A stretch of 64,000 nt of DNA from Staphylococcus phage Fi4S2, in the sequence record PV037056.1. One strand, given 5' to 3'. Every line of letters starts with the position of its first letter. Positions within the stretch are counted from its first letter, which is position 1. Of this stretch, positions 1-64,000 are shown in pieces. The position numbers were made by a program, and so were the translations under genes. Below the pieces are notes generated by a model, which worked only from the letters and a program-made list of their open reading frames with translations, did no database searches and had not been told where the DNA came from.

Positions 1-351
1 AACCGTAATGCATCTCAAAATAGTGAAGTAATAACTAAGTCTCATATTGAGGGTTCTAAACGTAAACTGAACGCAGTAGAGCTTCACTTAACATTAAACC
101 AAACATCAGAAGAGTTTGAGGCAGGTTACTTAAGATTTTACTTAGATAAGGTACGTAACAACTCAGGTAGAGTATCTAGTAAAATCATACCTATGAGAGT
201 AGAGCCTGAAACTATGACAGTTAGAGATTGCTTACCTGAAGAAATACAAGAGCACTCAGAAGTAATGAACTCTAGAGATAGTCAAGTGTTTAACAAACCT
301 AAACAAGAGTCACCTACTTCAAGAGCTAAAAGTTTTGATAATGGATTTTAG
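1..351 (+). CDS. 3' fragment (C-terminal ~116 aa) of an upstream gene; start lies outside the window
   Basis: Frame 1 is open from position 1 to a TAG at 349-351. It sits directly upstream of the RBS (GGAGGAAG) of the next gene. No function assignable from the fragment. Confidence 0.4.
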   Translation, partial: NRNASQNSEVITKSHIEGSKRKLNAVELHLTLNQTSEEFEAGYLRFYLDKVRNNSGRVSSKIIPMRVEPETMTVRDCLPEEIQEHSEVMNSRDSQVFNKPKQESPTSRAKSFDNGF

Positions 352-362
352 GAGGAAGATTA

Positions 363-944
363 ATGAAATTTATATTTTTCACAGACAGTCATTTTCACTT
401 ATTCACAGACTTTAGTAAACCTGATGAGTTTTATCGTAATGACAGATTTAGAGAACAGATAGAAACTTTAAATCATGTTTTTACTCTTGCTAGAGAAAAG
501 GAAGCTACAATTATTTTTGGTGGTGATTTATTTCATAAACGTAATGCTGTAGATACAGTAGTATATAATGAGGTATTTAAGGTATTTGCTAGAAATAAAG
601 ATGTAGCTGTCTTATTACTCAGAGGCAACCATGATGCTACAACCAATTCAGTGTATACTGACTCAAGTATAGACACGTTTGAATACTTACCTAATGTAAG
701 TGTATTTCAATCTTTTGGAACTATAGAGGTAGGTAATGCAAACTTAGTATTTACAGCTTATGGTGATGAGACTGAAGAGATAAAGGACTACATTGAAGAT
801 AACTACAATACAGATAAGGTTAACATCCTTGTAGGACACTTAGGTGTAGAAGGGTCTTTAACAGGTAAAGGTTCACACAGATTAGAAGGAGCTTTTGGGT
901 ACCAAGACCTTTTACCTGATAAGTATGATTTTATTCTTTTAGGG
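363..944 (+). CDS. Mre11/SbcD-like metallophosphoesterase nuclease, exon 1
   Basis: Calcineurin-like phosphoesterase motifs are present: D-S-H (FFTDSHFH), GD (IFGGDLFH) and GNHD (LLRGNHD). The ORF stops right after LLG, and motif IV (GH-YH) is completed by the downstream exon HYHRRQ. Confidence 0.75.
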
Positions 945-2827
945 TAGATGCCCTGCTTATTCGTAAAGAGTAAGTACCGAGTGTTAAATGCTATGAATCC
1001 GTAAAGCTAACTAAACTGAAACAGAAGAGGAAACTCTAGATGGAAAAGTTGTGAAAACAGAAAAAATTAGTTAGATGTACTAAGGTTAAATCCTAAGGTA
1101 TACACAATCGGTCTATAGCAGGGAAAGACCTAAGTTCAAATGAATAAGGGAGACCCTCAACGACTATTCCGTATAGGTGACGGAAGTAAAACCCTAAACG
1201 ACTGAGGGAAGAAAAATACTCCTACCTTAACTAAGGTAGAACAAATAGTCTCCACCCGTACCGAAAGGTAGGGCTATAGATGAACTATAGGATTACAAAG
1301 TGGTGTTTGTAATCAAAGAATGTTAAATAAATTATAACTTCCTATTGACATTACTTCCCTAACATGTTATAGTACATGTATAAGGAGGTGTAATAATGTC
1401 AGAAAGTACAACGTACAGAAAAATTAAAATAAGGTTAGTACCAACAAAAGAACAGGAAGAGTTAATGTGGAAGCATGTTCATGCTAGTAGATTTATTTAC
1501 AATTGGGGTCTTGAAAGGTGGTATAGTAATTTAGATAATGGAATAAAGAATACTACAAGTAATAAGTTATCTAAAGAACTAAAAACAGTGAAAGAAGAAA
1601 ACCCATGGTTAAAAGAGGTATCTAATAAAACTTTAGTAAAATCATTACAAGTTCTAGAGTTTAATATGAAGAGGTTTTTTAAAAAACAAACTAAAAGACC
1701 TAAATTTAAGAGCTCTAAAAGCAGTATACCTTCTTTTAAAACACGAACAGAAACTAAGTGGGGTAATAAACATTTACCTAACATTGAAGGAGATAGGATA
1801 CGGTTAGAAAAACTAAAATTAGTTAAATTATCTTCTAAGATAACTAAATCTATGAAAGAAAAGAACATAAACCCTGTATTTTATTCTAGTACAATCTATT
1901 ATGATGGTAAATATTGGTATATTTCATTAGCATATAAAGTCGAGAACCAAGACAAAAAAGAACTCACCAATGAAACCATAGGTATAGACTTAGGAATAAA
2001 ATCATTAGCTACTTGTTCAAATGGTAAATCTTATAAAAATATTAATAAAAGTTCTAAAGTTAAAAAACTAGAGAAAAGACTAACTAGATTACAAAGACAA
2101 CTATCACGTAAGTATGAAATGAATAAAGATAAAATACGAGTAGGACTACTTAATACAGATGGAACACCTAAGATAGATAAGCAAGGTAGACACATGTATA
2201 AGTATTCTAAAACTAAGAACATTATTAAGTTAGAAAAAGAGATAAAACTCTTACACAGAAAACTTAAAAATATTAGAAATAATCATGTTCATACTATGAC
2301 TAAAGAAATAGTAGAATTATTACCACAAGAAATAGTAATAGAAGATTTAAAAGTAAGTAATATGTTAAAGAATAAACATTTATCTAAACATATAAGTAAA
2401 GCTAATTGGTATGAAATACGTAGACAATTAACTTATAAATGTGAGGATAGAGGAATTCTTCTTACAATAGCAAATACTTATTACCCTTCAAGTCAAACCT
2501 GTAGTCATTGTGGTAATCGTTTAACCAAACAAGACAAACTTAGTCTTAAAGAGAGAACTTACAAATGTAAGAAATGTAATTCTAGTTTAGATAGGGACTT
2601 AAATGCTAGTATTAACTTAATGAACTATAGATACTCCAAATGGTGTCAAAATAATATAATTTCACAATAAAAGAAATATATTATATGTAGGATTCCGTAA
2701 ATCCGAATTTACGCCTTTGGAGTATCATACAAACCTTAGTAGAGTAATAAGAAGTAATTCTTTACAGAATGAAATACTCAAAAAGGGATACGTTGAAGAA
2801 GGAAGTTATAAATTAATTAACATACGG
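945..2827 (+). mobile_element. Group I intron with embedded tnpB (IStron-like) interrupting the nuclease gene at motif IV
   Basis: A ~450-nt ORF-free structured 5' region carries group I P7-like pairing strands GACTA (~1162-1166) and TAGTC (~1246-1250). The flanking exons join in-frame (intron length 1883 nt) and reconstitute the conserved GH-YH nuclease motif. The 3' end is ...ACGG followed by exon CATTATCAT. Confidence 0.7.
1396..2670 (+). CDS. tnpB: TnpB (IS200/IS605-family OrfB, RuvC-like RNA-guided nuclease)
   Basis: 424 aa. The N-terminus KIKIRLVPTKEQEELM is typical of OrfB. RuvC-I is IGIDLGIKSLA and RuvC-II is IVIEDLKV. A zinc finger CSHCG...CKKCN is followed by RuvC-III DRDLNASINL. 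Strong RBS AAGGAGGTG. Confidence 0.85.
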   Translation: MSESTTYRKIKIRLVPTKEQEELMWKHVHASRFIYNWGLERWYSNLDNGIKNTTSNKLSKELKTVKEENPWLKEVSNKTLVKSLQVLEFNMKRFFKKQTKRPKFKSSKSSIPSFKTRTETKWGNKHLPNIEGDRIRLEKLKLVKLSSKITKSMKEKNINPVFYSSTIYYDGKYWYISLAYKVENQDKKELTNETIGIDLGIKSLATCSNGKSYKNINKSSKVKKLEKRLTRLQRQLSRKYEMNKDKIRVGLLNTDGTPKIDKQGRHMYKYSKTKNIIKLEKEIKLLHRKLKNIRNNHVHTMTKEIVELLPQEIVIEDLKVSNMLKNKHLSKHISKANWYEIRRQLTYKCEDRGILLTIANTYYPSSQTCSHCGNRLTKQDKLSLKERTYKCKKCNSSLDRDLNASINLMNYRYSKWCQNNIISQ

Positions 2828-3271
2828 CATTATCATAGAAGACAGTATTTCCAAAACCCAAATCACTTTTATGGTGGTTCTTTAATGCAACAATCGTTCT
2901 CAGATGAGCAAGAAGCTAATGGTGTTCACTTAATAGATACTGATACTATTACAACGGAATTTATACCTCTAGATACACGTAGGTTTATTACAGTAAGAGG
3001 AGATGATGTTCCTGAAGACCTAGACCAACTTATAGAGTATGGTCACTTCATTAGATTTGTAGGTAGTACTAACCAAGCTAAAGCGATAGAGTTAGCATCT
3101 ACAGATGAGACTAATAACATACGAGTAGAGTTACAAAAAGATTATACGGTAGAAAAACGTATAGATAGTGAAGTCACTGACTCACCATTATCTATAGCAT
3201 CAAGCTATTCAGATAAGTACTATCCTGAAGCTAAAAAAGAAATACTAGAATGTCTACAGGAGGTGTTATAG
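2828..3271 (+). CDS. Mre11/SbcD-like nuclease, exon 2
   Basis: Starts HYHRRQYF...GGSLMQQSFSDEQ, the C-terminal part of the SbcD/Mre11 fold. It is in frame with exon 1 once the intron is removed. Confidence 0.7.
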   Translation, partial: HYHRRQYFQNPNHFYGGSLMQQSFSDEQEANGVHLIDTDTITTEFIPLDTRRFITVRGDDVPEDLDQLIEYGHFIRFVGSTNQAKAIELASTDETNNIRVELQKDYTVEKRIDSEVTDSPLSIASSYSDKYYPEAKKEILECLQEVL

Positions 3272-3651
3272 TGAGTGATTACATTACTAAGTTTAATGAG
3301 GTTAAACAAGGGAAGAAATCAGGAAAGAGTATAGCTGAGTTTGTAGATGACTTTATGAGAGATGTAGACCCTGACATCTTTAAACCTAAAATCACTTTCC
3401 TTGACATTTCTAGTGTAGTAGGAGATAATGTAGTAGACACTAAACCAATATTACAATTTAGAGATTGGGATGGTGTTGAGGAGAATATATGTAATGTTAT
3501 TGACTTAGATGATGGTTTAAATAAAGTTAGACAAATATTAAAAGATAGTAATTATGAATTTCATTATATGAGAACTTATAAACCTAATAACGTTTGGGTT
3601 ATAGACTATGGCTCTCATAGTACATCTTTTTTAGTTAAGGAGGCAAAATAG
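3250..3651 (+). CDS. hypothetical protein
   Basis: 133-aa ORF overlapping the nuclease 3' end by 22 nt; sits between the nuclease and the ATPase. Confidence 0.5.
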   Translation: MSTGGVIVSDYITKFNEVKQGKKSGKSIAEFVDDFMRDVDPDIFKPKITFLDISSVVGDNVVDTKPILQFRDWDGVEENICNVIDLDDGLNKVRQILKDSNYEFHYMRTYKPNNVWVIDYGSHSTSFLVKEAK

Positions 3652-5529
3652 ATGGTTGTTTTTAAGAAGGTCATAATAAAAAACTTTATGGCAATAGAGG
3701 AAGCTGTGTTAGAGCTAGATAATAGAGGTCTAGTTCTGATAGAAGGAGAGAATAAGTCTAATGAATCGTATGTAAGTAATGGTTCATCAAAAACAACTTT
3801 ACTATCTTCTATTACATACGCTTTATATGGGAAAACTGAAAAAGGTATTAAAGCTGATGATGTAGTAAACAACAAGCATAAAAAGAATACTAGCATTGTA
3901 CTAGAATTTATGATAGCAGAAGACCTATATAGAATTGAACGTTATCGTAAGGATAAGGTAAACAAGAATAAGGTTAAATTATTCTGTAATGATAAAGAGA
4001 TAACAGGCTCTACAAATGATGTAACTGACCAACAGATACAAGACTTGTTTAAGATAGACTATAACACATATCTAAACGCAATCATGTATGGTCAGGGAGA
4101 CGTTCCTATGTTCTCTCAAGCTACAGATAAAGGTAAAAAAGAGATACTTGAGTCTGTAACTGGAGTTGCTGTGTATCAGAAAGCACAGGAGGTAGCTAAA
4201 GAGAAGGTAAAAGAAGTAGCTTCTCAACAGCAAGAGATAGAAAGAGACATTCAAACAAAAGAAATGGAAAAACAAAACATCAGAAACATATTTGATAGTA
4301 AGCTAGTAGACTATCAAAATACAATGGATGCTGTTAATCAAAAAACTGAGCAATTGAAATATGAGCAAGAGCAATACAATACGCTTAGTCAAACCATAGA
4401 TAGTCAGGTGCAAGAGTTAGAATCTCAGAAACAAGAAGTACCTAGTAATGAGTTTACATACTCACAGGATTACTATAATGCAAAGTCTAAGCTTGACCAA
4501 GTAGTTAAGATAGAGCAAGACCAATCACAGAAGTATTATCAATGTTCTTCAGAAATAAAAATGTTAGAACAGAATAAGAATAACTTAAATATAAATAAGA
4601 ACTGTCCTGTTTGTGGGTCTGAATTAGATACCTCACACAAGGAGAAAGAGTTACAATCTATAGAAGAACAACTAAGTTCACTGTCTACCAATATGGGTAC
4701 TATTAGTTCCCAAATGGATAAGATAAAACAAGCTAAAGAAAAGCTAGAGGGTATCATTCAAGATGAGGATAATAAAGCTTATCAAAATTCAAATAATGTA
4801 TTGACAATAAAAGAAGCTAATGATAAGATAGACTCAGAGATAAGAAGAGTTAAGGAGCAGTTAACACAAAAAGAGCATCAGCTATCTTTAATGCAAAATA
4901 CGATAGACTCAATGTCTACCGTTCCAAAGCCTGTTTTAGATAATGAATCTATAGAGGAATTAGAAACAGTTGTTAAGTCTATGCAAAAAGACATTCTTGA
5001 CTTAGAAGATAAGAAAACGTATTACTCACAAGCAGTAGATGCTTTTTCTAATAAAGGTATACGTTCTGTCATCTTAGACTTTGTAACACCATTCTTAAAT
5101 GAAAAAGCTAATAAGTATTTAACTATACTTTCAGGCTCTGACATTGAAGTTAAGTTTCAAACTCAAGTGGAGAATAATAAAGGTGAATTAAAAGATAAGT
5201 TTGATGTTACTGTAGTAAACAAAAACGGAGGTCAATCTTATAAAGCTAACTCAGCAGGAGAACAAAAGCGTATTGATTTAGCTATCAGCTTTGCTATACA
5301 AGACTTAATCATGGATAAGAATGACTTAGCTACTAATATCGCTTTATATGATGAGTGCTTTGATGGGTTAGACATTATCGGATGTGAAAATGTTATTACA
5401 CTATTGAAGGATAGGTTAAAAACTGTTCCAACTATCTTTGTTATCACACATAATACACACCTTGCTCCTTTATTTGAGAATTCAATAAAGGTTGTAAAAG
5501 AAAACGGAATAGCAAGACTAAAAAATTAG
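3652..5529 (+). CDS. SbcC/Rad50-like SMC ATPase (partner of the Mre11-like nuclease)
   Basis: Walker A-like NGSSKTT, a long coiled-coil, a CPVCG zinc hook, a C-terminal SAGEQKRIDLAISFA signature and a LYDECFDGLD Walker B. RBS AAGGAGG. Confidence 0.85.
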   Translation: MVVFKKVIIKNFMAIEEAVLELDNRGLVLIEGENKSNESYVSNGSSKTTLLSSITYALYGKTEKGIKADDVVNNKHKKNTSIVLEFMIAEDLYRIERYRKDKVNKNKVKLFCNDKEITGSTNDVTDQQIQDLFKIDYNTYLNAIMYGQGDVPMFSQATDKGKKEILESVTGVAVYQKAQEVAKEKVKEVASQQQEIERDIQTKEMEKQNIRNIFDSKLVDYQNTMDAVNQKTEQLKYEQEQYNTLSQTIDSQVQELESQKQEVPSNEFTYSQDYYNAKSKLDQVVKIEQDQSQKYYQCSSEIKMLEQNKNNLNINKNCPVCGSELDTSHKEKELQSIEEQLSSLSTNMGTISSQMDKIKQAKEKLEGIIQDEDNKAYQNSNNVLTIKEANDKIDSEIRRVKEQLTQKEHQLSLMQNTIDSMSTVPKPVLDNESIEELETVVKSMQKDILDLEDKKTYYSQAVDAFSNKGIRSVILDFVTPFLNEKANKYLTILSGSDIEVKFQTQVENNKGELKDKFDVTVVNKNGGQSYKANSAGEQKRIDLAISFAIQDLIMDKNDLATNIALYDECFDGLDIIGCENVITLLKDRLKTVPTIFVITHNTHLAPLFENSIKVVKENGIARLKN

Positions 5530-5540
5530 GAGGATTTAAG

Positions 5541-6143
5541 TTGAAACTACAACCTATAGATAAAGATTACTCTATGCTAGTTGTAAGGCATAAGAGATGT
5601 AATAAAGAAATTAAAGTGCATAATTCAGATTTAGTAAAGTTTTTCCCTTTCAATAACTTATACCAATACTATGTAAATGAGGAAGGAGATAGACTTATTT
5701 TTAGAAGGTACGCAGGGGTATCTAACACATCTTATGGTGTGGATGATACGTCAGCTGATGTTATTGAGGATAATAAAACATGTCGATTAGAGAATATGAC
5801 TAATCCAGTTGTAGAGCAAGAGAACTTAGCTCTCATAGCACAAGCTAAAGAATGGGGTATACCAACCTTAGTAGATGAAGACTTCACAGAGAAGGACATA
5901 CAGCAGGGATTCTACAAGCTAGGAGACATTTTAGACATGTACTCTTCTATAATTACAGAACGTTATAAGGAGACAGTTAAAAACCCATTCTTTGATGAGA
6001 AGCAACGTATTCAGCAGACACGTATTGCTTTACATAAAGATAATAATAAAAGTTTTGAAGATGAATACAAGTTTATAGGAAGCTTATATACAATGTTAAA
6101 CTATATGAGAAAAATGGTACGTAAAAAACAGTACGCAAGGTAG
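5541..6143 (+). CDS. hypothetical protein (TTG start)
   Basis: 200-aa ORF; TTG start 9 nt after AGGAGG. Confidence 0.5.
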   Translation: MKLQPIDKDYSMLVVRHKRCNKEIKVHNSDLVKFFPFNNLYQYYVNEEGDRLIFRRYAGVSNTSYGVDDTSADVIEDNKTCRLENMTNPVVEQENLALIAQAKEWGIPTLVDEDFTEKDIQQGFYKLGDILDMYSSIITERYKETVKNPFFDEKQRIQQTRIALHKDNNKSFEDEYKFIGSLYTMLNYMRKMVRKKQYAR

Positions 6144-6154
6144 GTGGATAGTTT

Positions 6155-7228
6155 ATGAAGTTTGAAGACTTCTTACCCTCTATTGCAGGGGAGTACAGAG
6201 AAGATGCTGTAGGAGAGTATAGATTTTGTTGTCCGTTCTGTGGAGAGACAAAGTATAAGTTCTATTTAAAGGTTTCTTTAGATAGTGATAATGGCCTTTA
6301 CCAGTGTAAGAAGTGTGGAGAATCAGGAAACCCTATCACCTTCATGAAAACCTACTTTGGGGCTAAGGACTATAAAGAAGCTAAAGACTTATTAGAGTCT
6401 AATGGTGTAGAAATAGAAGATACAGATTTTAGAGGGGACTATAAAGATAAGTCATTGAGTGACCATGAGAAATTCATGTTATTCTTAAGTGGAGTAAAAG
6501 ATACTCCTGAAGTTAAAAGTGATAAGTCCCCTGTGCCATTACCTACTAATCTAAAGTACATTAGACACAATGCAAATACACAAGAGGCACAACCTTTTAT
6601 AAAGTACCTTCTTGGAAGAGGTATAACAATGCAACAAATGATGAGCTTATCTATTGGTTATGTAGTCAATGGGGGTTATTATAAATCTGATGGCTCATAT
6701 GCAACTCTAAGAAATTCAGTTGTATTCTTTACTTATGATTTAGACGGTAATTATATTTATTGGAACACTAGAAGTATTGATTCCAATGCAGGAATTAAGT
6801 CTATAAATGCTCCAGGTAAAAAGACTGAGTATACACGTAAAGATGTTGTTTTTAACTTAGATAAAGCACAACATGCACCTTATATAGTACTACATGAAGG
6901 AGTTTTTGATGCTTTAACATTCTATAATACAGGTATAGCCACTTTTGGTAAGCAAGTTACAGATACCCAAGTAGAGTTAATATTGTCAGTACTTAAAGGA
7001 ACTGAAAAACCCTTATACTTATTTCTTGATAAAGATGCATTAACAGAAACCATGAATAGCGCAGAGAAGTTTTATAGGGAACACCCGTATACTTATGTAG
7101 TACCTCATGGAGATGAAGATGCTAACGATTTAGGATTAAAGGAATCAATTAAGATGATAAAAGAAAATGCTATTAAGGCTACACCTGAAAACTTAACAAA
7201 CTTTTTTATTTTAGAAAAGTTAGGATAA
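6155..7228 (+). CDS. DNA primase (DnaG-like: CHC2 zinc finger + TOPRIM)
   Basis: CPFCGETKYKF...CKKCGESG zinc ribbon. The TOPRIM region is VLHEGVFDALTF...LFLDKD. Confidence 0.8.
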   Translation: MKFEDFLPSIAGEYREDAVGEYRFCCPFCGETKYKFYLKVSLDSDNGLYQCKKCGESGNPITFMKTYFGAKDYKEAKDLLESNGVEIEDTDFRGDYKDKSLSDHEKFMLFLSGVKDTPEVKSDKSPVPLPTNLKYIRHNANTQEAQPFIKYLLGRGITMQQMMSLSIGYVVNGGYYKSDGSYATLRNSVVFFTYDLDGNYIYWNTRSIDSNAGIKSINAPGKKTEYTRKDVVFNLDKAQHAPYIVLHEGVFDALTFYNTGIATFGKQVTDTQVELILSVLKGTEKPLYLFLDKDALTETMNSAEKFYREHPYTYVVPHGDEDANDLGLKESIKMIKENAIKATPENLTNFFILEKLG

Positions 7229-7288
7229 GGGGTTGCATAAGTTTTAAATGTGTGCTATACTAAAGTAGTAATAAATAAGGAGGTTGTC

Positions 7289-7609
7289 ATGGAGAGTATA
7301 AATGATTATATATCAGAAGTACTAAGGGCTGTAGACACTGATGACACTGAGCAACTTGAGAAGCTTAAGGCACAGGGTAACAGGCTGAACACTACTTACA
7401 GTGAAGTAGCAGAGGTAATGCTAAACTTCATTAGTACATCTAACTTGCAATTAGACTTTATACAGCATACAATGGAGAAGAAACTAGAAATATTGATAAA
7501 GTCCTTGTATGATAGTGAAGTAGTAACTAAAGAGCAAGTTATAGAAATGAATACAGCAATGGACAAGCTAGAGCAATACTTAGAATCAGAAATGTATAAA
7601 AACTTATAA
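7289..7609 (+). CDS. hypothetical protein
   Basis: AAGGAGG RBS precedes the ATG at 7289 (MESINDY...). The longer ORF from 7250 lacks an RBS. Confidence 0.5.
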   Translation: MESINDYISEVLRAVDTDDTEQLEKLKAQGNRLNTTYSEVAEVMLNFISTSNLQLDFIQHTMEKKLEILIKSLYDSEVVTKEQVIEMNTAMDKLEQYLESEMYKNL

Positions 7610-7636
7610 AAAAAAACTAAAGGAGATTTTCAAATT

Positions 7637-8077
7637 ATGGCTAAAAACAATCAACAAAACACAACAGTATCAACAGAGGACTTAAAAACTTGGTTAACTT
7701 ACTTAGCAACAAAATCAGTAGATGGTAAAGAAGAACCAACAGAGATGGACTTAAAACGTTTAGAACGTATTTCTAAAAAATCTATTACTTTAAATAATGC
7801 AACGACAGTAGCTAAACTAATGAGTGACTTAGAAACACAAGACTTACGTAGTCAGTTAGACTTACTACAACAATCATTCTCTGTATTAGCTTATGTAGTA
7901 CAACACAAATTAGAAATTACAGATGCAGAGTTCCAACAATATGTAAGTGATTATGAGAAAGACTTAGAGAAGTATAAAGAAGACATGGTAGAACAAGCTA
8001 AGAAAGAACAAGAAGCCAAAGCTAAGGATGACAAAGTAGTTTCTATGGATGCTGGTGTTGAAGATGGTAAACAGTAA
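7637..8077 (+). CDS. hypothetical acidic protein
   Basis: 146 aa; RBS AAAGGAG. Confidence 0.55.
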   Translation: MAKNNQQNTTVSTEDLKTWLTYLATKSVDGKEEPTEMDLKRLERISKKSITLNNATTVAKLMSDLETQDLRSQLDLLQQSFSVLAYVVQHKLEITDAEFQQYVSDYEKDLEKYKEDMVEQAKKEQEAKAKDDKVVSMDAGVEDGKQ

Positions 8078-8669
8078 GAATAAAGGTAATACCTTTGAAC
8101 GTAAGACAGCAGAGATACTAGGAAACTGGTGGAAAGCTAAGTTCAACAGAAGCCCCCAATCAGGGGGTGCAAGTTGGGCTTCTGAAAATAATGCAGTAGG
8201 AGACATAATCACAAGTGCAGAAGCTAGATTTCCTCTTGTTGTAGAATGTAAAGACAGAGAGAACTGGACTTTAGATAATGTACTACTTAATAATAAGGAA
8301 CCTCATACATGGTGGCAACAAGTTGTCGGTGATGCCGAAGCTGTAGATAAGTCTCCATGTTTAATATTTAAAAGAAAGTATTCTCAGATTTATGTAGCAC
8401 TACCTTATGTAGAAGATGTTTACATGAAGCTAAGAGAAAACACTGAACCTATTATGCGTACAGATTTTATTATTAATAACACAGTGAAAGATGAGCTTTA
8501 TTATGATGTTTTGATTACGACAATAGAATCGTTGACTTCTTTAAAACCATCTTATATTAGGTCTCACTATGACAATTTAGACTGGTCAGCATATCGTATA
8601 GAAAAAAGTGAAGTAAACAAAGCAACACAAGATACTTCATCTATAGACGATATGCTATCTAATATTTAA
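8064..8669 (+). CDS. Hjc-like Holliday-junction resolvase (PD-(D/E)xK)
   Basis: KGNTFERKTAEIL...VGDIIT...VVECKDRE matches the archaeal Hjc pattern (KGxxFER...D-x-E-x-K). Start is uncertain between 8049 and 8064. Confidence 0.6.
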   Translation: MVNSKNKGNTFERKTAEILGNWWKAKFNRSPQSGGASWASENNAVGDIITSAEARFPLVVECKDRENWTLDNVLLNNKEPHTWWQQVVGDAEAVDKSPCLIFKRKYSQIYVALPYVEDVYMKLRENTEPIMRTDFIINNTVKDELYYDVLITTIESLTSLKPSYIRSHYDNLDWSAYRIEKSEVNKATQDTSSIDDMLSNI

Positions 8670-8685
8670 AAGGATGGTAATATAG

Positions 8686-9087
8686 ATGACACATAAAGAA
8701 AGACCTTTACTTGTATACTTTTCAGCTTCAGGGCAAACTGAAAGATTAATAAATAAAATTAACCCTAGTAATAGCTTTACTACGCAAAGAATAAAAACAG
8801 GAACAGAAAAGATTGATAAGGAATATATACTTATCACACCTACTTATTTTAAAGGTCAGATACCTAAACAAGTTCAAAATCTTATTGCAAATAACCATCC
8901 TCCTAAAGAAGTTATTGGAACTGGTAACAGACAATGGGGACAAAACTTCTGTGGAGCAGGTAAAAAGATAGCTAGCATGTTTGGTATTAGACTCATTGAA
9001 AAAGTAGAACAATCAGGACACTTTAAGGAAGTAGATAATATACTAGAATACTTCACAAGACACTATCACATAGAGAAAGCAGGTTAA
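8686..9087 (+). CDS. nrdI: NrdI flavodoxin-like RNR accessory protein
   Basis: LVYFSASGQTERL...LITPTY...GTGNRQWGQNF is NrdI-like. It sits immediately upstream of nrdE. Confidence 0.8.
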   Translation: MTHKERPLLVYFSASGQTERLINKINPSNSFTTQRIKTGTEKIDKEYILITPTYFKGQIPKQVQNLIANNHPPKEVIGTGNRQWGQNFCGAGKKIASMFGIRLIEKVEQSGHFKEVDNILEYFTRHYHIEKAG

Positions 9088-9089
9088 TT

Positions 9090-10241
9090 ATGGTAAAAGC
9101 TATTGGAGATTGGATAGATTTAAACAATGAAATAATGCAAGTTGATGATAAAGGTAAAAACAAATTGTATAAAGATAAGGAAGCTTTACAATCTTATCAG
9201 AATTATGTTAAAGAGAATACATTGGAATTTGACAATGAAGTAGAGAGAGTTCGGTACCTAACTAAAGAAGGCTTATATGATTCTTTCTTCGATTCTGTAC
9301 CCGATACTATCATTAAAGAATTAACAGAGTTTGCTTACAGCTTCAATTTTGAGTTCCAAAGTTTTATGGCTTGTCAAAAGTTTTATGAGGGTTATGTTGT
9401 ATTAAAACATAATAAAGATAAGTCTTTTAATTTTGTAGAAAACTATGAACAACACAATGTGCGTGTAGCCTTATATATGTTCCAAGATGACTATGCAAAA
9501 GCTAGAGCCTTTGTAGAAGAGCTTATGACTCAAAGAGTACAACCAGCAACACCTACTTATACTAATGCAGGTAAAGGAAATAGAGGAGAATTAAGTTCTT
9601 GTTACTTATTTAATGTAGATGATACTTTAGATTCTATGAACTTTGTTGAAAACAACACTAAGAATGCTAGTAGAGTAGGTGGAGGAGTTGCTATAGACTT
9701 CACTCGTATTAGACCTGCTGGAGCTACAGTAATGGGTAATCCTGGAGCTAGTAAAGGCGTAGTTCCTTATGCCAAAGAGATTGAACAAGGATTAAGTCGT
9801 ATAGACCAAGGTGGTAACAGACCAGGAGCTGGAGCAGGGTATTTAAACATCTTCCATATGGACATCTTTAACTTTTTAGATGCCAAGAAGATAAATGCTT
9901 CAGAATCTTTACGTTTATCTACATTGTCAATTGGTGTTATTATACCTGATAAATTTATGGAACTTGTTAAATCAGGTGAAGACTTCTACACATTTGACAC
10001 TTACGACATCTTCTTAGAGTATGGTAAGTACATGGATGAGGTTGACTTTAATACAGAATATGATAAACTAGTAGCTAATGAGAATATTAGAAAGGAAAAG
10101 CACTCAGCAGAAGACTTAGTAACTAACATTGCTAAAACACAGCTAGAGTCAGGCTATCCTTATGTATTTTTCATTGACACAGCTAATGAGAATCACCCTC
10201 TAAAACAGTTAGGTAGAGTTAAAATGAGTAACTTGTGTAAA
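9090..10241 (+). pseudogene. nrdE: nrdE (class Ib RNR alpha) 5' portion only, interrupted at the catalytic SNLC motif
   Basis: The N-terminal and central RNR-alpha sequence, including SSCYLF, is present. The ORF ends MSNLCKQMHL with a stop inside the inserted element. No downstream nrdE exon is present in this window. Confidence 0.7.
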
Positions 10242-10367
10242 CAAATGCACCTTTAAGGAGCAATCCTTATCGAAAAATCCATCTAAAACGGGGAAGCCTA
10301 AGTCGTATAGATAAGGTAATCCGTTGCTAAATATATAAATTGTAGTCACTCTAAGGAGAGTGATAGT

Positions 10368-10949
10368 ATGAAAAACAAACCTGTAGGGTCAGTATACGTT
10401 ACTACATGCCATATTAATGGTAAAAAATATATAGGTAAGTTTCTTTATAACAGAATAAATGATTGGAAAAAATATCTAGGTTCAGGAAGGTACCTGAAAG
10501 AAGACATAAAAAAATATGGTAGAGAAAACTTCAGTAAAAAGATAATAAAAGATTATTACAGCAAGAAAGAACTAGAACAGGCTGAAGAAGAGTTAATTCT
10601 ACAAACTGGTGCAGTATATGACACTAACTACTACAATGTAAAGTTGTCCTCAATAGGAGGGGATGTTTTTACAACTAATCCACGCAAAGAAGAATTACGT
10701 GCTATGAGAAAACAGCAAATGAGTGGAAAAGGTAATCACCAGTACGGTAAGACTAAAACTAAAGCTATGGTAGATTCTGTAAAGAAAGCTAACTCTAGAG
10801 CTATAGAGGTGGATGGGGTATTTTACCCTAGTACATCAGAGGCTTCAAGAACACTAGGAGTTGGACATACTACAATAGGCTACAGGTTAGACTCTGAAAA
10901 CTATCCTACATATAAAAGATTGACACCTAGAAAGTTTGAAAAGAAATGA
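10368..10949 (+). CDS. GIY-YIG homing endonuclease
   Basis: N-terminal GSVYVTTCHINGKKYIGK is a GIY-YIG motif. There are repeated NUMOD-like basic segments and a C-terminal HTH. RBS AAGGAGAG. The ORF is inserted in a hairpin loop (flanks ATATAAATTGTAG / CTACAATTTATAT). Confidence 0.85.
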   Translation: MKNKPVGSVYVTTCHINGKKYIGKFLYNRINDWKKYLGSGRYLKEDIKKYGRENFSKKIIKDYYSKKELEQAEEELILQTGAVYDTNYYNVKLSSIGGDVFTTNPRKEELRAMRKQQMSGKGNHQYGKTKTKAMVDSVKKANSRAIEVDGVFYPSTSEASRTLGVGHTTIGYRLDSENYPTYKRLTPRKFEKK

Positions 10950-11010
10950 CTACAATTTATATTAAATGCCCAACGACTATCTGTAACCTATCTACAATGT
11001 AGAGGGATAA

Positions 11011-11160
11011 GGTTAGAGCCAAGTGGTCAAGGTATTGAGTAATAATCATATAAAACCTTGTTAAATCGAAACGGTGGAACTCCCATGGGAGTTCCACCGT
11101 TTCGATTTAACAAGGTTTTATATGATTATTACTCAATACCTTGACCACTTGGCTCTAACC
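11011..11160. repeat. Perfect 150-bp palindrome (75-bp arms) centred on CCCATGGG
   Basis: Read directly: 11011-11085 is the exact reverse complement of 11086-11160. The first mismatch occurs at 11007/11164. Confidence 0.9.
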
Positions 11161-11345
11161 TTCTCCCTCTTACTTAGTAAGATAGGTTACGGATAGTCGT
11201 TAGGCATTTACAATACTTAGTATTGATTTAGCACGGGATTACCTCTATCCTTTTAGGACTTAGGTTCTCTTATCAGCTGTTTAAAGCTATGCCCGTTTTA
11301 GATGGATTTTTCGATAAGGATTGCTCCTTAAAGCTACATTTTAGT

Positions 11346-11744
11346 TTATAGAAACGCTATTTGTTCTGTTACGATTTCCCCTACTCGGAATTCTTCATTA
11401 TAATTTTGTGCACTACAGCCGTGATAAGATATAATAACATCTTTAGTTAAATTATCCACGACTACAAGGTCGATTACGTCTTTTTTAAGAATTTCTTCAC
11501 CTAGTGAAGCAAAGCCTAACTTAGCAAAGTTCTCTTTTTTCATACGTAAACGTTCTACTGTTATTGTACCCTCATAACGTAAGTATACGTGTTCTTGAGG
11601 CATAATAGAACCAATTTCATAAACACCTGTAGTACCATATTCACGTTGTCCTGACGCTGATTGTGCACGACCAACGATTTTTCCACCTACCATAATGTAG
11701 ACGGTATTACCACTGTGTACAGACTGTTTCTTTTCTGATGCCAT
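11346..11744 (-). CDS. tail tube protein
   Basis: 132-aa ORF immediately downstream of the sheath gene on the same strand; size and position are typical of a myovirus tube protein. Confidence 0.65.
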   Translation of the reverse strand: MASEKKQSVHSGNTVYIMVGGKIVGRAQSASGQREYGTTGVYEIGSIMPQEHVYLRYEGTITVERLRMKKENFAKLGFASLGEEILKKDVIDLVVVDNLTKDVIISYHGCSAQNYNEEFRVGEIVTEQIAFL

Positions 11745-11816
11745 CTATATTCACTCTCCTAGAATATTTAAATTATATTAATAGGAGTACCTAATCTAGG
11801 TACTCCATCACCTAGA

Positions 11817-13646
11817 TTAGGCTTGTAATGTTTGTTGCTTGTAAACCAAGCTAACAGTAATTTTCTTGAAGCTTCTGATTGGGTAAACTGTCATAGCAAT
11901 TTGAGCTTGATTTCCAATTACACTAACTTGGATGTCTTCAGCATCAAATCCTTGGATTTCTTGGTCTGCAACTTTCTCATTCAAGTATCCGATTAAGAAG
12001 TCTTTGATAAGTGAAGCACTTGTTGCAAATGTTCTTGTACCAATGAATCTATTATCTAGTCTAACTTTAAGTTCAGATACTAAGAAGTCATTAGCTTCTC
12101 CGACTGACATCTCTTGTTTAACAGGGTCTGATTTGTCATTGTAAGTAGTGATGTCATTGACAATACGGAAGAATGTCTCAGTACGACTACGTACAAATTC
12201 AATAGGTACAATACCATTATCATTCAATTGGTCTAATCCTGTACCATCTAAAACAATGTCTAGGTTGTTCAAGAATAAACGTTTGAATGTAATAGATTCA
12301 CCAATGTCTAACCCTGTAGCTAGTCCACCGATAGCAGAAGCCATCAAGTAAGCTGGTACATGTAAAGCACGACCATCTTGCATTGAGAACTCACCACTAG
12401 AAGCAATAAGCATTACACGTGGGTTAGATTTTAATCCTGATACACGAGCTAAGAGTTTTTCTTTAGATTCTTTGAATCCTCCACCTACAATAGCTCTCAT
12501 AGGTTCACCAATGTCAGAACGCTCTTTAACAAAGTGTCCTGCCTCAGCATGTACAGATTCTTTATCAGTTAATGGTACTAGGTAGTAACCACCTTCATTA
12601 GCAAACTTAGCAAATTTGTCTGACCAAGTAGTAACAGGGTCTCCGTTAGAACCACCTGATAAAGCTACCTCATCAAATGCTTCGATTTGCTCACCTTGAA
12701 CTTCTTCAAAAGCTACAAGGTCACTGTACTCTGTTTGAAGTTTGATGTCACCAAAAATAGCTTTAAGGTAAACAAAGTCTTCTTTAACACTTACGTTAGT
12801 TGCCTCATCTAAAGTTGTAGTATCAACATTCTTATCACCAAATGGAGAAACTTTCACTTCAAAGTCAGGTAAGTTATTAATGTCAGAGATAAGTGAGTTA
12901 GCATCTGTATATGTTTTAGCTAAGTCGTAAATTTTAGCAATTCTTCCAGTACCTTCAGAAGTTGATTGTGTAGCTGTAACATTAGCGCTCTCTTCTCCTG
13001 CTTCAACCTCTACATTTTCAGGGTCTTCTGCTTGAGTAGCTCCTAAAACAACATTACCTTTCTTAGCTTCTTCAGCATCAATCTTGCTTCCTACTGATAA
13101 AACTAATTTAGTTGATTTATGAGTTTCAGGGTCTTTAACAACACTATAAAATGCTGAACCTTCATCACCTGTATAATGGATTTGGAAGATGTTACCTAAG
13201 TTGTCGTATACTTCAAATCTGTTATCATCAGGGAAATTAACTTTTAAACGTTTTGAGTCTGAGATTGTGTTATCCTCTAATGCTACAGAGATATTGTTAG
13301 ATACACTACCGTAAACCTTAGAAAGTACTTTCATTCCAGTTGTTGTTAACTGAGATGCTTCTGCATTCTCTAAACGCATAGCAAGAATTGTTCCTGCTGT
13401 TGCATCAGGAGAGCCTGTCCAAGCTAACTCAATTGCATCCATCAGTTCACCTGAACGGAAAATGCTTCTTGCAAATGTAATATTTTTTATTTCATAGACT
13501 GTATTAGGTTTTCCTCCCTCTGCCTTACCGATAAGGCAAAGAACTTTCTCACTGTCACTTGCAGTACCACTTAAATTACTTGTGTCTGTTTTAATGACTG
13601 TGTGAGGTCTACTAATGTCATAACGTGGGTATTGTATTTCTGCCAT
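11817..13646 (-). CDS. tail sheath protein
   Basis: 609 aa. Length, position upstream of the tube gene, and sequence character fit a contractile tail sheath. Confidence 0.8.
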   Translation of the reverse strand: MAEIQYPRYDISRPHTVIKTDTSNLSGTASDSEKVLCLIGKAEGGKPNTVYEIKNITFARSIFRSGELMDAIELAWTGSPDATAGTILAMRLENAEASQLTTTGMKVLSKVYGSVSNNISVALEDNTISDSKRLKVNFPDDNRFEVYDNLGNIFQIHYTGDEGSAFYSVVKDPETHKSTKLVLSVGSKIDAEEAKKGNVVLGATQAEDPENVEVEAGEESANVTATQSTSEGTGRIAKIYDLAKTYTDANSLISDINNLPDFEVKVSPFGDKNVDTTTLDEATNVSVKEDFVYLKAIFGDIKLQTEYSDLVAFEEVQGEQIEAFDEVALSGGSNGDPVTTWSDKFAKFANEGGYYLVPLTDKESVHAEAGHFVKERSDIGEPMRAIVGGGFKESKEKLLARVSGLKSNPRVMLIASSGEFSMQDGRALHVPAYLMASAIGGLATGLDIGESITFKRLFLNNLDIVLDGTGLDQLNDNGIVPIEFVRSRTETFFRIVNDITTYNDKSDPVKQEMSVGEANDFLVSELKVRLDNRFIGTRTFATSASLIKDFLIGYLNEKVADQEIQGFDAEDIQVSVIGNQAQIAMTVYPIRSFKKITVSLVYKQQTLQA

Positions 13647-13667
13647 TTTTTAGTCACCTTTCAATAT

Positions 13668-13895
13668 TTATTTTAATTTCTTACCTAAATACTGCTCTAA
13701 GTAAGGGATAAAATCCTGTTCTGCATGTTGGTAATATTTACCTTGCATGAATGCTTTAAATCCTTCTACTTGACCTGCTGTGAGACCAAAGTAGTTCTCA
13801 GCAGTATCTAAGAAAGTAAAGATGTCTGCATAGGGTTTAGACGTTTTAACTGTCTTAACTGTTTGTTTCTTCTTTGCCATCTGTGTAACCTCCAC
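13668..13895 (-). CDS. hypothetical protein
   Basis: 75-aa ORF in the structural operon. Confidence 0.45.
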   Translation of the reverse strand: MEVTQMAKKKQTVKTVKTSKPYADIFTFLDTAENYFGLTAGQVEGFKAFMQGKYYQHAEQDFIPYLEQYLGKKLK

Positions 13896-14715
13896 GTGTT
13901 TTAAATAATAGTTCTGTTATTTCTCTAGCTATTGTGTAATCAATAGAATGTGTTACTTGGTATCTAATTGTTACAGGTCTACCATGTATTGGTCTTTCAC
14001 CATCATCGTATACAGGAGCCATGTCACCAAAAGTAAGATTTTGCAACTTCATAACATTTTGCTCTTCTAGGTTCTCTCTTGACATTATTAGTATCATTTT
14101 AAGAACAGCATCCAAGCATCTTGCTGTATCAATTGAGTTACTTAGTGGTATAACAACTACCGATTCATCGGCCTCGAACCCTTTCACACTACCTTTACTA
14201 TCTCCTCTATATTCAATATAAAAGAATGTATAGTAATTACCAACTAAATGTTCATTACCATCCTTTCTCATCTTTAAGAGGTTTTTATCTAAAGTTACAT
14301 TATCATAATCTGAGAATTGAAGGTCAGTAGATATTGGCATAGAAGCTAGTTCAGTAGGGAACTCGAAGAATAAGTAATCTTCAGCTTCTTGTATTTCTAG
14401 CTGTACAGAGTTCTCATCCCCCTCTTCTCCTTCATAAGAACCTAAGATATTCCCTAGTGATGAACCATTCTCATTGCTGTTTCCCAGTTGCACAACATAA
14501 CTTGCTGTAGCTTCTAATGGGCTCTGTGGAAATGTATAGGAAATATTAACGTCTAACTTAGGATTCTCACCACAAAAATCTTGTAGGAAATTGTCCCTCA
14601 CCTCACTATCAAAGTCTTTTAAAACTTCCTTCATAATATAGCACTTTGATAGTAATGCTTTTGTTTTCTCTTTTAATAATTGTGAAATATATGTATCAGG
14701 GCTTACTATTGCCAA
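13855..14715 (-). CDS. hypothetical structural protein (neck / tail-completion region)
   Basis: 286 aa, between the capsid and sheath genes. Confidence 0.5.
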   Translation of the reverse strand: MAIVSPDTYISQLLKEKTKALLSKCYIMKEVLKDFDSEVRDNFLQDFCGENPKLDVNISYTFPQSPLEATASYVVQLGNSNENGSSLGNILGSYEGEEGDENSVQLEIQEAEDYLFFEFPTELASMPISTDLQFSDYDNVTLDKNLLKMRKDGNEHLVGNYYTFFYIEYRGDSKGSVKGFEADESVVVIPLSNSIDTARCLDAVLKMILIMSRENLEEQNVMKLQNLTFGDMAPVYDDGERPIHGRPVTIRYQVTHSIDYTIAREITELLFKTRGGYTDGKEETNS

Positions 14716-14730
14716 ATTGGTTCCTCCAAT

Positions 14731-15339
14731 CTACTTTCCTAGATTCTTAGCTTGCCATTGTACAAGCCTTCTAAGGTTTTCTGAGAATGTTTTAGATTTT
14801 TTATCTCTACCGTTACTAAACCAACTACCTGCTGGTGATTTGTCCGATACTGTACGGAACATGACATAAGTAGAATTACGTTTACCTTTTGGTTTAACTC
14901 TAGTGATATTATTCTTAGAGCCTTGTGTAATAGGTATGTCATTTTTATAACCATTAGAATTCTGTAAAATGTCTGCTAGGTTAGCATTATTGAATTTACG
15001 ATTTGTTGGTATTTTATTTACTTGGTAGTACATGCTCCTACTCATTTTAGATGTTTTTAGTCTCATAGGTACAATTAAGTACCATCCACCATTTTTCTTC
15101 ATCTTTCTCTTAGGAGACCTTGCAAAAGATTGCTTTAAATCCACATAACCATTCTTATTCTTTTGCTTCTCTGTTACTTCTAAGTACCTAGGCATTTGTT
15201 TAACATTTACATTTTCACCTGAGTTATCTATAGCGTATCTAAATTGATTTATTACTTCATTTTCTACTGCATTTGTGACATTGTTAATATGTTTGGATGG
15301 ATGATTAAAAACGTCAGGTCTTTTACTGCTATACCTCAT
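14731..15339 (-). CDS. hypothetical structural protein
   Basis: 202 aa, basic; structural operon. Confidence 0.5.
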   Translation of the reverse strand: MRYSSKRPDVFNHPSKHINNVTNAVENEVINQFRYAIDNSGENVNVKQMPRYLEVTEKQKNKNGYVDLKQSFARSPKRKMKKNGGWYLIVPMRLKTSKMSRSMYYQVNKIPTNRKFNNANLADILQNSNGYKNDIPITQGSKNNITRVKPKGKRNSTYVMFRTVSDKSPAGSWFSNGRDKKSKTFSENLRRLVQWQAKNLGK

Positions 15340-16256
15340 TATAGCATACTTCCAAAGAATCCATCTCTGTTTTGCACAGTACCCTCAGGGTTAGAAGGTG
15401 TTGTTGAGGATGGCTTCATAAAGTTATTTATTTTAGCTTCTGCTTCTCTACGTTCTTTATCATCATCCATGTTATCTAGTATAAATGGCTCAGGTGGTAC
15501 AACAGTATCTTCACGTTTTAACAGAATCTTTTGTGGGAAGTTTTCAAATGTTGGTTCTACTCGACCATTTTCAGTATATTGGTATCTACTCTCTTTCAGT
15601 AAATCCATAACAATATAACGCAGTGTCATAAATATATTTATAGCTATATTTTGATTTTGGAACTCTTCTGTTACAAACAGTTTTCCATCTTCAATATAGT
15701 AGTCATTTTCTGTCAAGTCTCTTGTCTCTCCAGTAATAAACTCTACCTCTCTTACATCATACTTTAATCGTACACCTTTACGTTGTCTCTCAGGAGTTAT
15801 ATGGTAAATCATACTCTGAGGTATAACGACATCAGGTATTGTGATTCTGTCTCTAAATCCCATTCTAGTTTCAAATCTTGTAGTAAATATAGCTGTACCT
15901 GAGTCTACAAGACCTAAGTCTATGTTACTTGCACCCTTCATTTGAGACTGAATCATACCAAATGTATGCTGTGCAGGTTTATAAGCTACTCCTGTACCAT
16001 GACACCTAGGGCATGTAGCTCTAGGTGATTGTGTTGTCTTACTTATACAGGTACATATATAACCTCTTTCCCATAATACTTTAATAGAACGGTCTTGAAC
16101 ATGTTTTTTAAAGTTTTCAGAAGTAAACTCAGTCCTAGAGCCTACACCTGTTTTCTCAGGTACAGAGTTATTATTAAATTGGTTACTAAGAGGTTGCTCT
16201 TTTGGTTCTTGTGATTGGTATGTACTTGGTTTACTTAAATTTACAGGTTCTTTCAA
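15339..16256 (-). CDS. hypothetical structural protein with CxxC...CxxC zinc ribbon
   Basis: 305 aa; contains CTC...CPRCHGTG. Confidence 0.5.
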   Translation of the reverse strand: MKEPVNLSKPSTYQSQEPKEQPLSNQFNNNSVPEKTGVGSRTEFTSENFKKHVQDRSIKVLWERGYICTCISKTTQSPRATCPRCHGTGVAYKPAQHTFGMIQSQMKGASNIDLGLVDSGTAIFTTRFETRMGFRDRITIPDVVIPQSMIYHITPERQRKGVRLKYDVREVEFITGETRDLTENDYYIEDGKLFVTEEFQNQNIAINIFMTLRYIVMDLLKESRYQYTENGRVEPTFENFPQKILLKREDTVVPPEPFILDNMDDDKERREAEAKINNFMKPSSTTPSNPEGTVQNRDGFFGSML

Positions 16257-16268
16257 TTACTAAACCTC

Positions 16269-17171
16269 CTATAGTGCAGTCATGTTTGTTCCGAAGTAAG
16301 AACGCAGTTTACTGACTAAATCTTTTATGTCTGCATCAATTTGTAAGATGTCTGCTGAATAACCACCATACATAGCTGATTGAGTAGTTACTACAGATTC
16401 TGTTACATCATCCATAGATAATGAACGTGAAGCAATACCTGCACCAATAATTAAACGTCCTCCAACTTTAAACAGTTCTTTCATAGCATATTGTATTACT
16501 AGTTTATGTAAGTTAGCTGGAAGCTCATACTCTCTAGTTACACCTTCACGTTTTCTTGGTAATAAACCTGCTACATATTCTATCTTAATCATCTGAGGTG
16601 CAAATGTTCTATTATAACCTGTAGCTGTAGCTCCATTTAAGTTAGGGTATCCTAGGAAAGCATTTGTATTATAGCCATCTCCTCCTGTTTGCATTAGTGT
16701 AGTAGGGAAGATTTCTATATGACCTGGTAGACTATATACTTTCCACCAGTCACTTGGATAATCATAAATAGGCTTACCATTAAACTGAAGACCTAAACGT
16801 TCCACCTGAATGATAGGTTTCTTTCTAACATGAGTAAACATGAAACTTTGGAACTCTTGTTCATTATAATCATGTATCTCAGTTTCTAGTCTAGGTAAGA
16901 TAACTATGTCTAGTTCTTGTTCTGCTTCAGCAATTGCAGATTCAAATAGATAGTTATAAAAGTGTTCATCTAAAATATTACCATTCTCATCCTTAATGTC
17001 AATACCAAACATGAAATAGTTTTTTATTACATCAGGTGTCCACCCATAATCTTCTAGAGTAATGTCATCTATGTCTTTTACGTCTACACGTTTAGGATTT
17101 GATGGGTCTCTATGTGGGTCTTTGTTAAAGTTTGTTAAATGTGATGTAAAGGAGCTATTGTTGCCATACAT
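16269..17171 (-). CDS. hypothetical structural protein (head-tail connector region)
   Basis: 300 aa, downstream of the capsid gene. Confidence 0.5.
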   Translation of the reverse strand: MYGNNSSFTSHLTNFNKDPHRDPSNPKRVDVKDIDDITLEDYGWTPDVIKNYFMFGIDIKDENGNILDEHFYNYLFESAIAEAEQELDIVILPRLETEIHDYNEQEFQSFMFTHVRKKPIIQVERLGLQFNGKPIYDYPSDWWKVYSLPGHIEIFPTTLMQTGGDGYNTNAFLGYPNLNGATATGYNRTFAPQMIKIEYVAGLLPRKREGVTREYELPANLHKLVIQYAMKELFKVGGRLIIGAGIASRSLSMDDVTESVVTTQSAMYGGYSADILQIDADIKDLVSKLRSYFGTNMTAL

Positions 17172-17183
17172 GTAAAGCCCTCC

Positions 17184-17462
17184 TTACTCTTCAGTTTTCT
17201 TAGTAGTAGTTTTACGTGTTGTCGTTTTTTTAGGTGTAGATTTTGATGTGCTCTTAGATGCTGTGCTAGATTTAGTTGTACTTGATTTTGATGCTGTCTT
17301 CTTAGGTGCTACTTCAGGTTCTTCATAGCGGAAACCTTGTAGTTTACCCATTGCTTGTTCTTGAGCTTTTGTAAGACCTTCAATTACTCCATCTTCTCCA
17401 ACTTCTAAGTCTCCATAATGTGTTGCTAATGTTTTACCTTTATAGTCAAAATTATATAACAT
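17184..17462 (-). CDS. hypothetical protein with S/T/K-rich tail
   Basis: 92 aa, immediately downstream of the capsid terminator. Confidence 0.45.
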   Translation of the reverse strand: MLYNFDYKGKTLATHYGDLEVGEDGVIEGLTKAQEQAMGKLQGFRYEEPEVAPKKTASKSSTTKSSTASKSTSKSTPKKTTTRKTTTKKTEE

Positions 17463-17492
17463 AGTTTAGTCTCCTCTGTTTGTTTTATTAAA

Positions 17493-17526
17493 TAAAAAAA
17501 TAGTGGATATTAGATACCCACTATTT
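17493..17526 (-). terminator. intrinsic terminator after the capsid gene
   Basis: Hairpin ATAGTGG-ATATTAGATAC-CCACTAT, flanked by A7 on plus (T7 on the minus strand). Confidence 0.7.
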
Positions 17527-17565
17527 AATTTTATTGCTATTTAGTTGTTATTAGGTTGTATTATC

Positions 17566-18954
17566 TTAACGGTAAGAAGCTAAGTAACCAACGTTTTTGA
17601 TGCGTACCCAACGTTTAGGAGCACGTAGAGCTAAGGCACCATACCATAATACTGCGAACTGTTTAGCTGATGTTACTTGAGCTAAGTCTAAACGCATCAT
17701 TGGTAACAACTCGAATAAGTGGATTACGTCAGGGTGTAACTCACCTACGAACACGTCTGCTGTACCTGGAATTGTTTGGTTTTTGTCTACAAATGTGATG
17801 ATACCATCTTCATCTGCTTCAGAAACTGAAATACGTTCTAATAAGTAGTATTGACGTACTCCATCATTTGCTTTACGGTATACAGATACAGATACTGGAC
17901 GGTTTTGGTATAATGAAGTCATTTGAATTTTTAATTCTACACCGTCATCTTTGTTAGCTACAACTGCTGTAACTTCTTCAGATGGTAATGATTTAGAGCT
18001 AGCTGAGTTAACAACTACTTTATATGAATGAGTAGCTAAGTCTACATCAGCAAATTCACCTTTTTGACCAGTTTTAACTGTAGCAGTAACTTTAGCTTGT
18101 TGTGGAGCTAAACCGTTACGAGGAACATAGTTTTCATCTAAGATGTTGTCTAAGTCCATTACAGTAGAACCGTGTAAGTTAATCAAACCACGAGCTGAGA
18201 AGAATTGAGTTACTGCATAACCAGTAGCAACGTTACCGTTATTGTCACGTACTAATTGACGTTGACGGTCTAATAAGTTATTGTTGAATGAAGCTTGTAC
18301 ACCGATAGGCATGTAAGCATCAGTTGGTTGACCATAGCCAGTACCGATAATTGTGGCCGCCTGGTTTAAGTCACGTTCTTCTAAGTCACGTCCACGTAAG
18401 TCCATTACGTTACGTTCAGGGATTAATGTAGCTAATCCATCAAATTCATAACCTTCTTCACCTTCAGGAGCTAATGAAGCGTCACCATAGAATGAAGCCC
18501 ATTCAATTGATTTTGCAACTGTTACGATACCTGCGTTTAATTCTACACGCTCAGGGTCAGCGATATTAGTTACTACTTGTGAAGCGATAGATAATCTACG
18601 AGTATCAGATACGAACTTCATAGATACTGTTTTTTGACGTAATGCTGGGTCATTTTCAGGAGCTAATCCAATCTCAGGAGTGAATCGGCTTGAACCAACT
18701 TCACCGTAGCTGTCAAATACAACGTACTTTTGTACAGTTGATTCTGCTGGACGTGTAGTTTGTACTAAGTCTTTCCATAAAGTTAAATCTTTACGGTCAT
18801 AAGTTAATGTCGTGATTTCAGAGTCTAATGCTTCTCTACGTAGCGCACCTGCATCTACTTGTGTATCAGGGCTAACTCCGTATCCTGTTTGGAAAGCTTT
18901 TAAAGCTTGTTCTTGAGCTGAAGATAATTGTTTTTCGATATTATTGTCTGCCAT
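17566..18954 (-). CDS. major capsid protein
   Basis: 462 aa. Lies downstream of the protease and scaffold-like genes and is followed by a strong terminator. Size and composition are typical of SPO1/Twort-like capsid proteins. Confidence 0.75.
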   Translation of the reverse strand: MADNNIEKQLSSAQEQALKAFQTGYGVSPDTQVDAGALRREALDSEITTLTYDRKDLTLWKDLVQTTRPAESTVQKYVVFDSYGEVGSSRFTPEIGLAPENDPALRQKTVSMKFVSDTRRLSIASQVVTNIADPERVELNAGIVTVAKSIEWASFYGDASLAPEGEEGYEFDGLATLIPERNVMDLRGRDLEERDLNQAATIIGTGYGQPTDAYMPIGVQASFNNNLLDRQRQLVRDNNGNVATGYAVTQFFSARGLINLHGSTVMDLDNILDENYVPRNGLAPQQAKVTATVKTGQKGEFADVDLATHSYKVVVNSASSKSLPSEEVTAVVANKDDGVELKIQMTSLYQNRPVSVSVYRKANDGVRQYYLLERISVSEADEDGIITFVDKNQTIPGTADVFVGELHPDVIHLFELLPMMRLDLAQVTSAKQFAVLWYGALALRAPKRWVRIKNVGYLASYR

Positions 18955-19054
18955 TTATTAAATCACCTTTCGTATGGGTTTTAGTTTATGTATTTTATTT
19001 GTCTAACTAGGTATGCTTATAATATAGCACACCTTAGTTACTTTATTTCATAAA

Positions 19055-19933
19055 TTACTTCAAGAAGGATTTGATTATGTTTTTATCTTGCTCAGAACCT
19101 CTACCTGTACCAATTCTGTACCAAGCATTTTTAGCTACATCAAGGTCTCTAAACTGTCTGTTGTCAGTTTTAGTTTTGTACGCTTGGATGTAAGCATCTT
19201 TGTTTTTCTTAACAAAATCAAAATCAGTTTCTTCCTCTTCTTGTTCTTCAGTAGATTTAGCTGTTTCTTCAGTTTCTTCTTCAGCAGAAGAGAATGATTT
19301 TTCTACAGCATCTCCATTACCTTCTTCTTTAGAAGTTACAGATTTTTCTACTTGTTGCTCTTCAGGGTGCTCTTCTTTTTCTTCAGGTTGTTCAGGTTGT
19401 TCTTCATTTACTTCTTGTTCTTCTACAATCTTGTCTTCAATAGATTTAGCTGTTTCTTCTTTGTTCTCTTTTTCTTGATTTAAAACAGCATCTAGTTTGT
19501 CTTCAAGTGATTTAACAGTTGTTGTAAATGTCTCTAAAGCTTTAGCTAAAGTCTCTTCAGTAGTTAAAGATTTTTCAGTTTTGTCTTCTTTCTTCTTGTC
19601 TTTATCTTTTACTTCTTTAGAGTTCTTATCTTTATCAGATTCTTCCTCTTCTTCTTTAGAGTCTGTTTCTTCTTTATCTTTTGAGTCATCAGTAGACTTT
19701 TCAGCTTCCTTGTCTTCATCTTCCTCATCTTTATCTTTTTTATCTTTACGTTTCTTGTTGTCTTTATCTTCTGTGTTAGTATCTGTATGGTCTACAGGGT
19801 CATTAGATTCTTTAGCTGATTTCTCAACTTCCTCTTCTTTACCTGCTTCTTGTTCTTGCTCTACTACTTCTTGCTCTTTGTTTTCTTCTACAGATTTTTC
19901 TGTTTCTTCAAATTTATCTAAGAAATTACCCAT
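19055..19933 (-). CDS. highly acidic E/K/D-rich low-complexity protein (scaffold-like)
   Basis: 292 aa, between the prohead protease and the capsid gene. The + strand ORFs across this span are shadows of its repeats. Confidence 0.5.
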   Translation of the reverse strand: MGNFLDKFEETEKSVEENKEQEVVEQEQEAGKEEEVEKSAKESNDPVDHTDTNTEDKDNKKRKDKKDKDEEDEDKEAEKSTDDSKDKEETDSKEEEEESDKDKNSKEVKDKDKKKEDKTEKSLTTEETLAKALETFTTTVKSLEDKLDAVLNQEKENKEETAKSIEDKIVEEQEVNEEQPEQPEEKEEHPEEQQVEKSVTSKEEGNGDAVEKSFSSAEEETEETAKSTEEQEEEETDFDFVKKNKDAYIQAYKTKTDNRQFRDLDVAKNAWYRIGTGRGSEQDKNIIKSFLK

Positions 19934-20777
19934 TCCTCAATTGCTCCTCTCTCATGTTTAATACAGCTCTTTCTGCTTCTACTCTTGAAAGTCCTTTTAC
20001 AACTTGAAGAGTAAGAACTGCTGTATTATAATCTAGTTTATTCTCACTTTCTAAACAATCAACTACAGACTTCCATGTGTCTCTAATTGCTTGTGCGTTA
20101 TCTAAGGAGTACACATCTGATAGTCTTGTAATACTTTGTGCTAAGGATTCTCTTCTCACAGCTCCACCATCTACTTGAGTTTCAGGTGAAGTACCATGAC
20201 CTGTTTCAAAAGCTTTAGATGTTAAACTCTTCCTGAATACATCCCATGTAGCTGTTGGATTAGCAGGAGATTTTGTGATAGCAACATTAGTAATCATAAC
20301 TTCCTCTATAATACGACTGTCATTCTCATTACGTTGTTTAATTACACCTTCTATAGAGAAACCTAATTTGCGTTCAACACCTGTTTTAGTTAAGGTATCA
20401 GCTAAGGTTATAATGGTTTGTGCATAAGGATTTTCATCAAAAAGTTTAGCTTCTACAAATAATCCTTTATTCACATCTACGCTACAGTTCTCTGTAGGTA
20501 CACCAATAACATACTCAGCATCTTGTTGGTGCTCATAGTTTATCCAACCATGTTCTTTAAAATAAGAAATGTCAATACCTGTTGGATTTACTATCTCATT
20601 TTGTAAGTCTAAAGTGTCATTAGAAGCCCATCCTTGTACATAGACTGTTTTCTTTTCTGCCTCAGTATCAACAGATTTAACAGTGTCTATGGGAAGGAAA
20701 ATACTCATTGACTTTGTTTCTACATTATTCACAAGGATATTCACTCCTCTTTTTGGATTTCCTTCATAATATAGCAC
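19926..20777 (-). CDS. prohead protease
   Basis: 283 aa, directly downstream of the portal gene and upstream of the scaffold and capsid genes. Confidence 0.65.
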   Translation of the reverse strand: MLYYEGNPKRGVNILVNNVETKSMSIFLPIDTVKSVDTEAEKKTVYVQGWASNDTLDLQNEIVNPTGIDISYFKEHGWINYEHQQDAEYVIGVPTENCSVDVNKGLFVEAKLFDENPYAQTIITLADTLTKTGVERKLGFSIEGVIKQRNENDSRIIEEVMITNVAITKSPANPTATWDVFRKSLTSKAFETGHGTSPETQVDGGAVRRESLAQSITRLSDVYSLDNAQAIRDTWKSVVDCLESENKLDYNTAVLTLQVVKGLSRVEAERAVLNMREEQLRNG

Positions 20778-20857
20778 TTTTAACTACCTATAGTTATAGT
20801 ATCATATTATTGCTATTTTTTATTATAAAAAGCATAGGGGGTGTACCCCTACACTTA

Positions 20858-22531
20858 TTATTGTTTAGGCATTTTTATGTTTCCTGATGCGTTGTCTCTG
20901 TCATTAGAATGGTCTTTCATCTGACCTTTAACATCTGAATTAGATTGCTCCTCTTCAGGCTGTTCTTGCTCATTGCCATTAGCATCTTGTTGTTCTTGTT
21001 GTTCTTGTTCTTTAGCATCTTCTTTCTTATCTCTTTCTTGTTTATAAGCAAACTCTTTCTCTTGCATCAATTGAATTTGTCTTTGGACTGCTACACCATT
21101 TAGGATTGTATCTCCACCTGGTACAGTACCTTCAGCGCCTTGTTCAACACGTGCTTCATCAGGAGTTTTAAATAGTTCCATTTGTTTCTCAAGAATTGCA
21201 AGTTTTTCAAGTTCTGTTTTATTATCTCCACCACTAAATTCAAATGTATATTTATCATTAAACTCAGGGATAATATATTTATTTATCATGTTTTCGATAA
21301 ACTTCAGTAAAGGCTCTAAACCTTTAGTTTTTGAATCTCTGTGTTTTTCAGAAGAATTACCTTCATTCAAGGAGTTTGATTTTGAACCTGTTGCTCCACC
21401 TCTGTTAGGGAAGTTAATTTCAGATGGGTCAATACCATATACAGAACAGATAACATTGATAAGATAGTTTAACCATTTCTCAAATTGCATGTCATTAGCA
21501 GTAGGTGTCATGTTAATGAACTTGACATCTTCAGCATTGATTACAGGTATTTGCCATGAACCGTTAATACCTGAAAGACTTGATTTCCATTCACGTTTAA
21601 AGTTCTCTAAAGCATATGTAGTAGATTGTTGCTCTTGCTTAATTAATAATACCCCTCTAGTAGTACCACCATGCGAGAAGAATCTATCATTAAAAGCTTC
21701 TGTATTTTCGTGAGCTATAATCTGCTTTAATGCTACTTCTAATTCTGAGTACCCATAACCACTAGAAGCTATGTCTGTTCTAGGTCTTCTTACTCCCATA
21801 GCCATCTCTCTTGCAGTGTACTCATTAACAACTTTATCATCTATAACTTGTACAAACTTTGGTAACTTTTCTTTATTCCTTACAATTTTACTATCTCTAG
21901 TTTTGTAAAATATAGTCGTAGGGTCAACAGCTAAGAAAGACAATAACTCTCCTGTATTCTTATCTATATTTTTCTCAAAGTTTACTTGGTCATATAATAA
22001 CGTGTCTCTTATTATTTTCTTACAAAAGTCATAAAAAGAATCTCTCTCTGTATCTACTTTTTTAGATGTATTAATTAAGAAATCTTCTATCTCTTTCATT
22101 TCTTTTTTCTCAGAGTCTGTAGCCTCTGCTGTAACATCTTTCAATCTTACTTCAAACCCCATACCTTTTTTAGAGTATCTAGTAGGTTGACAGTATAAAG
22201 ATACTTGGTCAGAACGTGTATTAATAATAGCATTTACAATAATGTTATTACCAAAACGCTTAAGAACTTCTTGAACTCTATGCATACTCTTAGTATAGTT
22301 ATTCTTTTCCCTATAGTCAGGGTTAACACTCATCATACCTAGTAAAGGTTCTTGTTGTGCAGTATCTTCTTGGCCTATAGCTTTTTCAACATACCCCTTT
22401 TTAAGTAAGTCTTCATAGCTTTTGATACTACTAGTGAGTTGTTCAGCATCAACTTGACTAGCTAGTGTATTTGGTTGCTGAGTATTATTTTGTTGTGTAC
22501 CTGAAAGTGCTAATTTCTCAAAAAAACCCAC
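20858..22531 (-). CDS. portal protein
   Basis: 557 aa, GTG start with RBS AAGGAGGG. It has an acidic, Q/E-rich C-terminus and the position of a portal gene. Confidence 0.7.
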   Translation of the reverse strand: MGFFEKLALSGTQQNNTQQPNTLASQVDAEQLTSSIKSYEDLLKKGYVEKAIGQEDTAQQEPLLGMMSVNPDYREKNNYTKSMHRVQEVLKRFGNNIIVNAIINTRSDQVSLYCQPTRYSKKGMGFEVRLKDVTAEATDSEKKEMKEIEDFLINTSKKVDTERDSFYDFCKKIIRDTLLYDQVNFEKNIDKNTGELLSFLAVDPTTIFYKTRDSKIVRNKEKLPKFVQVIDDKVVNEYTAREMAMGVRRPRTDIASSGYGYSELEVALKQIIAHENTEAFNDRFFSHGGTTRGVLLIKQEQQSTTYALENFKREWKSSLSGINGSWQIPVINAEDVKFINMTPTANDMQFEKWLNYLINVICSVYGIDPSEINFPNRGGATGSKSNSLNEGNSSEKHRDSKTKGLEPLLKFIENMINKYIIPEFNDKYTFEFSGGDNKTELEKLAILEKQMELFKTPDEARVEQGAEGTVPGGDTILNGVAVQRQIQLMQEKEFAYKQERDKKEDAKEQEQQEQQDANGNEQEQPEEEQSNSDVKGQMKDHSNDRDNASGNIKMPKQ

Positions 22532-22545
22532 GTTGTTAGCCCTCC

Positions 22546-22911
22546 TTATTTACTTAATGTTAATTTATCTGTTGTATTATATAATACTTTACTTATCTCA
22601 GGCTCTATTTCTACTTCCTGATGTGTTGGATGTTCTATGTAATAAAATGTTTTTCTGCTTTCCATAACAAGATTATAATCCATTAGGTGTATAGTATCGT
22701 TAGCATCTATTAAAACAACTTTGTTATCAGTTGTAGCTTCTAAAATTCTATACTGCACTCTATCTATAGCTACAAATACAGCTACATGCTTTCCTCCTAT
22801 TTGTCGGTAGTAGTCTACAACTTCTATCCAATTACCATCTTGTCCTTGCTCTCTAATAAAGTCTTTTGCTTCTTTCCATTTCTCATCCTGAGAAAATACC
22901 AAGTTTATCAC
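22546..22911 (-). CDS. hypothetical protein
   Basis: 121 aa, GTG start, upstream of the portal gene. Confidence 0.5.
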   Translation of the reverse strand: MINLVFSQDEKWKEAKDFIREQGQDGNWIEVVDYYRQIGGKHVAVFVAIDRVQYRILEATTDNKVVLIDANDTIHLMDYNLVMESRKTFYYIEHPTHQEVEIEPEISKVLYNTTDKLTLSK

Positions 22912-22918
22912 TACCTAT

Positions 22919-23278
22919 TCACTTGAATCTATGTCGTTTCACGTATTTTGTTATTATCCATGCTATTACCCCTATAACAACTCCAGTTAATACAAGTTCA
23001 ACTACAACATACGGTTCAGTAAAACTATTAAATCTATTTGCAGATTCCGTGTTGTTCAATATGTCTGTCTTTATTAAACTAGAAGTTCGGGAAAAAGCCA
23101 CAGCTAAAATATATGTGCCTAATATTAGTATACCATACAATACCGTGTTCTGTAGTATGTTTTTCTTCTTGTTTATTCCTAAGTAGACAACTAATAGTAA
23201 TAAAGAGATAGATAGTAGGATAACGGATAGTGTAGATATAGTTAAAACCTTGTCAAAAGTCAAAGAAAAACACCTCAC
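22919..23278 (-). CDS. membrane protein, possible holin
   Basis: 119 aa with about three hydrophobic segments and a very basic C-terminus (KYVKRHRFK). Confidence 0.4.
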   Translation of the reverse strand: MRCFSLTFDKVLTISTLSVILLSISLLLLVVYLGINKKKNILQNTVLYGILILGTYILAVAFSRTSSLIKTDILNNTESANRFNSFTEPYVVVELVLTGVVIGVIAWIITKYVKRHRFK

Positions 23279-23330
23279 TCAATTTAATTTCTACTTTATT
23301 AATATAGCATCAAAAAGGACAGTAGATGGT

Positions 23331-24629
23331 CTACTGTCCTAATTGAGGGTCTGTGGGTTCTAATGTTTGTTCTTCTTGAGCATTTTCTGTCTCATTATCA
23401 GGTGTCTCTTCTCCAGTTTCTATAGTCTCTTCAGGATTCTCAGAGTTACCTACATCTTCTTCCATATTAGTTTCTTCTTCTTCAGGAGGAGAAGGATTAG
23501 TTACTTCTTCTTCTGTATTATCTCGCCCTTCTTCAGGAGGTGTAGGGTTGACTGTCTCTTCTCCATTACTGTTTTCATTGTTGTTTTCTGCTGGAGGTAC
23601 TTCAGGTTCAGGAGCCTCTTCTCCATTACCACCATCTGTATCGACATTATCAGAAGGCTCTTCAGGATTAGTAACTTCCCCGTTACCACCATCTGTATTA
23701 CCTCCTCCAATACCTCCAGGCGTATTAGGGTCAGGATTAGGATTAATATTAACGTCAGGGTCTTCAGGTACAGTAGGGTCTGTAGGCTCAGGTTCTACAG
23801 GTTGTGTAGGCTCTACAGGTGTAATGTTTCCATCTCCACCATTATTACTATCCCCGTTGTTAGTACCTGTATTACCTCCTCCTATTCCCCCAGGAGTGTT
23901 AGGGTCAGGGTTAGGATTTACATTAACGTCAGGGTCTTCAGGGTTATCAGTAGGTGGAGAAGGCTGTGTTACTCCATTGTCAACACCCTCTGCATTGTTG
24001 TCATCTCCTCCTCCTATTCCTCCAGGAGTGTTAGGGTCAGGGTTAGGATTAACATTAACGTCAGGGTCTATTATACTTCCATATTCTTGACCAATAACGG
24101 GCGGAGAGGAGCTATTTATATTTGGTGAAGTATTGTAAGGGTTGTTAACTAATGAGTCATCCTGAGATGGTACAGGTGCTTGTGCGCTTCTAGCTCTATC
24201 TAAAGACTCTTTATCACCTGCTTTGTAACCCTCACTTTCATTAGCTCTTACTTCTTTATTAGAGCTATCCTTCATTGCAGTATCGTCACTAATGACTTCT
24301 TTAATAGATTTATCTTTGTTAGCTTCTTTATCTATTGTTTCTTTCATTTTTTCTGCGTCTTCTATTTTTTCTTGTTTACTCTTCTTGTTGTAATCTTTAT
24401 AGTCAGATTCCTTTTTTATTTTTATTATTTGCTTTTGAGCTTCATCTAGTTTACTCTTACTATCTTCTGAACGCTCTTTGTAAAGCTCCACCTTATCTTC
24501 TAGATTCTCTGCATCAGAAGATAACTTTCTATTATTTACATACAAGAAAATAAGACCTAAAATGACTACGATACCTATAGCAATTACTAATACATCACTT
24601 ATAAGCTTATTTTGTTTTCCACTCTTCAC
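23331..24629 (-). CDS. membrane-anchored protein with coiled-coil, Pro/Gly tandem repeats and acidic tail
   Basis: 432 aa. It has an N-terminal TM segment (LISDVLVIAIGIVVILGLIFLYV), three copies of DPDVNVNPNPDPNTPGGIGGG and a D/E-rich C-terminus. Confidence 0.6.
   Translation of the reverse strand: MKSGKQNKLISDVLVIAIGIVVILGLIFLYVNNRKLSSDAENLEDKVELYKERSEDSKSKLDEAQKQIIKIKKESDYKDYNKKSKQEKIEDAEKMKETIDKEANKDKSIKEVISDDTAMKDSSNKEVRANESEGYKAGDKESLDRARSAQAPVPSQDDSLVNNPYNTSPNINSSSPPVIGQEYGSIIDPDVNVNPNPDPNTPGGIGGGDDNNAEGVDNGVTQPSPPTDNPEDPDVNVNPNPDPNTPGGIGGGNTGTNNGDSNNGGDGNITPVEPTQPVEPEPTDPTVPEDPDVNINPNPDPNTPGGIGGGNTDGGNGEVTNPEEPSDNVDTDGGNGEEAPEPEVPPAENNNENSNGEETVNPTPPEEGRDNTEEEVTNPSPPEEEETNMEEDVGNSENPEETIETGEETPDNETENAQEEQTLEPTDPQLGQ
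23720..24070 (-). repeat. three tandem ~120-nt coding repeats within the 432-aa gene
   Basis: Near-identical DNA blocks encode the PEDPDVNVNPNPDPNTPGGIGGG repeats. Confidence 0.7.
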
Positions 24630-24687
24630 TTTTATACCTCCTTTTACTTTACTTTCAGTAATATAATAATGCTACTATATTGTCAAC

Positions 24688-24725
24688 AAAAAAAAGAGAG
24701 CTAAGTTAATAGCTCTCTAGTTTTA
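24688..24725. terminator. bidirectional intrinsic terminator
   Basis: A8-AGAGAGCT-AAGTTAAT-AGCTCTCT-T4. A near-identical hairpin recurs at 28156-28190. Confidence 0.6.
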
Positions 24726-24727
24726 GT

Positions 24728-25420
24728 TTATTTCCACTTAATTTTTCCCCAATATTTCTCACTCTTGATTCTTTCTTTCTTATCTGTGATTCTACATACT
24801 GCTAAGTAGAAATAACCTGCTGAAGGGTTTGTTGGGTATTTAAACTTAATCCACCAGTAACCGTCTTTTTTAGTTACAGATACAAAGTCTACCCATTGGT
24901 TAGCGTATAGCCAAGAGCCTTTGCCTACAACAGAACCTTTTAACCCAGCACTACGTCTAACTTTGATAGTAGCATTAGCTGTAAAGCGTCCTTTCCAAGC
25001 CCATGTAATTTTCTTAGAAGGTTTAGGTACAGGTAGTTTCTTGAATTTAGGTCTAACAAAAATCATGTTAGGGTCATAGTTGTGTACACGTTTTGTTACT
25101 GTTTCCCAACCTGTACCTCCCATTTCTCCACCTGATGTCCAGCCTCCTCCAAGCCAATTCTGCTCTAGGAGAGTTAAGCTGTTTAACGTTGCAGATAGTA
25201 CCCATGCAACATGTCCAGCTCCATTACCATATGTACCAGGGAATATACACATATCTCCTGGTTTAGCTAAAAAGCTAGGTGTATTTTTATAGATAGTAGC
25301 TGTGTTTTTGAATATAGCTTTGTTATCTCCTGCGATATTTTTTGCATATGCTCCTGAAAGCATCTTACCAGGGAATAACTTTAGCCATCCTGCGTTTGCA
25401 TAGTCATAACATTGAACTTT
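24728..25420 (-). CDS. CHAP-SH3b endolysin, exon 2
   Basis: The reading frame is open upstream of the annotated Met (..[12 protein letters not shown]..). This is the CHAP catalytic Cys region, followed by the GHVAWV His motif and an SH3b (SH3_5) domain. Confidence 0.75.
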
Positions 25421-26307
25421 ATATTACGTATCTACCTTTCCTTTATACCATTTCTAGTATAAGATGTCTAGTAGGTACTCTTATAGTTTCCCATAAGAAT
25501 AGACTATCTCATTAATTGACAAATTCTTCAAATTTTAACTTTGTTCCATTTTTTAAGTTGTAATTAAGAATGAAATCTTTCCGTCCGTTAACTGCCTCTT
25601 GTAGTGTTTTAAAAGTACCTATATGCTTAGGTCTCCTATTTATACATACATTAACTTCATATTGGTCTTTAGACTCTCTATAGAAAACTCCTGTATAACC
25701 TGTTTTATTGTTATACTTTTTCCTATTATTGGAATTCTCTTTAGGTGTCACCCAATGACAGTTATCAGGTCTGTAGTTTCTATTATTATCTATTCTATCT
25801 AGCTGATGGTTCTTACTTGGTGCGTCTCCCATGTCCTCATAAAAGTTAATAAATGATTCATCCCATCTACTACAAACTTTTATTCCTCTACCACCGTATC
25901 TGTGATATGAGTGATAGTTAGAGTTGTTACACCTAGTCTTCATGTTCTTCCATGCTCTATACTCTTTAGGGTATTTTTTAGAACCACCATGAATAGTTTT
26001 ACTTTCTGATATTTTCATTCTTGTTTCTTTGTTTTGAAGTTTTTTAACCATCTATGTCTCCTCCTTTAGAGGTATCATAGCATAATTAAAGTTTGTTGTC
26101 AACTACCCTCCGCTGTCCGTCAATTGACGATGCTTAGTCGTTGGAGTTTCTACCTCTATTACCAAGGTAGCTTACCTGCTGATTGCCCATTGTACATACT
26201 TATTATTTTTAAACATTCAAGCTTGCAATTACTTGCTACTTTGTAGTTAATAAGTCTTTAGGGGTTCCCAGTCAATTCAAAGGGTTTTACTTGGGCTATA
26301 ATGTTAA
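25421..26307 (-). mobile_element. group I intron in the CHAP lysin gene
   Basis: Splits the CHAP domain between DADGWFG and VQC. It carries P7-like strands (plus TAGTC at ~26138, plus GACTA at ~25503) and an internal HNH ORF. Confidence 0.7.
25512..26051 (-). CDS. intron-encoded HNH endonuclease (HNH_3 with AP2-like DNA-binding domain)
   Basis: CNNSNYHSYHRYGGRGI...NCHWVTPKEN HNH motifs, and a C-terminal YTGVFY..KTLQEAV AP2-like domain. Confidence 0.85.
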   Translation of the reverse strand: MVKKLQNKETRMKISESKTIHGGSKKYPKEYRAWKNMKTRCNNSNYHSYHRYGGRGIKVCSRWDESFINFYEDMGDAPSKNHQLDRIDNNRNYRPDNCHWVTPKENSNNRKKYNNKTGYTGVFYRESKDQYEVNVCINRRPKHIGTFKTLQEAVNGRKDFILNYNLKNGTKLKFEEFVN

Positions 26308-26397
26308 CCCAAACCAACCATCTGCATCATAACGTTTACCAATAGACTGCTTCATCCATGCTATAAACTCTTTTTGTGTCAACTTTGCTGTTGCCAT
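26308..26397 (-). CDS. CHAP-SH3b endolysin, exon 1
   Basis: The minus-strand ORF MATAKLTQKEFIAWMKQSIGKRYDADGWFG is the conserved CHAP N-terminus and ends at the intron. Confidence 0.65.
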
Positions 26398-26462
26398 TCT
26401 ATTACATCCTTTCTAATATAAATAAGGGGCTAGAATCATCTAGCCTCTTTTGTCTTATATGC

Positions 26463-27386
26463 TTACGACCATTTAATAGTTCCCCAGTAACGTTCATTCT
26501 TAATCTTTTCTTTCTTGTCAGTTATTTTAGTAACTGCACAATAGAAATAGTTTTTGCTTGAACCTGGTGCTTGATACTTAAATCTAATCCACCAATAACC
26601 ATTAGCTTTAATAACTTGGTCAAATTTTACCCAGTCATTTTTATCGTATAGCCAAGAGCCTTTGTCTACAATAGCTCCACTAAGACTAGGGGACTTACGA
26701 ACCTTAATAGTTGTATTTGGATAGAAAGTACCTTTCCAATTCCATTTAGTTCTAGGAGCTGGTTTAGAAGGTTTAGCCTTCTCTGCTGTAGTGTCTTTAG
26801 AAGGAGCTACATCTTTCTTGTAGTATTTAGCTACAATTTTGTCTAAGTTAGAAGTTGCTCTTCCGTATCCTGAAGCTTGTAATACGTTACCAGGGTCTTG
26901 TTTACCAGCTTGGATGTCCTGATGCCCTGGCATATTAGTTTTATAGTTAATACCCCAATACTCAGCTAAGTAAGCTAAAACTTTTGCTCCATTTTCTAAT
27001 GATTTCTTAGAGCGTGCTTTATCTGAGAAGTAAGATATTTCTACACCAATAGCACCATCATTAGCATCTACACCATACCAAGCATTATCTTGTTGTGCAT
27101 CATATAATACATGCCAGGCTTTTTCTGTAGTAGGTATACAAACAATAGCCTCTTTGTCATCAACAAAGATGTGAGCTGATGCTACAAAGTCCCAAGAGAT
27201 GTTATAACTATTTCTGTAATAGTCTACATTATTTTGAGCTGTAGTATTAATGTTTCCTGTATCGTGAGCCACAATAAATTTTGGCTTACCTGTTGTTAAC
27301 TTTTGACCTGAACGTCTAGTACCGATTGGTAATAAGTCTGTTTTGACTTTTACACCTTTCCACGTCTCTGCCATTAACTTCACCAT
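26463..27386 (-). CDS. N-acetylmuramoyl-L-alanine amidase (Amidase_2/PGRP) + SH3b endolysin
   Basis: An Amidase_2 domain (FIVAHDTGN...HQD) plus a C-terminal SH3_5 domain (WKGTFYPNTTIKVRKSPS...YWWIRFKY) like that of the CHAP protein. Confidence 0.85.
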   Translation of the reverse strand: MVKLMAETWKGVKVKTDLLPIGTRRSGQKLTTGKPKFIVAHDTGNINTTAQNNVDYYRNSYNISWDFVASAHIFVDDKEAIVCIPTTEKAWHVLYDAQQDNAWYGVDANDGAIGVEISYFSDKARSKKSLENGAKVLAYLAEYWGINYKTNMPGHQDIQAGKQDPGNVLQASGYGRATSNLDKIVAKYYKKDVAPSKDTTAEKAKPSKPAPRTKWNWKGTFYPNTTIKVRKSPSLSGAIVDKGSWLYDKNDWVKFDQVIKANGYWWIRFKYQAPGSSKNYFYCAVTKITDKKEKIKNERYWGTIKWS

Positions 27387-27427
27387 TCTTTCTTTATATT
27401 TTCCTTGCTTAAATAATATAGCAAGTA

Positions 27428-27634
27428 CTAATCTTCTTGAATAGTTAAAAGAGACTTAATAATCTGACTAGCGTATTTACCATCTAGTGTTTTTAAATCT
27501 ACATCAGGGAGTAAATCCATTTTATCCCACAGTTCTTCTTTTGTTTGAACTTTATTATTGATAAATGCTTTACCAATTAAACTTTGAATATAATTAAATT
27601 GTTTTGAACTCATTGGTTGAGAAGTATTATTCAT
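27428..27634 (-). CDS. hypothetical protein
   Basis: 68 aa with no TM segment; sits upstream of the lysins. Confidence 0.45.
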   Translation of the reverse strand: MNNTSQPMSSKQFNYIQSLIGKAFINNKVQTKEELWDKMDLLPDVDLKTLDGKYASQIIKSLLTIQED

Positions 27635-27865
27635 AATATACCGCCTTTAATTTTGTTTATATGTATTTGAAGAGGAGGTAAAAGGAGCCACCCTAATACC
27701 TCTTTGATTTAACAGCTTAGAGTATAGTCAAAATAAGTAGTAGATTACCTTGACTATAAATACATTATAACACAGAGTAGTTATATTTTTTTATCTTTTA
27801 CATATAGTTATTTAATCTTGAATGTGGGAGTTCTTACCTTTATTTATGTTGTATAAAACTTATTA

Positions 27866-27989
27866 TGACACATTTAGGAATTTAACGATGTTTATTAGTA
27901 TATATACTTTAATAACCTTTATTAGTACTTTAGTAATTATAATAATAATAGTTATATATAAAGATTGATAAATGTTCTAAATGTGTCAC
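27866..27989. repeat. MITE-like 124-bp element, copy 1, with 12-bp terminal inverted repeats
   Basis: Begins TGACACATTTAGG and ends CTAAATGTGTCAC; AT-rich interior. Confidence 0.7.
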
Positions 27990-28012
27990 TTTATGTTGTA
28001 TACTATCTATTA

Positions 28013-28135
28013 TGACGTATTTAGGAATTTATTAACCTTTATTAGTAATTATAGTTATAATACTAGTAATTATAATTAAAGATATATAAAGTATATAGTT
28101 ATATATAAAGATTAATAAAATCTTAAATGTGTCAC
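28013..28135. repeat. MITE-like element, copy 2 (tandem)
   Basis: Begins TGACGTATTTAGG and ends TTAAATGTGTCAC; the interior is homologous to copy 1. Confidence 0.7.
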
Positions 28136-28155
28136 TTTCTGTATTACACAATATA

Positions 28156-28190
28156 ATAAAAAAAGAGAACTAAACTAATAGCTCTCTTCA
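28156..28190 (-). terminator. intrinsic terminator
   Basis: A8-GAGAACTAAACTAATAGCTCTCTT. Same design as 24688-24725. Confidence 0.5.
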
Positions 28191-28201
28191 AGATATATTT
28201 A

Positions 28202-28420
28202 TTAAACTTTACCTTCTACAGATATAATTAAGTTAGCATTAATAAAGATTTGTTTAGAATCTACACTATCTTCAGTATTAGCTAAGAATAAACTATGTCC
28301 ACCTTTACCAATAGACTGAGAAACATGAGTTACAGGTATTACCCCAGCCTCTCCTTCAGGGAAAGCAAAGAATTTACTACCGTCAATCATTGTTATTTCT
28401 AGTTTTTTAAAGTTATACAT
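28202..28420 (-). CDS. hypothetical protein
   Basis: 72-aa ORF. Confidence 0.45.
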   Translation of the reverse strand: MYNFKKLEITMIDGSKFFAFPEGEAGVIPVTHVSQSIGKGGHSLFLANTEDSVDSKQIFINANLIISVEGKV

Positions 28421-28437
28421 TTACAACTTCCTCTCTT

Positions 28438-28776
28438 TTAATTTAAAAATTTACCAAGTATATAAGGTATAGCAACACCAATAGCACCTAGTATAGCCTT
28501 CTCAGCAAAAGCTTTTCTGTTATCACTACGGTCTTGGTCACTATCTTGTAAAGCTTTTAGTTGTTGAGATAGCTCATTGACAGTATCAAACAGTTGTTGG
28601 TTTTTTATCTTATCTATTTCATAATTTCTATCTAGGCTGTTTAGCTTAGCTTCTAAGTCTTCTAGAGACTGAATTAATGCTTTGAAATCTTCAGTTTTAA
28701 CATATTTACCTGCTATTAAATCTTGCTCTATGCTTCTTAATCTATCCAATACATCTGAAAGATTGCTAGTGTCCAA
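28438..28776 (-). CDS. coiled-coil protein with C-terminal TM anchor
   Basis: 112 aa; heptad-rich, ending AILGAIGVAIPYILGKFLN. Confidence 0.5.
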   Translation of the reverse strand: MDTSNLSDVLDRLRSIEQDLIAGKYVKTEDFKALIQSLEDLEAKLNSLDRNYEIDKIKNQQLFDTVNELSQQLKALQDSDQDRSDNRKAFAEKAILGAIGVAIPYILGKFLN

Positions 28777-28810
28777 GACCTTACCCTCCCATCAAAACTT
28801 TTACTGCACT

Positions 28811-29086
28811 TTATGTTGATTTTTCTTTAAAGTATGTTATAATATAGTTAATCAGTGATAGAGTAGTAGCTATTACTGTAATAAAGGTTATTGGCAGTGA
28901 CCTAGTAGCAAGACCTAGCAAGTTTAATATGAGCAAGCATATCAAAACTATAACTGAAATAGCACTATAACATTTATCAATACCATTGCGGTAGTATAGA
29001 TTATGAGAAAGCCTTTTTGTACTATGTTCAAGAAGGAAGATGTACCACAAGCTAGACGCAAAATAAAGTGCAAAAAATAACCACAT
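28811..29086 (-). CDS. small membrane protein (about 3 TM)
   Basis: 91 aa, hydrophobic; first gene of the minus-strand unit at the divergence point. Confidence 0.5.
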   Translation of the reverse strand: MWLFFALYFASSLWYIFLLEHSTKRLSHNLYYRNGIDKCYSAISVIVLICLLILNLLGLATRSLPITFITVIATTLSLINYIITYFKEKST

Positions 29087-29201
29087 AAGTCTTCACCTCT
29101 CAAAAAAATAATATAACACAATGGTTTGGCAGGCAGTTGTGTTAAATTAATAGTATATAGGCTGTAATTTTAGCCTAAGAAAAGTAGAGGTGTGATAAGC
29201 T

Positions 29202-29627
29202 TTGTTTTCAAACTTAAAAGACGTTATTCTTAAAGCTTTTTTAGTGGTATTTGTGTCCATGCTAGCACTAGCAGTAGTAAATCATTTAGCATTTATGTTA
29301 GGTCTTAGACCGACATCTATAATAATTTATATACTATTTGGTGTGGTGCTGACTAATACCGTACTCAATTGGTATGATAGAATAGCTAATAATTATGAAG
29401 ACCCTTTACCTAAATACGTAATAGATAAATTAGAGCGTAAAGATAAAGAACTACAAATTATAAAAGAAGCTATTAACAACATAGAAGGAATTAATTTAAC
29501 ACGTTCAGAGATTGAAGTCTTAGCAGAAAAACACCTCCAAGACCAAAAGTCAGGTGGTGATAAGTCAGATGACTCTGCAAGAACTGAAGAAGAAAAGGTT
29601 ATCAGTATCAAAAAAACAAATAAGTAA
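29202..29627 (+). CDS. membrane protein with coiled-coil C-terminus
   Basis: 141 aa, two N-terminal TM segments; first gene of the plus-strand unit. Confidence 0.5.
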   Translation: MFSNLKDVILKAFLVVFVSMLALAVVNHLAFMLGLRPTSIIIYILFGVVLTNTVLNWYDRIANNYEDPLPKYVIDKLERKDKELQIIKEAINNIEGINLTRSEIEVLAEKHLQDQKSGGDKSDDSARTEEEKVISIKKTNK

Positions 29628-29845
29628 TAAAAACATCGTACATTTTAGAAGGTATGATAAAAGACCTACAGACTCTACAAGAGTGTGTTGTGTTTGCGGA
29701 AGACCTCTAACTAAGGTAAATCTAGCTACTGGTCAAGTTATAACAGACGTTGAACATAAACAGATAACTGTAGGCTATGGACTGAAAGTTCATGTATGTT
29801 ACTACATAAAAAGCTGTAAGACTTATCTACGGTGGAAAGGAGACC

Positions 29846-30271
29846 TTGAGGAAAGTGAGAGCTGACCAAATTAGAGACCGTATGCAACAAAAGAAAGCAT
29901 CTTTAGAGGACACAAAAAAAGAAACTATTAGTAACTTTAATAATACTGCTCAAACCTTAACAAAAGCTTTTTTCCAAAAAGTTCAAAATGGTGAGGTAGA
30001 GATAACAGATGTAAATGAATTCCAAAGAATATTTGCTATGTTCCTTCAGATTAATGAACTAGAGAACGGTACAGATGGCACTGGTATGCTACCTCAATTG
30101 TCCGTTTCTCAAAATAGAGCGTTAGACCAAAACATAGAATTTGAGTCTGATGATGAAGGTGAGCAGTATGTAGTGGAATCATCAATTGAAGACATGACAG
30201 AAGAAGATTTAATGAAGATGATAGCACAAAAAGAAGAAGCAATGAATGAAGACAACTATAGACAATTTTAG
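29846..30271 (+). CDS. hypothetical protein upstream of terL (possible small terminase)
   Basis: 141 aa, acidic C-terminus; position only. Confidence 0.4.
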   Translation: MRKVRADQIRDRMQQKKASLEDTKKETISNFNNTAQTLTKAFFQKVQNGEVEITDVNEFQRIFAMFLQINELENGTDGTGMLPQLSVSQNRALDQNIEFESDDEGEQYVVESSIEDMTEEDLMKMIAQKEEAMNEDNYRQF

Positions 30272-30290
30272 ATAAAGAAGGTATATACAT

Positions 30291-30638
30291 ATGGATGGTA
30301 AAGAACTTTTAAAGATTACCAAAGAGACATTCAAGACGGATAATCCTACAAAGGAGCAACTTGATTATGTGTTAACAACGTCTAGGCCTTCGAGTTATAT
30401 TCTAAAACATAGTAAAGTAAAAGGGCATCCGTTGACTTTCTCTATACCAAATAGAGACTCTGCGAATGCCCATTCTCATAGGCCATGGCAAACTCAAATC
30501 GTAAACGACCAGCATCCAAATAAAGCTATAATAAAGGCAAGACAATTGGGGCTCAGTGAGATGGGAGTATGGGAAATGATGTGGTTTGCAGACATGCATA
30601 GCTATGCATCTGCTAAGTGTTTGTATACTTTCCCTAAA
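30291..30638 (+). CDS. terL: large terminase subunit, exon 1
   Basis: Contains the ...KARQLGLSE... segment typical of the terminase ATPase N-terminus. The ORF stops shortly after, and the sequence resumes in the downstream exon. Confidence 0.65.
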
Positions 30639-31922
30639 TAATTGGGGCTATAGTAAGTAATTACTATAGAAAACTCTACTAAAAGGGCAAAGCTGAATAA
30701 TGAATAAGCTGATAAGAGAGCCTAAGTCCTAAAAGGATAGTGGTAATCCCTTCCTAAATTCTTGACATCATAGATTCACTATGCTATGATTAAATCAAGA
30801 TAAATGGCTAACGACTAAATTTACTGGTATCTATTCAAAAGGGAATAAGTAGAACAGTATAAGAAAACTTGTCAATTTAGCTAAAATAGGAGAATTGAAA
30901 ATGACTAAAAGAAAAACCCATGATGAATTTGTAAAAGATGTTTATAATCTAACAGGTGATGAATACACTGTAGTAGGAACCTATACACTAACAAAAAACA
31001 AATTAGAGATGAAACATAATGTTTGTGGTAACACATATGAAGTAAAAGCAAATAACTTTATATGTGGTAAACGATGTCCTGTATGTATGAAAAAGAAAAA
31101 ATACAATACCTCTGAAGATATAAAACAGAGGATAGATGATAAATATCAGGGTCGTTTAGTTATGGTAGGTGACTATGTAGACTTACAGACAAAAACATCT
31201 TTTAAATGTACTATCCACAATACTTATATAGATAGAGCTCCTGGAGTAGTTTTGTCTACTAATACTAACGTATGTAAAGAATGTATAGCAGAAGCTTCTA
31301 GTAAACGACAATTGAGTAATTCCAAGTACATTCAGGATAAGTTAGATAAGTTACACAATGGAGCTATCATAATTATAGGTGATTATAAAGGTAATCATAC
31401 AAAAACTCTTTTTAAGTGCTTAGACTGTACCAAAGAGTTTGATGCAGAGCCTAATTCTGTTACTAGAATAAGTGGATGTCCAAGATGCAAATTATCAAAA
31501 GGTGAAAAAGAAATATCTTCAATTCTTAACTCTTTAAATGTGTCATATATACCTCAAAAGACTTTTGATGATTGCATATACAAAAGAAAGTTACCTTTTG
31601 ATTTTTATATAGAGAGTGCAAATTTACTAATTGAATATGATGGTTTACAACATAGTAAGCCTATAGAGTACTTCGGTGGAGAAGAAGCCTATAAAAAGCA
31701 AGTTATTAAGGATTCTATAAAAACCAAGTATGCTACTGATAATAATATCAAGTTAGTGAGATTTAATTACAATACTCCTAAGACAGAAATGAAGAAAACT
31801 ATTGTAAAACTTATTGACAAGAAGTAATGTAGAGAATCCTTAACCTAAACTAAGGATTATGAGATAGTCTAGTCCCACTCTTAAATGAGTGTTAAAGTAT
31901 CACGAAAGTGAGGGTATAATCG
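30639..31922 (+). mobile_element. group I intron in terL
   Basis: P7 strands AACGACTAAAT (~30820) and GATAGTCTAG (~31875) flank an endonuclease ORF. The segment 30709-30750 is ~95% identical to the inverted intron copy at 11235-11277. Confidence 0.65.
30895..31827 (+). CDS. intron-encoded endonuclease: multi-CxxC zinc-finger N-terminus + PD-(D/E)xK (DUF559/Vsr-like) C-terminus
   Basis: Repeated C..C motifs (CGNTYEV, CPVCM, CKEC, CPRC), then PFDFYIE...LIEYDGLQH...D..K..KLVRF, the DUF559-type nuclease signature. Confidence 0.7.
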   Translation: MKMTKRKTHDEFVKDVYNLTGDEYTVVGTYTLTKNKLEMKHNVCGNTYEVKANNFICGKRCPVCMKKKKYNTSEDIKQRIDDKYQGRLVMVGDYVDLQTKTSFKCTIHNTYIDRAPGVVLSTNTNVCKECIAEASSKRQLSNSKYIQDKLDKLHNGAIIIIGDYKGNHTKTLFKCLDCTKEFDAEPNSVTRISGCPRCKLSKGEKEISSILNSLNVSYIPQKTFDDCIYKRKLPFDFYIESANLLIEYDGLQHSKPIEYFGGEEAYKKQVIKDSIKTKYATDNNIKLVRFNYNTPKTEMKKTIVKLIDKK

Positions 31923-33431
31923 ACAAATAGACAAATGAAGGAGTTTGTTCAAACTAGGTTAGACCCTACCCTTGACCAACCTTACTTTAAAAGTATCGTA
32001 GATAAAGATTATAACTCAGTACAATTGAAAAGGTTTAGAAATTCAAGCTTGTTTTTCCGTACTAGTAGTAAACCAGGAAGTGTAGAGGGTGTCGACATTG
32101 ACTTTTTATCCCTCGATGAGTACGATAGAATTAATAAACTAGCAGAAGCTTCAGCAGAGGAATCAATGTCAAGTTCTAAATTTGGAGTAAAAAGACGGTG
32201 GTCAACACCTTCTGCTCCTAATACAGGAATACATCGTTTGTTTGAAGCATCAGACCAACACCAATACTTACACAAGTGCGACAAATGTAACCACTGGAAT
32301 CAAATGAGCTATGAGGATTACGATTCTAGTTCCGTTGAAGCAGGAGGAAATATCCTCTGTGTTAACCCTGATGGAGTTGATAGATTAAGTCAAACAGTAG
32401 TAGATGGAACCTTCCAATATGTCTGTCAGAAATGTGGTAAACCACTAGACCGATGGTATAATGGTGAGTGGGTTGCTAAGTATCCTGAGCGCACTAAAGA
32501 TGGTGGAGGCATTAGAGGATACTCAATTTCTCAGATGAATGCTGTGTGGATAACAGCCGATGACTTAAAACGTAAAGAATTAGCTACACCAAGTAAGCAA
32601 GCCTTCTACAACTACATGCTAGGATTCCCTTATGAAGATGCTAGCTTAACAGTATTAGAGGAAGACGTGTTTGATAACTATGCAGAAAACTTGTTAACAC
32701 AAAAGCATGACCGTAAAGGTTATAAATACATATCATGTTCTGTGGATTGGGGTAGAACACATTATTGTACTGTACATGGCATGACAGAATCAGGAGAAGT
32801 TCATTTAATAAGACTATTCTCCATCCCTGAAGTTAGAGACCCTAAACAGATAGGTATGGATGTTCAACAAATTATTATAGAATTTTCTAAGTACAAACCT
32901 GACATTGTTATGGCTGATAAGGGAGATAGTGGTGACAAAGTACTAAAACTAATCAACCACTTTGGTGAAGGTAGAGTTTTTTCTTGTGAATATAAATCAG
33001 CACCTAAATCTACAGGAGAATTTGTACCTCAAGTAAATGCCAATCAACATAACATGAAAGTAGATAAGTTAACTCAAAATAAGATTTATATAGATGCATT
33101 AAAATCAGGTTATATAAAAACTTATAAAATCATAGATGAGGACTTAAAGAAATATTTAGTACATTGGAAAAATGTAGTTATAAGAGATGAAGAAGATGAG
33201 ACTAATGGTGGTTTTTACCAAACAATATCTCGTAAAGGAGATGACCATTATAGCCAAGCTTCAGTAATTGGCTATATAGGATTAAAACGTCTACAACTTC
33301 TTAACAGTGGCGCAGGAAATGAATTTGGTTCTACATTCATTAGCACACTGAATCCTGAAGCTCCTAAAGGTGGTATGGATAATGAAAAAGATGTATCATC
33401 ATTATTACAAGACATTTATAAGAAGGATTAG
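31923..33431 (+). CDS. terL: large terminase subunit, exon 2 (ATPase Walker B + nuclease domain)
   Basis: IDFLSLDEY Walker B-like motif and a C-terminal RNaseH-like nuclease region. In frame from 31923 after a TAA at 31917. Confidence 0.8.
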   Translation, partial: TNRQMKEFVQTRLDPTLDQPYFKSIVDKDYNSVQLKRFRNSSLFFRTSSKPGSVEGVDIDFLSLDEYDRINKLAEASAEESMSSSKFGVKRRWSTPSAPNTGIHRLFEASDQHQYLHKCDKCNHWNQMSYEDYDSSSVEAGGNILCVNPDGVDRLSQTVVDGTFQYVCQKCGKPLDRWYNGEWVAKYPERTKDGGGIRGYSISQMNAVWITADDLKRKELATPSKQAFYNYMLGFPYEDASLTVLEEDVFDNYAENLLTQKHDRKGYKYISCSVDWGRTHYCTVHGMTESGEVHLIRLFSIPEVRDPKQIGMDVQQIIIEFSKYKPDIVMADKGDSGDKVLKLINHFGEGRVFSCEYKSAPKSTGEFVPQVNANQHNMKVDKLTQNKIYIDALKSGYIKTYKIIDEDLKKYLVHWKNVVIRDEEDETNGGFYQTISRKGDDHYSQASVIGYIGLKRLQLLNSGAGNEFGSTFISTLNPEAPKGGMDNEKDVSSLLQDIYKKD

Positions 33432-33434
33432 CCT

Positions 33435-33620
33435 ATGCTAGTTCTTCTTAATATTACTACAGAGGAAATTGTTGCTATTGCACTTTATGCTACAATCCTA
33501 TGCTTGTATGTTATACTATCTATTAGAAAAGAAATGAAGAGACTCTATTACCAAGAAGTAATTTTAGAGGCTAAAATTAGGATAGATAAAATACTTAATA
33601 AGCATGGTGATAATAAATGA
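33435..33620 (+). CDS. small membrane protein
   Basis: 61 aa, one TM segment. Confidence 0.4.
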   Translation: MLVLLNITTEEIVAIALYATILCLYVILSIRKEMKRLYYQEVILEAKIRIDKILNKHGDNK

Positions 33621-34123
33621 CAAAAATAAACAAGAATGATACAATAATGGATTTAATTAGACATGATTTACCTTTATCAAAAACTTTGGAATCTCCTACA
33701 AAAGAAGAAACGACTGAAGGTTCTCATAAAGTAGCTGAAATCTTAGCTCCTATTATCAGAGAGATGTATTATACATATGAATTTAGAAAGTTCACACCTC
33801 AAGAAGGGGATAAAGAAAGTGCACACTCTTTAACTTTTAAAATTACAGGACGTAATGAAGATAGATTTATTGCACTTGCTAAGCTATTTAAAATATTTAG
33901 TGACTATAGGTTAAGCCCTATTGAAGCATCTAAAGTGTTTAGAGAGGAATATGTAGACCAAGGTAAGGTTATGGAATTAGGAGAAGGGGTTGTAGTAACT
34001 AAACTATACTTTACTAATCCTATGGAATCTCCTGACCTTACACTTATCATTGACTACACAGACCAAGAAACATATGATGAGCTAATGCGTATTAGAAAAG
34101 AAGTAGAAGAAAGTTTAAAATAG
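33617..34123 (+). CDS. hypothetical protein
   Basis: 168-aa ORF overlapping the previous stop. Confidence 0.5.
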   Translation: MTKINKNDTIMDLIRHDLPLSKTLESPTKEETTEGSHKVAEILAPIIREMYYTYEFRKFTPQEGDKESAHSLTFKITGRNEDRFIALAKLFKIFSDYRLSPIEASKVFREEYVDQGKVMELGEGVVVTKLYFTNPMESPDLTLIIDYTDQETYDELMRIRKEVEESLK

Positions 34124-34126
34124 GGG

Positions 34127-34155
34127 TTGCAAAAATAACAAACTTATGTTATATT
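34127..34155 (+). promoter_or_regulatory. sigma-A-like promoter
   Basis: TTGCAA - 17 nt - TATATT. Confidence 0.5.
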
Positions 34156-35183
34156 AAATATAGAAAAGTAGTTTCCATCTAATCAACGCTCTAACCGCTA
34201 ATTAGAGATTATTTATTGGTCACTCAGAGGACTCTAGTATACTATAAGTATATGTGGAGTTCTTTCAATTCCACTTATAGCATAAAAAACTGGTTACATA
34301 AGTGCTATTATGTAATCTGTATATCCCACAAAGTTTAGTGGTTTTTAGAGGGTATACTCCTATAGTAGTAAGTTAAAGTTAGCTACTCTAGCTTATGTAA
34401 ACCTATGGAGAGTTCTATAGGGAACATCTTATATAGTTGCTGAACACGTGCTGTGACTATCCTGTTATCAAAAAACTTATCTTACCATCTGAGGTTACAG
34501 GTTTCATGATGGGACTGTTTTTCGTGGTACCCGTCCCGTTTTCCAGTATAAAACAATAACCGATAAGTGACGGGAGATATTGCTAGGTTCATACCACTTG
34601 AGTTGCTTCGAGTGAGCCTAGCGGAATTACCACCATACGCTTACACTAGCCTATGGTGGAGATATAAGTACCTTGTAACTAAACCATATGAGAGTTGGCT
34701 GGTGTCGGGTCGCTACTTGCTGGCATTGACCCCTTATGACATTTCAGAAAGTTACTAAAAAACACTAGTTAGAACGTATGCTAACTAGGACTGTAATAGT
34801 CGATAGGAAGTTTAAAGGGTTTCACCTATCAAACTCATTTCTACCCGTAATTGAGGATAAATAAAGTACGTGTCGTCTTACTGGCGTGAGCAGTTACACG
34901 CGATAACTCAACGTGTTTAAATAAAGAGTGAACTTGTGGGTAGAACAGTGATGATAAACCCTCCGTCTATGTAAAAGACGTAAAACACAACCCCGTAGGT
35001 GGTTCGTAACCTTCCGTTGTGCTTAGGGTTGTGCCGAACAACTGCGTATGTATTGTAGTGACATCGAACCAATAATCTACAAATAGCTAAATGGAGCACA
35101 CTTTGTGTGTTTCTATAAGCGTCCTGTGACTCGACCCTCGGGGCGTTTATAGAAGTATACAAAATTAGAAGGGTCGAGATAGT

Positions 35184-35747
35184 ATGGAAAAAGAGATTTG
35201 GAAAGACATACCAGGTTATGAAGGTCTGTATCAAGCAAGCTCATTAGGTCGTATTAGAAGCTTAGACAGAAAATTAGTTACCAAAAATGGAAGTGTTAAG
35301 ATTATTAAAGGTTTAATTAAGAAGCCTTCTATAGACAAAAATAATCGGTTTACAGTAGGGCTAAGCAAAAAAGGTAAAAGGAAATCATTTACCGTTCATA
35401 AAATAATTGCGCTAACATTTATTGGAGAAAGACCTGAAGGTTATGAAGTTTGCCATATAGATGGAAATAATCAAAATAACAAGCTAGGCAATATTAGGTA
35501 CGATACACATAGTCAAAATGAGATTGACAGGTATAGATATGGGGATAAAACTCCATCAGGTAAACTAACTATTAGAGATGTTTTAGAAGTAAGAAATCTA
35601 TATGCTACAGGAAAGTATAATCAAAAAGAACTATCTAGAAAGTTTAAAGTAAATCAAAAAAGCATATGCTATATTGTTAATCGTTCATCATTTTCTTGGT
35701 TAAATGATGATGGTTCTATTATTGAATCAGATACAACGATAAGTTAA
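35184..35747 (+). CDS. HNH homing endonuclease (NUMOD4 + HNH_3; I-HmuI-like)
   Basis: WKDIPGYEGLYQASSLGRIRSL is a NUMOD4 motif. The HNH motif is CHIDGNNQNN..NL..THSQN. Confidence 0.8.
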   Translation: MEKEIWKDIPGYEGLYQASSLGRIRSLDRKLVTKNGSVKIIKGLIKKPSIDKNNRFTVGLSKKGKRKSFTVHKIIALTFIGERPEGYEVCHIDGNNQNNKLGNIRYDTHSQNEIDRYRYGDKTPSGKLTIRDVLEVRNLYATGKYNQKELSRKFKVNQKSICYIVNRSSFSWLNDDGSIIESDTTIS

Positions 35748-36378
35748 TTATCAGACATACGAGAGATACCGTATGTTGCCTGGCAGAGGCTTTATATCTG
35801 ACTGTTGGTCTCGACTGGTGACTCCTTCCAGTCCAGTATCTAATTCACACAGAGCCTTAGCGCTCATCTAAATTTCCGTGGTTCTGACTGGTGCGCACTG
35901 GTCTTTACTGAAAACTTAGGGTTTCCCTGTACTAGCGTTAGTATCGGTTAAGCGTTAGATAAGGTGAACCGTACCTACTTTCCAAATAGGGATAACTCAA
36001 AATTAGATAGCAACTTGAGAGTGAAATAAGTCGGACAGCTTTATATTCAGAAGAAGTGTCAGAGAATATAAAGTTATGGCTTGAGATACCGAGCCTTGAT
36101 TATTAGGTATCCGACACTTGGCGTGTAACCTAAGTTTATGGTTAGATGGGTTACAACATAAGGAAGCTGATTTTCTCTGTATAGCTTAGAGGAACTCCAT
36201 AAGACAGCCAAACCACTGTATATTCAGTTACTATGACAAAGCTATATGAGGTAAACTCTTATATAGCTCCCTGTTATAGTGCATACACGCAGTGACGAGC
36301 GTTTCAACATCAAGGATACTCATACAATTGTCGTAAAATAATATTAACCGTAATCTAAGTACGGGAGCCTTGATGGGA

Positions 36379-36412
36379 CACCTATTAATTAAAATAGGTG
36401 TTTTTTTTTTGT
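36379..36412 (+). terminator. intrinsic terminator
   Basis: CACCTATTAATTAAAATAGGTG followed by T11. Confidence 0.75.
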
Positions 36413-36446
36413 TGACATTAATTTTTTAGTATGCTACAATAAATAC
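36411..36446 (+). promoter_or_regulatory. sigma-A-like promoter
   Basis: TTGACA - 17 nt - TACAAT. Confidence 0.55.
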
Positions 36447-36472
36447 ATAGAAAAAATAAAGGAGAATCAATA

Positions 36473-36856
36473 ATGAAGAAATTAATTATTGTAGCTATTT
36501 TAAGTGTATTTTTATTAGGAGCCTGTTCTCAATCAGACAGAGTAAGTGATAATCTATCTAAGGAATCTGACAATTTCAATACAGTAAGAAAGGTAACTGT
36601 TATTAACGCTATAAAACAAGATGTTATTTTCCAAATGTCAGGTAGAATGTCTATTAAAGCAGATAAAGAAGATAATCAACTTGAAGTTGTAGTAGAGAAG
36701 AAAAAAGGACAGTATCAAAAACATATTATAGGTCTTTCTGATAATGTCTCTTATGTAGTAGAGGATGTAACAACTAAGAATGTAAGTAACTATCAATATG
36801 AAATTAACTACAATCCTAAAATGTGGATTCCTGCTAAACCTGATTATAAAGATTAG
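36473..36856 (+). CDS. lipoprotein
   Basis: Signal peptide with a lipobox LLGAC; RBS AAGGAG. Confidence 0.7.
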   Translation: MKKLIIVAILSVFLLGACSQSDRVSDNLSKESDNFNTVRKVTVINAIKQDVIFQMSGRMSIKADKEDNQLEVVVEKKKGQYQKHIIGLSDNVSYVVEDVTTKNVSNYQYEINYNPKMWIPAKPDYKD

Positions 36857-36862
36857 AATTAA

Positions 36863-36888
36863 AACACCTATTAAGGTGTTTTTTTTGA
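36863..36888 (+). terminator. intrinsic terminator
   Basis: ACACCTATTAAGGTGT followed by T8. Confidence 0.7.
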
Positions 36889-36940
36889 CATTTATAGATA
36901 AGTATGATAAGGTATTAATATACAATAAGGAGGAGATTGA

Positions 36941-37399
36941 ATGCGCAATATAGTAACAAGAGGTAGGTTATATGAATTATTTATGGAAGATAGTGAGAGA
37001 AGTAAACTTAATAAAGGTGATTTTATAGCTAAAATGCCTAGTATTAGCCATGACAAGGAAGAAAAAGGCATTAAGTTTTATTTCAACTTTACTAAAGATA
37101 ACAATAATAGTGATTTTGATTCATTTACTATCTTAGTAACTCCTGATAGAGAATATCTAGAAAAAGACAGTATAGAACTAGCACTTATAGGTATGAAACC
37201 AGGAGTAGTATTTAAAAAAGTAAACAATGATTTTGATACATTCTTTAAAACGTTTATTCAATTAAGAGATGAATATATAGAGTTTAAAGGTGAATTTAAA
37301 GAATCAAACAAAGAAAAAATAAAAATAAGTAGAGAAGTAGAAGAATTAAGGAATCAAGAAATGAAAGCTATGAAGGATTCTTTAAATAAATATGTATAA
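36941..37399 (+). CDS. hypothetical protein
   Basis: 152 aa; RBS AAGGAGG. Confidence 0.55.
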   Translation: MRNIVTRGRLYELFMEDSERSKLNKGDFIAKMPSISHDKEEKGIKFYFNFTKDNNNSDFDSFTILVTPDREYLEKDSIELALIGMKPGVVFKKVNNDFDTFFKTFIQLRDEYIEFKGEFKESNKEKIKISREVEELRNQEMKAMKDSLNKYV

Positions 37400-37411
37400 A
37401 TTAGGAGGACT

Positions 37412-37606
37412 ATGAAGATGAGAATATTTTTTAGCGGAGCTTTTACAGCTATCGTAATTTACTTTATATTAAAAGTTTTATTGTTGTTATCAGGTATGAA
37501 TATAGATGAGTTAAAAGGCAATGAGTTGTATACTACTAACTGTATTTTAGTTATGGCATTTATTTGTGGTGCAGTAAGTCAAGCTATAAAGCAGATAAAG
37601 GAGTGA
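37412..37606 (+). CDS. small membrane protein
   Basis: 64 aa, two TM segments; RBS AGGAGG. Confidence 0.45.
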   Translation: MKMRIFFSGAFTAIVIYFILKVLLLLSGMNIDELKGNELYTTNCILVMAFICGAVSQAIKQIKE

Positions 37607-37612
37607 TAAAGT

Positions 37613-38314
37613 ATGGCTATTTATGTAATTCCTGACATACACGGGGAATATAATAAACTAGTAACACTGATGGGTAAAATTAATAAAGAAAGAAGACCCG
37701 AAGATACTATCGTATTTCTAGGTGACTATATAGATAGAGGTAAAAGGTCTAAGGATGTTATAAACTACGTGTTTGAGTTAGTATCTAACGATGATGACAT
37801 TATACCATTATTAGGAAATCATGATGATGCATTTTGGCATTGTATACAAAATATTGATAAACTGGACATATACACTGTTGAATGGCTTTCACGATACTGT
37901 ATAGAAACACTAGAGTCATATGGGATTGACACAACATCGTTAAAGAGCTTCGAGTTAAACCAAACTGAGTTTTGTAGAGAACACTTTGATAGCCTGATTA
38001 CAGAAATTAAATCTTTTAAAGAGTCAGAGGACTATAGGAAGTTTAATATATTAATGCATAATTGCGCTGTTATCTATAAACAAGATAAATATGAGTTTAC
38101 GCATTCAGGTGGAGTTAGTTGGAACCATGCTAAAAACCAAACCAAAGACCAGCTACTATGGTCTAGAGATTTTCAGCCTAGAAAAGATGGACTCATTCAC
38201 GTATGTGGTCATACACCTACAAAAAGTGGAGAAGTAGAGGAACTAAATGACATGCTACTATGTGATGTTGGCGTAGTGTTTAGAGAAATAGAATTCCCAT
38301 TAATAAAACTTTAA
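37613..38314 (+). CDS. Ser/Thr protein phosphatase (PPP-family metallophosphoesterase)
   Basis: DIHGE, GDYIDRG and GNHD motifs. Confidence 0.8.
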   Translation: MAIYVIPDIHGEYNKLVTLMGKINKERRPEDTIVFLGDYIDRGKRSKDVINYVFELVSNDDDIIPLLGNHDDAFWHCIQNIDKLDIYTVEWLSRYCIETLESYGIDTTSLKSFELNQTEFCREHFDSLITEIKSFKESEDYRKFNILMHNCAVIYKQDKYEFTHSGGVSWNHAKNQTKDQLLWSRDFQPRKDGLIHVCGHTPTKSGEVEELNDMLLCDVGVVFREIEFPLIKL

Positions 38315-38318
38315 TCAA

Positions 38319-38348
38319 TCACCTATCTTAACTGATAGGTGATTTTTA
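38319..38348 (+). terminator. intrinsic terminator
   Basis: TCACCTATCTTAACTGATAGGTGA followed by T5. Confidence 0.65.
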
Positions 38349-38417
38349 GTTAATGTTGTTGCATACGGTCTATATGTGATATAATAAAAAGAAAAGAAAG
38401 AAATTTGGTGAACAAAA

Positions 38418-38645
38418 ATGATAACAATACAACGATTTAACAATATACTTGATGAAGCTATCATAGATAGTGTAACTTTAAAAGACATAGAGGTAGATGG
38501 TAAAGTCTATCCTGCAATTATAAATGAACCTGATAGCAAAGTAACTTTTCTAGAACTATCAGGAAATGACTACAAGCCTAGCGTTATGGTTTATATGTAT
38601 AGAGGTAATTTAATGACAGTACCTTGTAAACTTGAAACTTTTTAA
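38418..38645 (+). CDS. hypothetical protein
   Basis: 75 aa. Confidence 0.45.
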   Translation: MITIQRFNNILDEAIIDSVTLKDIEVDGKVYPAIINEPDSKVTFLELSGNDYKPSVMVYMYRGNLMTVPCKLETF

Positions 38646-38654
38646 ATAAAATAG

Positions 38655-38684
38655 TTGACATTACCTATATTAAAGTGATAGACT
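38655..38684 (+). promoter_or_regulatory. sigma-A-like promoter
   Basis: TTGACA - 18 nt - TAGACT. Confidence 0.45.
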
Positions 38685-38712
38685 ATATTTATATTAAAGG
38701 AAGGGTGATAGT

Positions 38713-38943
38713 ATGAACAAGCTTAATAGATGGATTAACGATAAAGTTATGAAAAAAGAGTATAAAACTTATGAAGTTCATATACAGCATAACTTTAAAG
38801 AACCTTATAAGTCTTATGAGTTTTTTATAGAGGAAAAAGCTAAAAGCAAGCAAGAAGCAGTAGAAAATGTAAAAAGATTTATTAGTAAACATGCTAATCC
38901 AGGAGATAATTATAAAGTAGTCAAAGCCAAAAGGGTGAAGTAA
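38713..38943 (+). CDS. small basic protein
   Basis: 76 aa, K-rich; RBS AAAGGAAGGG. The stop lies 1 nt from the next start. Confidence 0.5.
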   Translation: MNKLNRWINDKVMKKEYKTYEVHIQHNFKEPYKSYEFFIEEKAKSKQEAVENVKRFISKHANPGDNYKVVKAKRVK

Positions 38944-38944
38944 T

Positions 38945-39160
38945 ATGGTAAAAAAACTGCAACGTGTTAGACAAGAGCAGGGATTATCATTAAAAAATTT
39001 AGCAGATAACATAGGTGTCCATCCAACTACCATAAACTATTGGGAGCATGGTAAACGTAATCCTAAAAGTGTTAACAGAATGATGTTAGAGGAAGAACTT
39101 GGTAAGCCTATAGATTTTTTATTAGAGGAGGATAATAATGACAGAACTAAACATAGATAG
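38945..39160 (+). CDS. XRE-family helix-turn-helix regulator
   Basis: LSLKNLADNIGVHPTTINYWEHGKRNP is an HTH_3 motif. Confidence 0.7.
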   Translation: MVKKLQRVRQEQGLSLKNLADNIGVHPTTINYWEHGKRNPKSVNRMMLEEELGKPIDFLLEEDNNDRTKHR

Positions 39161-39851
39161 TTTATTACCTACTGGGTATGAGGGAGAAGAAGTTTATGAA
39201 TTAGTTGAGACATTTCAGCTACAAGATTTAATGTTAACTCTAGGGAAAGATAACTTTAGCTTTATTATTAGTCAAATAAACAACCTAAATAGTAAAGAAG
39301 ATACGGTAAGATTTTTAGGTATACTAGATAAATTATTATCAAAAGATAGACCTAAAGTTATATATGATGATGTATATAGAGTACCTAATACTAGAGCTAT
39401 AGATACAACAATTGAAGAGTTAAGTAAAATTAAGCTATTAAAATATAAACAAGCATGGGAAGAAGAGTTTCCTAATCTACGCAAGTCTATATTAAGCTAT
39501 CTTCAGCTAGCAATATCTATTTTGAGCTCTAGAGAAGAAGAGCCTAGTGAATATTCAGATGTAGATGTGAAGTTTGAAGCAGACGATGAATTAACTCCAG
39601 TTATAGAAACTTTTATTGACAGCCTATTCAAATCAGTGTATAATGAAGAAAGAATTACAAAAGTTTTAGAGATAATTAAGGAAGACAATGATGACCTAGG
39701 TAAAAACCCTGAAGATAAGTCATTGTTAAGATTGTACTTTATCTTAGGTGATGAAGTAGAGGATGATTCTGACATTGAAGAACTTGTAAATGATAAAGCA
39801 GAAGTCCTATCTACTTACATTATTGCTAGATTAGAGGAACAAAATAACTAA
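39138..39851 (+). CDS. hypothetical acidic protein
   Basis: 237 aa. Confidence 0.5.
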   Translation: MTELNIDSLLPTGYEGEEVYELVETFQLQDLMLTLGKDNFSFIISQINNLNSKEDTVRFLGILDKLLSKDRPKVIYDDVYRVPNTRAIDTTIEELSKIKLLKYKQAWEEEFPNLRKSILSYLQLAISILSSREEEPSEYSDVDVKFEADDELTPVIETFIDSLFKSVYNEERITKVLEIIKEDNDDLGKNPEDKSLLRLYFILGDEVEDDSDIEELVNDKAEVLSTYIIARLEEQNN

Positions 39852-39865
39852 TTAGGAGTGGTTAT

Positions 39866-40054
39866 ATGTACTTATTTACAATTAAACTTGATGAATTTAT
39901 TTTAGACATTGTTGCGGAAAATGCAGAAAAAGCTTTACTTCACATTCATAAGAGATTTAACATTATTGAGCCTCCTGAAATATTGCGTACAGAGGTATTA
40001 GACGACCCTGAAGATGATGAATACATTTCAAAAGCGGTAAGCATAAATGTCTAA
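39866..40054 (+). CDS. hypothetical protein
   Basis: 62 aa; RBS AGGAGTGG. Confidence 0.45.
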   Translation: MYLFTIKLDEFILDIVAENAEKALLHIHKRFNIIEPPEILRTEVLDDPEDDEYISKAVSINV

Positions 40055-40496
40055 GTATCAATTGTATACAGATGGAAGTTATGACAAAGAAAGTGAAGTA
40101 TATGGATGTGGATTTGCACTAGTTAAAGACGGTGTATGTATATCTACACATACAAAAGCTTATTGTAATGAGTTTTCAGCACATCGTAATGTTGCAGGAG
40201 AAGTATTAGCTGTCATGCTAGGTATAGAGTATTGCTTTAAAATAGGTGTAAAAGAACTAGAAATAGTTTACGATTATACAGGAATTGGTAATTGGGCTTT
40301 AGGAATATGGAATGCAAAAAAACCATTGACACAAATGTATAAAAGGTTTATACTTAGTTATACAAACCACATGACTTTAGAATTTACAAATATTAAAGGT
40401 CACACAGGTGTAGAATACAATGAACTTGCTGATGAATTAGCAAGTAAATCAATTAAGGAATTTAAAGGAGAAATTAGTTATGAAAACAACAATTAA
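40047..40496 (+). CDS. rnhA: ribonuclease HI
   Basis: YTDGSY...GCGF...AGEVLAV...NWALGIW...IKGHTGVEYNELADELA is an RNase H fold with the catalytic D/E/D positions. Confidence 0.8.
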   Translation: MSKYQLYTDGSYDKESEVYGCGFALVKDGVCISTHTKAYCNEFSAHRNVAGEVLAVMLGIEYCFKIGVKELEIVYDYTGIGNWALGIWNAKKPLTQMYKRFILSYTNHMTLEFTNIKGHTGVEYNELADELASKSIKEFKGEISYENNN

Positions 40497-41022
40497 AGGA
40501 ATTAGAGAATTTAAAACAAAGGACATTAATGAAGTCATAAAAACACTAGATGTTGATTTGTTTACAGACAAGCAGTTAATCAGAGACACATCAGGAGATT
40601 ATTTAGCAGAATATAATATTCAAGAGGATGACATTACTTATTATACTTGTAATGAGAATTTACATGGTACAGCAGAAGAGCTAACTAAAGTACATCCATC
40701 TGAGTTACCTGATGGTTTAGAGTGGAGAGCTTTACACCACGGGGAAGTTAATGTATTTGATGAGGGCATAAGACATAAGTTATTTACTATCACAACTGTA
40801 CTACCTGGTGTAAAAACATCATCAAAAACGTGTTATTCAGGAGAGCTTCTAGAACTATACTATGATTCCATGTATGAGCTTATTTTAGCAAATTACGATG
40901 GGGTTGTTTATATAACAGCGTCAGACTTACACACAGGTGAAGTAGAGTTCTTATCTACTGACAGACAAGACATTATTGATACTTTCACACAAGCCAATGT
41001 TAAAAAACAATTGAGTATGTAG
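40480..41022 (+). CDS. hypothetical protein
   Basis: 180 aa; RBS AAAGGAG. Confidence 0.5.
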   Translation: MKTTIKGIREFKTKDINEVIKTLDVDLFTDKQLIRDTSGDYLAEYNIQEDDITYYTCNENLHGTAEELTKVHPSELPDGLEWRALHHGEVNVFDEGIRHKLFTITTVLPGVKTSSKTCYSGELLELYYDSMYELILANYDGVVYITASDLHTGEVEFLSTDRQDIIDTFTQANVKKQLSM

Positions 41023-41031
41023 GAGGAACTT

Positions 41032-41313
41032 ATGGAGAAAAGAGATAAGAAAAAACTCACAAAAGAGTTAAGAGCCCTGGAAAAGTCCTTTTTAGAAGAG
41101 TGTTATGAAGACTATGAGAGTGTTAAAGGTATAGTAAACTCTACTAAAGATAACGGAAACCGTAAAGAGTTAGTTGATACAGCTAAGAAAACTATCATAA
41201 GTATGATAGAGAGCTTAGACATTCACGTAAAATCTTACAAATACTTATATAAAAAAAGTAAATTAAAATCAAAGCTTCAAAGTCTTTATTTAGAGTTGGA
41301 GTTTGAGGAGTGA
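41032..41313 (+). CDS. hypothetical protein
   Basis: 93 aa; RBS AGGAGG. Confidence 0.5.
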   Translation: MEKRDKKKLTKELRALEKSFLEECYEDYESVKGIVNSTKDNGNRKELVDTAKKTIISMIESLDIHVKSYKYLYKKSKLKSKLQSLYLELEFEE

Positions 41314-41317
41314 TTAA

Positions 41318-41493
41318 ATGTCAATAGGTGAGATTGTGTTCTTACTAATATGCTTTATATTAGGTTCACTATCAGTTGGTATGTTAGTAGCAGATAGAGA
41401 TAATATAAGTAAAAATGAAGGAGCTTTCTTTATACTTGTATTAGTACTAAGTCTCGTGTGTATATGTTATACATTTATAAGTTATATTAATTA
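41318..41493 (+). CDS. small membrane protein (58 aa, not in ORF track)
   Basis: MSIGEIVFLLICFILGSLSVGMLVA..., with RBS GAGGAG. Confidence 0.35.
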
Positions 41494-41504
41494 GGAGGAT
41501 TATA

Positions 41505-41756
41505 ATGTTAAAGAATATTTCAAAACATATGTATGATGGTAATTTTTTCAGTAGGTTAGTGATGATTGTATTGACAATGATTTCAGTTTCTTTAGTATTC
41601 TATGTAGTGTACTCAACTATCTTTGTACTTTATTCTGTTTTAGGGTTAGGAGCATTTTTAGTTAGTGGTATGATAGGTATCTTATTAATTGTTGTTGCTA
41701 TGATTAAGTACCCTAAGAAGCAAGAATATAGTGAGTACGCTAGGAAGCGTATGTAG
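41505..41756 (+). CDS. membrane protein
   Basis: 83 aa, two TM segments; RBS AGGAGG. Confidence 0.5.
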   Translation: MLKNISKHMYDGNFFSRLVMIVLTMISVSLVFYVVYSTIFVLYSVLGLGAFLVSGMIGILLIVVAMIKYPKKQEYSEYARKRM

Positions 41757-41918
41757 GTGGTGTGAACATGAAACCAGTTGTAGCTTTAACGGTAGAAGAG
41801 GCAGTACTCATTACTAAACACCTAAAAGGTAGTAATGATAAAAAAGTTGTAGAACTAAAGGACTCTATTAATGAGAGAATACAAATAGCTTTAGGTTCTA
41901 CTAAAAAAGATTAAATTA

Positions 41919-41952
41919 AAGACTTGACTTATGTCAGGTCTTTTTGTATACT
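41919..41952 (+). promoter_or_regulatory. terminator hairpin overlapping a sigma-A-like promoter
   Basis: AAGACTTGAC-TTAT-GTCAGGTCTT followed by TTTT; within it TTGACT - 17 nt - TATACT. Confidence 0.5.
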
Positions 41953-41982
41953 ATAAATAGATAAGAAAAGGAGAGATAATGT

Positions 41983-42855
41983 ATGCAAGTATATAAAGGA
42001 AAAAGTTATGATAAGCAATACCAAGAACTATGTAGTCGTATATATGAAGAAGGGGAGTTAGACACGAACCCAAGACCACATTATGAAGATGGTGAACCAG
42101 CTCATGTTAGGTCGGTATTCCATCACACATTCAAATTTACCCCTCAAGATGTACCTCTATTATTTAGCAAAAAGGTGTTTACTAGACAAGCAATTGAAGA
42201 ACTGTTGTGGATTTGGCGTGATAGAAGTAATGATGTAGGGAAATTACAAGATAAAAACGTACACATATGGGACTTTTGGGCTGATGAAAACAACACAATT
42301 AAACGTGCGTACGGTTATCAACTTGCACAGGAGGTAGGTCATACAGGACGTAATCAAGTAGACAACCTCATTCATAACCTAAAAACAAATCCTGAGAGTC
42401 GTAGACATATTGTACACTTATGGAATGTTGAAGACATAGATGACATGGCTTTAACACCTTGTGTATTTTTAACGCAATGGTGCGTTGTAGGCAACAAATT
42501 GCATTTAGAAGTTATAGTACGCTCTAATGACATTGCACTAGGAAATCCTTTTAACTGTATACAGTATTGGGTACTTCATAAGCTGATTGCAAAAGAAGTT
42601 GGTATTGAAGCAGGAGATGTTATGTTTACGATGGTTATGCCTCATATCTATGATAGACACTTCGATACTATCAATGAACAGATGAAAAGACTATCAGATT
42701 TAGACGCTATAGACCCTGTATATGACAAAGAGATTACTGTTGAAATTGATGATGTAGGATTCTACGATTTTACATTGGATAATATCAGAATTAAAGGCTA
42801 TGACAACTTCGGTGGAGAGCCATTAAAAAAATATAGTTTTGAAGTTGGAATCTAG
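41983..42855 (+). CDS. ThyA-family enzyme (thymidylate synthase / dNMP hydroxymethylase-like)
   Basis: RRHIVHLWNVEDID, then MALTPCVFLTQW (catalytic Cys), then VRSNDIALGNPFN. The Cys is followed by V rather than H, and ThyA's QRS appears as VRS. Confidence 0.7.
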   Translation: MQVYKGKSYDKQYQELCSRIYEEGELDTNPRPHYEDGEPAHVRSVFHHTFKFTPQDVPLLFSKKVFTRQAIEELLWIWRDRSNDVGKLQDKNVHIWDFWADENNTIKRAYGYQLAQEVGHTGRNQVDNLIHNLKTNPESRRHIVHLWNVEDIDDMALTPCVFLTQWCVVGNKLHLEVIVRSNDIALGNPFNCIQYWVLHKLIAKEVGIEAGDVMFTMVMPHIYDRHFDTINEQMKRLSDLDAIDPVYDKEITVEIDDVGFYDFTLDNIRIKGYDNFGGEPLKKYSFEVGI

Positions 42856-42881
42856 TATATGTTACATTAAGGAGGACTTAT

Positions 42882-43109
42882 ATGGGTTTTTCAGATGAGC
42901 TAAATAAGCATAAACGTAAATCTAGCTTTAAAGAATATGAAGAACAAGTAAAAGCATTTAAAGAAGACCCTAATTCTATTTATAATAGACTTAAAGCCAT
43001 GCCTTATACTCATTGGAGGCTATACTTCGATACCAAGTATAACTACATGGACTTAAGAAAAGAACCCAGGAAAGAATATGAATTTAAATATATAGACAAG
43101 GAGAAGTGA
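42882..43109 (+). CDS. hypothetical protein
   Basis: 75 aa; RBS AAGGAGG. Confidence 0.45.
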   Translation: MGFSDELNKHKRKSSFKEYEEQVKAFKEDPNSIYNRLKAMPYTHWRLYFDTKYNYMDLRKEPRKEYEFKYIDKEK

Positions 43110-43663
43110 TTAATGTGCTTTATGTAATAGTCGGGAATACCTGTTCAGGTAAGACAACACTACAAAAAGAATTAGTTAGGCTTACAGGTATTAAACCTTT
43201 AATTACCTACACTAATAGACCTATGAGAGATAATGAGGTAGAAGGGCAAGATTATTTCTTCATCAGTACTAAAGAGATAGAAAGCCCTATGTATGTTAAT
43301 AAAAGGTATTTCTATACTATTCATGATGTAAATCCATATATTTATGGTATACATTACGATGATTTAAAAGATGAGGAGGATAAGATAGCTATACTCGACC
43401 CTCCAGGTGTATATAACCTACGCAGTCTTCTAGGAGAAGAAAACTTAAAGACGATGTACTTAGACATCCCTGAAAAGATTATTAAAGAGAGAGCAGAGTT
43501 GCGTGGGGATGAGGAGGCAGAGATTGAACGTAGGTTAGAAGATGATAGACCAGGATTTGAAAGTATCAAAGATGACTGTGACTTAATACTAACTCCTTTA
43601 AGTGGTGACATCACGAGTACAGCATACAAGTTCATTCAAGGAGGAAACAACAATGAGTTATAA
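43106..43663 (+). CDS. dNMP/guanylate kinase-like P-loop kinase
   Basis: P-loop GNTCSGKTT and a TNRPMRDNEVEGQDYFF segment similar to guanylate kinase. Confidence 0.7.
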   Translation: MINVLYVIVGNTCSGKTTLQKELVRLTGIKPLITYTNRPMRDNEVEGQDYFFISTKEIESPMYVNKRYFYTIHDVNPYIYGIHYDDLKDEEDKIAILDPPGVYNLRSLLGEENLKTMYLDIPEKIIKERAELRGDEEAEIERRLEDDRPGFESIKDDCDLILTPLSGDITSTAYKFIQGGNNNEL

Positions 43664-44006
43664 CATTAACTTGAGATTAGTTAAAGACATTATAAACAAC
43701 AGAGCAGACCACAATCCCTACCTAACTTTAGAGCAGAATACGGGTAGTTACGTGGATGCATCTATAGATGAAGTTAAATTTACATCTTTTATGTCAGAAA
43801 ATAAGCTCTATGAAGTAATATCTATTACTATTACCCCTTTGAACATAGCTACTACATCTAAAATAGAAATAATGCTAATGCAAAAGGATTTTAAAGACGT
43901 AACAATATCTAATGTTAAGGACTTAGCTTTTGAATTAATGACTGTGAGAGGTTCTATAGAATTAGTAAATGAGTTATATAGGAGTGACCAATATGAAAAA
44001 ATATGA
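43653..44006 (+). CDS. hypothetical protein
   Basis: AGGAGGA RBS precedes the ATG at 43653. The longer 43602 ORF overlaps the kinase. Confidence 0.45.
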   Translation: MSYNINLRLVKDIINNRADHNPYLTLEQNTGSYVDASIDEVKFTSFMSENKLYEVISITITPLNIATTSKIEIMLMQKDFKDVTISNVKDLAFELMTVRGSIELVNELYRSDQYEKI

Positions 44007-44205
44007 AAAAAGTATTATTACATTGGCTATAGCTATTGTGTACTTTATTATACTTACTGGTATCTTCTTTATAGGGTTCCATTACGAGCTACAAAAAGCA
44101 TTGGTTGAAGCGGGTAAGAGTGCTATTATTGTATGGCTTGTAGTTTGGTTATTGGATTACCTATCGACAAACAATAGTAAGAAAAAGAAGAAAAAGAAGA
44201 AGTAG
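43993..44205 (+). CDS. small membrane protein with poly-Lys tail
   Basis: About 70 aa, two TM segments; RBS AGGAGTGA. Confidence 0.4.
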   Translation: MKKYEKSIITLAIAIVYFIILTGIFFIGFHYELQKALVEAGKSAIIVWLVVWLLDYLSTNNSKKKKKKKK

Positions 44206-44228
44206 CTTTGGCTACTTTTTTTTTATTT
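44200..44228 (+). terminator. intrinsic terminator
   Basis: AGTAGC-TTTG-GCTACT followed by T9. Confidence 0.65.
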
Positions 44229-44333
44229 TCTAAAAATTGTAATAAAAAGATACTGTTCTGTAACATTAGTGTAATGTACTTGTGTTAGATTAAGAGAGTA
44301 GAAAAATACAAAACAAATTACACGGAGGATTTT

Positions 44334-45032
44334 ATGATTAAAAAATTAATTTTACCAACAGCAGTAATCGGAGCAACATTATTATTTGGCAACTCGGCAC
44401 ATGAGGCAAAAGCAGATGAAGTAAACCAAGCAAAATTAGTAGACCTTGCTAATAACCACCAAGAGGAATTAAATAGCAAACCTGTACAAGCAGGAGCTTA
44501 TAATATAGATTTTGTCAACAACGGACAATCATATCACTTTGAGAGTAATGGCTCTACATGGTCATGGTCAGTTGGTGGGGAATCAACTTCTAATACTACA
44601 GAAGCAGTAAAAGCACCTGAACAAAAAGTAGACCAACAACAAGCTCAATTCAATACACAACCTAAACAAGATACTAAAGAATATGTGCAACCGACATCGG
44701 TGTCGGCTCCTAAAACAGTAGAAGCACCTAAAGTAGAAGCACCTAAAGTAGAAGCTAAGGCAACAAAAAGTACAGGAGGTTCTGTAGCAGAACAAATTAG
44801 ACAAGCAGGCGGAGATGAAGCAATGATTGAAATTGCTATGCGTGAGTCTACAATGAATCCTAACGCTGTTAATGCTTCATCAGGAGCTCAAGGATTATTC
44901 CAAGGATTAGGTAAATCATGGAGTGGAGGTTCTATAGCAGAACAAACTAAAGGAGCTAAACAATACATGATTGACCGTTACGGTTCAACATCAGGAGCTC
45001 TTGCATACCACAACGCACATAACAGCTATTAA
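44334..45032 (+). CDS. secreted IsaA/SceD-like transglycosylase-domain protein
   Basis: Signal peptide (ending AHEAKA), VEAPK repeats, and a C-terminal AVNASSGAQGLFQGLGKSW...YHNAH resembling the staphylococcal IsaA/SceD domain. Confidence 0.65.
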   Translation: MIKKLILPTAVIGATLLFGNSAHEAKADEVNQAKLVDLANNHQEELNSKPVQAGAYNIDFVNNGQSYHFESNGSTWSWSVGGESTSNTTEAVKAPEQKVDQQQAQFNTQPKQDTKEYVQPTSVSAPKTVEAPKVEAPKVEAKATKSTGGSVAEQIRQAGGDEAMIEIAMRESTMNPNAVNASSGAQGLFQGLGKSWSGGSIAEQTKGAKQYMIDRYGSTSGALAYHNAHNSY

Positions 45033-45070
45033 TGTTATATTAGAACTAAACCATCAGAAAGGAAGATTAC

Positions 45071-45243
45071 ATGATTGAAGTAAGCCAAGAGTTCTTAGCT
45101 CAACTAGCAAAAAGTAATGATGAAAACTTAAATAAAAAACCTTTACAAAAAGGTGATTACAGCATTGACTTCGAGTTAGATGGTATCCAATATCATTTTG
45201 CACAAACTAATGGACGATGGGTTTGGAACTACAAAGCTAAATA
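45071..45243 (+). CDS. 57-aa ORF paralogous to the N-terminal domain of the preceding secreted protein
   Basis: NKKPLQKGDYSIDFELDGIQYHFAQTNGRWVWNY matches NSKPVQAGAYNIDFVNNGQSYHFESNGSTWSWS. Followed by a terminator. Confidence 0.4.
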
Positions 45244-45250
45244 GAAATAT

Positions 45251-45281
45251 GAGACACCTCGAAAGGTGTCTTTTTTTTTTG
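45251..45281 (+). terminator. intrinsic terminator
   Basis: GAGACACCTCGAAAGGTGTC followed by T10. Confidence 0.75.
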
Positions 45282-45341
45282 TTTACTTTATTAATATCTT
45301 ATGATATACTTTATGTAATAACAAATTAGGAGGAATTAATT

Positions 45342-45548
45342 ATGGCATTAAGAATTAAATCAGAGGTATTAGAAGAAGGTATCGTAGACTATTTAAGAAC
45401 AGAGCATGAGACATTTTTTATTACATTAAATTCCATTACTATTCAAGATGGTACAGATTACATTATAGCTCATTACACGTATTTATTACCTGAGGATAAC
45501 TTTGAAGTGGAGTATAAAGATTCTAGAGTATTTGGGGAGGTAGTATAG
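45342..45548 (+). CDS. hypothetical protein
   Basis: 68 aa; RBS AGGAGG. Confidence 0.5.
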   Translation: MALRIKSEVLEEGIVDYLRTEHETFFITLNSITIQDGTDYIIAHYTYLLPEDNFEVEYKDSRVFGEVV

Positions 45549-46088
45549 GTGGATAAGGTATACTTAATAAGTGAAGAACAAATAGATGACTATGGTAATG
45601 TTGAATATAGTAAAGCACTTGGATACTGTTTAGATAAGGATACTGCTGACTATATACAAGAAAATATGAATTCATACGACTATATAGAAGTGGAAGAAAT
45701 ATCAGAATTAACTAAAGACATACTAAACAAAGAGCAAAGATTCTTCTTAACAAGCCAAAAGGTGAACATAACTAGAGTAGATGGTTACTTTAAACTAGAT
45801 AGTATAAAAGATGTAGAAGAAGATACATTCTTTGATGATGTTAATAAAGAAAACTTTAGAAATAAAGGACTATTTGATGGTAAAATAAACTTAGAAACAT
45901 ATAAAATAAACAAGAACTGGTTCATTTTAGAGATTGGTGAATTTGGTGAAACACCTGTAGACATTGTATCATTTAAACAAAAAATGGGTAGTTATATCAA
46001 TAAAGTAAACTTTGTACTTAAGCATTTAAGAGAAGCTGGAATTAAATCTACAAAAGAAGTTCAAGAAAACTTATTACAATTAAGATAA
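45549..46088 (+). CDS. hypothetical protein (GTG start)
   Basis: 179 aa; RBS GGGGAGG. Confidence 0.5.
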   Translation: MDKVYLISEEQIDDYGNVEYSKALGYCLDKDTADYIQENMNSYDYIEVEEISELTKDILNKEQRFFLTSQKVNITRVDGYFKLDSIKDVEEDTFFDDVNKENFRNKGLFDGKINLETYKINKNWFILEIGEFGETPVDIVSFKQKMGSYINKVNFVLKHLREAGIKSTKEVQENLLQLR

Positions 46089-46090
46089 GG

Positions 46091-46315
46091 ATGATAGCTA
46101 TGAAGCTAGGTCAAGCCATTGATTACATGATGGAGAATGAACTGCAAGTAACCGTAGAACAGCCTGCAATGTATTTGGTAGGTGACTATTATGAAGTTAC
46201 AGGGTATGTAATAAAAATGTATTGTGTTACTGAATTGATGGACATATTATTTAAAAGAGAATGGGAATTTTCAAATTATCATAAACTAGAGGAGATGGAA
46301 GATGATGAAACGTAG
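46091..46315 (+). CDS. hypothetical protein
   Basis: 74 aa. Confidence 0.45.
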   Translation: MIAMKLGQAIDYMMENELQVTVEQPAMYLVGDYYEVTGYVIKMYCVTELMDILFKREWEFSNYHKLEEMEDDET

Positions 46316-46534
46316 AAACTTAGTATTAAGTAGTCTAGCAGGTATTGTCTTAGGGGTATTAATATATCAAGTAGGTAAAAATGTAATTATTAGTATAGAG
46401 GCTAATGATGACATAGATTCTGTAGAAGAAAGTTATTAAAATTTCTATGGAAGAGTTGACAATAAGTATCTTAGCTGGTACAATTGGTATTGTAGCTTTA
46501 GCAATTAAAGATAAATTAAAGGAGAAGAGATAAA

Positions 46535-46846
46535 ATGACTAACATGAATGAACTAGTACAAGCGGTAGAAGAATGGAGTATGAATAAAGGGTTAGACAAA
46601 GCTGACAGTAAAGCTCAGTTCACAAAAGTTGTGGAAGAGGTCGGAGAGGTTGCTTCAGCATTAGCTAGAAGTGATAAAGAGTTATTACAGGATGGTATTG
46701 GAGATGTTGTAGTAACACTTGTTATCCTAGCACAGCAGAATGGAATGACGTTAGAGGAATGTTTAAACACAGCTTATAATGAGATTAAGGGTCGAACAGG
46801 TAAGATGGTAAATGGTACTTTTGTTAAATCTGAGGATTTAAAATGA
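46535..46846 (+). CDS. MazG-like nucleoside triphosphate pyrophosphohydrolase
   Basis: EEVGEVASALAR...DGIGDVVVTLVILAQ matches the MazG EExxE/D metal-binding pattern. Confidence 0.75.
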   Translation: MTNMNELVQAVEEWSMNKGLDKADSKAQFTKVVEEVGEVASALARSDKELLQDGIGDVVVTLVILAQQNGMTLEECLNTAYNEIKGRTGKMVNGTFVKSEDLK

Positions 46847-47028
46847 AGCAGTACCTAGTGAAAACTATAACACATAGTACAGGGGAAAAATTCATTGATG
46901 CTCAAAAAGTAAAAGAAAATGAAGAGTATACTACAGTCTATGCAAATAATTATGAGGAAGCTAAAACTATGGCAAAGCTTCCTCCTGAGTATAGAAAGTT
47001 AAGAAGCATTCAAAATCTATTAGGATAG
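46843..47028 (+). CDS. hypothetical protein
   Basis: 61 aa. Confidence 0.45.
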   Translation: MKQYLVKTITHSTGEKFIDAQKVKENEEYTTVYANNYEEAKTMAKLPPEYRKLRSIQNLLG

Positions 47029-47080
47029 AAGGAGTGAATTAGATGGGTGTAATGATGAGTAAGATAGAGGAGGGAGAATA

Positions 47081-47329
47081 ATGCAATTTAAAAAACCCAA
47101 AAAAGAAGAAGAAGTAAAAAAATCTATTAATTTTATAAGGATTCATGATGTATCAGGGTCTTCTACTATTATACAGCAAAAAGATACTAAAACTAATTTA
47201 AATTCTTTTATCAAGGGTCTTGTTTTTAATGGTGCTAAACCTTTAGAATCTAACAAAGGTGATACATCTATATGGTTCAAAGACAATATTACCCATATAG
47301 ATACTGTATATTATAAGGAGGAAAACTAA
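47081..47329 (+). CDS. hypothetical protein
   Basis: 82 aa; RBS GGAGGGAG. Confidence 0.5.
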   Translation: MQFKKPKKEEEVKKSINFIRIHDVSGSSTIIQQKDTKTNLNSFIKGLVFNGAKPLESNKGDTSIWFKDNITHIDTVYYKEEN

Positions 47330-47574
47330 TGGAATTTTTTATAGGTAGAACAAGCACTATTAATAAAAAGCATATAGAGGGTGCCTATATAAAGAAATTG
47401 GAAGAGGTAGACCAAAAAGGTAATCCATTTACTATAGAACGTTGGTGTGTAGAAATTAATAGCTTAGAAGAGCTTGTAGAGTTAAGTAACCAAGAGGGTG
47501 AAGTTATTATTAATACTAGAGGTGACTCACCATTTTCACCTTACCTAGAAATATATGATTATTATAGAGAATAA
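47329..47574 (+). CDS. hypothetical protein
   Basis: 81 aa; RBS AAGGAGG. Confidence 0.5.
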   Translation: MEFFIGRTSTINKKHIEGAYIKKLEEVDQKGNPFTIERWCVEINSLEELVELSNQEGEVIINTRGDSPFSPYLEIYDYYRE

Positions 47575-47609
47575 CTAACTATACGTTACCCCTTTGCTAG
47601 ATTAAGAGT

Positions 47610-48071
47610 ATGTTAATCTACAAGGGGGTTTTATATGTGAACAAGACTGATATGCTTAGTCTTATAGACCATCTTATCACTCAAGCAAGATTTTGGCACC
47701 TAGAATATGCAAAAGCTAATATAATACCATCTGAATATGAAAAAGTAAAGAGCTACAGACAAAAGTTCGATGAAGACCTATACAGAAAAGGGGAAGACAT
47801 TATCAATCACATAGAATCTCAAAGCGATGTAGAGTCAATAACGATACTTCTAAAAGGCTATAGTATCCTACTAAGTTCTAATTTAGAGCAAGAAAACGCT
47901 CACCACTATACATCTCATCAACTAAGGCAAATATTAGAGTCTTTAAAGGCAAAACAGAGTATAAATGAGCAAAATAGTACCAACAAAATACATATTGAAG
48001 AAAGTGAAATCATAGGATACAGTGTAACATATAAGAGTGATTATCAATCAGAGTTCCAAAAGAATAAATGA
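47610..48071 (+). CDS. hypothetical protein (start likely GTG 47637 or ATG 47652)
   Basis: 153-aa ORF; AAGGGGG precedes 47637. Confidence 0.45.
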   Translation: MLIYKGVLYVNKTDMLSLIDHLITQARFWHLEYAKANIIPSEYEKVKSYRQKFDEDLYRKGEDIINHIESQSDVESITILLKGYSILLSSNLEQENAHHYTSHQLRQILESLKAKQSINEQNSTNKIHIEESEIIGYSVTYKSDYQSEFQKNK

Positions 48072-48090
48072 TAAGTATAAGACTAAGTAT

Positions 48091-48118
48091 AGAGACTGTA
48101 AAAAGTCTCTTTTTTTAT
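48091..48118 (+). terminator. intrinsic terminator
   Basis: AGAGACTGTAAAAAGTCTCT followed by T7. Confidence 0.75.
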
Positions 48119-48179
48119 TGACTTATATTAAAATACCTGATATAATAAGTACATAACCAGTTAAAAGGAGGAACTATTA

Positions 48180-48395
48180 ATGTATAGTAGCTTTTTAGAA
48201 GAGGAAGAAAATCAAAAGTCAGTTAGAAAGAAAAACTTAGAGAACGCACCTAAAAGCAATGGTTATTTAATAGAACATAAAGATACAGGAAATATTATAA
48301 CCCCAATTTTAGTTACAGAGGTAGAAGAAGTGAGTGCAGAAGGTGCAAGGAAAAAGAGATTAGTAGATTTCAATAAGGATGAGGAGGAAAAATAA
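48180..48395 (+). CDS. hypothetical protein
   Basis: 71 aa; RBS AAGGAGG. Confidence 0.5.
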   Translation: MYSSFLEEEENQKSVRKKNLENAPKSNGYLIEHKDTGNIITPILVTEVEEVSAEGARKKRLVDFNKDEEEK

Positions 48396-48757
48396 TGATA
48401 ATAACAAAAGTGAAGACAGGAATTGATTTAAATGTTTTATCTGACTTTATGGAGGCACATTTAGTGTTTACTAAAGAGGAATTTAAAGACCTTATAGGTG
48501 AATTGAATACTGTAGCAGTAGAGATTTGGGGAGACAAATTTGAGCTAAAAGAAGTCACAAGTATGGGTAACGACTACTATGAGTATTATGACAGAAAGTA
48601 TGATAATAATGGGTATTTAAGTGTAGGAAAATATTATAACGATTTTATAGTAAAAATCGAGCGACCATGTAAAGAATCTCATAGATTTTACCGCTTAAAT
48701 AAGGCTAAAGCACAAACTTTTATAAATGATTGCGTAAAATTATTGGAGGAAAAGTAA
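48395..48757 (+). CDS. hypothetical protein
   Basis: 120 aa; RBS GAGGAGG. Confidence 0.5.
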   Translation: MIITKVKTGIDLNVLSDFMEAHLVFTKEEFKDLIGELNTVAVEIWGDKFELKEVTSMGNDYYEYYDRKYDNNGYLSVGKYYNDFIVKIERPCKESHRFYRLNKAKAQTFINDCVKLLEEK

Positions 48758-48807
48758 ATGGCATACATTATAGACTACAATAACTGTGAACAATGGGAGG
48801 AGTTATA

Positions 48808-49314
48808 ATGGATTTTTTAAAAATATTAGGTAAAAATGCGTGGGAATACGTTAAATGTATTCCATTTTTGCTACTTATAGGGTTGTATTTTATAATAAGT
48901 TTTGTTATACTTGCATTATTAATATTAGGGATACCTATAGCCATATTCAATTTATTCATTAACATAGGCATTATCTCAGAAACAAATCCTAGCTTTAACG
49001 CATTTCTTATATTTACAGTATGGATTAGCTTAGTCTTTGCAGTTATAATTAGCATGACTGAATTACAAGACGTTAAGAAACCTGTGTTATCTAAGCTTAT
49101 AGAGGGGCTAATAATGACTTTAAACATCTTAGTGGTTGTAAATGTTCCTATTGCTCTACTTATCAATCTGATACCAATTTCTCCTTTGTCAAAGCTAAGT
49201 GTAGATAATCAATTTTTAATAGGGCTTATTATTTACTTTTTGTTCATGGGTATGGTATACTTATTAAGTAAACTCATCAAAGACACTAAAAAAGAGTATG
49301 ATAGGAGAGGATAA
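48808..49314 (+). CDS. polytopic membrane protein
   Basis: About four TM segments; GGGAGGAG RBS before the ATG at 48808. Confidence 0.5.
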   Translation: MDFLKILGKNAWEYVKCIPFLLLIGLYFIISFVILALLILGIPIAIFNLFINIGIISETNPSFNAFLIFTVWISLVFAVIISMTELQDVKKPVLSKLIEGLIMTLNILVVVNVPIALLINLIPISPLSKLSVDNQFLIGLIIYFLFMGMVYLLSKLIKDTKKEYDRRG

Positions 49315-49820
49315 TGATGGTTAATATTCAAGAAATCATAAAAGAAGAGAAGAAAAAAGAAAAAGAACGATTTAAAGAACATGAAAAAGATTTATTTCTG
49401 AACCTGAGAGATGCTTTAACTACACTAAATGAACTTATAGACTTTATGCTAGTAGATGAAGGAGCTTATAGTATCCATAGTGATTGTGTAATACTAGATA
49501 CTAATGGATGTGTCAGTACTGATAACCAATTAATAGAATCCCTATCAGCAATTTTATTTAATAGGGTTGAAAAAACAAATAAAATAAAAAACTTAATGGG
49601 GTTAAAGGTTGACTACTACCCTAGAACACTTAGTTCTAACTCTGTTTTAGTTAATAAAAGAGATAGAACTAAATATACAGTTACTAGACTAACATTTGAT
49701 GATGAACGGTTTGACAATAACACATATAATGTTGAAATAGAGGTAAAAAGACATAAACATAAATTTAAAGACATAAAATTAAAAGTTCTATATGACTATA
49801 CTTATATAGAACTGCGGTAA
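49314..49820 (+). CDS. hypothetical protein
   Basis: 168 aa; RBS AGGAGAGG. Confidence 0.5.
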   Translation: MMVNIQEIIKEEKKKEKERFKEHEKDLFLNLRDALTTLNELIDFMLVDEGAYSIHSDCVILDTNGCVSTDNQLIESLSAILFNRVEKTNKIKNLMGLKVDYYPRTLSSNSVLVNKRDRTKYTVTRLTFDDERFDNNTYNVEIEVKRHKHKFKDIKLKVLYDYTYIELR

Positions 49821-49832
49821 GGAGGAACTATT

Positions 49833-50375
49833 ATGATTTTTTGTCCAATGTGTCAATCAAGAATCGCAAAGGTAACTAAAGACGTGACTTATAATGTATG
49901 TACTAACAAGGACTGTCGGTTCTGTGAAATTACAGAGCCACCAAATATGATGGGTGATAGACCAAACACCTATAAAACAACTTTATGTAAACAGACGTGG
50001 GAAGATGTTACTAGTGACAGTGACTTAGAAGATACAGGTATAGATAACTATACAGAACTACTAGAGGGTGTCGTTACAAAACTCTTAGATGCTTCTAAAT
50101 CATCCTCTACCTTCTATCAAGTAGAGTATTTCAATAGAGAACCCTACACAGAATACCTAGAAGACGAGAGACTAGTACTTAGAGATTCTACTATCTACAG
50201 TAACAAAGAGACCCTCATCAAGAAACTAGAATCACAGGGGTTTAAATACCATACCTTAGATGACTTATATAGTAGCAACAACTTAGAAAACCCTATAGCC
50301 TACTTCGGTGCAGGTAATCAAGTCCATGCTAAAATATATAAACTAACATTAGACTCAGATTCAGATTCAGAATAA
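49833..50375 (+). CDS. hypothetical protein with N-terminal zinc ribbon
   Basis: CPMCQS...CTNKDCRFC; RBS AAGGAGG. Confidence 0.5.
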   Translation: MIFCPMCQSRIAKVTKDVTYNVCTNKDCRFCEITEPPNMMGDRPNTYKTTLCKQTWEDVTSDSDLEDTGIDNYTELLEGVVTKLLDASKSSSTFYQVEYFNREPYTEYLEDERLVLRDSTIYSNKETLIKKLESQGFKYHTLDDLYSSNNLENPIAYFGAGNQVHAKIYKLTLDSDSDSE

Positions 50376-50388
50376 GGAGGCCTTAAAT

Positions 50389-50868
50389 GTGAAAAGCAAA
50401 AAGGACATAAGAAAAATAAAAAAAGAACATAAACGCTTAGAGAAAGATAAAAAGGCAAGATACTATTCCGAGTTTAAGGAAAGAGGCTCTCAAATGCTTT
50501 ACCTTATTAATGAAGTCATAGATAAGGCGCTAGAGTCTAATGACTATACAGGTAATGGTAAGGAAATAAGCATTACTAAACTATCTTCAAAATCCGAACC
50601 AGGCACACTTACTACAGAGATAGATAATAAAGACATATATTATGAACTAGACTATCTATATACGTTAACAGTGTACTTAGAATTACCAATAGACTATAGA
50701 CTATACAACTCTATAAAGCTAAAATACAAAGATGTGAAGTATAAGGTTACTCACTTAGAAAAGGTAGGAGACCTTATTAGGATGGAATTAAAGGTCAGAA
50801 ATGATGAGCGCAATATTAATAACATCACATTATCTATTAACGACCATATGTTTATAAATTTAAAATAG
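50389..50868 (+). CDS. hypothetical protein (GTG start)
   Basis: 159 aa; RBS AAGGAGG. Confidence 0.5.
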   Translation: MKSKKDIRKIKKEHKRLEKDKKARYYSEFKERGSQMLYLINEVIDKALESNDYTGNGKEISITKLSSKSEPGTLTTEIDNKDIYYELDYLYTLTVYLELPIDYRLYNSIKLKYKDVKYKVTHLEKVGDLIRMELKVRNDERNINNITLSINDHMFINLK

Positions 50869-50881
50869 GAGGAGAAGTATA

Positions 50882-51187
50882 ATGACTAATAACTATGTAT
50901 ACTTATTAAAGAGCACGATAAGCATGTATGAGGTACCAACGATTGATGGTATCTTTGATAATGAGGAACAATTAGTAGAGGTAATGAAGGAGCTTAATAT
51001 CAAGAAGAGTGAAGAAGTTAGAAACGGGGAACCTAAGATTATCTACTATACAATTGATGACTACATTAAACAAACTTATAAAGAAGAGACTGTAAGACGT
51101 TATTACTTTGTCTACAAGTTACCCTTAAATCATTACGATTGGTTTTTAGATAACAGGTATTCAGAAACTACTGATTTAGACATTTAA
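50882..51187 (+). CDS. hypothetical protein
   Basis: 101 aa; RBS AGGAGGAG. Confidence 0.5.
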   Translation: MTNNYVYLLKSTISMYEVPTIDGIFDNEEQLVEVMKELNIKKSEEVRNGEPKIIYYTIDDYIKQTYKEETVRRYYFVYKLPLNHYDWFLDNRYSETTDLDI

Positions 51188-51193
51188 GATTTA

Positions 51194-51234
51194 GAGTATA
51201 GGTATATATATATATACCTATACTCTATTTTTGT
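51194..51234 (+). terminator. intrinsic terminator
   Basis: AGAGTATAGGTATATATATATATACCTATACTCT followed by ATTTTT. Confidence 0.75.
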
Positions 51235-51360
51235 TTAAAGGGTGCTAGGGGAGGAGTGCTAATCCTGAAACAGCTCTTTTTAGGGTAAAAAATTTTTGTC
51301 GGTGATTTTTATTTTATACTAATTATAATAAATTCTAAAATTATTAATTATTAAAGTAAG

Positions 51361-51560
51361 GGGTGGTGGGGTATACCTAGTTTATGATAGAGGAGGGGTA
51401 TAGTTAGGAAGGAGTTAGGGGTGGTAGGGGTACAGTAGGGGTAGAAAGGAGATAGAAAGGGGGTAGGGGTGTTTTGTGAAACGGTACAAAAAAATTGGGG
51501 GGTGAAAGTTGGGAAAAATTTTAGTAGCCTGGGGTAGCCCCGTAACCCCTCATGCATACC
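51361..51560 (+). repeat. G-run-rich tract (many GGGG/GGGGG runs) in intergenic DNA
   Basis: GGGGTGGTGGGG, GGAGGGG, GGGGTGGTAGGGG, AGGGGTAG, AGGGGGTAGGGG, TGGGGGG and TGGGG lie within ~200 nt. Confidence 0.8.
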
Positions 51561-51748
51561 CCCTTTTATGGATTTTAAAAAAGGGGTGCTTATCCCTTGA
51601 CTTCTGTCGAGAAATATGCTCCCTACCTCATCCACAGATTGCCCCCACTGTCAAGCATTAATTTAATATCACCCCAGCACTCATAAACTATTATTTGTGT
51701 TTGCTTTAATCTATTTAATTAGCTTCTAGCCTTCAGCAAACACAAAGA

Positions 51749-51776
51749 AGGACAAGACCAGCTGGCCTTGTCCTCT
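51749..51776 (-). terminator. stem-loop after the minus-strand acidic-protein gene
   Basis: AGGACAAG-ACCAGCTGGC-CTTGTCCT; the downstream minus-strand sequence is U-rich. Confidence 0.45.
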
Positions 51777-51786
51777 TCTCTCTTCA

Positions 51787-52734
51787 TTACTTGTTGATTT
51801 GGTCTACTATCTCTCCATCTTTGATTATAATATACATGTAATCAGTCTCTACGATTGTGTGACCGTCAACAAGATAATAATTCTTATTAACCTCTTGCTG
51901 TGTCTCTCTAAAATAGCGCTTAGACTTGAATAGTGTTATCGTTCCATACTCAACGTTTAAAGCTGTACTAACTGGCGTTACTGCTCTAACGTCTGTAATG
52001 CCCACAGACACCCCAAAATCGTCCATCATAGCGCCTGCATACCCTAAGGCCTGCAAGTCGTGTAATACCTGCACGCTGTCGTCCTGATGTGTCATAACGT
52101 CTTCTGCCTGCTCCTCTTCTATCATGTCTATGGCCTCACCAACTGTGAGAGGTTCCTCCTCCTCTTCTGTGTCTATCTCTTCCAGTTCATCTTGAAGCAT
52201 TCTAGCTTCATATTCAAAGATAGCCCAGGCAAGATAGTTTTTGTCCTGCGTTGAGAGTTCTAGAGGGTCGTTCTCATACATACAGATGCTATCCATTTCC
52301 ATAAGAATTGCGTCCTCCTGCTCCATGTCGTCCATGTCTTCCCAGTCTTCCCCGTAATACTCGGCCATGTTGCTTTCTGCTATTTCTCTTATGTCTGCCT
52401 CTGCGTCCTCGTGTCTATCGTCTGCGCTATCTACTGGGAACATCTCCGATAAGTCCTGAATACCGTCCCAGCTCTCCAGCTCCTCAATTCCGTAGACCTC
52501 AGTTACAAAGTTTTTTATTTCTTCCTCGTGCTCCTCGTAATATGCTTTTGTGTCCTTGTAGTAAATTAAGTGATTAACCATCCCCGATTCACAGCCATGC
52601 GTTACAATGTTATCAAGAAGGCCTTCTGCGTCTTCTGCGTCTTGAGACATCTCTAATAAGTAGTTTATAACGTCTTGTTTTACTCCTTGAGTTTCTGCTT
52701 GCATGTTTTCTAATACTGTTAATAAATTTGTCAT
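51787..52734 (-). CDS. extremely acidic protein (D/E-rich; DNA-mimic-like composition)
   Basis: 315 aa with long D/E tracts; GC-richer codon usage than neighbouring genes. Confidence 0.55.
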   Translation of the reverse strand: MTNLLTVLENMQAETQGVKQDVINYLLEMSQDAEDAEGLLDNIVTHGCESGMVNHLIYYKDTKAYYEEHEEEIKNFVTEVYGIEELESWDGIQDLSEMFPVDSADDRHEDAEADIREIAESNMAEYYGEDWEDMDDMEQEDAILMEMDSICMYENDPLELSTQDKNYLAWAIFEYEARMLQDELEEIDTEEEEEPLTVGEAIDMIEEEQAEDVMTHQDDSVQVLHDLQALGYAGAMMDDFGVSVGITDVRAVTPVSTALNVEYGTITLFKSKRYFRETQQEVNKNYYLVDGHTIVETDYMYIIIKDGEIVDQINK

Positions 52735-52779
52735 TTTGAATATCCTTCCGAGCTCCTGCTCTGTTATTTGGTATACCTA

Positions 52780-52809
52780 ATTATAGCATTAATTTCTAAA
52801 TTCTGTAAA
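52780..52809 (-). promoter_or_regulatory. sigma-A-like promoter (minus strand)
   Basis: The minus-strand sequence reads TTTACA - 18 nt - TATAAT. Confidence 0.5.
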
Positions 52810-52849
52810 GCGATAAGCCCCAATTAAAGGGGCAATTTTACACCCCTTT

Positions 52850-53212
52850 TTATACTTCATACTCGAAGAAATAAGCATCTAGCTCATCCAACCATTCAAA
52901 GGATTTATACTGTTCTGTGTCCCAATCCTCAAAACCTAACTGCTCAAATGTGCCCCACTGCGTAGTGAATAAGTGCCCAATTGTACCACCTGCAACCCTT
53001 ACAAGTATTTTTCCATTCTCTTTTAGGAACTCGTAAGAGCTTCCTCTGAATTTTTGGCTGATTGCTTGCCCGTTCTCTAATCCCTGCATTACCTCGATTA
53101 ATCTTGTGTTATCGTTGTTATAAATTTTCATTTGAAAAACTCCTTTGATATCTTTAGTAGTGACGTTAATCACTCTATAGAGCCACCAGGTGCGCCCTGG
53201 TAGTTCTAACAA
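52850..53212 (-). CDS. hypothetical protein
   Basis: 120 aa; shares a conserved leader with neighbouring minus-strand genes. Confidence 0.5.
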   Translation of the reverse strand: MLELPGRTWWLYRVINVTTKDIKGVFQMKIYNNDNTRLIEVMQGLENGQAISQKFRGSSYEFLKENGKILVRVAGGTIGHLFTTQWGTFEQLGFEDWDTEQYKSFEWLDELDAYFFEYEV

Positions 53213-53215
53213 TGA

Positions 53216-53497
53216 TTAAGCTTGTGTTGCTTTGTCGTGTCTCTCTTGTGCTTCCTGGTGAGTGTCAGGGAAATCAAACGTCCTAACTGATTTAGCACCG
53301 TCAAAGCGTGTCACAGTTGTTTTTGTGTGGTAGTAACCAAAGATAGTATATTTCTTTTGAGTGCGTCTCTCACCTTCCCAGCGCTCCTCAACAAATGATG
53401 TTTTGAATTGGTCATGTGAAATGAATGACTCTCTAGTGTCTCCGTTAATGTCTGTGTACGTTACCTTGATTGATTGTAATTGATTGAAATTTTCCAT
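53216..53497 (-). CDS. hypothetical protein
   Basis: 93 aa. Confidence 0.5.
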   Translation of the reverse strand: MENFNQLQSIKVTYTDINGDTRESFISHDQFKTSFVEERWEGERRTQKKYTIFGYYHTKTTVTRFDGAKSVRTFDFPDTHQEAQERHDKATQA

Positions 53498-53546
53498 TTT
53501 TAATATCTCCTTTTGGGCTGTTGCCCTCTGTTATTTGGTATACCTA

Positions 53547-53576
53547 ATGATAACACATTAGGTTTAATTCTGTAAA
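53547..53576 (-). promoter_or_regulatory. sigma-A-like promoter (minus strand)
   Basis: TTTACA - 18 nt - TATCAT. Confidence 0.4.
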
Positions 53577-53883
53577 GCTAAATGACTCAATTTGTTAACT
53601 TTTTTTTTAAAACCAGTATGGCCAAAATAAATACGTTAGCGCTGAAGCGGTTCCCAGCATTGACCAGCCGATTATTTTAAGATTCTTTTTCACTGTGTGC
53701 CCTCCTTTCCAGTTGCTGAAGTAAGTTATTTTTTCTTGCTTGGTTTCTTGCTTGCTTTCTTTTTTGGGTATCCTGCAGGTGGCATAAATTGGTTTGCCAT
53801 TCTCTGCATTGCTTTTGTTTCTTCTCTCATCTCTGCACCTCCTAATTTCAATTTTAAGGGCTCTAGGTGAGCCCCTGCACCTC

Positions 53884-54102
53884 TTACATGTGTTTCATAG
53901 CGTGAGCCATGATTTGCTCTTGTGTGAGCTTCTCAAAGCCTTGATAAGTCATTCTTGCGACTGTTGCGTCTGTTTGGTTCAAGTAGTCGTAAACTTCTTT
54001 GACTGGGACAAGTCTGTCACGCTTTGCTAAGTACTTAGCAACCTTTCTTTCTACGTGCTGGGCAGTGCTTTCACCTTTCTCGAAGTTCATTGTTGGTTTC
54101 AT
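53884..54102 (-). CDS. hypothetical protein
   Basis: 72 aa. Confidence 0.5.
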   Translation of the reverse strand: MKPTMNFEKGESTAQHVERKVAKYLAKRDRLVPVKEVYDYLNQTDATVARMTYQGFEKLTQEQIMAHAMKHM

Positions 54103-54598
54103 GTTCTCATATCCTTTCGAGCTCCTGGGCTCTTGTTTTTTGTGTTGCTGTTCTTGACACTCTTAATACTAAAGCATTAGCAACCCAATTGCAAGCATTA
54201 ATTTACATTATTTCATCAAAAAGCCCACAAACCCTTGTGGCTCTAAGGAAAAAAGTTTTTAAATAAATTACTGCAATCTAGTTTCTACCATATAAAGGGA
54301 ATAAAAAGGATTTACCCCCAGCAAGAAGAAAGCACTATTTCAAATTGCAGTTAGTGAGTGCAGGGGGCAAACGGTAAACAAAAAACATACTAAACAGTGG
54401 CAAAGTCGATCGACTTTTAAAATTTAAAAATGACATCAAAGTGATCACTTGCACCCACCTTCAAAATTTGCCCTTATATGGAAAGAAAAGTTTTTTAAAA
54501 GAATTTGAGCATATGGGTTGTGTTATGGTTCGATTTGTTATATATTAGAACCAAGCCAAACAAGGCAACCAAAAAAAAACCTAAAGGAGTTTTTCATT

Positions 54599-54946
54599 AT
54601 GACAAACCAAACACTAAACAACATTAACCAAATGCCAGCATGGGACTTACAAGATATTTTAAACTACGCAAAGCAACAAATGATTGAGAATGACATAATC
54701 TTTCAAGATGTAACTTTAAACAATTACCAGCTACAAGAAGAGGACGGCACGGAATACTTCGAGCTTTACACTAGCACCGTAGCGATTGACTCCGAGACAA
54801 CTCTCGAAGAGTTCAGAAGCCAGGTTATCGAAGCTGAGGAATTAGCAGAGACTTTCAAAGGAGCCCTGGCACTGCTACAACGTTCAATCAATGAGCACAT
54901 GAAAGAAAAATATTTTGAATATGATTACATTACAAATTTACTGTAA
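54599..54946 (+). CDS. hypothetical protein
   Basis: AAAGGAG RBS precedes the ATG at 54599. The upstream part of the longer 54518 ORF lacks an RBS. Confidence 0.5.
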   Translation: MTNQTLNNINQMPAWDLQDILNYAKQQMIENDIIFQDVTLNNYQLQEEDGTEYFELYTSTVAIDSETTLEEFRSQVIEAEELAETFKGALALLQRSINEHMKEKYFEYDYITNLL

Positions 54947-54992
54947 GAGCAGGAGCCCCTGGGGCTTCTCTCTCTTTTTTCTTTTTTTTTTA
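54947..54992 (+). terminator. intrinsic terminator
   Basis: GAGCAGGAGCCCCTGGGGCTTCTC followed by long T runs. Confidence 0.7.
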
Positions 54993-55015
54993 TTTAATTT
55001 TTTTAGGGCAACTTT

Positions 55016-56056
55016 GTGGGCTACTACTTAGAAGAATTGTGGACTACTACTTAGAAGGATTGCTAATATCCATTCTGTTGTCTATAACTACTAAGCAAAC
55101 CCCTCTCATAGATAACCAATATAGATTAGGTATTATTTATCTATTAGAAACTACTATCATATAGAGTTAGCGTAGTGTTGCTTACTCTATAGAGGTTGAT
55201 AACAAACTGTCGGCTACTACTATAGTAAAACACAAAATGACCGCTTTCCTGAATACATTATCAGACTAGAAGCGGTTATCACATACTAACTATTTAATTA
55301 TACTCATTACAACGCTATATAAATAGCTATAGCGACTAAACACTGTGGATAGCTACTATAGTAAACCCGTTACTGTTATAACTATAATCCATAACTTATA
55401 GCTTACCTGTAACTACTCTATCAGTATACCTTATCTATATAGCGCTACAGATGAAGTGTGGATAGCTACTATAGTTAATCACAGTTTTATATAGACAATG
55501 AATCCTATATACTATTGCTATTCTATAACTGAACAGTAGGTACACGCTCTAGAAGCTCTCATATACTATCGGTAACTACTTAGAATATAACCGCTTCTCT
55601 CTACTGATTGTGGACTACTACTGTATCTAAATAGCAATTGAATAGAGTTAGCTTCAGCTGTCGGCTACTACTATAGTAATTCATGAAGCGGTTGAAAAAG
55701 TGTTTTGAAAAATTGATTTGAAATTTTGGAAACTAAAAAGGTAGGGTGGCTACCAGGGGTACCTTCTACTCTCTATTATATATCTGAGTGATACTTACTT
55801 AGCCCTAGTCGATAGTTATTAGATTGTTATAGAGTTAAAGGAGGAACTAAATAACAGTTGAGTATTTAAGGAGTTTAGTTATGAAATTATAGAGTTAGTT
55901 TTTTAGGATAGTTGCTAGGGCTTTCTATTCAGTACCACTCAATTAGATAACAGTTAAGTTAGGAGGTCTTAACTGTTAAATACATTATAACATAGCTTGA
56001 GGATTTCTTTTTATCTTTTGCAATTTCATGGACTACTACTGTAGATATATTGACTA
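55016..56056. repeat. array of at least 12 degenerate ~22-nt direct repeats in ORF-free DNA
   Basis: Repeat copies start at 55016, 55039, 55085, 55148, 55209, 55345, 55409, 55457, 55571, 55610, 55660 and 56030. Approximate consensus is GTGGACTACTACTATAGTAA, with irregular spacers. Confidence 0.75.
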
Positions 56057-56065
56057 CAATACATA

Positions 56066-56186
56066 ATGACGTATTTAGGATTTTAACGATGTTTATATAT
56101 AACTATAATTATAGTAGTATTATAGTTCTTTAATAGTTATATAACTATAGTTACTAATAAAGGTTAATAAATTCTTAAATGTGTCA
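56066..56186. repeat. MITE-like element, copy 3
   Basis: TGACGTATTTAGG ... TTAAATGTGTCAT; homologous to the 27866-28135 pair, with internal segments in inverted arrangement. Confidence 0.7.
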
Positions 56187-56277
56187 TAATACTTTGTGTA
56201 CAACATAAAAATAATAGTTGACTCTGTTCAGGATAGATGATATACTTAGTTTACAGATATAAGAGAGGAGAATAATT

Positions 56278-56562
56278 ATGGATACAAAATACAAAGCTTT
56301 AGATTTTTCAGAGGTAGATTTATTAAATGCTTTCCACTTCTATGTAATATCAAAAGTAGATAGCATTACAGATGTTACTCAAACAGATTCAGGAGAGGTT
56401 TACTATAAAGGAGAGGTTATCTTGAAGATGGATAAGAACCTTGTACAAATCTTTACTACCCCTATCATGGATAAGATGACTGAGGAAGATTTTAGTTTTA
56501 TTGCTAGCTTCAGAAACGCATTACAAATTATTATCAGTCAGAAAAAAAGAATTACAGAATAA
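56278..56562 (+). CDS. hypothetical protein
   Basis: 94 aa; RBS GAGAGGAG. Confidence 0.5.
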   Translation: MDTKYKALDFSEVDLLNAFHFYVISKVDSITDVTQTDSGEVYYKGEVILKMDKNLVQIFTTPIMDKMTEEDFSFIASFRNALQIIISQKKRITE

Positions 56563-56625
56563 TGCTTGACATTCAATTAGAACTATAGTACACTATTATT
56601 ACAAACAAATTAGGAGGAACAAATT

Positions 56626-56850
56626 ATGTTACCATTTTTTACAAGAGTTAAGAAAGAATTAGAAGCAAAGGGTTACACAGTTACAGACAATACAGAGGAA
56701 GGTTTCTTTGTAGCAGAGAACAGCAGTAAGGTCTACACTATTGATTACAAGAATGAGGTCTTGGAAGAGTTAGATGACAAAGGACAGCTACACATTCAAG
56801 ACATTAATAGTCTAGACATCACAGAAGCGGAAATCAAAGTAGCTTCATAA
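56626..56850 (+). CDS. hypothetical protein
   Basis: 74 aa; RBS AGGAGG. Confidence 0.5.
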   Translation: MLPFFTRVKKELEAKGYTVTDNTEEGFFVAENSSKVYTIDYKNEVLEELDDKGQLHIQDINSLDITEAEIKVAS

Positions 56851-56983
56851 CTAAAGAGGAACTTAGCTCTCTAGAACAATAACCGCTTCATGATAAATTG
56901 TTCCTAATCTATGATTAAGTTATAGAGGGTCAAGAGAGCTAGGCTTCTGTGGAAGCTAGAATTGAAATTAGGAGGTTAAAACT

Positions 56984-57271
56984 ATGGCACCAATCATTAA
57001 TGATGCAGGTTATCCAAGAGAGGAACAGGAAACGGTCTGCGTATATGACGCTCTGTTAGGACAGTGGGTACTCTCTTCTAGTGTAAGGAGACATATTACA
57101 AAGCTGATGAAGCAGTACCCTGAAGCGGAAGTAAAAGAACAGTACAGTAATGGAACACCTGTGTATATAGAAGTAGTATTGAATGAGGATTTAGTATCTT
57201 TCCGTAAGCCCGTATCTAAGGAAAGGAAAGAAGAAATGTCTAAACTAGCTAAGGAGCGTTTTGGTAAATAA
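56984..57271 (+). CDS. hypothetical protein
   Basis: 95 aa; RBS AGGAGG. Confidence 0.5.
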   Translation: MAPIINDAGYPREEQETVCVYDALLGQWVLSSSVRRHITKLMKQYPEAEVKEQYSNGTPVYIEVVLNEDLVSFRKPVSKERKEEMSKLAKERFGK

Positions 57272-57645
57272 TGACAACAATTAATAACCCGTTTGCTAAA
57301 GCTTTACTTAAACAAGTGGAAGCAACATATAACAAGACAGACATTCTAGCCAATAACTCAACACTTATCCCTATCCCTAAAGAAGTCTTTGACTCCAATC
57401 AAAAGGCTAAGCAGTTTATTAAACTGATGGGTAAGATGCATAAGGATGAGAGCTTACCTATTGAGGTAAAGCTAGAGCCAACTAAGACACAAGTAAATGG
57501 TTTGACTTATACAACAATAGATGTTATCATTAGTTATGATACAACTAAGTTAGACATAGATGACTTCAAGAAGAAGTTAAGTTTGATTAATACAGAGGAG
57601 GAGCCTCAGAATGGAACTAGTAATCAAGACATCAGTAAAGGATAA
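57271..57645 (+). CDS. hypothetical protein
   Basis: 124 aa; stop/start overlap with the upstream gene. Confidence 0.45.
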   Translation: MTTINNPFAKALLKQVEATYNKTDILANNSTLIPIPKEVFDSNQKAKQFIKLMGKMHKDESLPIEVKLEPTKTQVNGLTYTTIDVIISYDTTKLDIDDFKKKLSLINTEEEPQNGTSNQDISKG

Positions 57646-57835
57646 CAAAGTCATTGTAGTAACTGAAGAAGAGGCAAATGGTGCAGGAAATCTTATTCAG
57701 TTATTTGCTAATATCAATGAGGACATCAAAAATGAGAGAGCAGTTGTTGTAGCTACAGACTATAACAGACACTCTATTGCAAATGGTTACGTCAATCAAG
57801 TATATTTAGTAAGAGATACAGAGGAGGAAAAATAA
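57611..57835 (+). CDS. hypothetical protein
   Basis: 74 aa; RBS GAGGAGG. Confidence 0.45.
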   Translation: MELVIKTSVKDNKVIVVTEEEANGAGNLIQLFANINEDIKNERAVVVATDYNRHSIANGYVNQVYLVRDTEEEK

Positions 57836-58035
57836 TGATGAGAGTATTAGATTACCCATATAAAGTAGCAACAGAGTTTACAGAGGAAATGAAAGAGGAT
57901 AGAGAGGTACTAGGGATTGTACTAAAAGAACTTATTAGCAAATCCTATGGTGATAAGATTACTAGTATTAACACTAGAGTCGTAGATGGTAAGGAAATCA
58001 TTCAAGTTACAGCAGAACAAAAGGAGGAAAAATAA
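57835..58035 (+). CDS. hypothetical protein
   Basis: 66 aa; RBS GAGGAGG. Confidence 0.5.
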   Translation: MMRVLDYPYKVATEFTEEMKEDREVLGIVLKELISKSYGDKITSINTRVVDGKEIIQVTAEQKEEK

Positions 58036-58319
58036 TGAAAGAAGAACTTGTACAAAAACTAAATGATAAAGTAGCACAACTCAAGGAAGAAAGAATGGAG
58101 TATGCTAAGACTCATGCACAGTGTGAAGAAGAACTCCGTAGCTTAAAAAGTGAACTAGAGCAATTACTTCAAGACTATAATGGAGCAGTTACACTATTAA
58201 ATGGTTCTGTGTACAGTGTCGAGAAGATTGATGAGGAGCTTGAAGCTTACAATCAAACTACTGGAAGACCTTTATATAGAAAACCACGCTTAGAGTTATC
58301 AGTTAAAAAAGGTCATTAA
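58035..58319 (+). CDS. hypothetical coiled-coil protein
   Basis: 94 aa; RBS AAGGAGG. Confidence 0.5.
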   Translation: MKEELVQKLNDKVAQLKEERMEYAKTHAQCEEELRSLKSELEQLLQDYNGAVTLLNGSVYSVEKIDEELEAYNQTTGRPLYRKPRLELSVKKGH

Positions 58320-58339
58320 AAAAAAATATCCGCTTCTTG

Positions 58340-58368
58340 TTGACAGCTTGAAGCGGGCATGATATACT
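58340..58368 (+). promoter_or_regulatory. sigma-A-like promoter embedded in a CCGCTTC/GAAGCGG hairpin
   Basis: TTGACA - 17 nt - TATACT. Confidence 0.55.
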
Positions 58369-58397
58369 AAGTATATAATCAATTAGGAGGAGATATT

Positions 58398-58643
58398 ATG
58401 AGTAACGTATTTGCACAAGAACAATTTATTGACCGTTTAGAACAAGAAGGATTAGAAGTAGTTGAGGAAGATGGTTATTACACAGTAGAAGATGTAGAAG
58501 GTCATGTTATTACTATAGAGTTTAAAGATGGCACAGTATTAGTCATGGATAATGAAGTAACAGAGACAGCTTACAACGTTGAACAAATCTACTTAGCGTT
58601 CTATGCAGTGTTAGACGCACTGGATTATGAATTTGATGAATAA
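58398..58643 (+). CDS. hypothetical acidic protein
   Basis: 81 aa; RBS AGGAGG. Confidence 0.5.
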   Translation: MSNVFAQEQFIDRLEQEGLEVVEEDGYYTVEDVEGHVITIEFKDGTVLVMDNEVTETAYNVEQIYLAFYAVLDALDYEFDE

Positions 58644-58648
58644 AGTTC

Positions 58649-58677
58649 TTGACACCACTCAAGGACTTTAGTATAAT
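58649..58677 (+). promoter_or_regulatory. consensus sigma-A promoter
   Basis: TTGACA - 17 nt - TATAAT. Confidence 0.65.
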
Positions 58678-58707
58678 AGTATTATAACCAGTTAGGAGGT
58701 ATTAGTT

Positions 58708-58782
58708 ATGACTAGAGAACAAATGGAAATGGAACAAGCTAGACAAGATTATGTAACTGCAAAAACAATCAGAAACTTTTAA
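58708..58782 (+). CDS. 24-aa mini-ORF (not in track) with strong RBS
   Basis: AGGAGG followed 8 nt later by ATG; MTREQMEMEQARQDYVTAKTIRNF. It lies between two consensus promoters. Confidence 0.25.
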   Translation: MTREQMEMEQARQDYVTAKTIRNF

Positions 58783-58790
58783 TTATAGTT

Positions 58791-58819
58791 CTTGACACTA
58801 CTCAAGAAATATAGTATAC
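58791..58819 (+). promoter_or_regulatory. sigma-A-like promoter
   Basis: TTGACA - 17 nt - TATACT. Confidence 0.6.
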
Positions 58820-58851
58820 TAGTATTACAAACCAATTAGGAGGAGTTAGTT

Positions 58852-59250
58852 ATGAACAAAGAACAAATCATTAAAGATATATTGGAGAGAATGGAAGATA
58901 AGGGAATTTCACTTGAGAACTTATCCTTTGATGGAGACTACAAGATTACTATAAATGATTTAGCTATAGAGTTTACGTATAGTGGAGACCAAGCAACTAT
59001 CTTCTATGATGGAGGCAGTAAACGTGTAGGATTCCTAGAGGAGGTAGCAGGAGAGGTAGTAGCATTACTACCTGTAGAAGAATGGGAAGCGGGTCAGTTA
59101 GTCAGAAAGCTAAATCATACTAGAGTATTAGTTATATCATCGTGGGACTCTGATAGTTTTAACCTACTCGATGATGAGGCATATAAACTAGAGTATCAGT
59201 ACCCATACACTACAGCAGAATTAAAAGAGATGGGATGGGAGAGAGCATAA
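58852..59250 (+). CDS. hypothetical protein
   Basis: 132 aa; RBS AGGAGG. Confidence 0.5.
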   Translation: MNKEQIIKDILERMEDKGISLENLSFDGDYKITINDLAIEFTYSGDQATIFYDGGSKRVGFLEEVAGEVVALLPVEEWEAGQLVRKLNHTRVLVISSWDSDSFNLLDDEAYKLEYQYPYTTAELKEMGWERA

Positions 59251-59669
59251 TGAAATTACTAAAACAGCTTGTACAAGTACTGGATGAGAGAGGTATTCAA
59301 ATAAAGAACTTAAATGTAGACGATGTGATTAATGGAGAGTACGGAATTGAAATCAACAAAGAAATCACTATTGTCCATAGAGAAGGTTTGTATTATGCGC
59401 TATATACAGAAGATGCTAGCTTAGAGGAGACATATTACAGTTCTCTAACAGAAGCACTAGAAGTAGTAGCTGACTATTTAAGTAGAGTAAAGGAAGGCTC
59501 TATCGTAAAATCTTTTCTTGGCGTATTCACATATAAAGTTATCAAACACAACAGTAAAGATTTGTATAACTTACTAAATGTAGATGACAACACCCTATTA
59601 TATACAGAGTGTGAAAGTATGGACTCTATTCAAGACAAGATTAACAGAGGTCAGTTTTATGCAGAATAG
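59235..59669 (+). CDS. hypothetical protein
   Basis: 144 aa. Confidence 0.5.
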   Translation: MGESIMKLLKQLVQVLDERGIQIKNLNVDDVINGEYGIEINKEITIVHREGLYYALYTEDASLEETYYSSLTEALEVVADYLSRVKEGSIVKSFLGVFTYKVIKHNSKDLYNLLNVDDNTLLYTECESMDSIQDKINRGQFYAE

Positions 59670-59847
59670 TAAATGGTACGCACTATGTGAATATAAAGGT
59701 AAAGGGAAGAATAAAAAGCCTTATCAGATACAGGCCTCTACAAGTAAAGAAAAGCTTTTAGATAGAAAGGATAGCTTAGCTTTAGAGTATCCTGATAGAG
59801 AGTATGCAATAAAGTTAACGACAACCTTTGACAAAGAGAGAAAGTGA
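59659..59847 (+). CDS. hypothetical basic protein
   Basis: AGAGG RBS precedes the ATG at 59659 (MQNSKWYAL...). The upstream part of the 59584 ORF overlaps the previous gene. Confidence 0.4.
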   Translation: MQNSKWYALCEYKGKGKNKKPYQIQASTSKEKLLDRKDSLALEYPDREYAIKLTTTFDKERK

Positions 59848-59872
59848 AGCGGGCTTAATCCGCTTCTCTTAC
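59846..59872 (+). terminator. intrinsic terminator-like hairpin
   Basis: GAAGCGG-GCTTAAT-CCGCTTC followed by TCTT. Confidence 0.5.
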
Positions 59873-59976
59873 TTAGAGTATATAAGTAATTGTATATTGT
59901 AAGTAGGAGTGATGACCCTACTAGATTAAATGTTGCATATAGCCTTCTGTTTATACAGAGGGTTTTTTATTTAAAT

Positions 59977-60005
59977 GTTGACATACTATAACCAGTGTGA
60001 TATAC
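59977..60005 (+). promoter_or_regulatory. sigma-A-like promoter
   Basis: TTGACA - 17 nt - TATACT. Confidence 0.6.
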
Positions 60006-60205
60006 TTAATACATAAGTTAATAGGAGGAGGGTAAGTAGTGAGAGACTTATTAAACTTACAAATTGCTTTTTATATCGTAGTATGGTTGTTAATGATGGG
60101 CTTATTCTACACATATTTATTCTTTTATTGCTGACCATTAAATAATTGTTGACATACCCTGAGTAATATGATAAAGTTAACACATAGTAAAGAGGAGGAA
60201 AAGTA

Positions 60206-60421
60206 ATGGATAAGAAAACCACTATTGTATATAAGGAAGAAGAAGATAAGACTTACATTACATCCAATGCCCCCAGGGATATGGTTAAGCTTTTGAACAC
60301 GTATCCTGAAGAGTATGTAGACTCTACAGATGAAGAAGAGTTAGGTGATGGTATTGTTAAAGTTAAAAGTATAGTGTTAACTATACCAGGAAGAGTATAC
60401 AATTTTGTTAAAGTTAAGTAG
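60206..60421 (+). CDS. hypothetical protein
   Basis: 71 aa; RBS GAGGAGG. Confidence 0.5.
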   Translation: MDKKTTIVYKEEEDKTYITSNAPRDMVKLLNTYPEEYVDSTDEEELGDGIVKVKSIVLTIPGRVYNFVKVK

Positions 60422-60442
60422 TTTATATGAGGAGGAAAAGTA

Positions 60443-60628
60443 ATGGAGAATAGCGACATTATCAATAACATACTAATGGAGTTTGACCATATAGACCAAG
60501 ATGAGCTAACTCATAAACAGCAAATGCTTCTAGATAGAGCAGAATCATTATTAGATGACTTATCATGGGAACTGCAAGAAGAGGAAGCGGTTGAGTTTAT
60601 GAAACAGTTTAAAGAGGAGGAAAAGTAA
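60443..60628 (+). CDS. hypothetical acidic protein
   Basis: 61 aa; RBS GAGGAGG. Confidence 0.5.
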   Translation: MENSDIINNILMEFDHIDQDELTHKQQMLLDRAESLLDDLSWELQEEEAVEFMKQFKEEEK

Positions 60629-62412
60629 TGAAACTATATTTAAACAGTAATATCATAAAAGGAACACCTGAAGAGTTAGTAACTTATCAAGAACTATTAA
60701 AGGAAAGAGGCCTAGATACTGAGAAGTCATTATTCAGTTTTGGACATATGCATCAACCAACTGAAGAGGAAGTCCAAGATACTTTCAAAGGCTTCTTTGG
60801 TTCATTGAAGCTAGATAAGTCATCTGTAGGTGCAACGGAAAGCTCTACAGAGGAAGAGGAAGAGGAAGATGATGAAGCGGACGTAGGAGAGTTCTATACA
60901 GTTGACGTAGAGAACAGCGCTCTACCAAGTGGAACCTTGTTAAAGAAAGTAGATAAGGATACGCATAAAGACTCTACAGGTCATGAATACCTATGTGTAG
61001 ATTCTAACGCACTATCGCATATTGATAAAAACTTATATCAACTAGAAGACCGCTTCAACTTTGCTACTCAGGTAGGTATTAGATTAACAGACACTACAGA
61101 CCTAGCACAAGCAACTGAAGGAGAGTATTTCAAAGTAACAAAAGGATACGCAGACTTAAGTGTAGGAGACATTGTTACTATTGTTAGGGATGACAGAGAT
61201 AATATGCCTCAGTGTAAGGATAAATATAGTAACTTCTATTATCTAGAGCTACACCACCTAGAACCTGTAGAAGATGATGAAGATGCGGAAGAAAATGTTG
61301 AAGAAGACTCCATGCACGATAAAGGAGCTTTCTATACAGTAACTGAGGAGGCTAGTGAATCACCATTGCCTGTAGGGGCTATTCTCCAACATCAACAAGG
61401 CAACCTATTCATTGACTCTAGAGGACAACAGTGTATCATCTCTAGACCATCTTTTGTAGATAGAGGTAGTACACATGAGTTTGATGATTCAATTAAACAA
61501 GACCGTTTTGAACTAGCTAAAGAATTAGGTATCCAGCTAACTTCAACTACAGACTTTGCTGTAGAAGCAAGTGATAGAACATTCCAACTTAAAGAAGATG
61601 AAATGTATTTAACTAAAGGAGACTTTGTTAAGATAGTTAGTGATGATAATGACCGCATACCTTTAGTACAAAGTATAGAAGACTCTGATAAAAAAGACTT
61701 TGTGTATATATCAACATTAGAACTGGTAGAAGATAACATAGAATCAATTCTAAGCTCTACAGATGAAGAGGAAAGTCCTTCTAGAGAACTTAAAGTAGGA
61801 GATAGAGTAAAAGTATTAAGAGCTCTAGGAGGAGCTAAAGGAGAAGCTACTGTAACTGCTGTACTAGAAGGTGGTAAGGTAGAGCTAGCAGGTAACAATA
61901 AAGAAGGTAGTTATCTATCTGATTGGAGTAACTATATCTCAAACGTAGAGAAGATAGAGGAAGAACTCTACGACTACTATGAAGTCTTAGACCCTGACTA
62001 CTTTGTTAGTAGTGTAGAGAAAGGAACTATCCTTAAAAGAACATCAAATCCCTACACTCAGTTTGATGATACCTTTATTAAGCTAGATACTTCTACAGGT
62101 ATAACTCAGAGTAGTTTATTAAAGGATAGTATTATTAAACCTGTTAAAGAAAACAAGTATACTAAAGACCGCTTTACCTTTGCTAAACAAGTAGGAGTTA
62201 ACCTTACAACAACTACAGACTTTTCAGTAGAGTGTGAAGGTCATCAGTTTGAAGTTTCAGAAGATAACGATGTAGCTAACTTTACACATGGAGAAGTGCT
62301 CACTATCCTTGAGGACGATGATTCCAATGCTATCTTTTTCCAAAACTCAGATGGTCTTGAACAGTTTGTATTATTAACAGACGTAAGAGAGATTGCTAGA
62401 CCAAGTAAATAA
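60628..62412 (+). CDS. large early-region protein built from three ~150-aa internal repeats
   Basis: 594 aa. Three modules share FYTV...DRF.FA.QVG..LT.TTD...E....F.....D.....G......D.D. Confidence 0.6.
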   Translation: MKLYLNSNIIKGTPEELVTYQELLKERGLDTEKSLFSFGHMHQPTEEEVQDTFKGFFGSLKLDKSSVGATESSTEEEEEEDDEADVGEFYTVDVENSALPSGTLLKKVDKDTHKDSTGHEYLCVDSNALSHIDKNLYQLEDRFNFATQVGIRLTDTTDLAQATEGEYFKVTKGYADLSVGDIVTIVRDDRDNMPQCKDKYSNFYYLELHHLEPVEDDEDAEENVEEDSMHDKGAFYTVTEEASESPLPVGAILQHQQGNLFIDSRGQQCIISRPSFVDRGSTHEFDDSIKQDRFELAKELGIQLTSTTDFAVEASDRTFQLKEDEMYLTKGDFVKIVSDDNDRIPLVQSIEDSDKKDFVYISTLELVEDNIESILSSTDEEESPSRELKVGDRVKVLRALGGAKGEATVTAVLEGGKVELAGNNKEGSYLSDWSNYISNVEKIEEELYDYYEVLDPDYFVSSVEKGTILKRTSNPYTQFDDTFIKLDTSTGITQSSLLKDSIIKPVKENKYTKDRFTFAKQVGVNLTTTTDFSVECEGHQFEVSEDNDVANFTHGEVLTILEDDDSNAIFFQNSDGLEQFVLLTDVREIARPSK

Positions 62413-62422
62413 AATAACACCT

Positions 62423-62457
62423 AACCGCTTCTAATAAAACTGAAGCGGTTCTTTTAT
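62423..62457. terminator. bidirectional intrinsic terminator between convergent genes
   Basis: AACCGCTTC-TAATAAAACT-GAAGCGGTT followed by CTTTTAT. Confidence 0.7.
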
Positions 62458-62474
62458 ATTTGAGTAACATAACC

Positions 62475-63008
62475 TTAGTTAAAGTAACTCTTCAGTAACT
62501 TGCTTAATTTTTTATTTGTTAAGTTAGATACAAGATGGGATAACAGCGGTATCTCTTTAGTACTTTGTATTATATAAGTGTAAGTGCTTTTCCTAGCGTC
62601 TACAAATATTAGTTCTATATTATGCTCTTTGCAATACCTTACTTTAAAGGAATCAGATTCTATAGAAGCGTAATACATTTCAGCACCTATACTACCTCTA
62701 CCTATAGAGTAATGCTGTTCTCCATTAACCTCTATAACTACAGGTTTATCTGAAAGTACTCCTTTTTGTATATAAAAGTCGAACTTTCTCATAGAGTCCT
62801 TTAATCTATGCTGGAATATGAAAGGAATGTCATTGTAGGCTAAAATAGAAGCCATTATCTTCTCAGGCTTACTATGTCTTTTAGCGGTATTAATATGACA
62901 CGTCTTTAGTATAGGTGGTTCCTTTACCTTTTTTAGTTGTCTTTGTCTAGTCTTTTGATTATGCTGTATAGCTTTTTTAAGTAACTCATCATGTTTTTTC
63001 TTATTCAT
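62475..63008 (-). CDS. free-standing PD-(D/E)xK (DUF559/Vsr-like) endonuclease
   Basis: KFDFYIQ...VIEVNGEQHY...D.RK...LIFV. It is in the same family as the C-terminus of the terL-intron ORF. An internal Met (MNKKKHDELL) carries the RBS ATAGGAGG. Confidence 0.65.
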   Translation of the reverse strand: MNKKKHDELLKKAIQHNQKTRQRQLKKVKEPPILKTCHINTAKRHSKPEKIMASILAYNDIPFIFQHRLKDSMRKFDFYIQKGVLSDKPVVIEVNGEQHYSIGRGSIGAEMYYASIESDSFKVRYCKEHNIELIFVDARKSTYTYIIQSTKEIPLLSHLVSNLTNKKLSKLLKSYFN

Positions 63009-63130
63009 AGTATAACCTCCTATGTACATTATACCATAAAACCACTTGTTTTCAATAGTAACAAAGTGTTTGACAGCCCCCACTATTATATGTTATCATT
63101 AGGTATAATCAATTTAAAGGAGGAACTATT

Positions 63131-63469
63131 ATGAGAATGGTTAGTATATATGAGTATTTCAAAGACAAGGAAGGACTACGATTGAGTGTAGGAGATAATA
63201 AAGAGGTACTGTTCGACTCAGTACGTCACCATGGTTCTGAAGAGGAGTTGGCTCTATACTTTAAATATAAGGAGTATCCAATAGTAATAAGAGTAGATAA
63301 ACCTCAAGCAGACTTAAGACTACGACTAGCTAAGCAGATAACAGGGTTACAAAAGGAGACCTTCACCCCTGTAGACAAACTAGACTCAACCTTATTAACC
63401 TACCTAGGTAAGTTTGCAGAAGAGATGGAAGAAAAAGTAGAGTATAAACTATTTGATTGGAGGGATTAG
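63131..63469 (+). CDS. hypothetical protein
   Basis: 112 aa; RBS AAGGAGG. Confidence 0.5.
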   Translation: MRMVSIYEYFKDKEGLRLSVGDNKEVLFDSVRHHGSEEELALYFKYKEYPIVIRVDKPQADLRLRLAKQITGLQKETFTPVDKLDSTLLTYLGKFAEEMEEKVEYKLFDWRD

Positions 63470-63471
63470 GA

Positions 63472-63573
63472 TGCTTACAATAGGTGCATTCTTTACAGGA
63501 AGCTTTGTAGTGTTAGTATTAGCAATTATGATAGCAGGACTAGTTACACTAGTAATGGATAACAAGAAGTAAA
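63472..63573 (+). CDS. 33-aa hydrophobic peptide (not in track)
   Basis: GGAGGG RBS; MLTIGAFFTGSFVVLVLAIMIAGLVTLV. Confidence 0.3.
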
Positions 63574-63595
63574 TAATAGAAGCGGAGGAGATATA

Positions 63596-63823
63596 ATGAG
63601 TTTAGTAACAGTAATAGTATTAACTGTAGTCATAGCCATACTGTTAGGCTTAATAGCAAGTAAACTAATATTGTGGTTTGTAGATGCCTGTCAGAGAGAT
63701 GAGAACAATATAACAGAGATTAGAGTAGTATTAACTCTATTAATAGTCAGCTTAGGAGTAGACCTAGCCTTTGCTGTTGATGGAGCAGTAAGAATACAAA
63801 ATAGAATCCTATACTTTTTGTAA
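63596..63823 (+). CDS. small membrane protein
   Basis: 75 aa, two TM segments; RBS GGAGGAG. Confidence 0.5.
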   Translation: MSLVTVIVLTVVIAILLGLIASKLILWFVDACQRDENNITEIRVVLTLLIVSLGVDLAFAVDGAVRIQNRILYFL

Positions 63824-63832
63824 ATAGAAGCG

Positions 63833-63859
63833 GAGACCTTTACGGTCTCTTTTTTTTTG
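63833..63859 (+). terminator. intrinsic terminator
   Basis: GAGACC-TTTAC-GGTCTC followed by T9. Confidence 0.75.
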
Positions 63860-64000
63860 ACTATAATAGCTTGACAAATAGTGGAAAGTATGCTTTATTG
63901 ACAAACTATTAATAATATGGTAGTGGTCAGAGGGGTAAAGGAGGATGAATAGTAGTGACATGGAGGCTGATAGATAGGGTCGAAGTCGGTTAGCGTGCTG

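Follow-up and report, generated by a model that had tools for sequence, protein, structure and literature searches.

In the genome of Staphylococcus phage Fi4S2 (PV037056.1), of which a stretch of 64,000 nucleotides was analyzed here (the window), the gene for an SbcD/Mre11-like nuclease is broken in two. What is the DNA that separates its halves, and what becomes of it in the RNA? An earlier note on this locus had observed that the nuclease ORF stops after LLG and that the frame resumes with HYHRRQ some 1.88 kb further on. Indeed, ORF 363-947 closes with ...DFILLG and a stop codon, and the reading frame is picked up again at 2828 with HYHRRQ, which leaves an insert of 1883 nt (945-2827). Deleting this insert rejoins exon 1 (363-944, plus strand), which comprises 194 codons ending in ...ILLG and by itself matches Pfam Metallophos (E 1.7e-13), with exon 2 (2828-3271, plus strand), which runs from HYHRRQ to the stop codon. 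In phage Golestan-100 (LC647030) this protein, "recombination exonuclease A", is encoded without interruption; it has the same length as the rejoined protein (341 aa) and is colinear with it without gaps. The alignment of the exons to an intron-less homologue, which the earlier note had proposed, thus gave an exact, in-frame match at the junction (TTTTAGGG followed by CATTATCAT, identical in both phages). Both exons are open, and the joined exons share 91.8% DNA identity with Golestan-100 (exon 1 88%, exon 2 97%). The further claim that rejoining restores the catalytic motif was borne out by an alignment to the SbcD structure 7dog, which spans the junction and sets ILLGHYH against VMLGHLH, so that the GHxH motif is rebuilt. 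The junction, TTAGGG-CATTAT, falls between the Gly and His codons of this motif. In 327 phage records the nuclease gene is uninterrupted at this point. Here, UAG is the first intron codon and stops translation of exon 1, and exon 2 has neither a start codon nor a ribosome-binding site at the junction. Since exon 1 and the insert both end in GG, the boundary of the insert is ambiguous by 0-2 nt.

The ends of the insert reveal its kind. By comparison with the intron-less allele, it starts with U after AGGG (TTTTAGGG followed by TAGATG) and finishes ...AACATACGG before CATTAT, with ACGG as the element terminus (2824-2827, plus strand) and the 3' splice site between 2827 and 2828. The terminus is the same in the copies of phages PSU6 and SPJ2, and the remaining copies end in ACGG or ATGG. 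A CGG terminus defines group B IStrons (PMC4227781), which insert after AGGG, TGGG or GAGG (PMC4227781). Moreover, an AU-rich inverted repeat of 24 nt, with 22 complementary positions (92%) and 83% A/U, encloses the coding part of the element; its 5' arm (1320-1343, plus strand) pairs with a 3' arm (2800-2823, plus strand) that overlaps the end of the guide-RNA scaffold described below. Long AU-rich duplexes of different sequence are found in PSU6, SPJ2, Romulus, SapYZU04 and SA11. We therefore assign 945-2827, with high confidence, to the group B (IS607-type) IStrons. The earlier note had called the element an IStron, a chimera of an intron and IS605. The first part holds; the second gives way to IS607, as indicated by the AGGG target, the U start, the CGG end, the AU-rich repeat and RAGATH-18 (PMC4227781, PMC11061315).

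Other identities were considered and rejected. Group A IStrons (IS200/IS605 type, such as CdISt1 of Clostridioides difficile) have the same layout, with the ribozyme at the 5' side and tnpB at the 3' side. However, they follow TTGAT, ATTAT or TTTAT, end in TCAG, and have a short balanced stem, an HUH TnpA and subterminal palindromes. None of these traits is present here, where the target is AGGG, the terminus CGG and the stem an AU-rich one of 24 nt, and TnpA is lacking. For a group II intron the insert is too short and has the wrong fold, and an intein is discounted by the in-frame stop codons of the insert. A plain IS insertion was likewise rejected.

The first 450 nt of the insert had been described as free of ORFs, and we found no plus-strand ORF of at least 60 aa in 945-1395. 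This region holds a group I ribozyme, IA-like in its subgroup (945-1314, plus strand). Rfam RF00028 matches it over its full length (936-1273, 31.7 bits, E 2.3e-6, with the 476 nt of 925-1400 searched alone), below the gathering score of 50. When the 2.4 kb of 700-3100 were searched at E<=1, RAGATH-18 was the only hit and RF00028 was not reported; at gathering score, no intron was found in the whole window. Because RF00028 stays below its gathering score, group I membership is argued here from covariation and homology. Group I architecture contains a pseudoknot, which a minimum-free-energy fold misses, and the fold of 936-1345 did not reproduce it. Hence, the helices were built by hand and then tested by covariation (alignment A1). 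On the plus strand, they are P2 (956-962/968-974), P3 (979-985/1215-1221), P4 (989-994/1115-1120), P5 (999-1001/1109-1111), P5a (1007-1014/1067-1074), P6 (1121-1123/1154-1156), P7 (1162-1166/1246-1250), P7.1 (1167-1172/1180-1185), P7.2 (1192-1195/1205-1208), P8 (1222-1228/1233-1239), P9 (1255-1262/1267-1273), P9.1 (1274-1279/1285-1290) and P9.2 (1291-1299/1306-1314). Across 16 homologues, 86.4% of the cells are paired, compared to 69.4% after shuffling and 36-47% when the helices are slid. Double changes occur at 49 pairs, the observed score was reached by none of 500 shuffles, and the support spans P2 to P9.2. The share of paired cells is 100% in P7.1, 97.5% in P7, 97% in P7.2, 96% in each of P3, P4 and P9, and 94% in P5. 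The P7-like pair GACTA/TAGTC, which the earlier note had picked out, is real and constitutes P7 of this fold. In addition, at 52.6 bits the PT94 phage homologue exceeds the gathering score of Rfam, and the ribozyme is homologous to the annotated group I intron of a known IStron, that of Clostridium phage D-1873/c-st. The group I core is thus supported by a full-length, if sub-threshold, RF00028 match together with covariation. Of the two covariance-model searches that had been suggested, the one for the intron remained under its threshold and the one for the guide RNA passed.

The ribozyme also fits its insertion site. P1 (940-955, plus strand), taken from the Rfam alignment and a hairpin scan, consists of U940.G955, A941-U954, G942-C953, G943-C952, G944-C951 and U945.G950, with the loop AGAU. 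The predicted 5' splice site lies between 944 and 945, and U945.G950, which is one step inside the intron, closes the loop directly. The internal guide sequence GAUGCCCU (947-954, plus strand), read directly from the sequence, is complementary to the ligated junction AGGG-CAUU. P1 is accompanied by a 4-bp P10 with 2828-2831; in our own reading, the other copies form a P10 of 2-4 bp. At five insertion sites the internal guide sequence tracks the exon, among them GCCGUG with GGCGG in Romulus, GCCUUG with UGAGG in DH2 and GCCUUG with CAAGG in Alsa_1. The terminal intron base is G2827, and the last base of the 5' exon is G944 instead of U, which is abnormal for group I introns generally. Among group B IStrons, a G-ending 5' exon is the rule, a known exception (PMC4227781), and BcISt1 splices after G in vivo (PMC4227781). 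Altogether, it is very likely, judging from these features, that the intron splices and joins 944 to 2828.

The remainder of the insert encodes TnpB (tnpB, 1396-2670, plus strand, 424 aa), preceded by the ribosome-binding site AAGGAGG (1382-1388, plus strand), which lies 7 nt before the ATG and is conserved in other copies. Pfam finds HTH_OrfB_IS605, OrfB_IS605 and Cas12f1-like_TNB in this ORF. The NCBIfam model guided_TnpB scores 287 bits (cutoff 100) and IS607_TnpB 164 (cutoff 350); the IS200 cutoff is not reached either, and the protein is placed by these models in the general guided_TnpB family only. The assignment to IS607 comes instead from RAGATH-18, the GG target and the homology to c-st. 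The best match among solved structures is PDB 8iaz (E 4e-51, residues 9-410), which we take to be the IS607 TnpB of ISFba1. The claim of an intact TnpB with RuvC-I, -II and -III residues, a zinc finger and a strong ribosome-binding site proved sound, and the loss of catalytic residues that a careful alignment might have uncovered was not seen: the RuvC triad aligns with that of ISFba1. The RuvC residues D198, E316 and D399/D401 and the zinc-finger residues C369, C372, C391 and C394 are invariant in 7 copies, and dN/dS is 0.29 relative to PSU6 (0.29-0.55 across comparisons). Compared to ISFba1, there are ~25 extra residues between RuvC-I and RuvC-II and, in our own reading of the alignment, the TAM-reading residues N121, N122 and K83 are not conserved. 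Not every sister copy is so well kept. In DELF3, TnpB is decaying, with a change of E to P and loss of the N-terminus.

Downstream of tnpB, we predict the scaffold of a guide RNA (reRNA or omega RNA; 2671-2827, plus strand), comprising a 43-nt 5' flank, RAGATH-18 (RF03064, 2714-2804) and a 23-nt 3' flank. RAGATH-18, which is the scaffold of IS607 TnpB guides (PMC11061315), scores 65.8 bits against a gathering score of 44.9 and starts 43 nt past the tnpB stop codon. It is also found 3' of tnpB in PSU6, SPJ2, DELF3, DH2, SapYZU04 and c-st, and its core is absent from SA11. Since the scaffold ends at the 3' splice site, the guide would be exon 2. This agrees with the earlier proposal of a guide RNA made from 2671-2827 plus exon 2 that matches the intron-less allele. 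With the guide length of 20 nt borrowed from ISFba1 (PMC11061315), the predicted guide is CATTATCATAGAAGACAGTA (2828-2847, plus strand), which is the start of exon 2, adjoins the scaffold and is unique in the window. Golestan-100 carries TAGGG followed by a 20/20 match to it, and Kayvirus RODI carries TAGGT and a target with 3 mismatches.

The last bases of exon 1, TAGGG (940-944, plus strand), form the 5' strand of P1 and may also serve as TAM. TAMs of AGGAG or GAGGG have been reported for IS607 TnpB (PMC11061315), and TAGGG agrees with GAGGG at 4/5 positions. The sister copies have only the final GG in common; other phage copies follow GGGGG, ATGGG, TGGGG, GGCGG or TGAGG. As the TAM-reading positions of ISFba1 are not conserved here, the TAM is a guess from the flanks. 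The earlier suggestion of a TAM at the exon 1 end (...TTTAGGG) can be refined in this way to a candidate (T)AGGG, based on the insertion of group B IStrons after AGGG.

The 3' flank between RAGATH-18 and the guide deserves attention. It measures 23 nt (2805-2827), compared to 64 nt in ISFba1, where two stem-loops and a pseudoknot (PK1) in this flank are essential (PMC11061315), and ~70 nt in c-st. The scaffold may therefore be crippled. On the other hand, copies with the short flank are seen at two different sites (sbcD motifs IV and II), and their TnpB is intact. The fold of 2671-2850 is no more stable than that of shuffled sequences (z -0.35), an uninformative outcome. We put the odds that TnpB, with this guide RNA, is still able to cut DNA at about even.

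Between the ribozyme and tnpB lies a putative sigma-70-like promoter (1345-1373, plus strand; TTGACA, 17 nt, TATAGT, with a TG extension). With 11/12 matches, it is the best site in 300-3700. Its position is conserved in eight copies; both position and spacing are kept in PSU6, SPJ2, Romulus, SA11, SapYZU04 and c-st, and the Romulus record annotates a promoter at the equivalent position. The element contains neither tnpA nor, in 1343-1396, a remnant of it, and the window has no second copy of the ribozyme, tnpB or the tail.

The distribution of the element speaks for mobility. The copy at the same site in PSU6 is 92-96% identical, compared to 47-72% for the flanks (exons ~71%), and Golestan-100 has flanks that are 96-97% identical and lacks the element. 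That the element is far closer than the flanks to PSU6 and missing from a near relative indicates lateral mobility and argues for recent transfer. Each copy follows GG and ends in GG, and the copies occupy at least 7 different insertion sites in these phages. In total, 297 places with the ribozyme and 254 with TnpB were located. The ribozyme is ~80% identical to the annotated ORF-less intron in the tail lysin of phage SEP1. A co-conversion tract from a PSU6-like donor was looked for next to the junction and none was found. Our search of the literature on IStrons in Staphylococcus phages returned nothing specific, and in papers on Silviavirus, group I introns, RAGATH-18 and "transposases" appear as separate items (PMC13346280, PMC7497331). 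Group B IStrons are already known; it seems that they have gone undescribed in these virulent staphylococcal phages.

The explanation that best accommodates these observations, and probably the right one, is a TnpA-less group B IStron that sits in the GHxH motif of the nuclease and combines splicing with RNA-guided homing, both of which we infer from the sequence. The nuclease gene would be transcribed through the element, and UAG at the first intron codon would halt ribosomes. The 5' ribozyme would then fold, with P1 formed by exonic AGGG and CCCU and the U.G pair one step inside the intron, and the 24-bp AU-rich inverted repeat would loop out tnpB and deliver G2827 to the core. Two transesterifications would join 944 to 2828 and yield a normal nuclease mRNA. 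A second transcript, starting from the internal promoter at ~1380 and hence devoid of the ribozyme and the 5' repeat arm, would provide TnpB and the guide RNA (the scaffold, 2671-2827, extended by ~20 nt from the start of exon 2). The phage's own genome would be spared, as its TAM (TAGGG) and target lie on opposite sides of the element. In a co-infecting phage, TnpB would cut the intron-less allele, and repair from the IStron-bearing genome would copy the element in, which is homing; the cut may also harm the competitor phage. To reach a new GG site in the first place, the element probably required an IS607 serine recombinase acting in trans.

The alternative that survives best, although we regard it as unlikely, is that the intron splices and the nuclease works, while TnpB and its guide RNA have lost the ability to cut DNA. 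TnpB would then be a decaying passenger or have another role, such as intron RNA binding or repression of transcription, and by now the element would be passed on chiefly by vertical descent or ordinary recombination. The 23-nt flank of the guide RNA, against 64 nt in ISFba1 (PMC11061315), points in this direction. So do the loss of the left-end hairpin, the missing co-conversion tract, the decay seen in DELF3 and SA11, and the report that TnpB modulates splicing of CboIStron (PMC10690162). However, the intact and invariant catalytic and zinc residues, the dN/dS of 0.29 and a RAGATH-18 score well over threshold speak against this reading, as does the occurrence of the short flank at two sites alongside an intact TnpB. 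The recent transfer suggested by the PSU6 comparison also argues against it.

Somewhat less likely still is spread by an IS607 serine recombinase (TnpA) in trans into GG sites, with TnpB restoring excised copies but not homing from phage to phage. GG before and at the end of every copy matches the target choice of IS607 (PMC4227781, PMC13565253), and the 2-nt ambiguity of the boundary would fit a crossover dinucleotide. New sites, of which there are at least seven, could not be created by homing alone, and the lack of a co-conversion tract at the junction is also compatible with such transposition. Yet the element carries neither tnpA nor a remnant, and the left-end hairpin (GGUAAC...GUUAC), which other copies retain, is absent here. 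The same site is filled in two phages with ~71% identical flanks, as homing predicts. A donor of TnpA is not apparent among the relatives of TnpB either. A single-protein scan of bacterial genomes gave no close relative, and a profile scan gave 290, the best of them 41-47% identical, in Clostridia and Bacilli. The best 80 of the 290 include none from Staphylococcus, so no obvious source of TnpA appears among them. Finally, a dead IS insertion, with no splicing and a nuclease that is a pseudogene or two separate polypeptides, fits the public annotation (two separate CDSs and a "transposase") and the low RF00028 score but is very improbable, given the abundant compensatory changes in the ribozyme helices, a P1 that tracks the exon, open and conserved exons (88% and 97%), an exon 2 without its own start signals, a split inside GHxH that two chains could hardly rebuild, and the in vivo splicing of group B IStrons with the same ends (PMC4227781, PMC10690162).

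A TnpA-less IStron with splicing and homing, as we propose, has close counterparts. The published group B IStrons (BcISt1 of Bacillus cereus, CbISt3 and CbISt4 of the C. botulinum phages c-st and D-1873, and CsISt1; PMC4227781) have the same 5' ribozyme, IA2-type in their case, and the same 3' IS607-type ORF B. They also share the AGGG/GG target, the G-ending exon, the U start, the CGG end and the U.G pair shifted by one position with the loop directly after (PMC4227781), as well as a long (15-34 bp) stem of >80% A/U around the ORF. Among them, as among the phage copies, some have ORF B alone and others no ORF, and ORF A is missing from the published CsISt1 (ORF B only) and CbISt4 (PMC4227781). 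Homology to the c-st element is detectable in the ribozyme (74% over 114 nt) and TnpB (48-50%). Unlike these elements, which reside in bacteria or in the plasmid-like c-st prophage, the present one is carried by a strictly virulent Twortvirinae phage of Staphylococcus. Its P1 is cut to a 4-nt loop, and it lacks the left-end hairpin found in c-st and in most phage copies.

Functional parallels come from the IS607-type CboIStron, which splices and whose TnpB cuts vacant sites, promoting retention and spread, and is reported to modulate splicing (PMC10690162). In CboIStron and the CseIStrons (PMC10690162), as here, the 3' splice site is the junction of scaffold and guide; thus, splicing and guide-RNA formation are mutually exclusive for a given transcript. 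CboIStron has an active serine recombinase TnpA, which the phage element lacks. The position-conserved putative promoter of the phage element could separate the two RNA fates; we found no discussion of a promoter between ribozyme and tnpB in PMC10690162. ISFba1 (PMC11061315) shares RAGATH-18 downstream of tnpB, a 5' flank of similar length and an alignable RuvC triad, and its TAMs are G-rich, as is the TAGGG flank here, but it is a plain IS607 element without an intron, and its 3' flank and TAM-contacting residues differ. Classical phage group I introns (T4 td/I-TevI, SPO1 I-HmuI, Twort, Silviavirus) are likewise self-splicing, lie in conserved motifs of essential genes, are present or absent among close relatives and are expected to spread in mixed infections. 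They use protein homing endonucleases, whereas the endonuclease here would be RNA-guided, and the 5' exon here ends in G, not U. As this nuclease would take its specificity from the flanking exon, retargeting at each new site would be automatic.

The spread of a TnpA-less IStron as a homing intron has so far been theory only (PMC13565253). In bacteria, both IStrons and a role of TnpB in homing are established. The present locus, together with its relatives, lends itself as a natural test bed: the phages can be cultured and are strictly lytic, close relatives with and without the element exist, and Golestan-100 provides a perfect candidate TAM and a 20/20 target match. Co-infection crosses could directly measure RNA-guided homing and interference between phages. 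The short guide-RNA flank, if active, would be of interest to genome-editing work. In addition, many Staphylococcus phage genomes, including phage-therapy candidates, have essential genes annotated as fragments beside a "transposase". Once such loci are understood to be spliced IStrons, the gene models can be corrected and a false safety flag disappears. We tentatively suggest, while considering it somewhat doubtful, that RNA-guided homing is, by itself, actively carrying a lineage of TnpA-less IStrons from one virulent staphylococcal phage to another (Twortvirinae, therapy candidates among them). If so, every copy would take its target from the exon on its 3' side, and three features would set the lineage apart. 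The internal-promoter transcript without ribozyme would side-step the conflict between intron and guide described for bacterial IStrons, and the guide scaffold would be naturally shortened to a 23-nt 3' flank. Thirdly, many annotated "group I introns" and "transposases" of these phages would form one family, in which the ORF-less copies would be decayed IStrons.

The insert interrupts an SbcD/Mre11-like nuclease gene. The upstream ORF (363-947) covers 194 residues, matches Pfam Metallophos (E 1.7e-13) as part of a calcineurin-like phosphoesterase, and terminates immediately past ...DFILLG, and the frame is picked up again at 2828 with HYHRRQ. A megablast search of 50,697 phage records found both halves as a single 1026-nt gene, annotated recombination exonuclease A, in Staphylococcus phage Golestan-100 (LC647030). 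When joined, exon 1 (363-944) and exon 2 (2828-3271) also give 1026 nt, with 91.8% identity to that gene and the same junction, TTTTAGGG/CATTATCAT. Moreover, the joined protein aligns with the SbcD structure 7dog over the junction (ILLGHYH versus VMLGHLH), thus rebuilding the GHxH motif. From the junction match and the joined reading frame, the insert therefore spans 945-2827 (1883 nt), with an ambiguity of 0-2 nt because GG ends both exon and insert. This alignment to an intron-less homologue, proposed in the earlier note, defines the insertion site as 944/2828 and bears out the claim that the nuclease is split inside its catalytic motif. The adjacent 625-aa ORF (3652-5529) carries Rad50/SbcC domains. 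The junction without insert is present in 327 phage records, and the interrupted form at the sbcD GHxH site was found among phage records only in the window and in phage PSU6. Two patches of exon 1 (423-542, gene positions 61-180, and 783-842, gene positions 421-480) show 72-80% identity to Golestan-100, against 90-100% in the rest of the gene; they are PSU6-like only in part, and suggest mosaic recombination within exon 1.

Judged by its sequence, the 5' part of the insert is a group I ribozyme. Rfam over 700-3100 reported RAGATH-18 only and no group I match. On 925-1400 alone, it returned a full-length RF00028 match (936-1273, 31.7 bits, E 2.3e-6), within which the GACTA/TAGTC pair noticed earlier forms P7. 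The match to the anticipated group I core scores below the gathering score of 50, and for this reason the fold was tested independently. A hand-built structure (P2-P9.2, with P3/P7 as a pseudoknot) was evaluated on 16 aligned ribozyme homologues taken from different genes and phages. Standard pairs occupied 86.4% of cells, versus 69.4% after shuffling, and dropped to 36-47% with partners slid by 1-3 columns. Both sides had changed in 49 of the 81 pairs, and the covariation score of 0.434 (0.149 shuffled) was reached by none of 500 shuffles. P3, P4, P5, P5a, P7, P7.1, P7.2 and P9 were each 94-100% paired. P7.1 and P7.2 are two hairpins between P7 and the P3 3' strand, an arrangement that marks subgroup IA. 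All IStrons have been reported to fall in this class (PMC4227781).

The 451-nt ribozyme region has 297 matches across 118 phage records, mainly in Staphylococcus Twortvirinae, with some in Enterococcus and Clostridium phages. The PT94 copy scores 52.6 bits, above the Rfam gathering score, and the SEP1 copy lies inside a tail-lysin CDS annotated as joined by its authors. The weakest BLAST matches are the annotated group I intron of Clostridium phage D-1873 and the corresponding one in c-st, both published IStrons (PMC4227781). In OPT-SC01 (L012, one of the loci from related phages), a ribozyme homologue (2577-2939) is followed by a 432-aa ORF (3104-4399) that is not TnpB (16% identity, no NCBIfam family), so cargo of more than one type occurs in the ribozyme family.

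The 5' exon ends in G and the first intron base is U, which would count as an anomaly in a group I intron. For group B IStrons, insertion is after AGGG, TGGG or GAGG, with the U intronic, a CGG terminus, and the U.G pair displaced by one position, with the loop coming next, an arrangement confirmed by RT-PCR by Tourasse et al. (PMC4227781, PMC13565253). The ends of our element match this description exactly: P1 comprises U940.G955, A941-U954, G942-C953, G943-C952 and G944-C951, with U945.G950 closing a 4-nt loop, and G2827 is the final intron base. Across insertion sites, the P1 guide strand varies in step with the exon end: GCCCUG faces AGGG in the window, GCCGUG faces GGCGG in the Romulus portal gene, and GCCUUG faces both UGAGG in the DH2 portal gene and CAAGG in Alsa_1. 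Exon 2 opens with CAUU, to which 947-950 (GAUG) can pair, so the stretch 947-954 as a whole complements the ligated junction (P1 plus P10). The opening intron codon is UAG in the window and UAA in PSU6; the UAG would halt ribosomes ahead of the ribozyme. In Enterococcus phage LG1 (L013, ~2566-2602; CGCAGU with GCUGUG) and in PMBT8 (L015, ~2560-2585; AGAGU with GCUCU), P1 seems to use an exon-terminal U, so the ribozyme family would span canonical U-ending and IStron G-ending 5' splice sites.

An inverted repeat (1320-1343 and 2800-2823; 92% complementary, 83% A/U) fits the long, AU-rich stem found around the ORF of group B IStrons, and would place the 3' splice site beside P9.2. The 3' arm of PSU6 carries two changes, both giving better pairing, and the Romulus and SapYZU04 repeats differ in sequence and still form 22-33 bp. 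Duplex prediction adds a short helix between UUGAC (1345-1349, in the -35 region) and GUUGA (2792-2796, in the RAGATH-18 3' strand) in the window, PSU6 and SPJ2, which may be a coincidence. The window element lacks the left-end hairpin GGUAAC...GUUAC, which most copies, c-st among them, possess.

The ORF at 1396-2670 (424 aa) has Pfam HTH, OrfB_IS605 and Cas12f1-like TNB domains and scores 287 bits with NCBIfam guided_TnpB (cutoff 100), falling short of the specific IS200 and IS607 cutoffs. Its best solved relative is 8iaz (E 4e-51, residues 9-410), taken to be the ISFba1 IS607 TnpB since the published catalytic D194 and E290 align at a +3 offset; the ISFba1 TAM-reading residues are not conserved in the window protein. 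Seven phage copies all keep D198, E316, D399/D401 and the four zinc cysteines unchanged, in line with the intact TnpB described previously. For tnpB, dN/dS comes to 0.29 in the comparison with PSU6, and to 0.35-0.55 with copies that are more distant. No tnpA or tnpA remnant was found in the element. Relatives of TnpB were found in 173 phage records; Staphylococcus phages, Twort included, account for 85. The closest bacterial relatives (41-47% identity) belong to Clostridia and Bacilli, and Staphylococcus is absent among the best 80 of 290.

Downstream of tnpB, the suggested search for a guide RNA detected RAGATH-18 (RF03064) at 2714-2804, with 65.8 bits where the gathering score is 44.9; it also lies 3' of tnpB in PSU6, SPJ2, DELF3, DH2, SapYZU04 and c-st. 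IS607 TnpB proteins take their guide-RNA scaffold from this motif (PMC11061315). As the scaffold terminates at the 3' splice site, the predicted guide is CATTATCATAGAAGACAGTA, which occurs once in the window. In the intron-less allele, the matching target lies directly 3' of TAGGG, the candidate TAM (940-944 in the window). An IStron-bearing genome would thus be self-immune, because putative TAM and target lie 1.9 kb apart. The Golestan-100 site has TAGGG and matches the guide at 20/20 positions; DELF3 has TAGGG with three mismatches, Kayvirus RODI and OPT-SC01 have TAGGT with three, and St14.GH has TAGGA with two. In most sampled intron-less alleles (including the sites equivalent to window 940-944/2828-2847 in Kayvirus phiIPLA-RODI, L016, and in L017 and L018), Gly at the junction is encoded by GGT or GGA, giving TAGGT or TAGGA, with 2-3 differences from the predicted guide. 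Such codons would alter both the putative TAM and a P1 G-C pair, reflecting either resistance to invasion or chance.

The guide-RNA 3' flank measures 23 nt in the window and ~70 nt in c-st; in ISFba1 it is 64 nt, with stem-loops and an essential pseudoknot (PMC11061315). The window scaffold may therefore be minimal or broken. The presence of an intact TnpB alongside the short flank at two sites (window/PSU6 and SPJ2) argues that this form works. Elsewhere in the window, a DUF3800-I RNA match on the plus strand (36274-36412; 45.5 bits, barely over the 44.2 threshold) sits between a 187-aa ORF (35184-35747, no NCBIfam family) and the ORF at 36473-36856.

Splicing and guide-RNA formation are mutually exclusive on one transcript, according to Zedaveinyte et al. 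(PMC10690162). The best promoter-like site in 300-3700 is TTGACA-17-TATAGT with a TG extension (1345-1373), directly after the 5' repeat arm and upstream of the ribosome-binding site. Its hexamers and 17-nt spacing are common to PSU6, SPJ2, Romulus, SA11, SapYZU04 and c-st, with different spacer sequences, and the authors of the Romulus record annotated a promoter at the equivalent position. A transcript from this putative promoter would contain neither ribozyme nor 5' repeat arm, so it could yield TnpB and guide RNA uncontested by splicing.

Window and PSU6 share 92% identity in the ribozyme, 96% in the promoter region and 93% in tnpB, versus 71-72% in the nuclease exons and 47-70% in neighbouring genes. 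Golestan-100 lacks the element and is 88% (exon 1), 97% (exon 2) and 96-97% (neighbouring genes) identical to the window. On these comparisons, similarity is far higher in the element than in its host gene, and the element is missing from a near-identical background: the signature of lateral transfer. No PSU6-like co-conversion tract was found beside the junction. Related copies occupy other sites: sbcD motif II in SPJ2 (GG/DLFH), sbcC in DELF3 and SPJ2 (YG/QGD), two portal sites in Romulus and DH2, the tail lysin in SapYZU04 and a tail or virion protein gene in SA11. All are inserted after GG and end in GG. These new GG sites would fit IS607 serine-recombinase insertion, needing TnpA in trans, and spread at one site would fit homing.

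SPJ2 (L005, 2310-6925) carries its sbcD motif II and sbcC TnpB IStrons within 4.5 kb, and its record matches at six places by ribozyme BLAST and three by TnpB search. The DELF3 sbcC copy (L004, 3820-5019), whose TnpB lacks the N-terminal region and has the RuvC-II Glu replaced by Pro, and the SA11 copy (L007, 4230-4314), with TnpB kept and the RAGATH-18 core missing, are decaying sister copies. In SEP1 (L011, ~2555-3066) and Alsa_1 (L009, ~1163-1676), ORF-less introns of ~510 nt have IStron-type ends, starting with the GG/TAAC...GTTAC hairpin and finishing in TTTTAACCTATGG and TTTTAACCTATTGG, respectively. They have AU-rich repeats and no RAGATH-18, and look like IStrons minus the IS part, resembling the reported ORF-less BcISt1.

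At the sequence level, the element has all the defining features of a group B IStron and does not qualify as group A, which upholds the IStron interpretation of the earlier note. Elements of this kind were described in 2006-2014, their mechanism has been characterised (PMC10690162), and C. botulinum phages are already on record as carrying them. Within the searchable literature, the staphylococcal phage elements appear only in pieces, under 'group I introns', 'RAGATH-18' or 'transposase' (PMC13346280, PMC7497331). The value of the element lies chiefly in offering a tractable natural system to test RNA-guided intron homing among lytic phages.

Follow-up and report, generated by a model that had tools for sequence, protein, structure and literature searches.

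A 154-bp palindrome between nrdE and the tail-tube gene of Staphylococcus phage Fi4S2 is probably a head-to-head joint of two contig ends within related group I introns

The perfect 154-bp palindrome between nrdE and the tail-tube gene in the Fi4S2 record is most likely an assembly artefact, in which the ends of two contigs were joined head to head inside two related introns. The phage itself probably has an unbroken nrdE, a full-length tail-tube gene, and no such palindrome. Judging from comparisons with relatives, each arm of the surrounding inverted repeat is the 5′ portion of a separate, genuine group I intron with its own host gene; the two introns are referred to here as intron N (in nrdE) and intron T (in the tail-tube gene). 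The analyzed stretch of 64,000 nucleotides, called the window, comes from a Staphylococcus Twortvirinae (Herelleviridae) phage, whose nearest GenBank relative is vB_SsapH-Golestan-100 (LC647030.1, approximately 97% identity). Taken at face value, the record would describe a phage that has lost its ribonucleotide reductase, truncated its tail tube, acquired a new palindromic element derived from an intron, and undergone a large inversion, a combination that is unlikely to be true. The underlying biology would be modest, consisting of a known nrdE intron with a GIY-YIG gene and a new intron site in the tail-tube gene with a co-varied guide. The positions of the features are listed in Table 1.

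Table 1. Features around the junction of nrdE and the tail-tube gene (positions in the window)
Feature	Positions	Strand	Remarks
nrdI (flavodoxin-like NrdI)	8686..9087	+	ORF; upstream of nrdE
nrdE exon 1	9090..10238	+	Last codon is the Cys of SNLC
Intron N (group I, in nrdE), first 847 nt, from P1 to the P8 loop	10239..11085	+	
GIY-YIG homing endonuclease gene	10368..10949	+	ORF of 193 aa inside intron N
X, 77 nt identical in introns N and T	11009..11085	+	Left half of the palindrome; putative end of contig A
Reverse complement of X	11086..11162	−	Right half of the palindrome; putative end of contig B
Intron T (group I, in the tail-tube gene), first 262 nt	11086..11347	−	ORF-less
Tail-tube exon 1	11348..11744	−	To the boundary with intron T

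The nrdE ORF (9090–10256, + strand, 388 aa) ends with ...VKMSNLC followed by KQMHL and a stop codon, in agreement with the earlier note on this DNA, which had placed the stop inside the repeat region after SNLC. The intronless relatives (Golestan-100 and six Logan contigs, L010–L015) are 96–98% identical to the window up to approximately position 10246, where their proteins continue as SNLC-TEISQLQ.... The six contigs encode an identical NrdI, and nrdF, a thioredoxin-like gene, and polA follow nrdE on the same strand. The identical NrdI protein is found on 24 or more Logan contigs altogether, with nrdE and nrdF downstream on the same strand in every case. A search of the whole 64-kb window found no C-terminal half of nrdE, no nrdF, and no polA, which upholds the claim that neither nrdE exon 2 nor nrdF follows.

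The nrdE intron annotated in phage Twillingate is a homologue of intron N, and Golestan-105-M, pSco-10, and phiIPLA-C1C have the same element. The left arm had been read from its letters as the upstream half of a group I intron into which a GIY-YIG gene is inserted, and this homology bears out the reading. The encoded endonuclease is 96% identical to P0121 and 80% identical to the GIY-YIG homing endonuclease of Twillingate, and it contains the Pfam domains SegE_GIY-YIG and I-TevI_DNA-bd. P1 is formed between the exon end (...GUGU|) and the guide GCAC, which is located directly 5′ of the conserved CUUUAAGG, with a U.G pair at the splice site. Judging from these relationships, intron N is a genuine group I intron of a known kind, close to annotated examples. 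The behavior of the Rfam model should be noted. At the gathering threshold no group I intron was found in the window, and the match of Intron_gpI to intron N at 10287–10367 is below the threshold (20.4 bits versus a gathering score of 50). Even the intact Twillingate intron fails to reach the gathering score (31.8 and 26.3 bits), which shows that the model has little sensitivity for introns of this subgroup.

The native continuation of intron N is observed in a close relative. The Logan contig L017 (SRR28502148) is 98% identical to the window over 7841–11092 and carries a complete nrdE intron of 941 nt. It encodes the same 388-aa product of nrdE exon 1, and its endonuclease is 96% identical to that in the window. 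After ...GGTGGAACTCCCA, the contig runs on as AGTGGAGTAATTATATAGTCTACTCGTATATGGAAACATATAG...ATATACAGG|ACAGAAATC. Removal of the 941 nt in silico restores the open frame on this contig, the copy in the window being incomplete, and gives an NrdE that agrees with the Golestan-100 protein at 509 of 510 residues. P7-3′ (AUAGUC), P9, and the terminal G are present in the introns of both L017 and Twillingate. In the window, the last 94 nt of intron N, comprising P8-3′, J8/7, P7-3′, P9, and the terminal G, are absent together with exon 2, and a core running from P3 to P9 with both P7 strands and the terminal G is not found for intron N. Since intron N in the window ends in the P8 loop, the copy as written cannot splice.

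On the other side of the junction, the tail-tube ORF (11346–11744, − strand) ends with ...TEQIAFL and a stop codon. In this TAA (11346–11348), the exon contributes its last base and the intron its first two. In close relatives, for which P0001 (99% identity), P0004 (identical exon), and the spliced Golestan-100 protein served as references, full-length tail-tube proteins have 143 aa and end with ...IAFLYLYASDKASSK. Measured against them, the gene in the window is without its last 11 codons (YLYASDKASSK). Three independent contigs of intronless relatives (L016, L020, and L021) align up to 11347 and no further, and the insertion site lies within the Tyr codon after ...IAFL. No intron at this site was found among GenBank phages or the closest metagenomic relatives; the site is previously unrecorded.

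Intron T begins with AAACTAAAATGTAGCTTTAAGG..., and intron N begins with AAACAAATGCACCTTTAAGG.... The guides co-vary with their exons in the same register: the exon sequence CUAU faces the guide GUAG in intron T, and GUGU faces GCAC in intron N. Both pairings keep the U.G wobble at the splice site, and two compensatory changes separate T from N. The exon-matched guide, together with the boundary defined by the intronless alleles, indicates that intron T is a genuine intron adapted to the tail-tube site and not a copy of intron N. Intron T has a mosaic composition: the first 50 nt show 96% similarity to intron N, the middle shows 92% similarity to the terL intron (30707–30759), and the last 77 nt are identical to intron N. 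It ends at the same internal base as intron N. The 3′ half of intron T, including the 3′ core, and tail-tube exon 2 (ACCTATATGCTAGTG...) were not found in the 64-kb window, and intron T there has neither a complete core nor a 3′ exon. The absence of P7-3′, P9, the terminal G, and exon 2 from both introns counts in favor of a mis-join.

Group I introns in ribonucleotide reductase, polymerase, and terminase genes of phages are well known (PMC3984707), and the nrdE introns of Twort are credited there to Landthaler et al. (2002). The annotated nrdE intron of Twillingate (MH321491) and phiIPLA-C1C, which contains a GIY-YIG gene, is located at the same site after SNLC and has the same 5′ part as intron N. 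Contrary to these introns, that in the window has the inverted 5′ part of another intron in place of the last 94 nt and exon 2. The tail-tube introns of Herelleviridae, which are unannotated in GenBank, interrupt the 3′ region of the gene at several sites, as in the window. The Golestan-100 tail-tube gene has a 243-nt intron after ...SYHG, and the tail-tube proteins of the Twort type and the P0006 type are truncated after NNYE and NEIV, respectively. Intron T differs from them in its site (...IAFL, within the Tyr codon) and in being represented by its 5′ part only. Judging from these interruptions, introns of Herelleviridae already have a hot spot in the 3′ region of the tail-tube gene that has gone without annotation, and intron T adds a new site to it.

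The geometry of the inverted repeat distinguishes its center from its outer parts. The spacer-less perfect palindrome extends over 11009–11162 (2 × 77 nt), and the first mismatch is found between 11008 and 11163. The earlier note had described a perfect central palindrome of 150 bp; the palindrome is present and perfect, and its length is 154 bp instead. At 99% complementarity, the arms are extended to 11001–11085 and 11086–11170. The outer inverted repeats are exact over 42 nt (10251–10292 versus 11292–11333), as had been pointed out, and are 96% complementary over 50 nt. The right arm had been called an ORF-less and partly diverged inverted copy of the left one, and this description fits, since its 262 nt diverge from the left arm outside the central 154 bp. 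It should be noted that X starts immediately after the last mismatch between introns N and T (11008 versus 11163). What does not fit is the view of the whole as a single foldback element, because the arms are two separate introns in two host genes, cut at the same base.

A palindrome of this length is far beyond what chance would produce. After it, the longest exact repeats in the window measure 42 and 36 nt, and the largest other spacer-less palindromes have half-lengths of 18 nt in the window, 15 nt in Golestan-100, and 12 nt in Twillingate. Its size, an outlier against both the other repeats in the window (42 nt or less) and the two related genomes, also counts in favor of a mis-join. As single-stranded DNA, the region 10960–11210 gives a fold of −124.5 kcal/mol (z = −36). 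At the E-value threshold, Rfam returned for the palindrome only spurious matches to plant miRNA precursors.

The center of the palindrome is located inside the loop of the native P8 hairpin, ACTCC-CAAGT-GGAGT, as seen in L017. The native sequence on that contig is ...GGAACTCC-CAAGT-GGAGTAATTATATAGTC..., and the window reads ...GGAACTCCCA|TGGGAGTTCC... at the same point, which is a blunt join. Consequently, the P8 region in the window is ACTCC-CATG-GGAGT, where the native asymmetric loop CAAGT is replaced by the symmetric CATG. A blunt join of two ends with the sequence ...CTCCCA gives exactly CATG, which argues against a hairpin-primed foldback. Such a foldback was down-weighted for this reason, despite the position of the center in the P8 loop.

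These features can be explained by the following sequence of events. In the true genome, nrdE and the tail-tube gene would lie on the same strand approximately 44 kb apart, each with a complete intron, and the two introns would be identical over at least 77 nt in the P7–P8 region. A de Bruijn graph assembler working at k = 77 would merge the paths through N and T at the first 77-mer they share, namely X. As the paths merge at X, the contigs nrdE exon 1–N5′–X and tube exon 1–T5′–X would both stop on X. Contig A would then have been concatenated head to head with the reverse complement of contig B. The product would be a blunt ...T-X-rcX-C... of 2 × 77 bp flanked by the last difference between N and T, and it would also mimic the convergence of nrdE and the tail-tube gene and the loss, from each gene, of exon 2 and the intron 3′ half. 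What is observed are the two introns at their insertion sites, their ends at one base, the 77-nt arm, and the native continuation in a close relative; the assembler, its k value, and the manner of contig joining are what we infer.

The length of the arm is central to this interpretation. The exact repeat has the length of an assembler k and is bounded by the last difference between the copies, with the mismatch at offset 77. An arm of 77 nt with a mismatch at position 78 is the geometry of two k = 77 graph edges ending on one vertex. The default largest k of SPAdes for 150-bp reads is 77, and its contigs retain the terminal k-mer. Graph-driven misassembly by SPAdes and MEGAHIT has been documented in the form of unsafe unitigs and palindrome splitting (PMC9528984), although this is not the exact type seen here. 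The window resembles de Bruijn contig-end artefacts in its retained shared k-mer, its blunt join, and its lack of the repeat interior and of both downstream paths; it differs from them in its head-to-head concatenation, which is not a standard graph walk. Of the explanations offered in the earlier note, an assembly chimera at homologous intron copies is favored by the 77-nt arm, the blunt join, the intact relative, and the one-strand gene order.

Three points weigh against the mis-join. A graph-aware assembler should not by itself join contig A to the reverse complement of contig B, and the reading has to presuppose scaffolding or manual finishing. The position of the palindrome center in the P8 loop would be a coincidence, whose chance is estimated at roughly 5–10%. 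As described later, the rest of the window looks sound as judged by its agreement with an independent contig (L019). If the mis-join is correct, part of the repeat interior would be absent from the record, the other contig ends would carry the 3′ halves of both introns, and the true sequence past the junction at 11085 would be AGTGGAGTAATTATATAGTC... on both sides. If the record was also circularised, a second 2 × 77 palindrome would be expected at the other contig ends.

The relatives that have an intron in nrdE (Twillingate, Golestan-105-M, pSco-10, L017, and L018) lose similarity to the window at 11085 or no more than 10 nt from it. Beyond that point, each of the five has P7-3′, P9, and nrdE exon 2, and nrdF follows downstream in four of the five, the L017 contig ending within exon 2. 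Gene order in relatives points in the same direction on both sides of the junction. On L010–L015, the genes run from a helicase to nrdE and then to polA, with nrdI-nrdE-nrdF-polA on one strand. On the ENA contig L020, which encodes a tube protein of 99% identity, one strand carries the portal, sheath, tube, and tail genes. In Twillingate and Golestan-100, the tail-tube and nrdE gene sets are all on one strand. This arrangement in relatives makes introns N and T direct repeats, and homologous recombination between direct repeats cannot yield a head-to-head junction.

That last point bears on a real rearrangement, in which a segment of approximately 44 kb between the tail-tube and nrdE introns was inverted and rejoined in the P8 loops. 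We consider this unlikely. Such an inversion would destroy both introns, inactivate nrdE, and cost the tail-tube protein 11 residues, a price that a phage might bear as far as nrdE is concerned, since ribonucleotide reductase is often dispensable for phages. A fork U-turn or a break could plausibly occur at a center that lies in a native hairpin loop, and the agreement of the rest of the window with an independent contig means that the assembly is not generally unreliable. However, the blunt, perfectly symmetric join does not preserve the native loop. The arms come from different loci, so that a simple self-primed foldback cannot make them, and the direct repeats cannot recombine homologously into the observed orientation. 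An exact arm of 77 nt reaching to the last mismatch would be a coincidence, the chance of which we estimate at 1–3%. Relatives that are 97–99% identical keep the canonical order, and cleavage by SbcCD makes long perfect palindromes unstable in bacteria and phages.

The comparison with known foldback or inverted-duplication junctions (U-turns and hairpin-capped breaks) leads to a similar picture. Like the window, they are large quasi-palindromes centered on a native hairpin. They retain the loop or spacer and have arms from one locus, whereas the window lacks the loop and combines arms from two loci approximately 44 kb apart. It is improbable that introns in direct orientation have mediated a 44-kb inversion through breakage or template switching in the P8 loops and left a viable phage. 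If the inversion were real, a 1.1-kb quasi-palindrome would inactivate nrdE and clip the tail-tube protein, and no intron sequence would be missing from the record. A more exotic variant supposes that the split introns still act in trans, the break in L8 allowing reassembly of a bipartite group I intron.

A foldback chimera could also have arisen in vitro at the P8 hairpin, for example during multiple displacement amplification or enzymatic fragmentation. Such molecules would have connected X to its reverse complement for the assembler, which would then have exited via the second intron copy. Short inverted repeats are known to give rise to artefactual inverted chimeras, and the center in the native hairpin loop suits such an origin. 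Nevertheless, hairpin-primed chimeras retain the loop that is lost here, the 77-nt arm would again be a coincidence, and rare chimeric reads seldom win the consensus. This origin is judged to be very unlikely.

The earlier note had also proposed a palindromic mobile element derived from a group I intron, and a trans-spliced nrdE with its 3′ half and exon 2 elsewhere. The outer 42-nt inverted repeats do resemble terminal inverted repeats, and, as that note pointed out, a transcript could pair P7-5′ with the reverse-complemented P7-5′ of the other arm. However, the "terminal repeats" are the conserved 5′ regions of two introns, each with an exon-matched guide, and the intronless relatives show the outer boundaries to be two intron insertion sites and not the ends of one element. 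A recurring unit with terminal inverted repeats and a single target site was not found. In exact-pattern scans of IMG/VR, neither the palindrome center nor the last 23 nt of X gave a match, and among GenBank phages the right arm with its tail-tube junction is not found intact, none of them matching 80% or more of it. Exact-protein searches with the truncated NrdE, the truncated tail tube, the endonuclease, and the sheath protein likewise gave no match. A 3′ splice site and exon 2, which trans-splicing of nrdE would call for, were not found in the window. The mobile element and trans-splicing are, taken together, extremely unlikely, and neither gains support from these searches.

Returning to the contig mis-join, which we favor, multi-copy mobile introns in Herelleviridae would be a predictable spot for joins of this kind. 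When a perfect palindrome lacks a spacer, has arms as long as a common assembler k, and reaches exactly to the last difference between two repeat copies, it can be regarded as a recognizable mark of a head-to-head contig join.

The state of the remaining window should be noted, since it limits how far such an error would extend. The independent Logan contig L019 is collinear with the window over 53562–63999, and the remaining junctions that differ from Golestan-100 resemble natural terminator–promoter regions in the window. A random concatenation of many contigs was rejected on these grounds. One mis-join suffices, and just the junction between nrdE and the tail-tube gene is suspect in the window; as the rest looks well assembled, the mis-join would be an isolated error. 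Golestan-100 was partly dropped as a reference for gene order, because its differences from the window sit at A/T homopolymer runs (A9T9 and T11A8 joins) or at the ends of the Golestan-100 record. The gene-order argument therefore rests on Twillingate and on the independent contigs L010–L015 and L020. Across 53.5–64 kb, the independent contig matches the window and not Golestan-100.

The terminase large-subunit gene (terL) of the window carries an intron-like insertion with an ORF of its own (see the table). The 5' part of this insertion is 92% identical to the ORF-less group I intron 5' part in the tail-tube gene. Golestan-100 (LC647030.1), the closest GenBank relative, lacks this terL insertion and has its own terL intron at another site. 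The tail-tube genes of Herelleviridae are also interrupted at several distinct sites, all close to their 3' ends, as seen in Golestan-100 (locus L001) and in the relatives' proteins P0006, P0015, and P0022. In GenBank annotations, the coding sequences of such interrupted genes are merely truncated.

Coordinates of the features (window positions unless another record is named)
Feature	Position	Remarks
SbcD-gene insertion, 1.9 kb	944-2823	interrupts SbcD-like exonuclease gene
TnpB/IS605-OrfB-like ORF	1396-2670	inside SbcD-gene insertion
RAGATH-18 RNA	2714-2804	65.8 bits, above gathering score
110-nt unit, three tandem copies	23659-24074	between portal-side and lysis-side modules
Lysis-terminase module	about 24700-36400	inverted relative to portal-to-tail-tube module, Twillingate (MH321491) as comparison
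Promoter-like repeats, 60-130 nt	27843-28155 and 56046-56209	matching each other in direct and inverted orientation
terL insertion, 1288 nt	30635-31922	intron-like; interrupts terL
310-aa ORF	30895-31827	within terL insertion
DUF3800-I RNA motif	36274-36412	45.5 bits, just above Rfam gathering score of 44.2
Perfect palindrome, 36 bp	51192-51227	spacer-less; second in size among such palindromes of the window
Tail-tube interruption, Golestan-100	LC647030.1, L001 23555-23797	after SYHG
Tail-tube interruption, Twort-type proteins		after NNYE
Tail-tube interruption, P0006		after NEIV

The SbcD-like exonuclease gene is split into two pieces (363-947 and 2717-3271) by an insertion that is missing from Golestan-100 and from the relatives represented by Logan contigs L010 and L013. 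Within the insertion, the TnpB/IS605-OrfB-like ORF, which shares 44% identity with the 'IS605 OrfB transposase' of Twillingate, is followed by the RAGATH-18 RNA, and a search of 944-2823 for a group I signal found none. The insertion may either be removed by splicing, in the manner of an IStron, or disrupt the gene.

The inverted lysis-terminase module is probably a real feature of the lineage. Golestan-100 has the same arrangement, and the far boundary of the module in the window consists of a natural-looking terminator and a promoter. Where the terminase-side block meets the early-gene block lies the DUF3800-I RNA motif, with a terminator hairpin at its end.

The Golestan-100 record itself appears to be mis-joined at homopolymers, near positions 80190-80210 and 135033-135050 as well as at its two ends. 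The junctions are A9T9 and T11A8, and the record starts with A9 and finishes with T9. Across these points, the independent Logan contig L019 has the order of the window, not that of Golestan-100.

Other repeats were also observed in the window. The tandem copies of the 110-nt unit are spaced by 132-174 nt, and the promoter-like repeats form a set whose members lie 28 kb apart.

Follow-up and report, generated by a model that had tools for sequence, protein, structure and literature searches.

Inverted boxes and a duplicated module in the counterpart of the putative K-type replication origin of a Twort-like Staphylococcus phage

The 64,000-nt window that we analysed, that is, the whole stretch taken from Staphylococcus phage Fi4S2 (PV037056.1), contains three AT-rich units with inverted ends, two of them in tandem and the third at a distant locus, which raises the question of what such units do in a phage genome. 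A sequence-only reading of the same DNA described them as resembling miniature inverted-repeat transposable elements (MITEs), with regulator-binding sites and homing-endonuclease scars as its other candidates. BLAST comparisons identified the source as a Twort-like Staphylococcus myovirus (Herelleviridae, Twortvirinae) with approximately 97% identity to vB_SsapH-Golestan-100 (LC647030.1), both repeat loci being 97–99% identical to that genome. Twort-like Staphylococcus phages are the main candidates for anti-staphylococcal phage therapy, and their origin of replication has so far been predicted only.

All three units exist. Unit c1 occupies positions 27866–27988 (plus strand; 123 bp box to box, 19.4% GC, 97-bp spacer), between a left box TGACACATTTAGG (27866–27878) and an inverted right box TGACACATTTAGA (27976–27988, minus strand). 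Unit c2, whose start is 147 bp from that of c1, occupies 28013–28134 (plus strand; 122 bp box to box, 16.3% GC, 96-bp spacer), between TGACGTATTTAGG (28013–28025) and the inverted box TGACACATTTAAG (28122–28134, minus strand). The boxes TGACGTATTTAGG (56067–56079) and TGACACATTTAAG (56174–56186, minus strand) also delimit unit c3, assigned to the minus strand at 56067–56186 (120 bp box to box, 19.2% GC), with its start at 56067 rather than at 56066 as first reported. Inverted TGACRYATTTAGR boxes, 13 bp each and with centres approximately 110 bp apart, thus bound all three units, although the exact 12-bp inverted termini attributed to every unit are found in c1 only, the left and right boxes of c2 and c3 matching at 10 of 13 positions. 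The repeats are real and non-random. Allowing up to one mismatch, the 13-mer TGACRYATTTAGG has seven matches in the window versus 0.30 expected, a count reached by none of 100 shuffles, and element ends account for six of these seven matches; a 20-mer scan of Golestan-100 returned just the six element ends at 0–1 mismatch.

The inverted symmetry exceeds 12 bp, extending approximately 30 bp inward as imperfect arms, and each unit is 71–74% identical to its own reverse complement; the units are therefore quasi-palindromic and their orientation is ambiguous. Identity between copies is only 74–79%. The strongest alignment is that of c2 with the reverse complement of c3 (79% in the core and 78% over 168 nt including the flanks), and the core of c3 with its immediate flanks is best read as an inverted copy of c2 (78–79%). 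Indeed, the segmental inversion proposed previously is exact for a 24-mer of c2, GAATTTATTAACCTTTATTAGTAA, which appears as its reverse complement in c3. Folding prediction gives a long imperfect hairpin for each unit, with a stability above that of shuffled sequences (DNA z-scores, −2.7 to −4.1). A TATRTTGTAyA motif, common to all boxes, lies about 10 bp outside each of them, and an outer motif beginning TTTATGTTGTATA, here called the A-end, adjoins the left box of c1 on its promoter-proximal side (27843–27865, plus strand) and is found again at 27990–28012 for c2 and, inverted, at 56187–56209 for c3. We also considered a sigma-A promoter within the box, given that an outward extended −10 sequence, TGTGTCATAAT, fits the left end of c1 and the right end of c3, and dropped it because it is not conserved in phages Alsa, PMS2 or K; likewise, no DnaA box could be fitted in the elements.

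The tandem pair sits between ORF 27428–27634 and ORF 28202–28420, and constitutes the lowest-GC 300 bp of the window (17.7%, the GC content of the whole window being 33.6%), followed by c3 (23.3%). The same 300-bp minimum holds genome-wide for Golestan-100 (17.3%) and Alsa_1 (16.7%), and the boxes of the pair enclose the least stable DNA of the genome. To the right, the gap holding c1 and c2 is bordered by an intrinsic terminator (28162–28189, minus strand) that ends a small leftward cluster (28202–29086). To the left, a 46-bp leftward extended −10 promoter block (27757–27802, minus strand), read from sequence, contains TGTGTTATAAT at 27764–27774 (minus strand); this promoter serves ORF 27428–27634 and the lysin genes and points away from the pair. 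The minus-strand genes encode the portal, a Pro-rich protein, two amidases/lysins and a 68-aa product, followed by the elements and three small genes, whereas the terminase genes are on the plus strand, starting at 29202. The pair, which had been placed at the divergence of the lysis and terminase genes, is in fact approximately 1 kb inside the leftward genes, the divergence point being 29087–29201. On the right side of the pair, the two neighbouring genes have homologs in phage K, K_076 and K_077 (E values of 3e-6 and 2e-7), and in a gene of Alsa_1 (1e-13).

Anchoring on the boxes, we compared this locus across eight phages. The gene order at the pair is the same in K, Alsa_1, PMS2, Twillingate, BS1 and PM56, and the core box with its AT-rich tract occupies the same position, in one to three copies, in Alsa-like, Mammaliicoccus, Sepunavirus and Silviavirus phages. 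Phage Alsa_1 contains three tandem units of 177 bp, each beginning TTTATGTTGTATACTACCTATTTACATATTTAGGAATTTATTAACC, in the gap that starts after the terminator of its third small leftward gene and ends before the sigma-A promoter serving the following leftward gene; PG-2021_27 contains two units of the Alsa type, and one IMG/VR contig of this type ends within the array. Two units are also present in the Mammaliicoccus phages PMS2 and PG-2021_12, here with inverted boxes, and the Sepunavirus Twillingate and the Silviavirus PM56 have TTAACTATTTGGC and TTACCTATTTGGA boxes with AT-rich tracts at the same position. The box position is the lowest-GC part of each locus examined in Twillingate and PM56, and in PG-2021_12 two genome stretches have a lower GC content than the region, which ranks third. 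An IMG/VR search for relatives of the locus with the 72-aa neighbouring protein found nothing.

Conservation is unevenly distributed along the units. The box, of 10–13 nt, is conserved across lineages and survives between genera whose neighbouring intergenic DNA cannot be aligned, whereas the AT-rich interior keeps its composition alone; unit length (147–190 bp), copy number and interior sequence vary freely among lineages, and the sequence divergence of the pair tracks that of the phages. The gap itself is kept at the same position in all lineages examined, in genomes that are otherwise tightly packed, and in every one of them the array ends 25–100 bp upstream of a promoter. The A-end outer motif is kept in Alsa, PG-2021_27 and PMS2. 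By contrast, the inverted-box architecture is missing in K, Alsa, Twillingate and PM56, indicating that inverted boxes are not needed for the conserved function.

In phage K, two direct repeats, AAAAAGTACGTATTTAGAAAATAAGGAG, occupy the same gap (39,052–39,503, between K_076 and K_075), with AT-rich DNA after each of them; their 10-nt core, ACGTATTTAG, recurs unchanged in the boxes of c2 and c3. The 450-bp gp190–gp191 region of K was described as its sole untranscribed locus and that of lowest GC (21.25%), features said to "strongly suggest[s]" an origin of replication, with the two direct repeats as the putative place of Rep binding (PMC9241854). The sequence and coordinates of the K repeats are also given, marked as "ori" and with minimal transcription, in another study (PMC11598898), which cites Lobocka et al. 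2012. Kayvirus SAM1 shows an equivalent low-coverage gap with 20% GC (PMC8952766), and a terminator equivalent to that described above is annotated in phage K and Twillingate. The K assignment itself rests on composition, repeats and absence of transcripts, and we found in the literature no experimental proof of origin activity or Rep binding for any Twortvirinae phage; our literature search on SPO1 replication origins likewise returned no relevant papers. On the basis of the synteny, the lowest GC content and the borders formed by a terminator and an outward promoter, we consider the tandem pair to be this lineage's version of the putative K-type origin.

This distribution bears directly on whether the units are MITEs that spread within the phage genome. 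Their terminal inverted repeats, uniform size of 120–123 bp, high AT content and presence at a second locus in this lineage would suit such elements, and a genuine mobile element, with a TnpB gene (1396–2670), lies elsewhere in the window, inside an insertion relative to Golestan-100. Nevertheless, the units occupy just two loci, both common to Golestan-100, the closest relative of this phage; the synteny of the pair extends across genera, to five other Twortvirinae lineages; and the copies are only 74–79% identical to each other. We found no target-site duplications around the copies (flanks TTATTA/CTTTAT for c1, CTATTA/CTTTCT for c2 and CATAA/TAATAC for c3), the sole flank match, TAA at c3, belonging to the extended inverted symmetry. 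No transposase with ends like the boxes of the units was seen within the window, and a link between the units and the TnpB element (944–2823) was rejected because they have no sequence in common. Scans for the paired-box pattern gave no match among 185,579 species genomes of bacteria and archaea or within IMG/VR, and only two in JGI metagenomes, both in unrelated contigs with GC-normal tandem repeats. Since no target-site duplications were seen and the element was not found in these bacterial genomes and viral contigs, the MITE reading is not supported, and we regard it as extremely unlikely. For the pair, related phages have the repeat at the same placement, with no sign of mobility, which is the pattern that the sequence-only reading itself associated with a plain regulatory repeat rather than with a mobile element. 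The suggestion of homing-endonuclease scars fared no better: no endonuclease gene adjoins the pair, and the HNH gene found by c3 in Golestan-100 is missing here, with c3 unchanged.

The third unit has a narrower distribution. Copy c3 is present in this phage and Golestan-100 only, where both loci occur with all six boxes identical, and the second locus is absent from Alsa_1 and PG-2021_12, which have a single locus each. It lies between divergent promoters, upstream of early genes, and the 1.3-kb gap at this locus contains no credible ORF. On its left side, c3 is flanked by a second leftward promoter block (55977–56022, minus strand), with TATGTTATAAT at 55984–55994 (minus strand), which duplicates the 46-bp block of the pair; to its right, at 31 bp from the right box, a sigma-A type promoter (TTGACT-17-TATACT with TG; 56218–56246, plus strand) serves small early-type genes from 56278 on, which carry repeated strong promoters. 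The leftward promoter block plus c1 (27749–28003) aligns directly with 55968–56201 (67% over 256 nt), and c3 resembles the pair in having the outer motif at its promoter-proximal end. From its alignments, c3 looks like a duplicate of a promoter-plus-unit module with its core flipped or converted, and the best explanation for it is a lineage-specific duplication of the module together with the neighbouring promoter block. Taken together, the segmental inversion and the second locus show a single duplication and flip of the module within this lineage.

The ORF-free gap left of c3 also holds approximately eight direct repeats of TGTSGRCTACTACT(W)WAG (55014–56050, plus strand). Phage K has three ...ACTACTACTAAGTACC... 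repeats exactly at the annotated boundary of its long terminal repeat (LTR), upstream of the first early gene, and SAM1 has a second low-coverage gap at the position of the K LTR boundary (PMC8952766). The array is thus a possible LTR-boundary signal, its association with c3 being our inference. Given that the array resembles the K boundary repeats and has a similar position, c3 may sit a short way within the terminal-repeat boundary; we treat this as a lead, drawn from an 11-nt resemblance and from position, and not as a result. In Golestan-100, an HNH gene replaces most of the array. The 1.3-kb gap of our window shows no similarity to the lncRNA of phage K.

The window is a mosaic with respect to Golestan-100, with junctions at 10246–11419, 36409–36879, 53223–53597, 54990–55666 and 57602–58316, and with further differences consisting of intron or homing-endonuclease indels. 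The first junction contains a 170-nt perfect palindrome, suggestive of mis-assembly by fold-back or of a rearrangement mediated by an intron. Set against the canonical order of Alsa_1, the segment from the lysis to the terminase genes appears to be one real, lineage-specific inversion, common to both assemblies. All synteny breakpoints with respect to Golestan-100 lie outside the elements, and the two assemblies agree in the local context of both loci, so our conclusions on the elements are independent of long-range order. The spacing between the pair and c3 does depend on that order: the 28 kb noted originally is valid for this window, but the two loci are about 10 kb apart in the Golestan-100 record, because a block of approximately 17 kb is placed elsewhere in that assembly. 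Recombination between c2 and c3 as the source of the Golestan-100 rearrangements was rejected, in view of the identical order beside each element and of the lack of breakpoints within the elements; the c2–c3 segment also has the same orientation in both assemblies.

With slightly better than even confidence, we propose that the tandem pair is the ortholog of the K-type putative origin, and that its boxes are initiator boxes flanking a DNA-unwinding element. The candidate initiator is of the Rep-like HTH type; in Golestan-100 it is BDA81531.1, which matches phrog_1098 (DNA metabolism category) with an E value of 4e-75 and is encoded between the two helicase genes, at a position that corresponds to just beyond the left end of the window. 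In the proposed mechanism, this phage DNA-binding protein would bind the boxes, and its oligomerisation, or looping, would melt the AT-rich spacer, which would act as the DNA-unwinding element; melting could be aided by the negative supercoiling left behind RNA polymerases departing from the adjacent outward promoter. The phage helicase and primase would then be loaded. The transcription-free gap, from the terminator to the next promoter, would spare the pair from passing polymerases, and c3 would serve as a second initiation or initiator-binding site. From the anatomy, the synteny, the conservation of the box and the minimum GC, all of them established, we infer protein binding, melting and origin firing. 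The earlier suggestion that the units are sites for a dimeric protein is compatible with this evidence, although operator-like sites overlapping many promoters were not seen, and the protein involved is most likely a replication initiator rather than the XRE regulator put forward at first.

Several observations weigh against the origin reading. The core shared by Kayvirus and this lineage is just 10–12 nt, within AT-rich DNA; the region is not the GC minimum in PG-2021_12; and K, Alsa, Twillingate and PM56 have no inverted boxes. Moreover, the arrays end upstream of a promoter in every lineage, and here their promoter-proximal ends are oriented alike at the two loci, which a regulatory role upstream of promoters would fit equally well. 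Such a role is the main rival. The boxes would then be operators for a phage transcription factor, and the AT-rich, probably bent spacer would be an UP-like or looping element, controlling the lysis-side operon and the early genes at 56278. Each locus adjoins promoters (27764–27774 on the minus strand, its duplicate block with 55984–55994, and 56218–56246), the conserved A-end is always the promoter-proximal one, in Alsa, PG-2021_27 and PMS2 a consensus sigma-A promoter follows the last unit by 25–35 bp, and inverted half-sites would suit a dimeric regulator. We nonetheless consider it unlikely, because the boxes do not overlap the −35/−10 hexamers and are missing from the other promoters of the window and of Golestan-100, the copies vary from one to three, and the distance from box to promoter ranges from 25 to 100 bp between lineages. 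Besides, tandem repetition of the lowest-GC 100-bp tract of the genome would be superfluous for a simple operator, and the published reading of the K ortholog is that of an origin. Origin and regulatory roles could also be compatible. A bolder extension of the origin reading, which we deem fairly improbable, is that the module has become a self-contained palindromic "ori cassette", with two inverted initiator boxes around an unwinding element, which could flip via its own arms and be copied to a new locus, so that the phage would gain another functional origin a short way within the terminal-repeat boundary. There would then be two further origin copies per packaged genome, and replication would start both internally and at the ends; we know of no Herelleviridae phage that replicates from both internal and end origins.

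The free variation of unit length, copy number and interior could also reflect an AT-rich spacer with no sequence-specific function, shaped by slippage, duplication and recombination in a silent gap and conserved through shared ancestry only, particularly as duplication and inversion are common in AT-rich palindromic DNA. This is quite improbable in the face of a 10–13-nt box that persists across genera, of a gap kept in every lineage examined and of a second locus kept in two phages with all six boxes identical. We give still less credit to a function in packaging, terminal-repeat processing or recombination, with the units as cruciforms or as recognition sites for a terminase or resolvase, and consider it very improbable. 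Although the array at 55014–56050 adjoins c3 and has a core, CTACTACTWAG, that resembles the K LTR-boundary repeats, and although the units fold as long imperfect hairpins in a window that is rearranged with respect to Golestan-100, the conserved pair is about 30 kb from the LTR in K and Alsa_1, no Golestan-100 breakpoint coincides with an element, and the c2–c3 segment is not inverted between assemblies. The same distance of the orthologous regions from the terminal repeat led us to reject the pair itself as the LTR boundary. Finally, the units could be genes for small structured RNAs, with the inverted boxes as a closing stem: the box mismatches within c2 and within c3 would all be G–U wobble pairs on the plus strand, and folding predicts hairpins of greater stability than those of shuffled sequences. 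However, in K the orthologous region is the only one that is not transcribed, the interiors lack both conservation and a covariation pattern, no such stem is possible in K or Alsa, which have no inverted box, and Rfam gave no match to the elements, either with the whole window at gathering thresholds or with the c3 locus (54900–56300) at E values up to 1. RNA genes are thus exceedingly unlikely.

A short box with an AT-rich tract is conserved at one position in at least six Twortvirinae lineages and thereby defines the candidate sequence for the Rep-like protein, and the comparison also reveals a natural variant with inverted boxes. The lineage with the duplicated module constitutes a natural experiment on the number and placement of origins. 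The analysis also disposes of a false lead, since these phages have no mobile MITE family.

Comparison with known systems helps to place these units. Bacterial MITEs, such as those of the Correia, RUP and ERIC types, are small AT-rich intergenic elements with terminal inverted repeats, and our units resemble them in size, terminal inverted repeats, high AT content and intergenic position. They differ from MITEs in having no target-site duplications, dispersed family, presence/absence polymorphism or partner transposase, and in a position that is conserved across genera. Among phages with multiple origins, SPP1 has oriL and oriR and T4 has oriA, E, F and G, their activity and their initiator or R-loop mechanisms having been shown experimentally. 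As in these phages, origin-like modules occur here at two distant loci, one of them beside early-gene promoters, although origin activity is an experimental result there and a reading of the sequence here. Priming by transcripts, as in T4 or T7, is unlikely in our case because the promoters point away from the AT-rich tract.

Origins composed of iterons and a DNA-unwinding element, as in lambda ori and plasmids RK2, R6K and pPS10, belong to replicons that encode their own initiator. The units share with them repeated short boxes, here with putative protein binding, beside a very AT-rich stretch; the window itself has the repeats and the AT-rich tract, and the gene for the Rep-like HTH protein is outside it, in Golestan-100. 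Unlike in iteron origins, there are only two boxes per unit, which are inverted and flank the AT tract instead of lying beside it, and there is no DnaA box. Iteron origins were reviewed by Rajewska et al. 2012, a reference given in PMC8952766.

The closest counterpart is the ori region of phage K. Both are lowest-GC regions in a syntenic gap with homologous flanking genes, bordered by a terminator and, at the opposite end, by a promoter, and both consist of tandem units that begin with the ACGTATTTAG core followed by approximately 100 bp of AT-rich DNA. In our phage, however, each unit is closed by a second, inverted box with imperfect arms of about 30 bp, whereas K has direct repeats only; the spacing of the units is 147 bp rather than 190 bp; the sequence downstream of the box is AATTTATTAACC rather than AAATAAGGAG; and there is a third copy at a second locus, origin function being putative in both phages. 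The putative ori of Twort-like phages was therefore known already, and the variant described here consists of its inverted boxes and of a duplicated second module.

Comparison with Golestan-100 (vB_SsapH-Golestan-100, LC647030.1), the closest relative of Fi4S2, revealed that the window (1-64000) is a mosaic. Four blocks, at 1-10246, 36879-53223, 53597-54990 and 58316-63999, lie in the same orientation as their Golestan-100 counterparts (58758-67119, 99286-116731, 135039-136433 and 80202-84045, respectively), and two, at 11419-36409 and 55666-57602, are reversed (Golestan-100 23554-1 and 134356-132427). Gene order suggests that the segment running from lysis to terminase is inverted in both the window and Golestan-100 with respect to the canonical order of Twortvirinae, as represented by Alsa_1 and K. 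Close to one end of this lineage-specific inversion, with the portal on one side and the lysin genes on the other, lies an ORF (23331-24629) for 432 aa rich in Pro, Asn and Gly, within which three 110-nt repeats (23659-24074) each encode PDVNVNPNPDPNTPGGIGGG-type segments. The end of the terminase-side block, adjoining a synteny breakpoint, contains an Rfam match to the DUF3800-I RNA (36274-36412), whose 45.5 bits are barely over the gathering score.

The point at which synteny with Golestan-100 leaves nrdE and jumps to the tail tube gene coincides exactly with an inverted-repeat structure at 10243-11341. At its core is a perfect 170-nt palindrome, with arms at 11001-11085 and 11086-11170 and no spacer, enclosed by outer inverted repeats (10243-10292 with 11292-11341, and 10944-10993 with 11180-11229); the structure also includes an ORF for a GIY-YIG/I-TevI-like endonuclease (10368-10949). 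It could be either a fold-back assembly artefact or the product of an intron-mediated rearrangement. A 53-nt piece (30707-30759) of the intron-like insertion in the terminase gene is found again, inverted, at 11226-11278. That insertion (30642-31922) splits the large terminase gene and contains an ORF (30895-31827) with CapR and treble-clef zinc-finger domains; another intron-like insertion (25416-26306), containing ORF 25512-26051, splits the lysin gene.

According to the synteny comparison, 944-2823 is extra DNA, absent from Golestan-100. It carries a TnpB gene (1396-2670; domains OrfB_IS605, Cas12f-like TNB and HTH_OrfB) directly followed by an Rfam match to the RAGATH-18 RNA (2714-2804, 65.8 bits), which may be the guide (omega/reRNA) of the adjoining TnpB. 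The insertion would be an IS605-family TnpB-only element in the replication module of a lytic phage.

A seventh near-perfect copy of the 13-bp box that ends the AT-rich units, TTACGTATTTAGG, occurs on the minus strand at 29409-29421, within ORF 29202-29627 and beyond the point of divergence. Its first bases are Alsa-type, and it may be a chance match, with 0.3 matches expected in the window.

At 36401-36449, 45275-45344, 56558-56628, 58641-58687, 58784-58854 and 59967-60186, families of near-identical, strong sigma-A promoters, together with ribosome-binding sites, recur upstream of small genes. Such repeated strong promoters before small genes are typical of early host-takeover genes in SPO1-like and Twort-like phages.

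To the left of the third AT-rich unit, a 1.3-kb gap without a credible ORF holds around eight direct repeats of TGTSGRCTACTACT(W)WAG (55014-56050); an HNH endonuclease gene stands in place of most of this array in Golestan-100. The array region gave no match in Rfam and no similarity to the phage K lncRNA. Its core, CTACTACTWAG, is similar to three repeats at the annotated boundary of the terminal repeat (LTR) of phage K.
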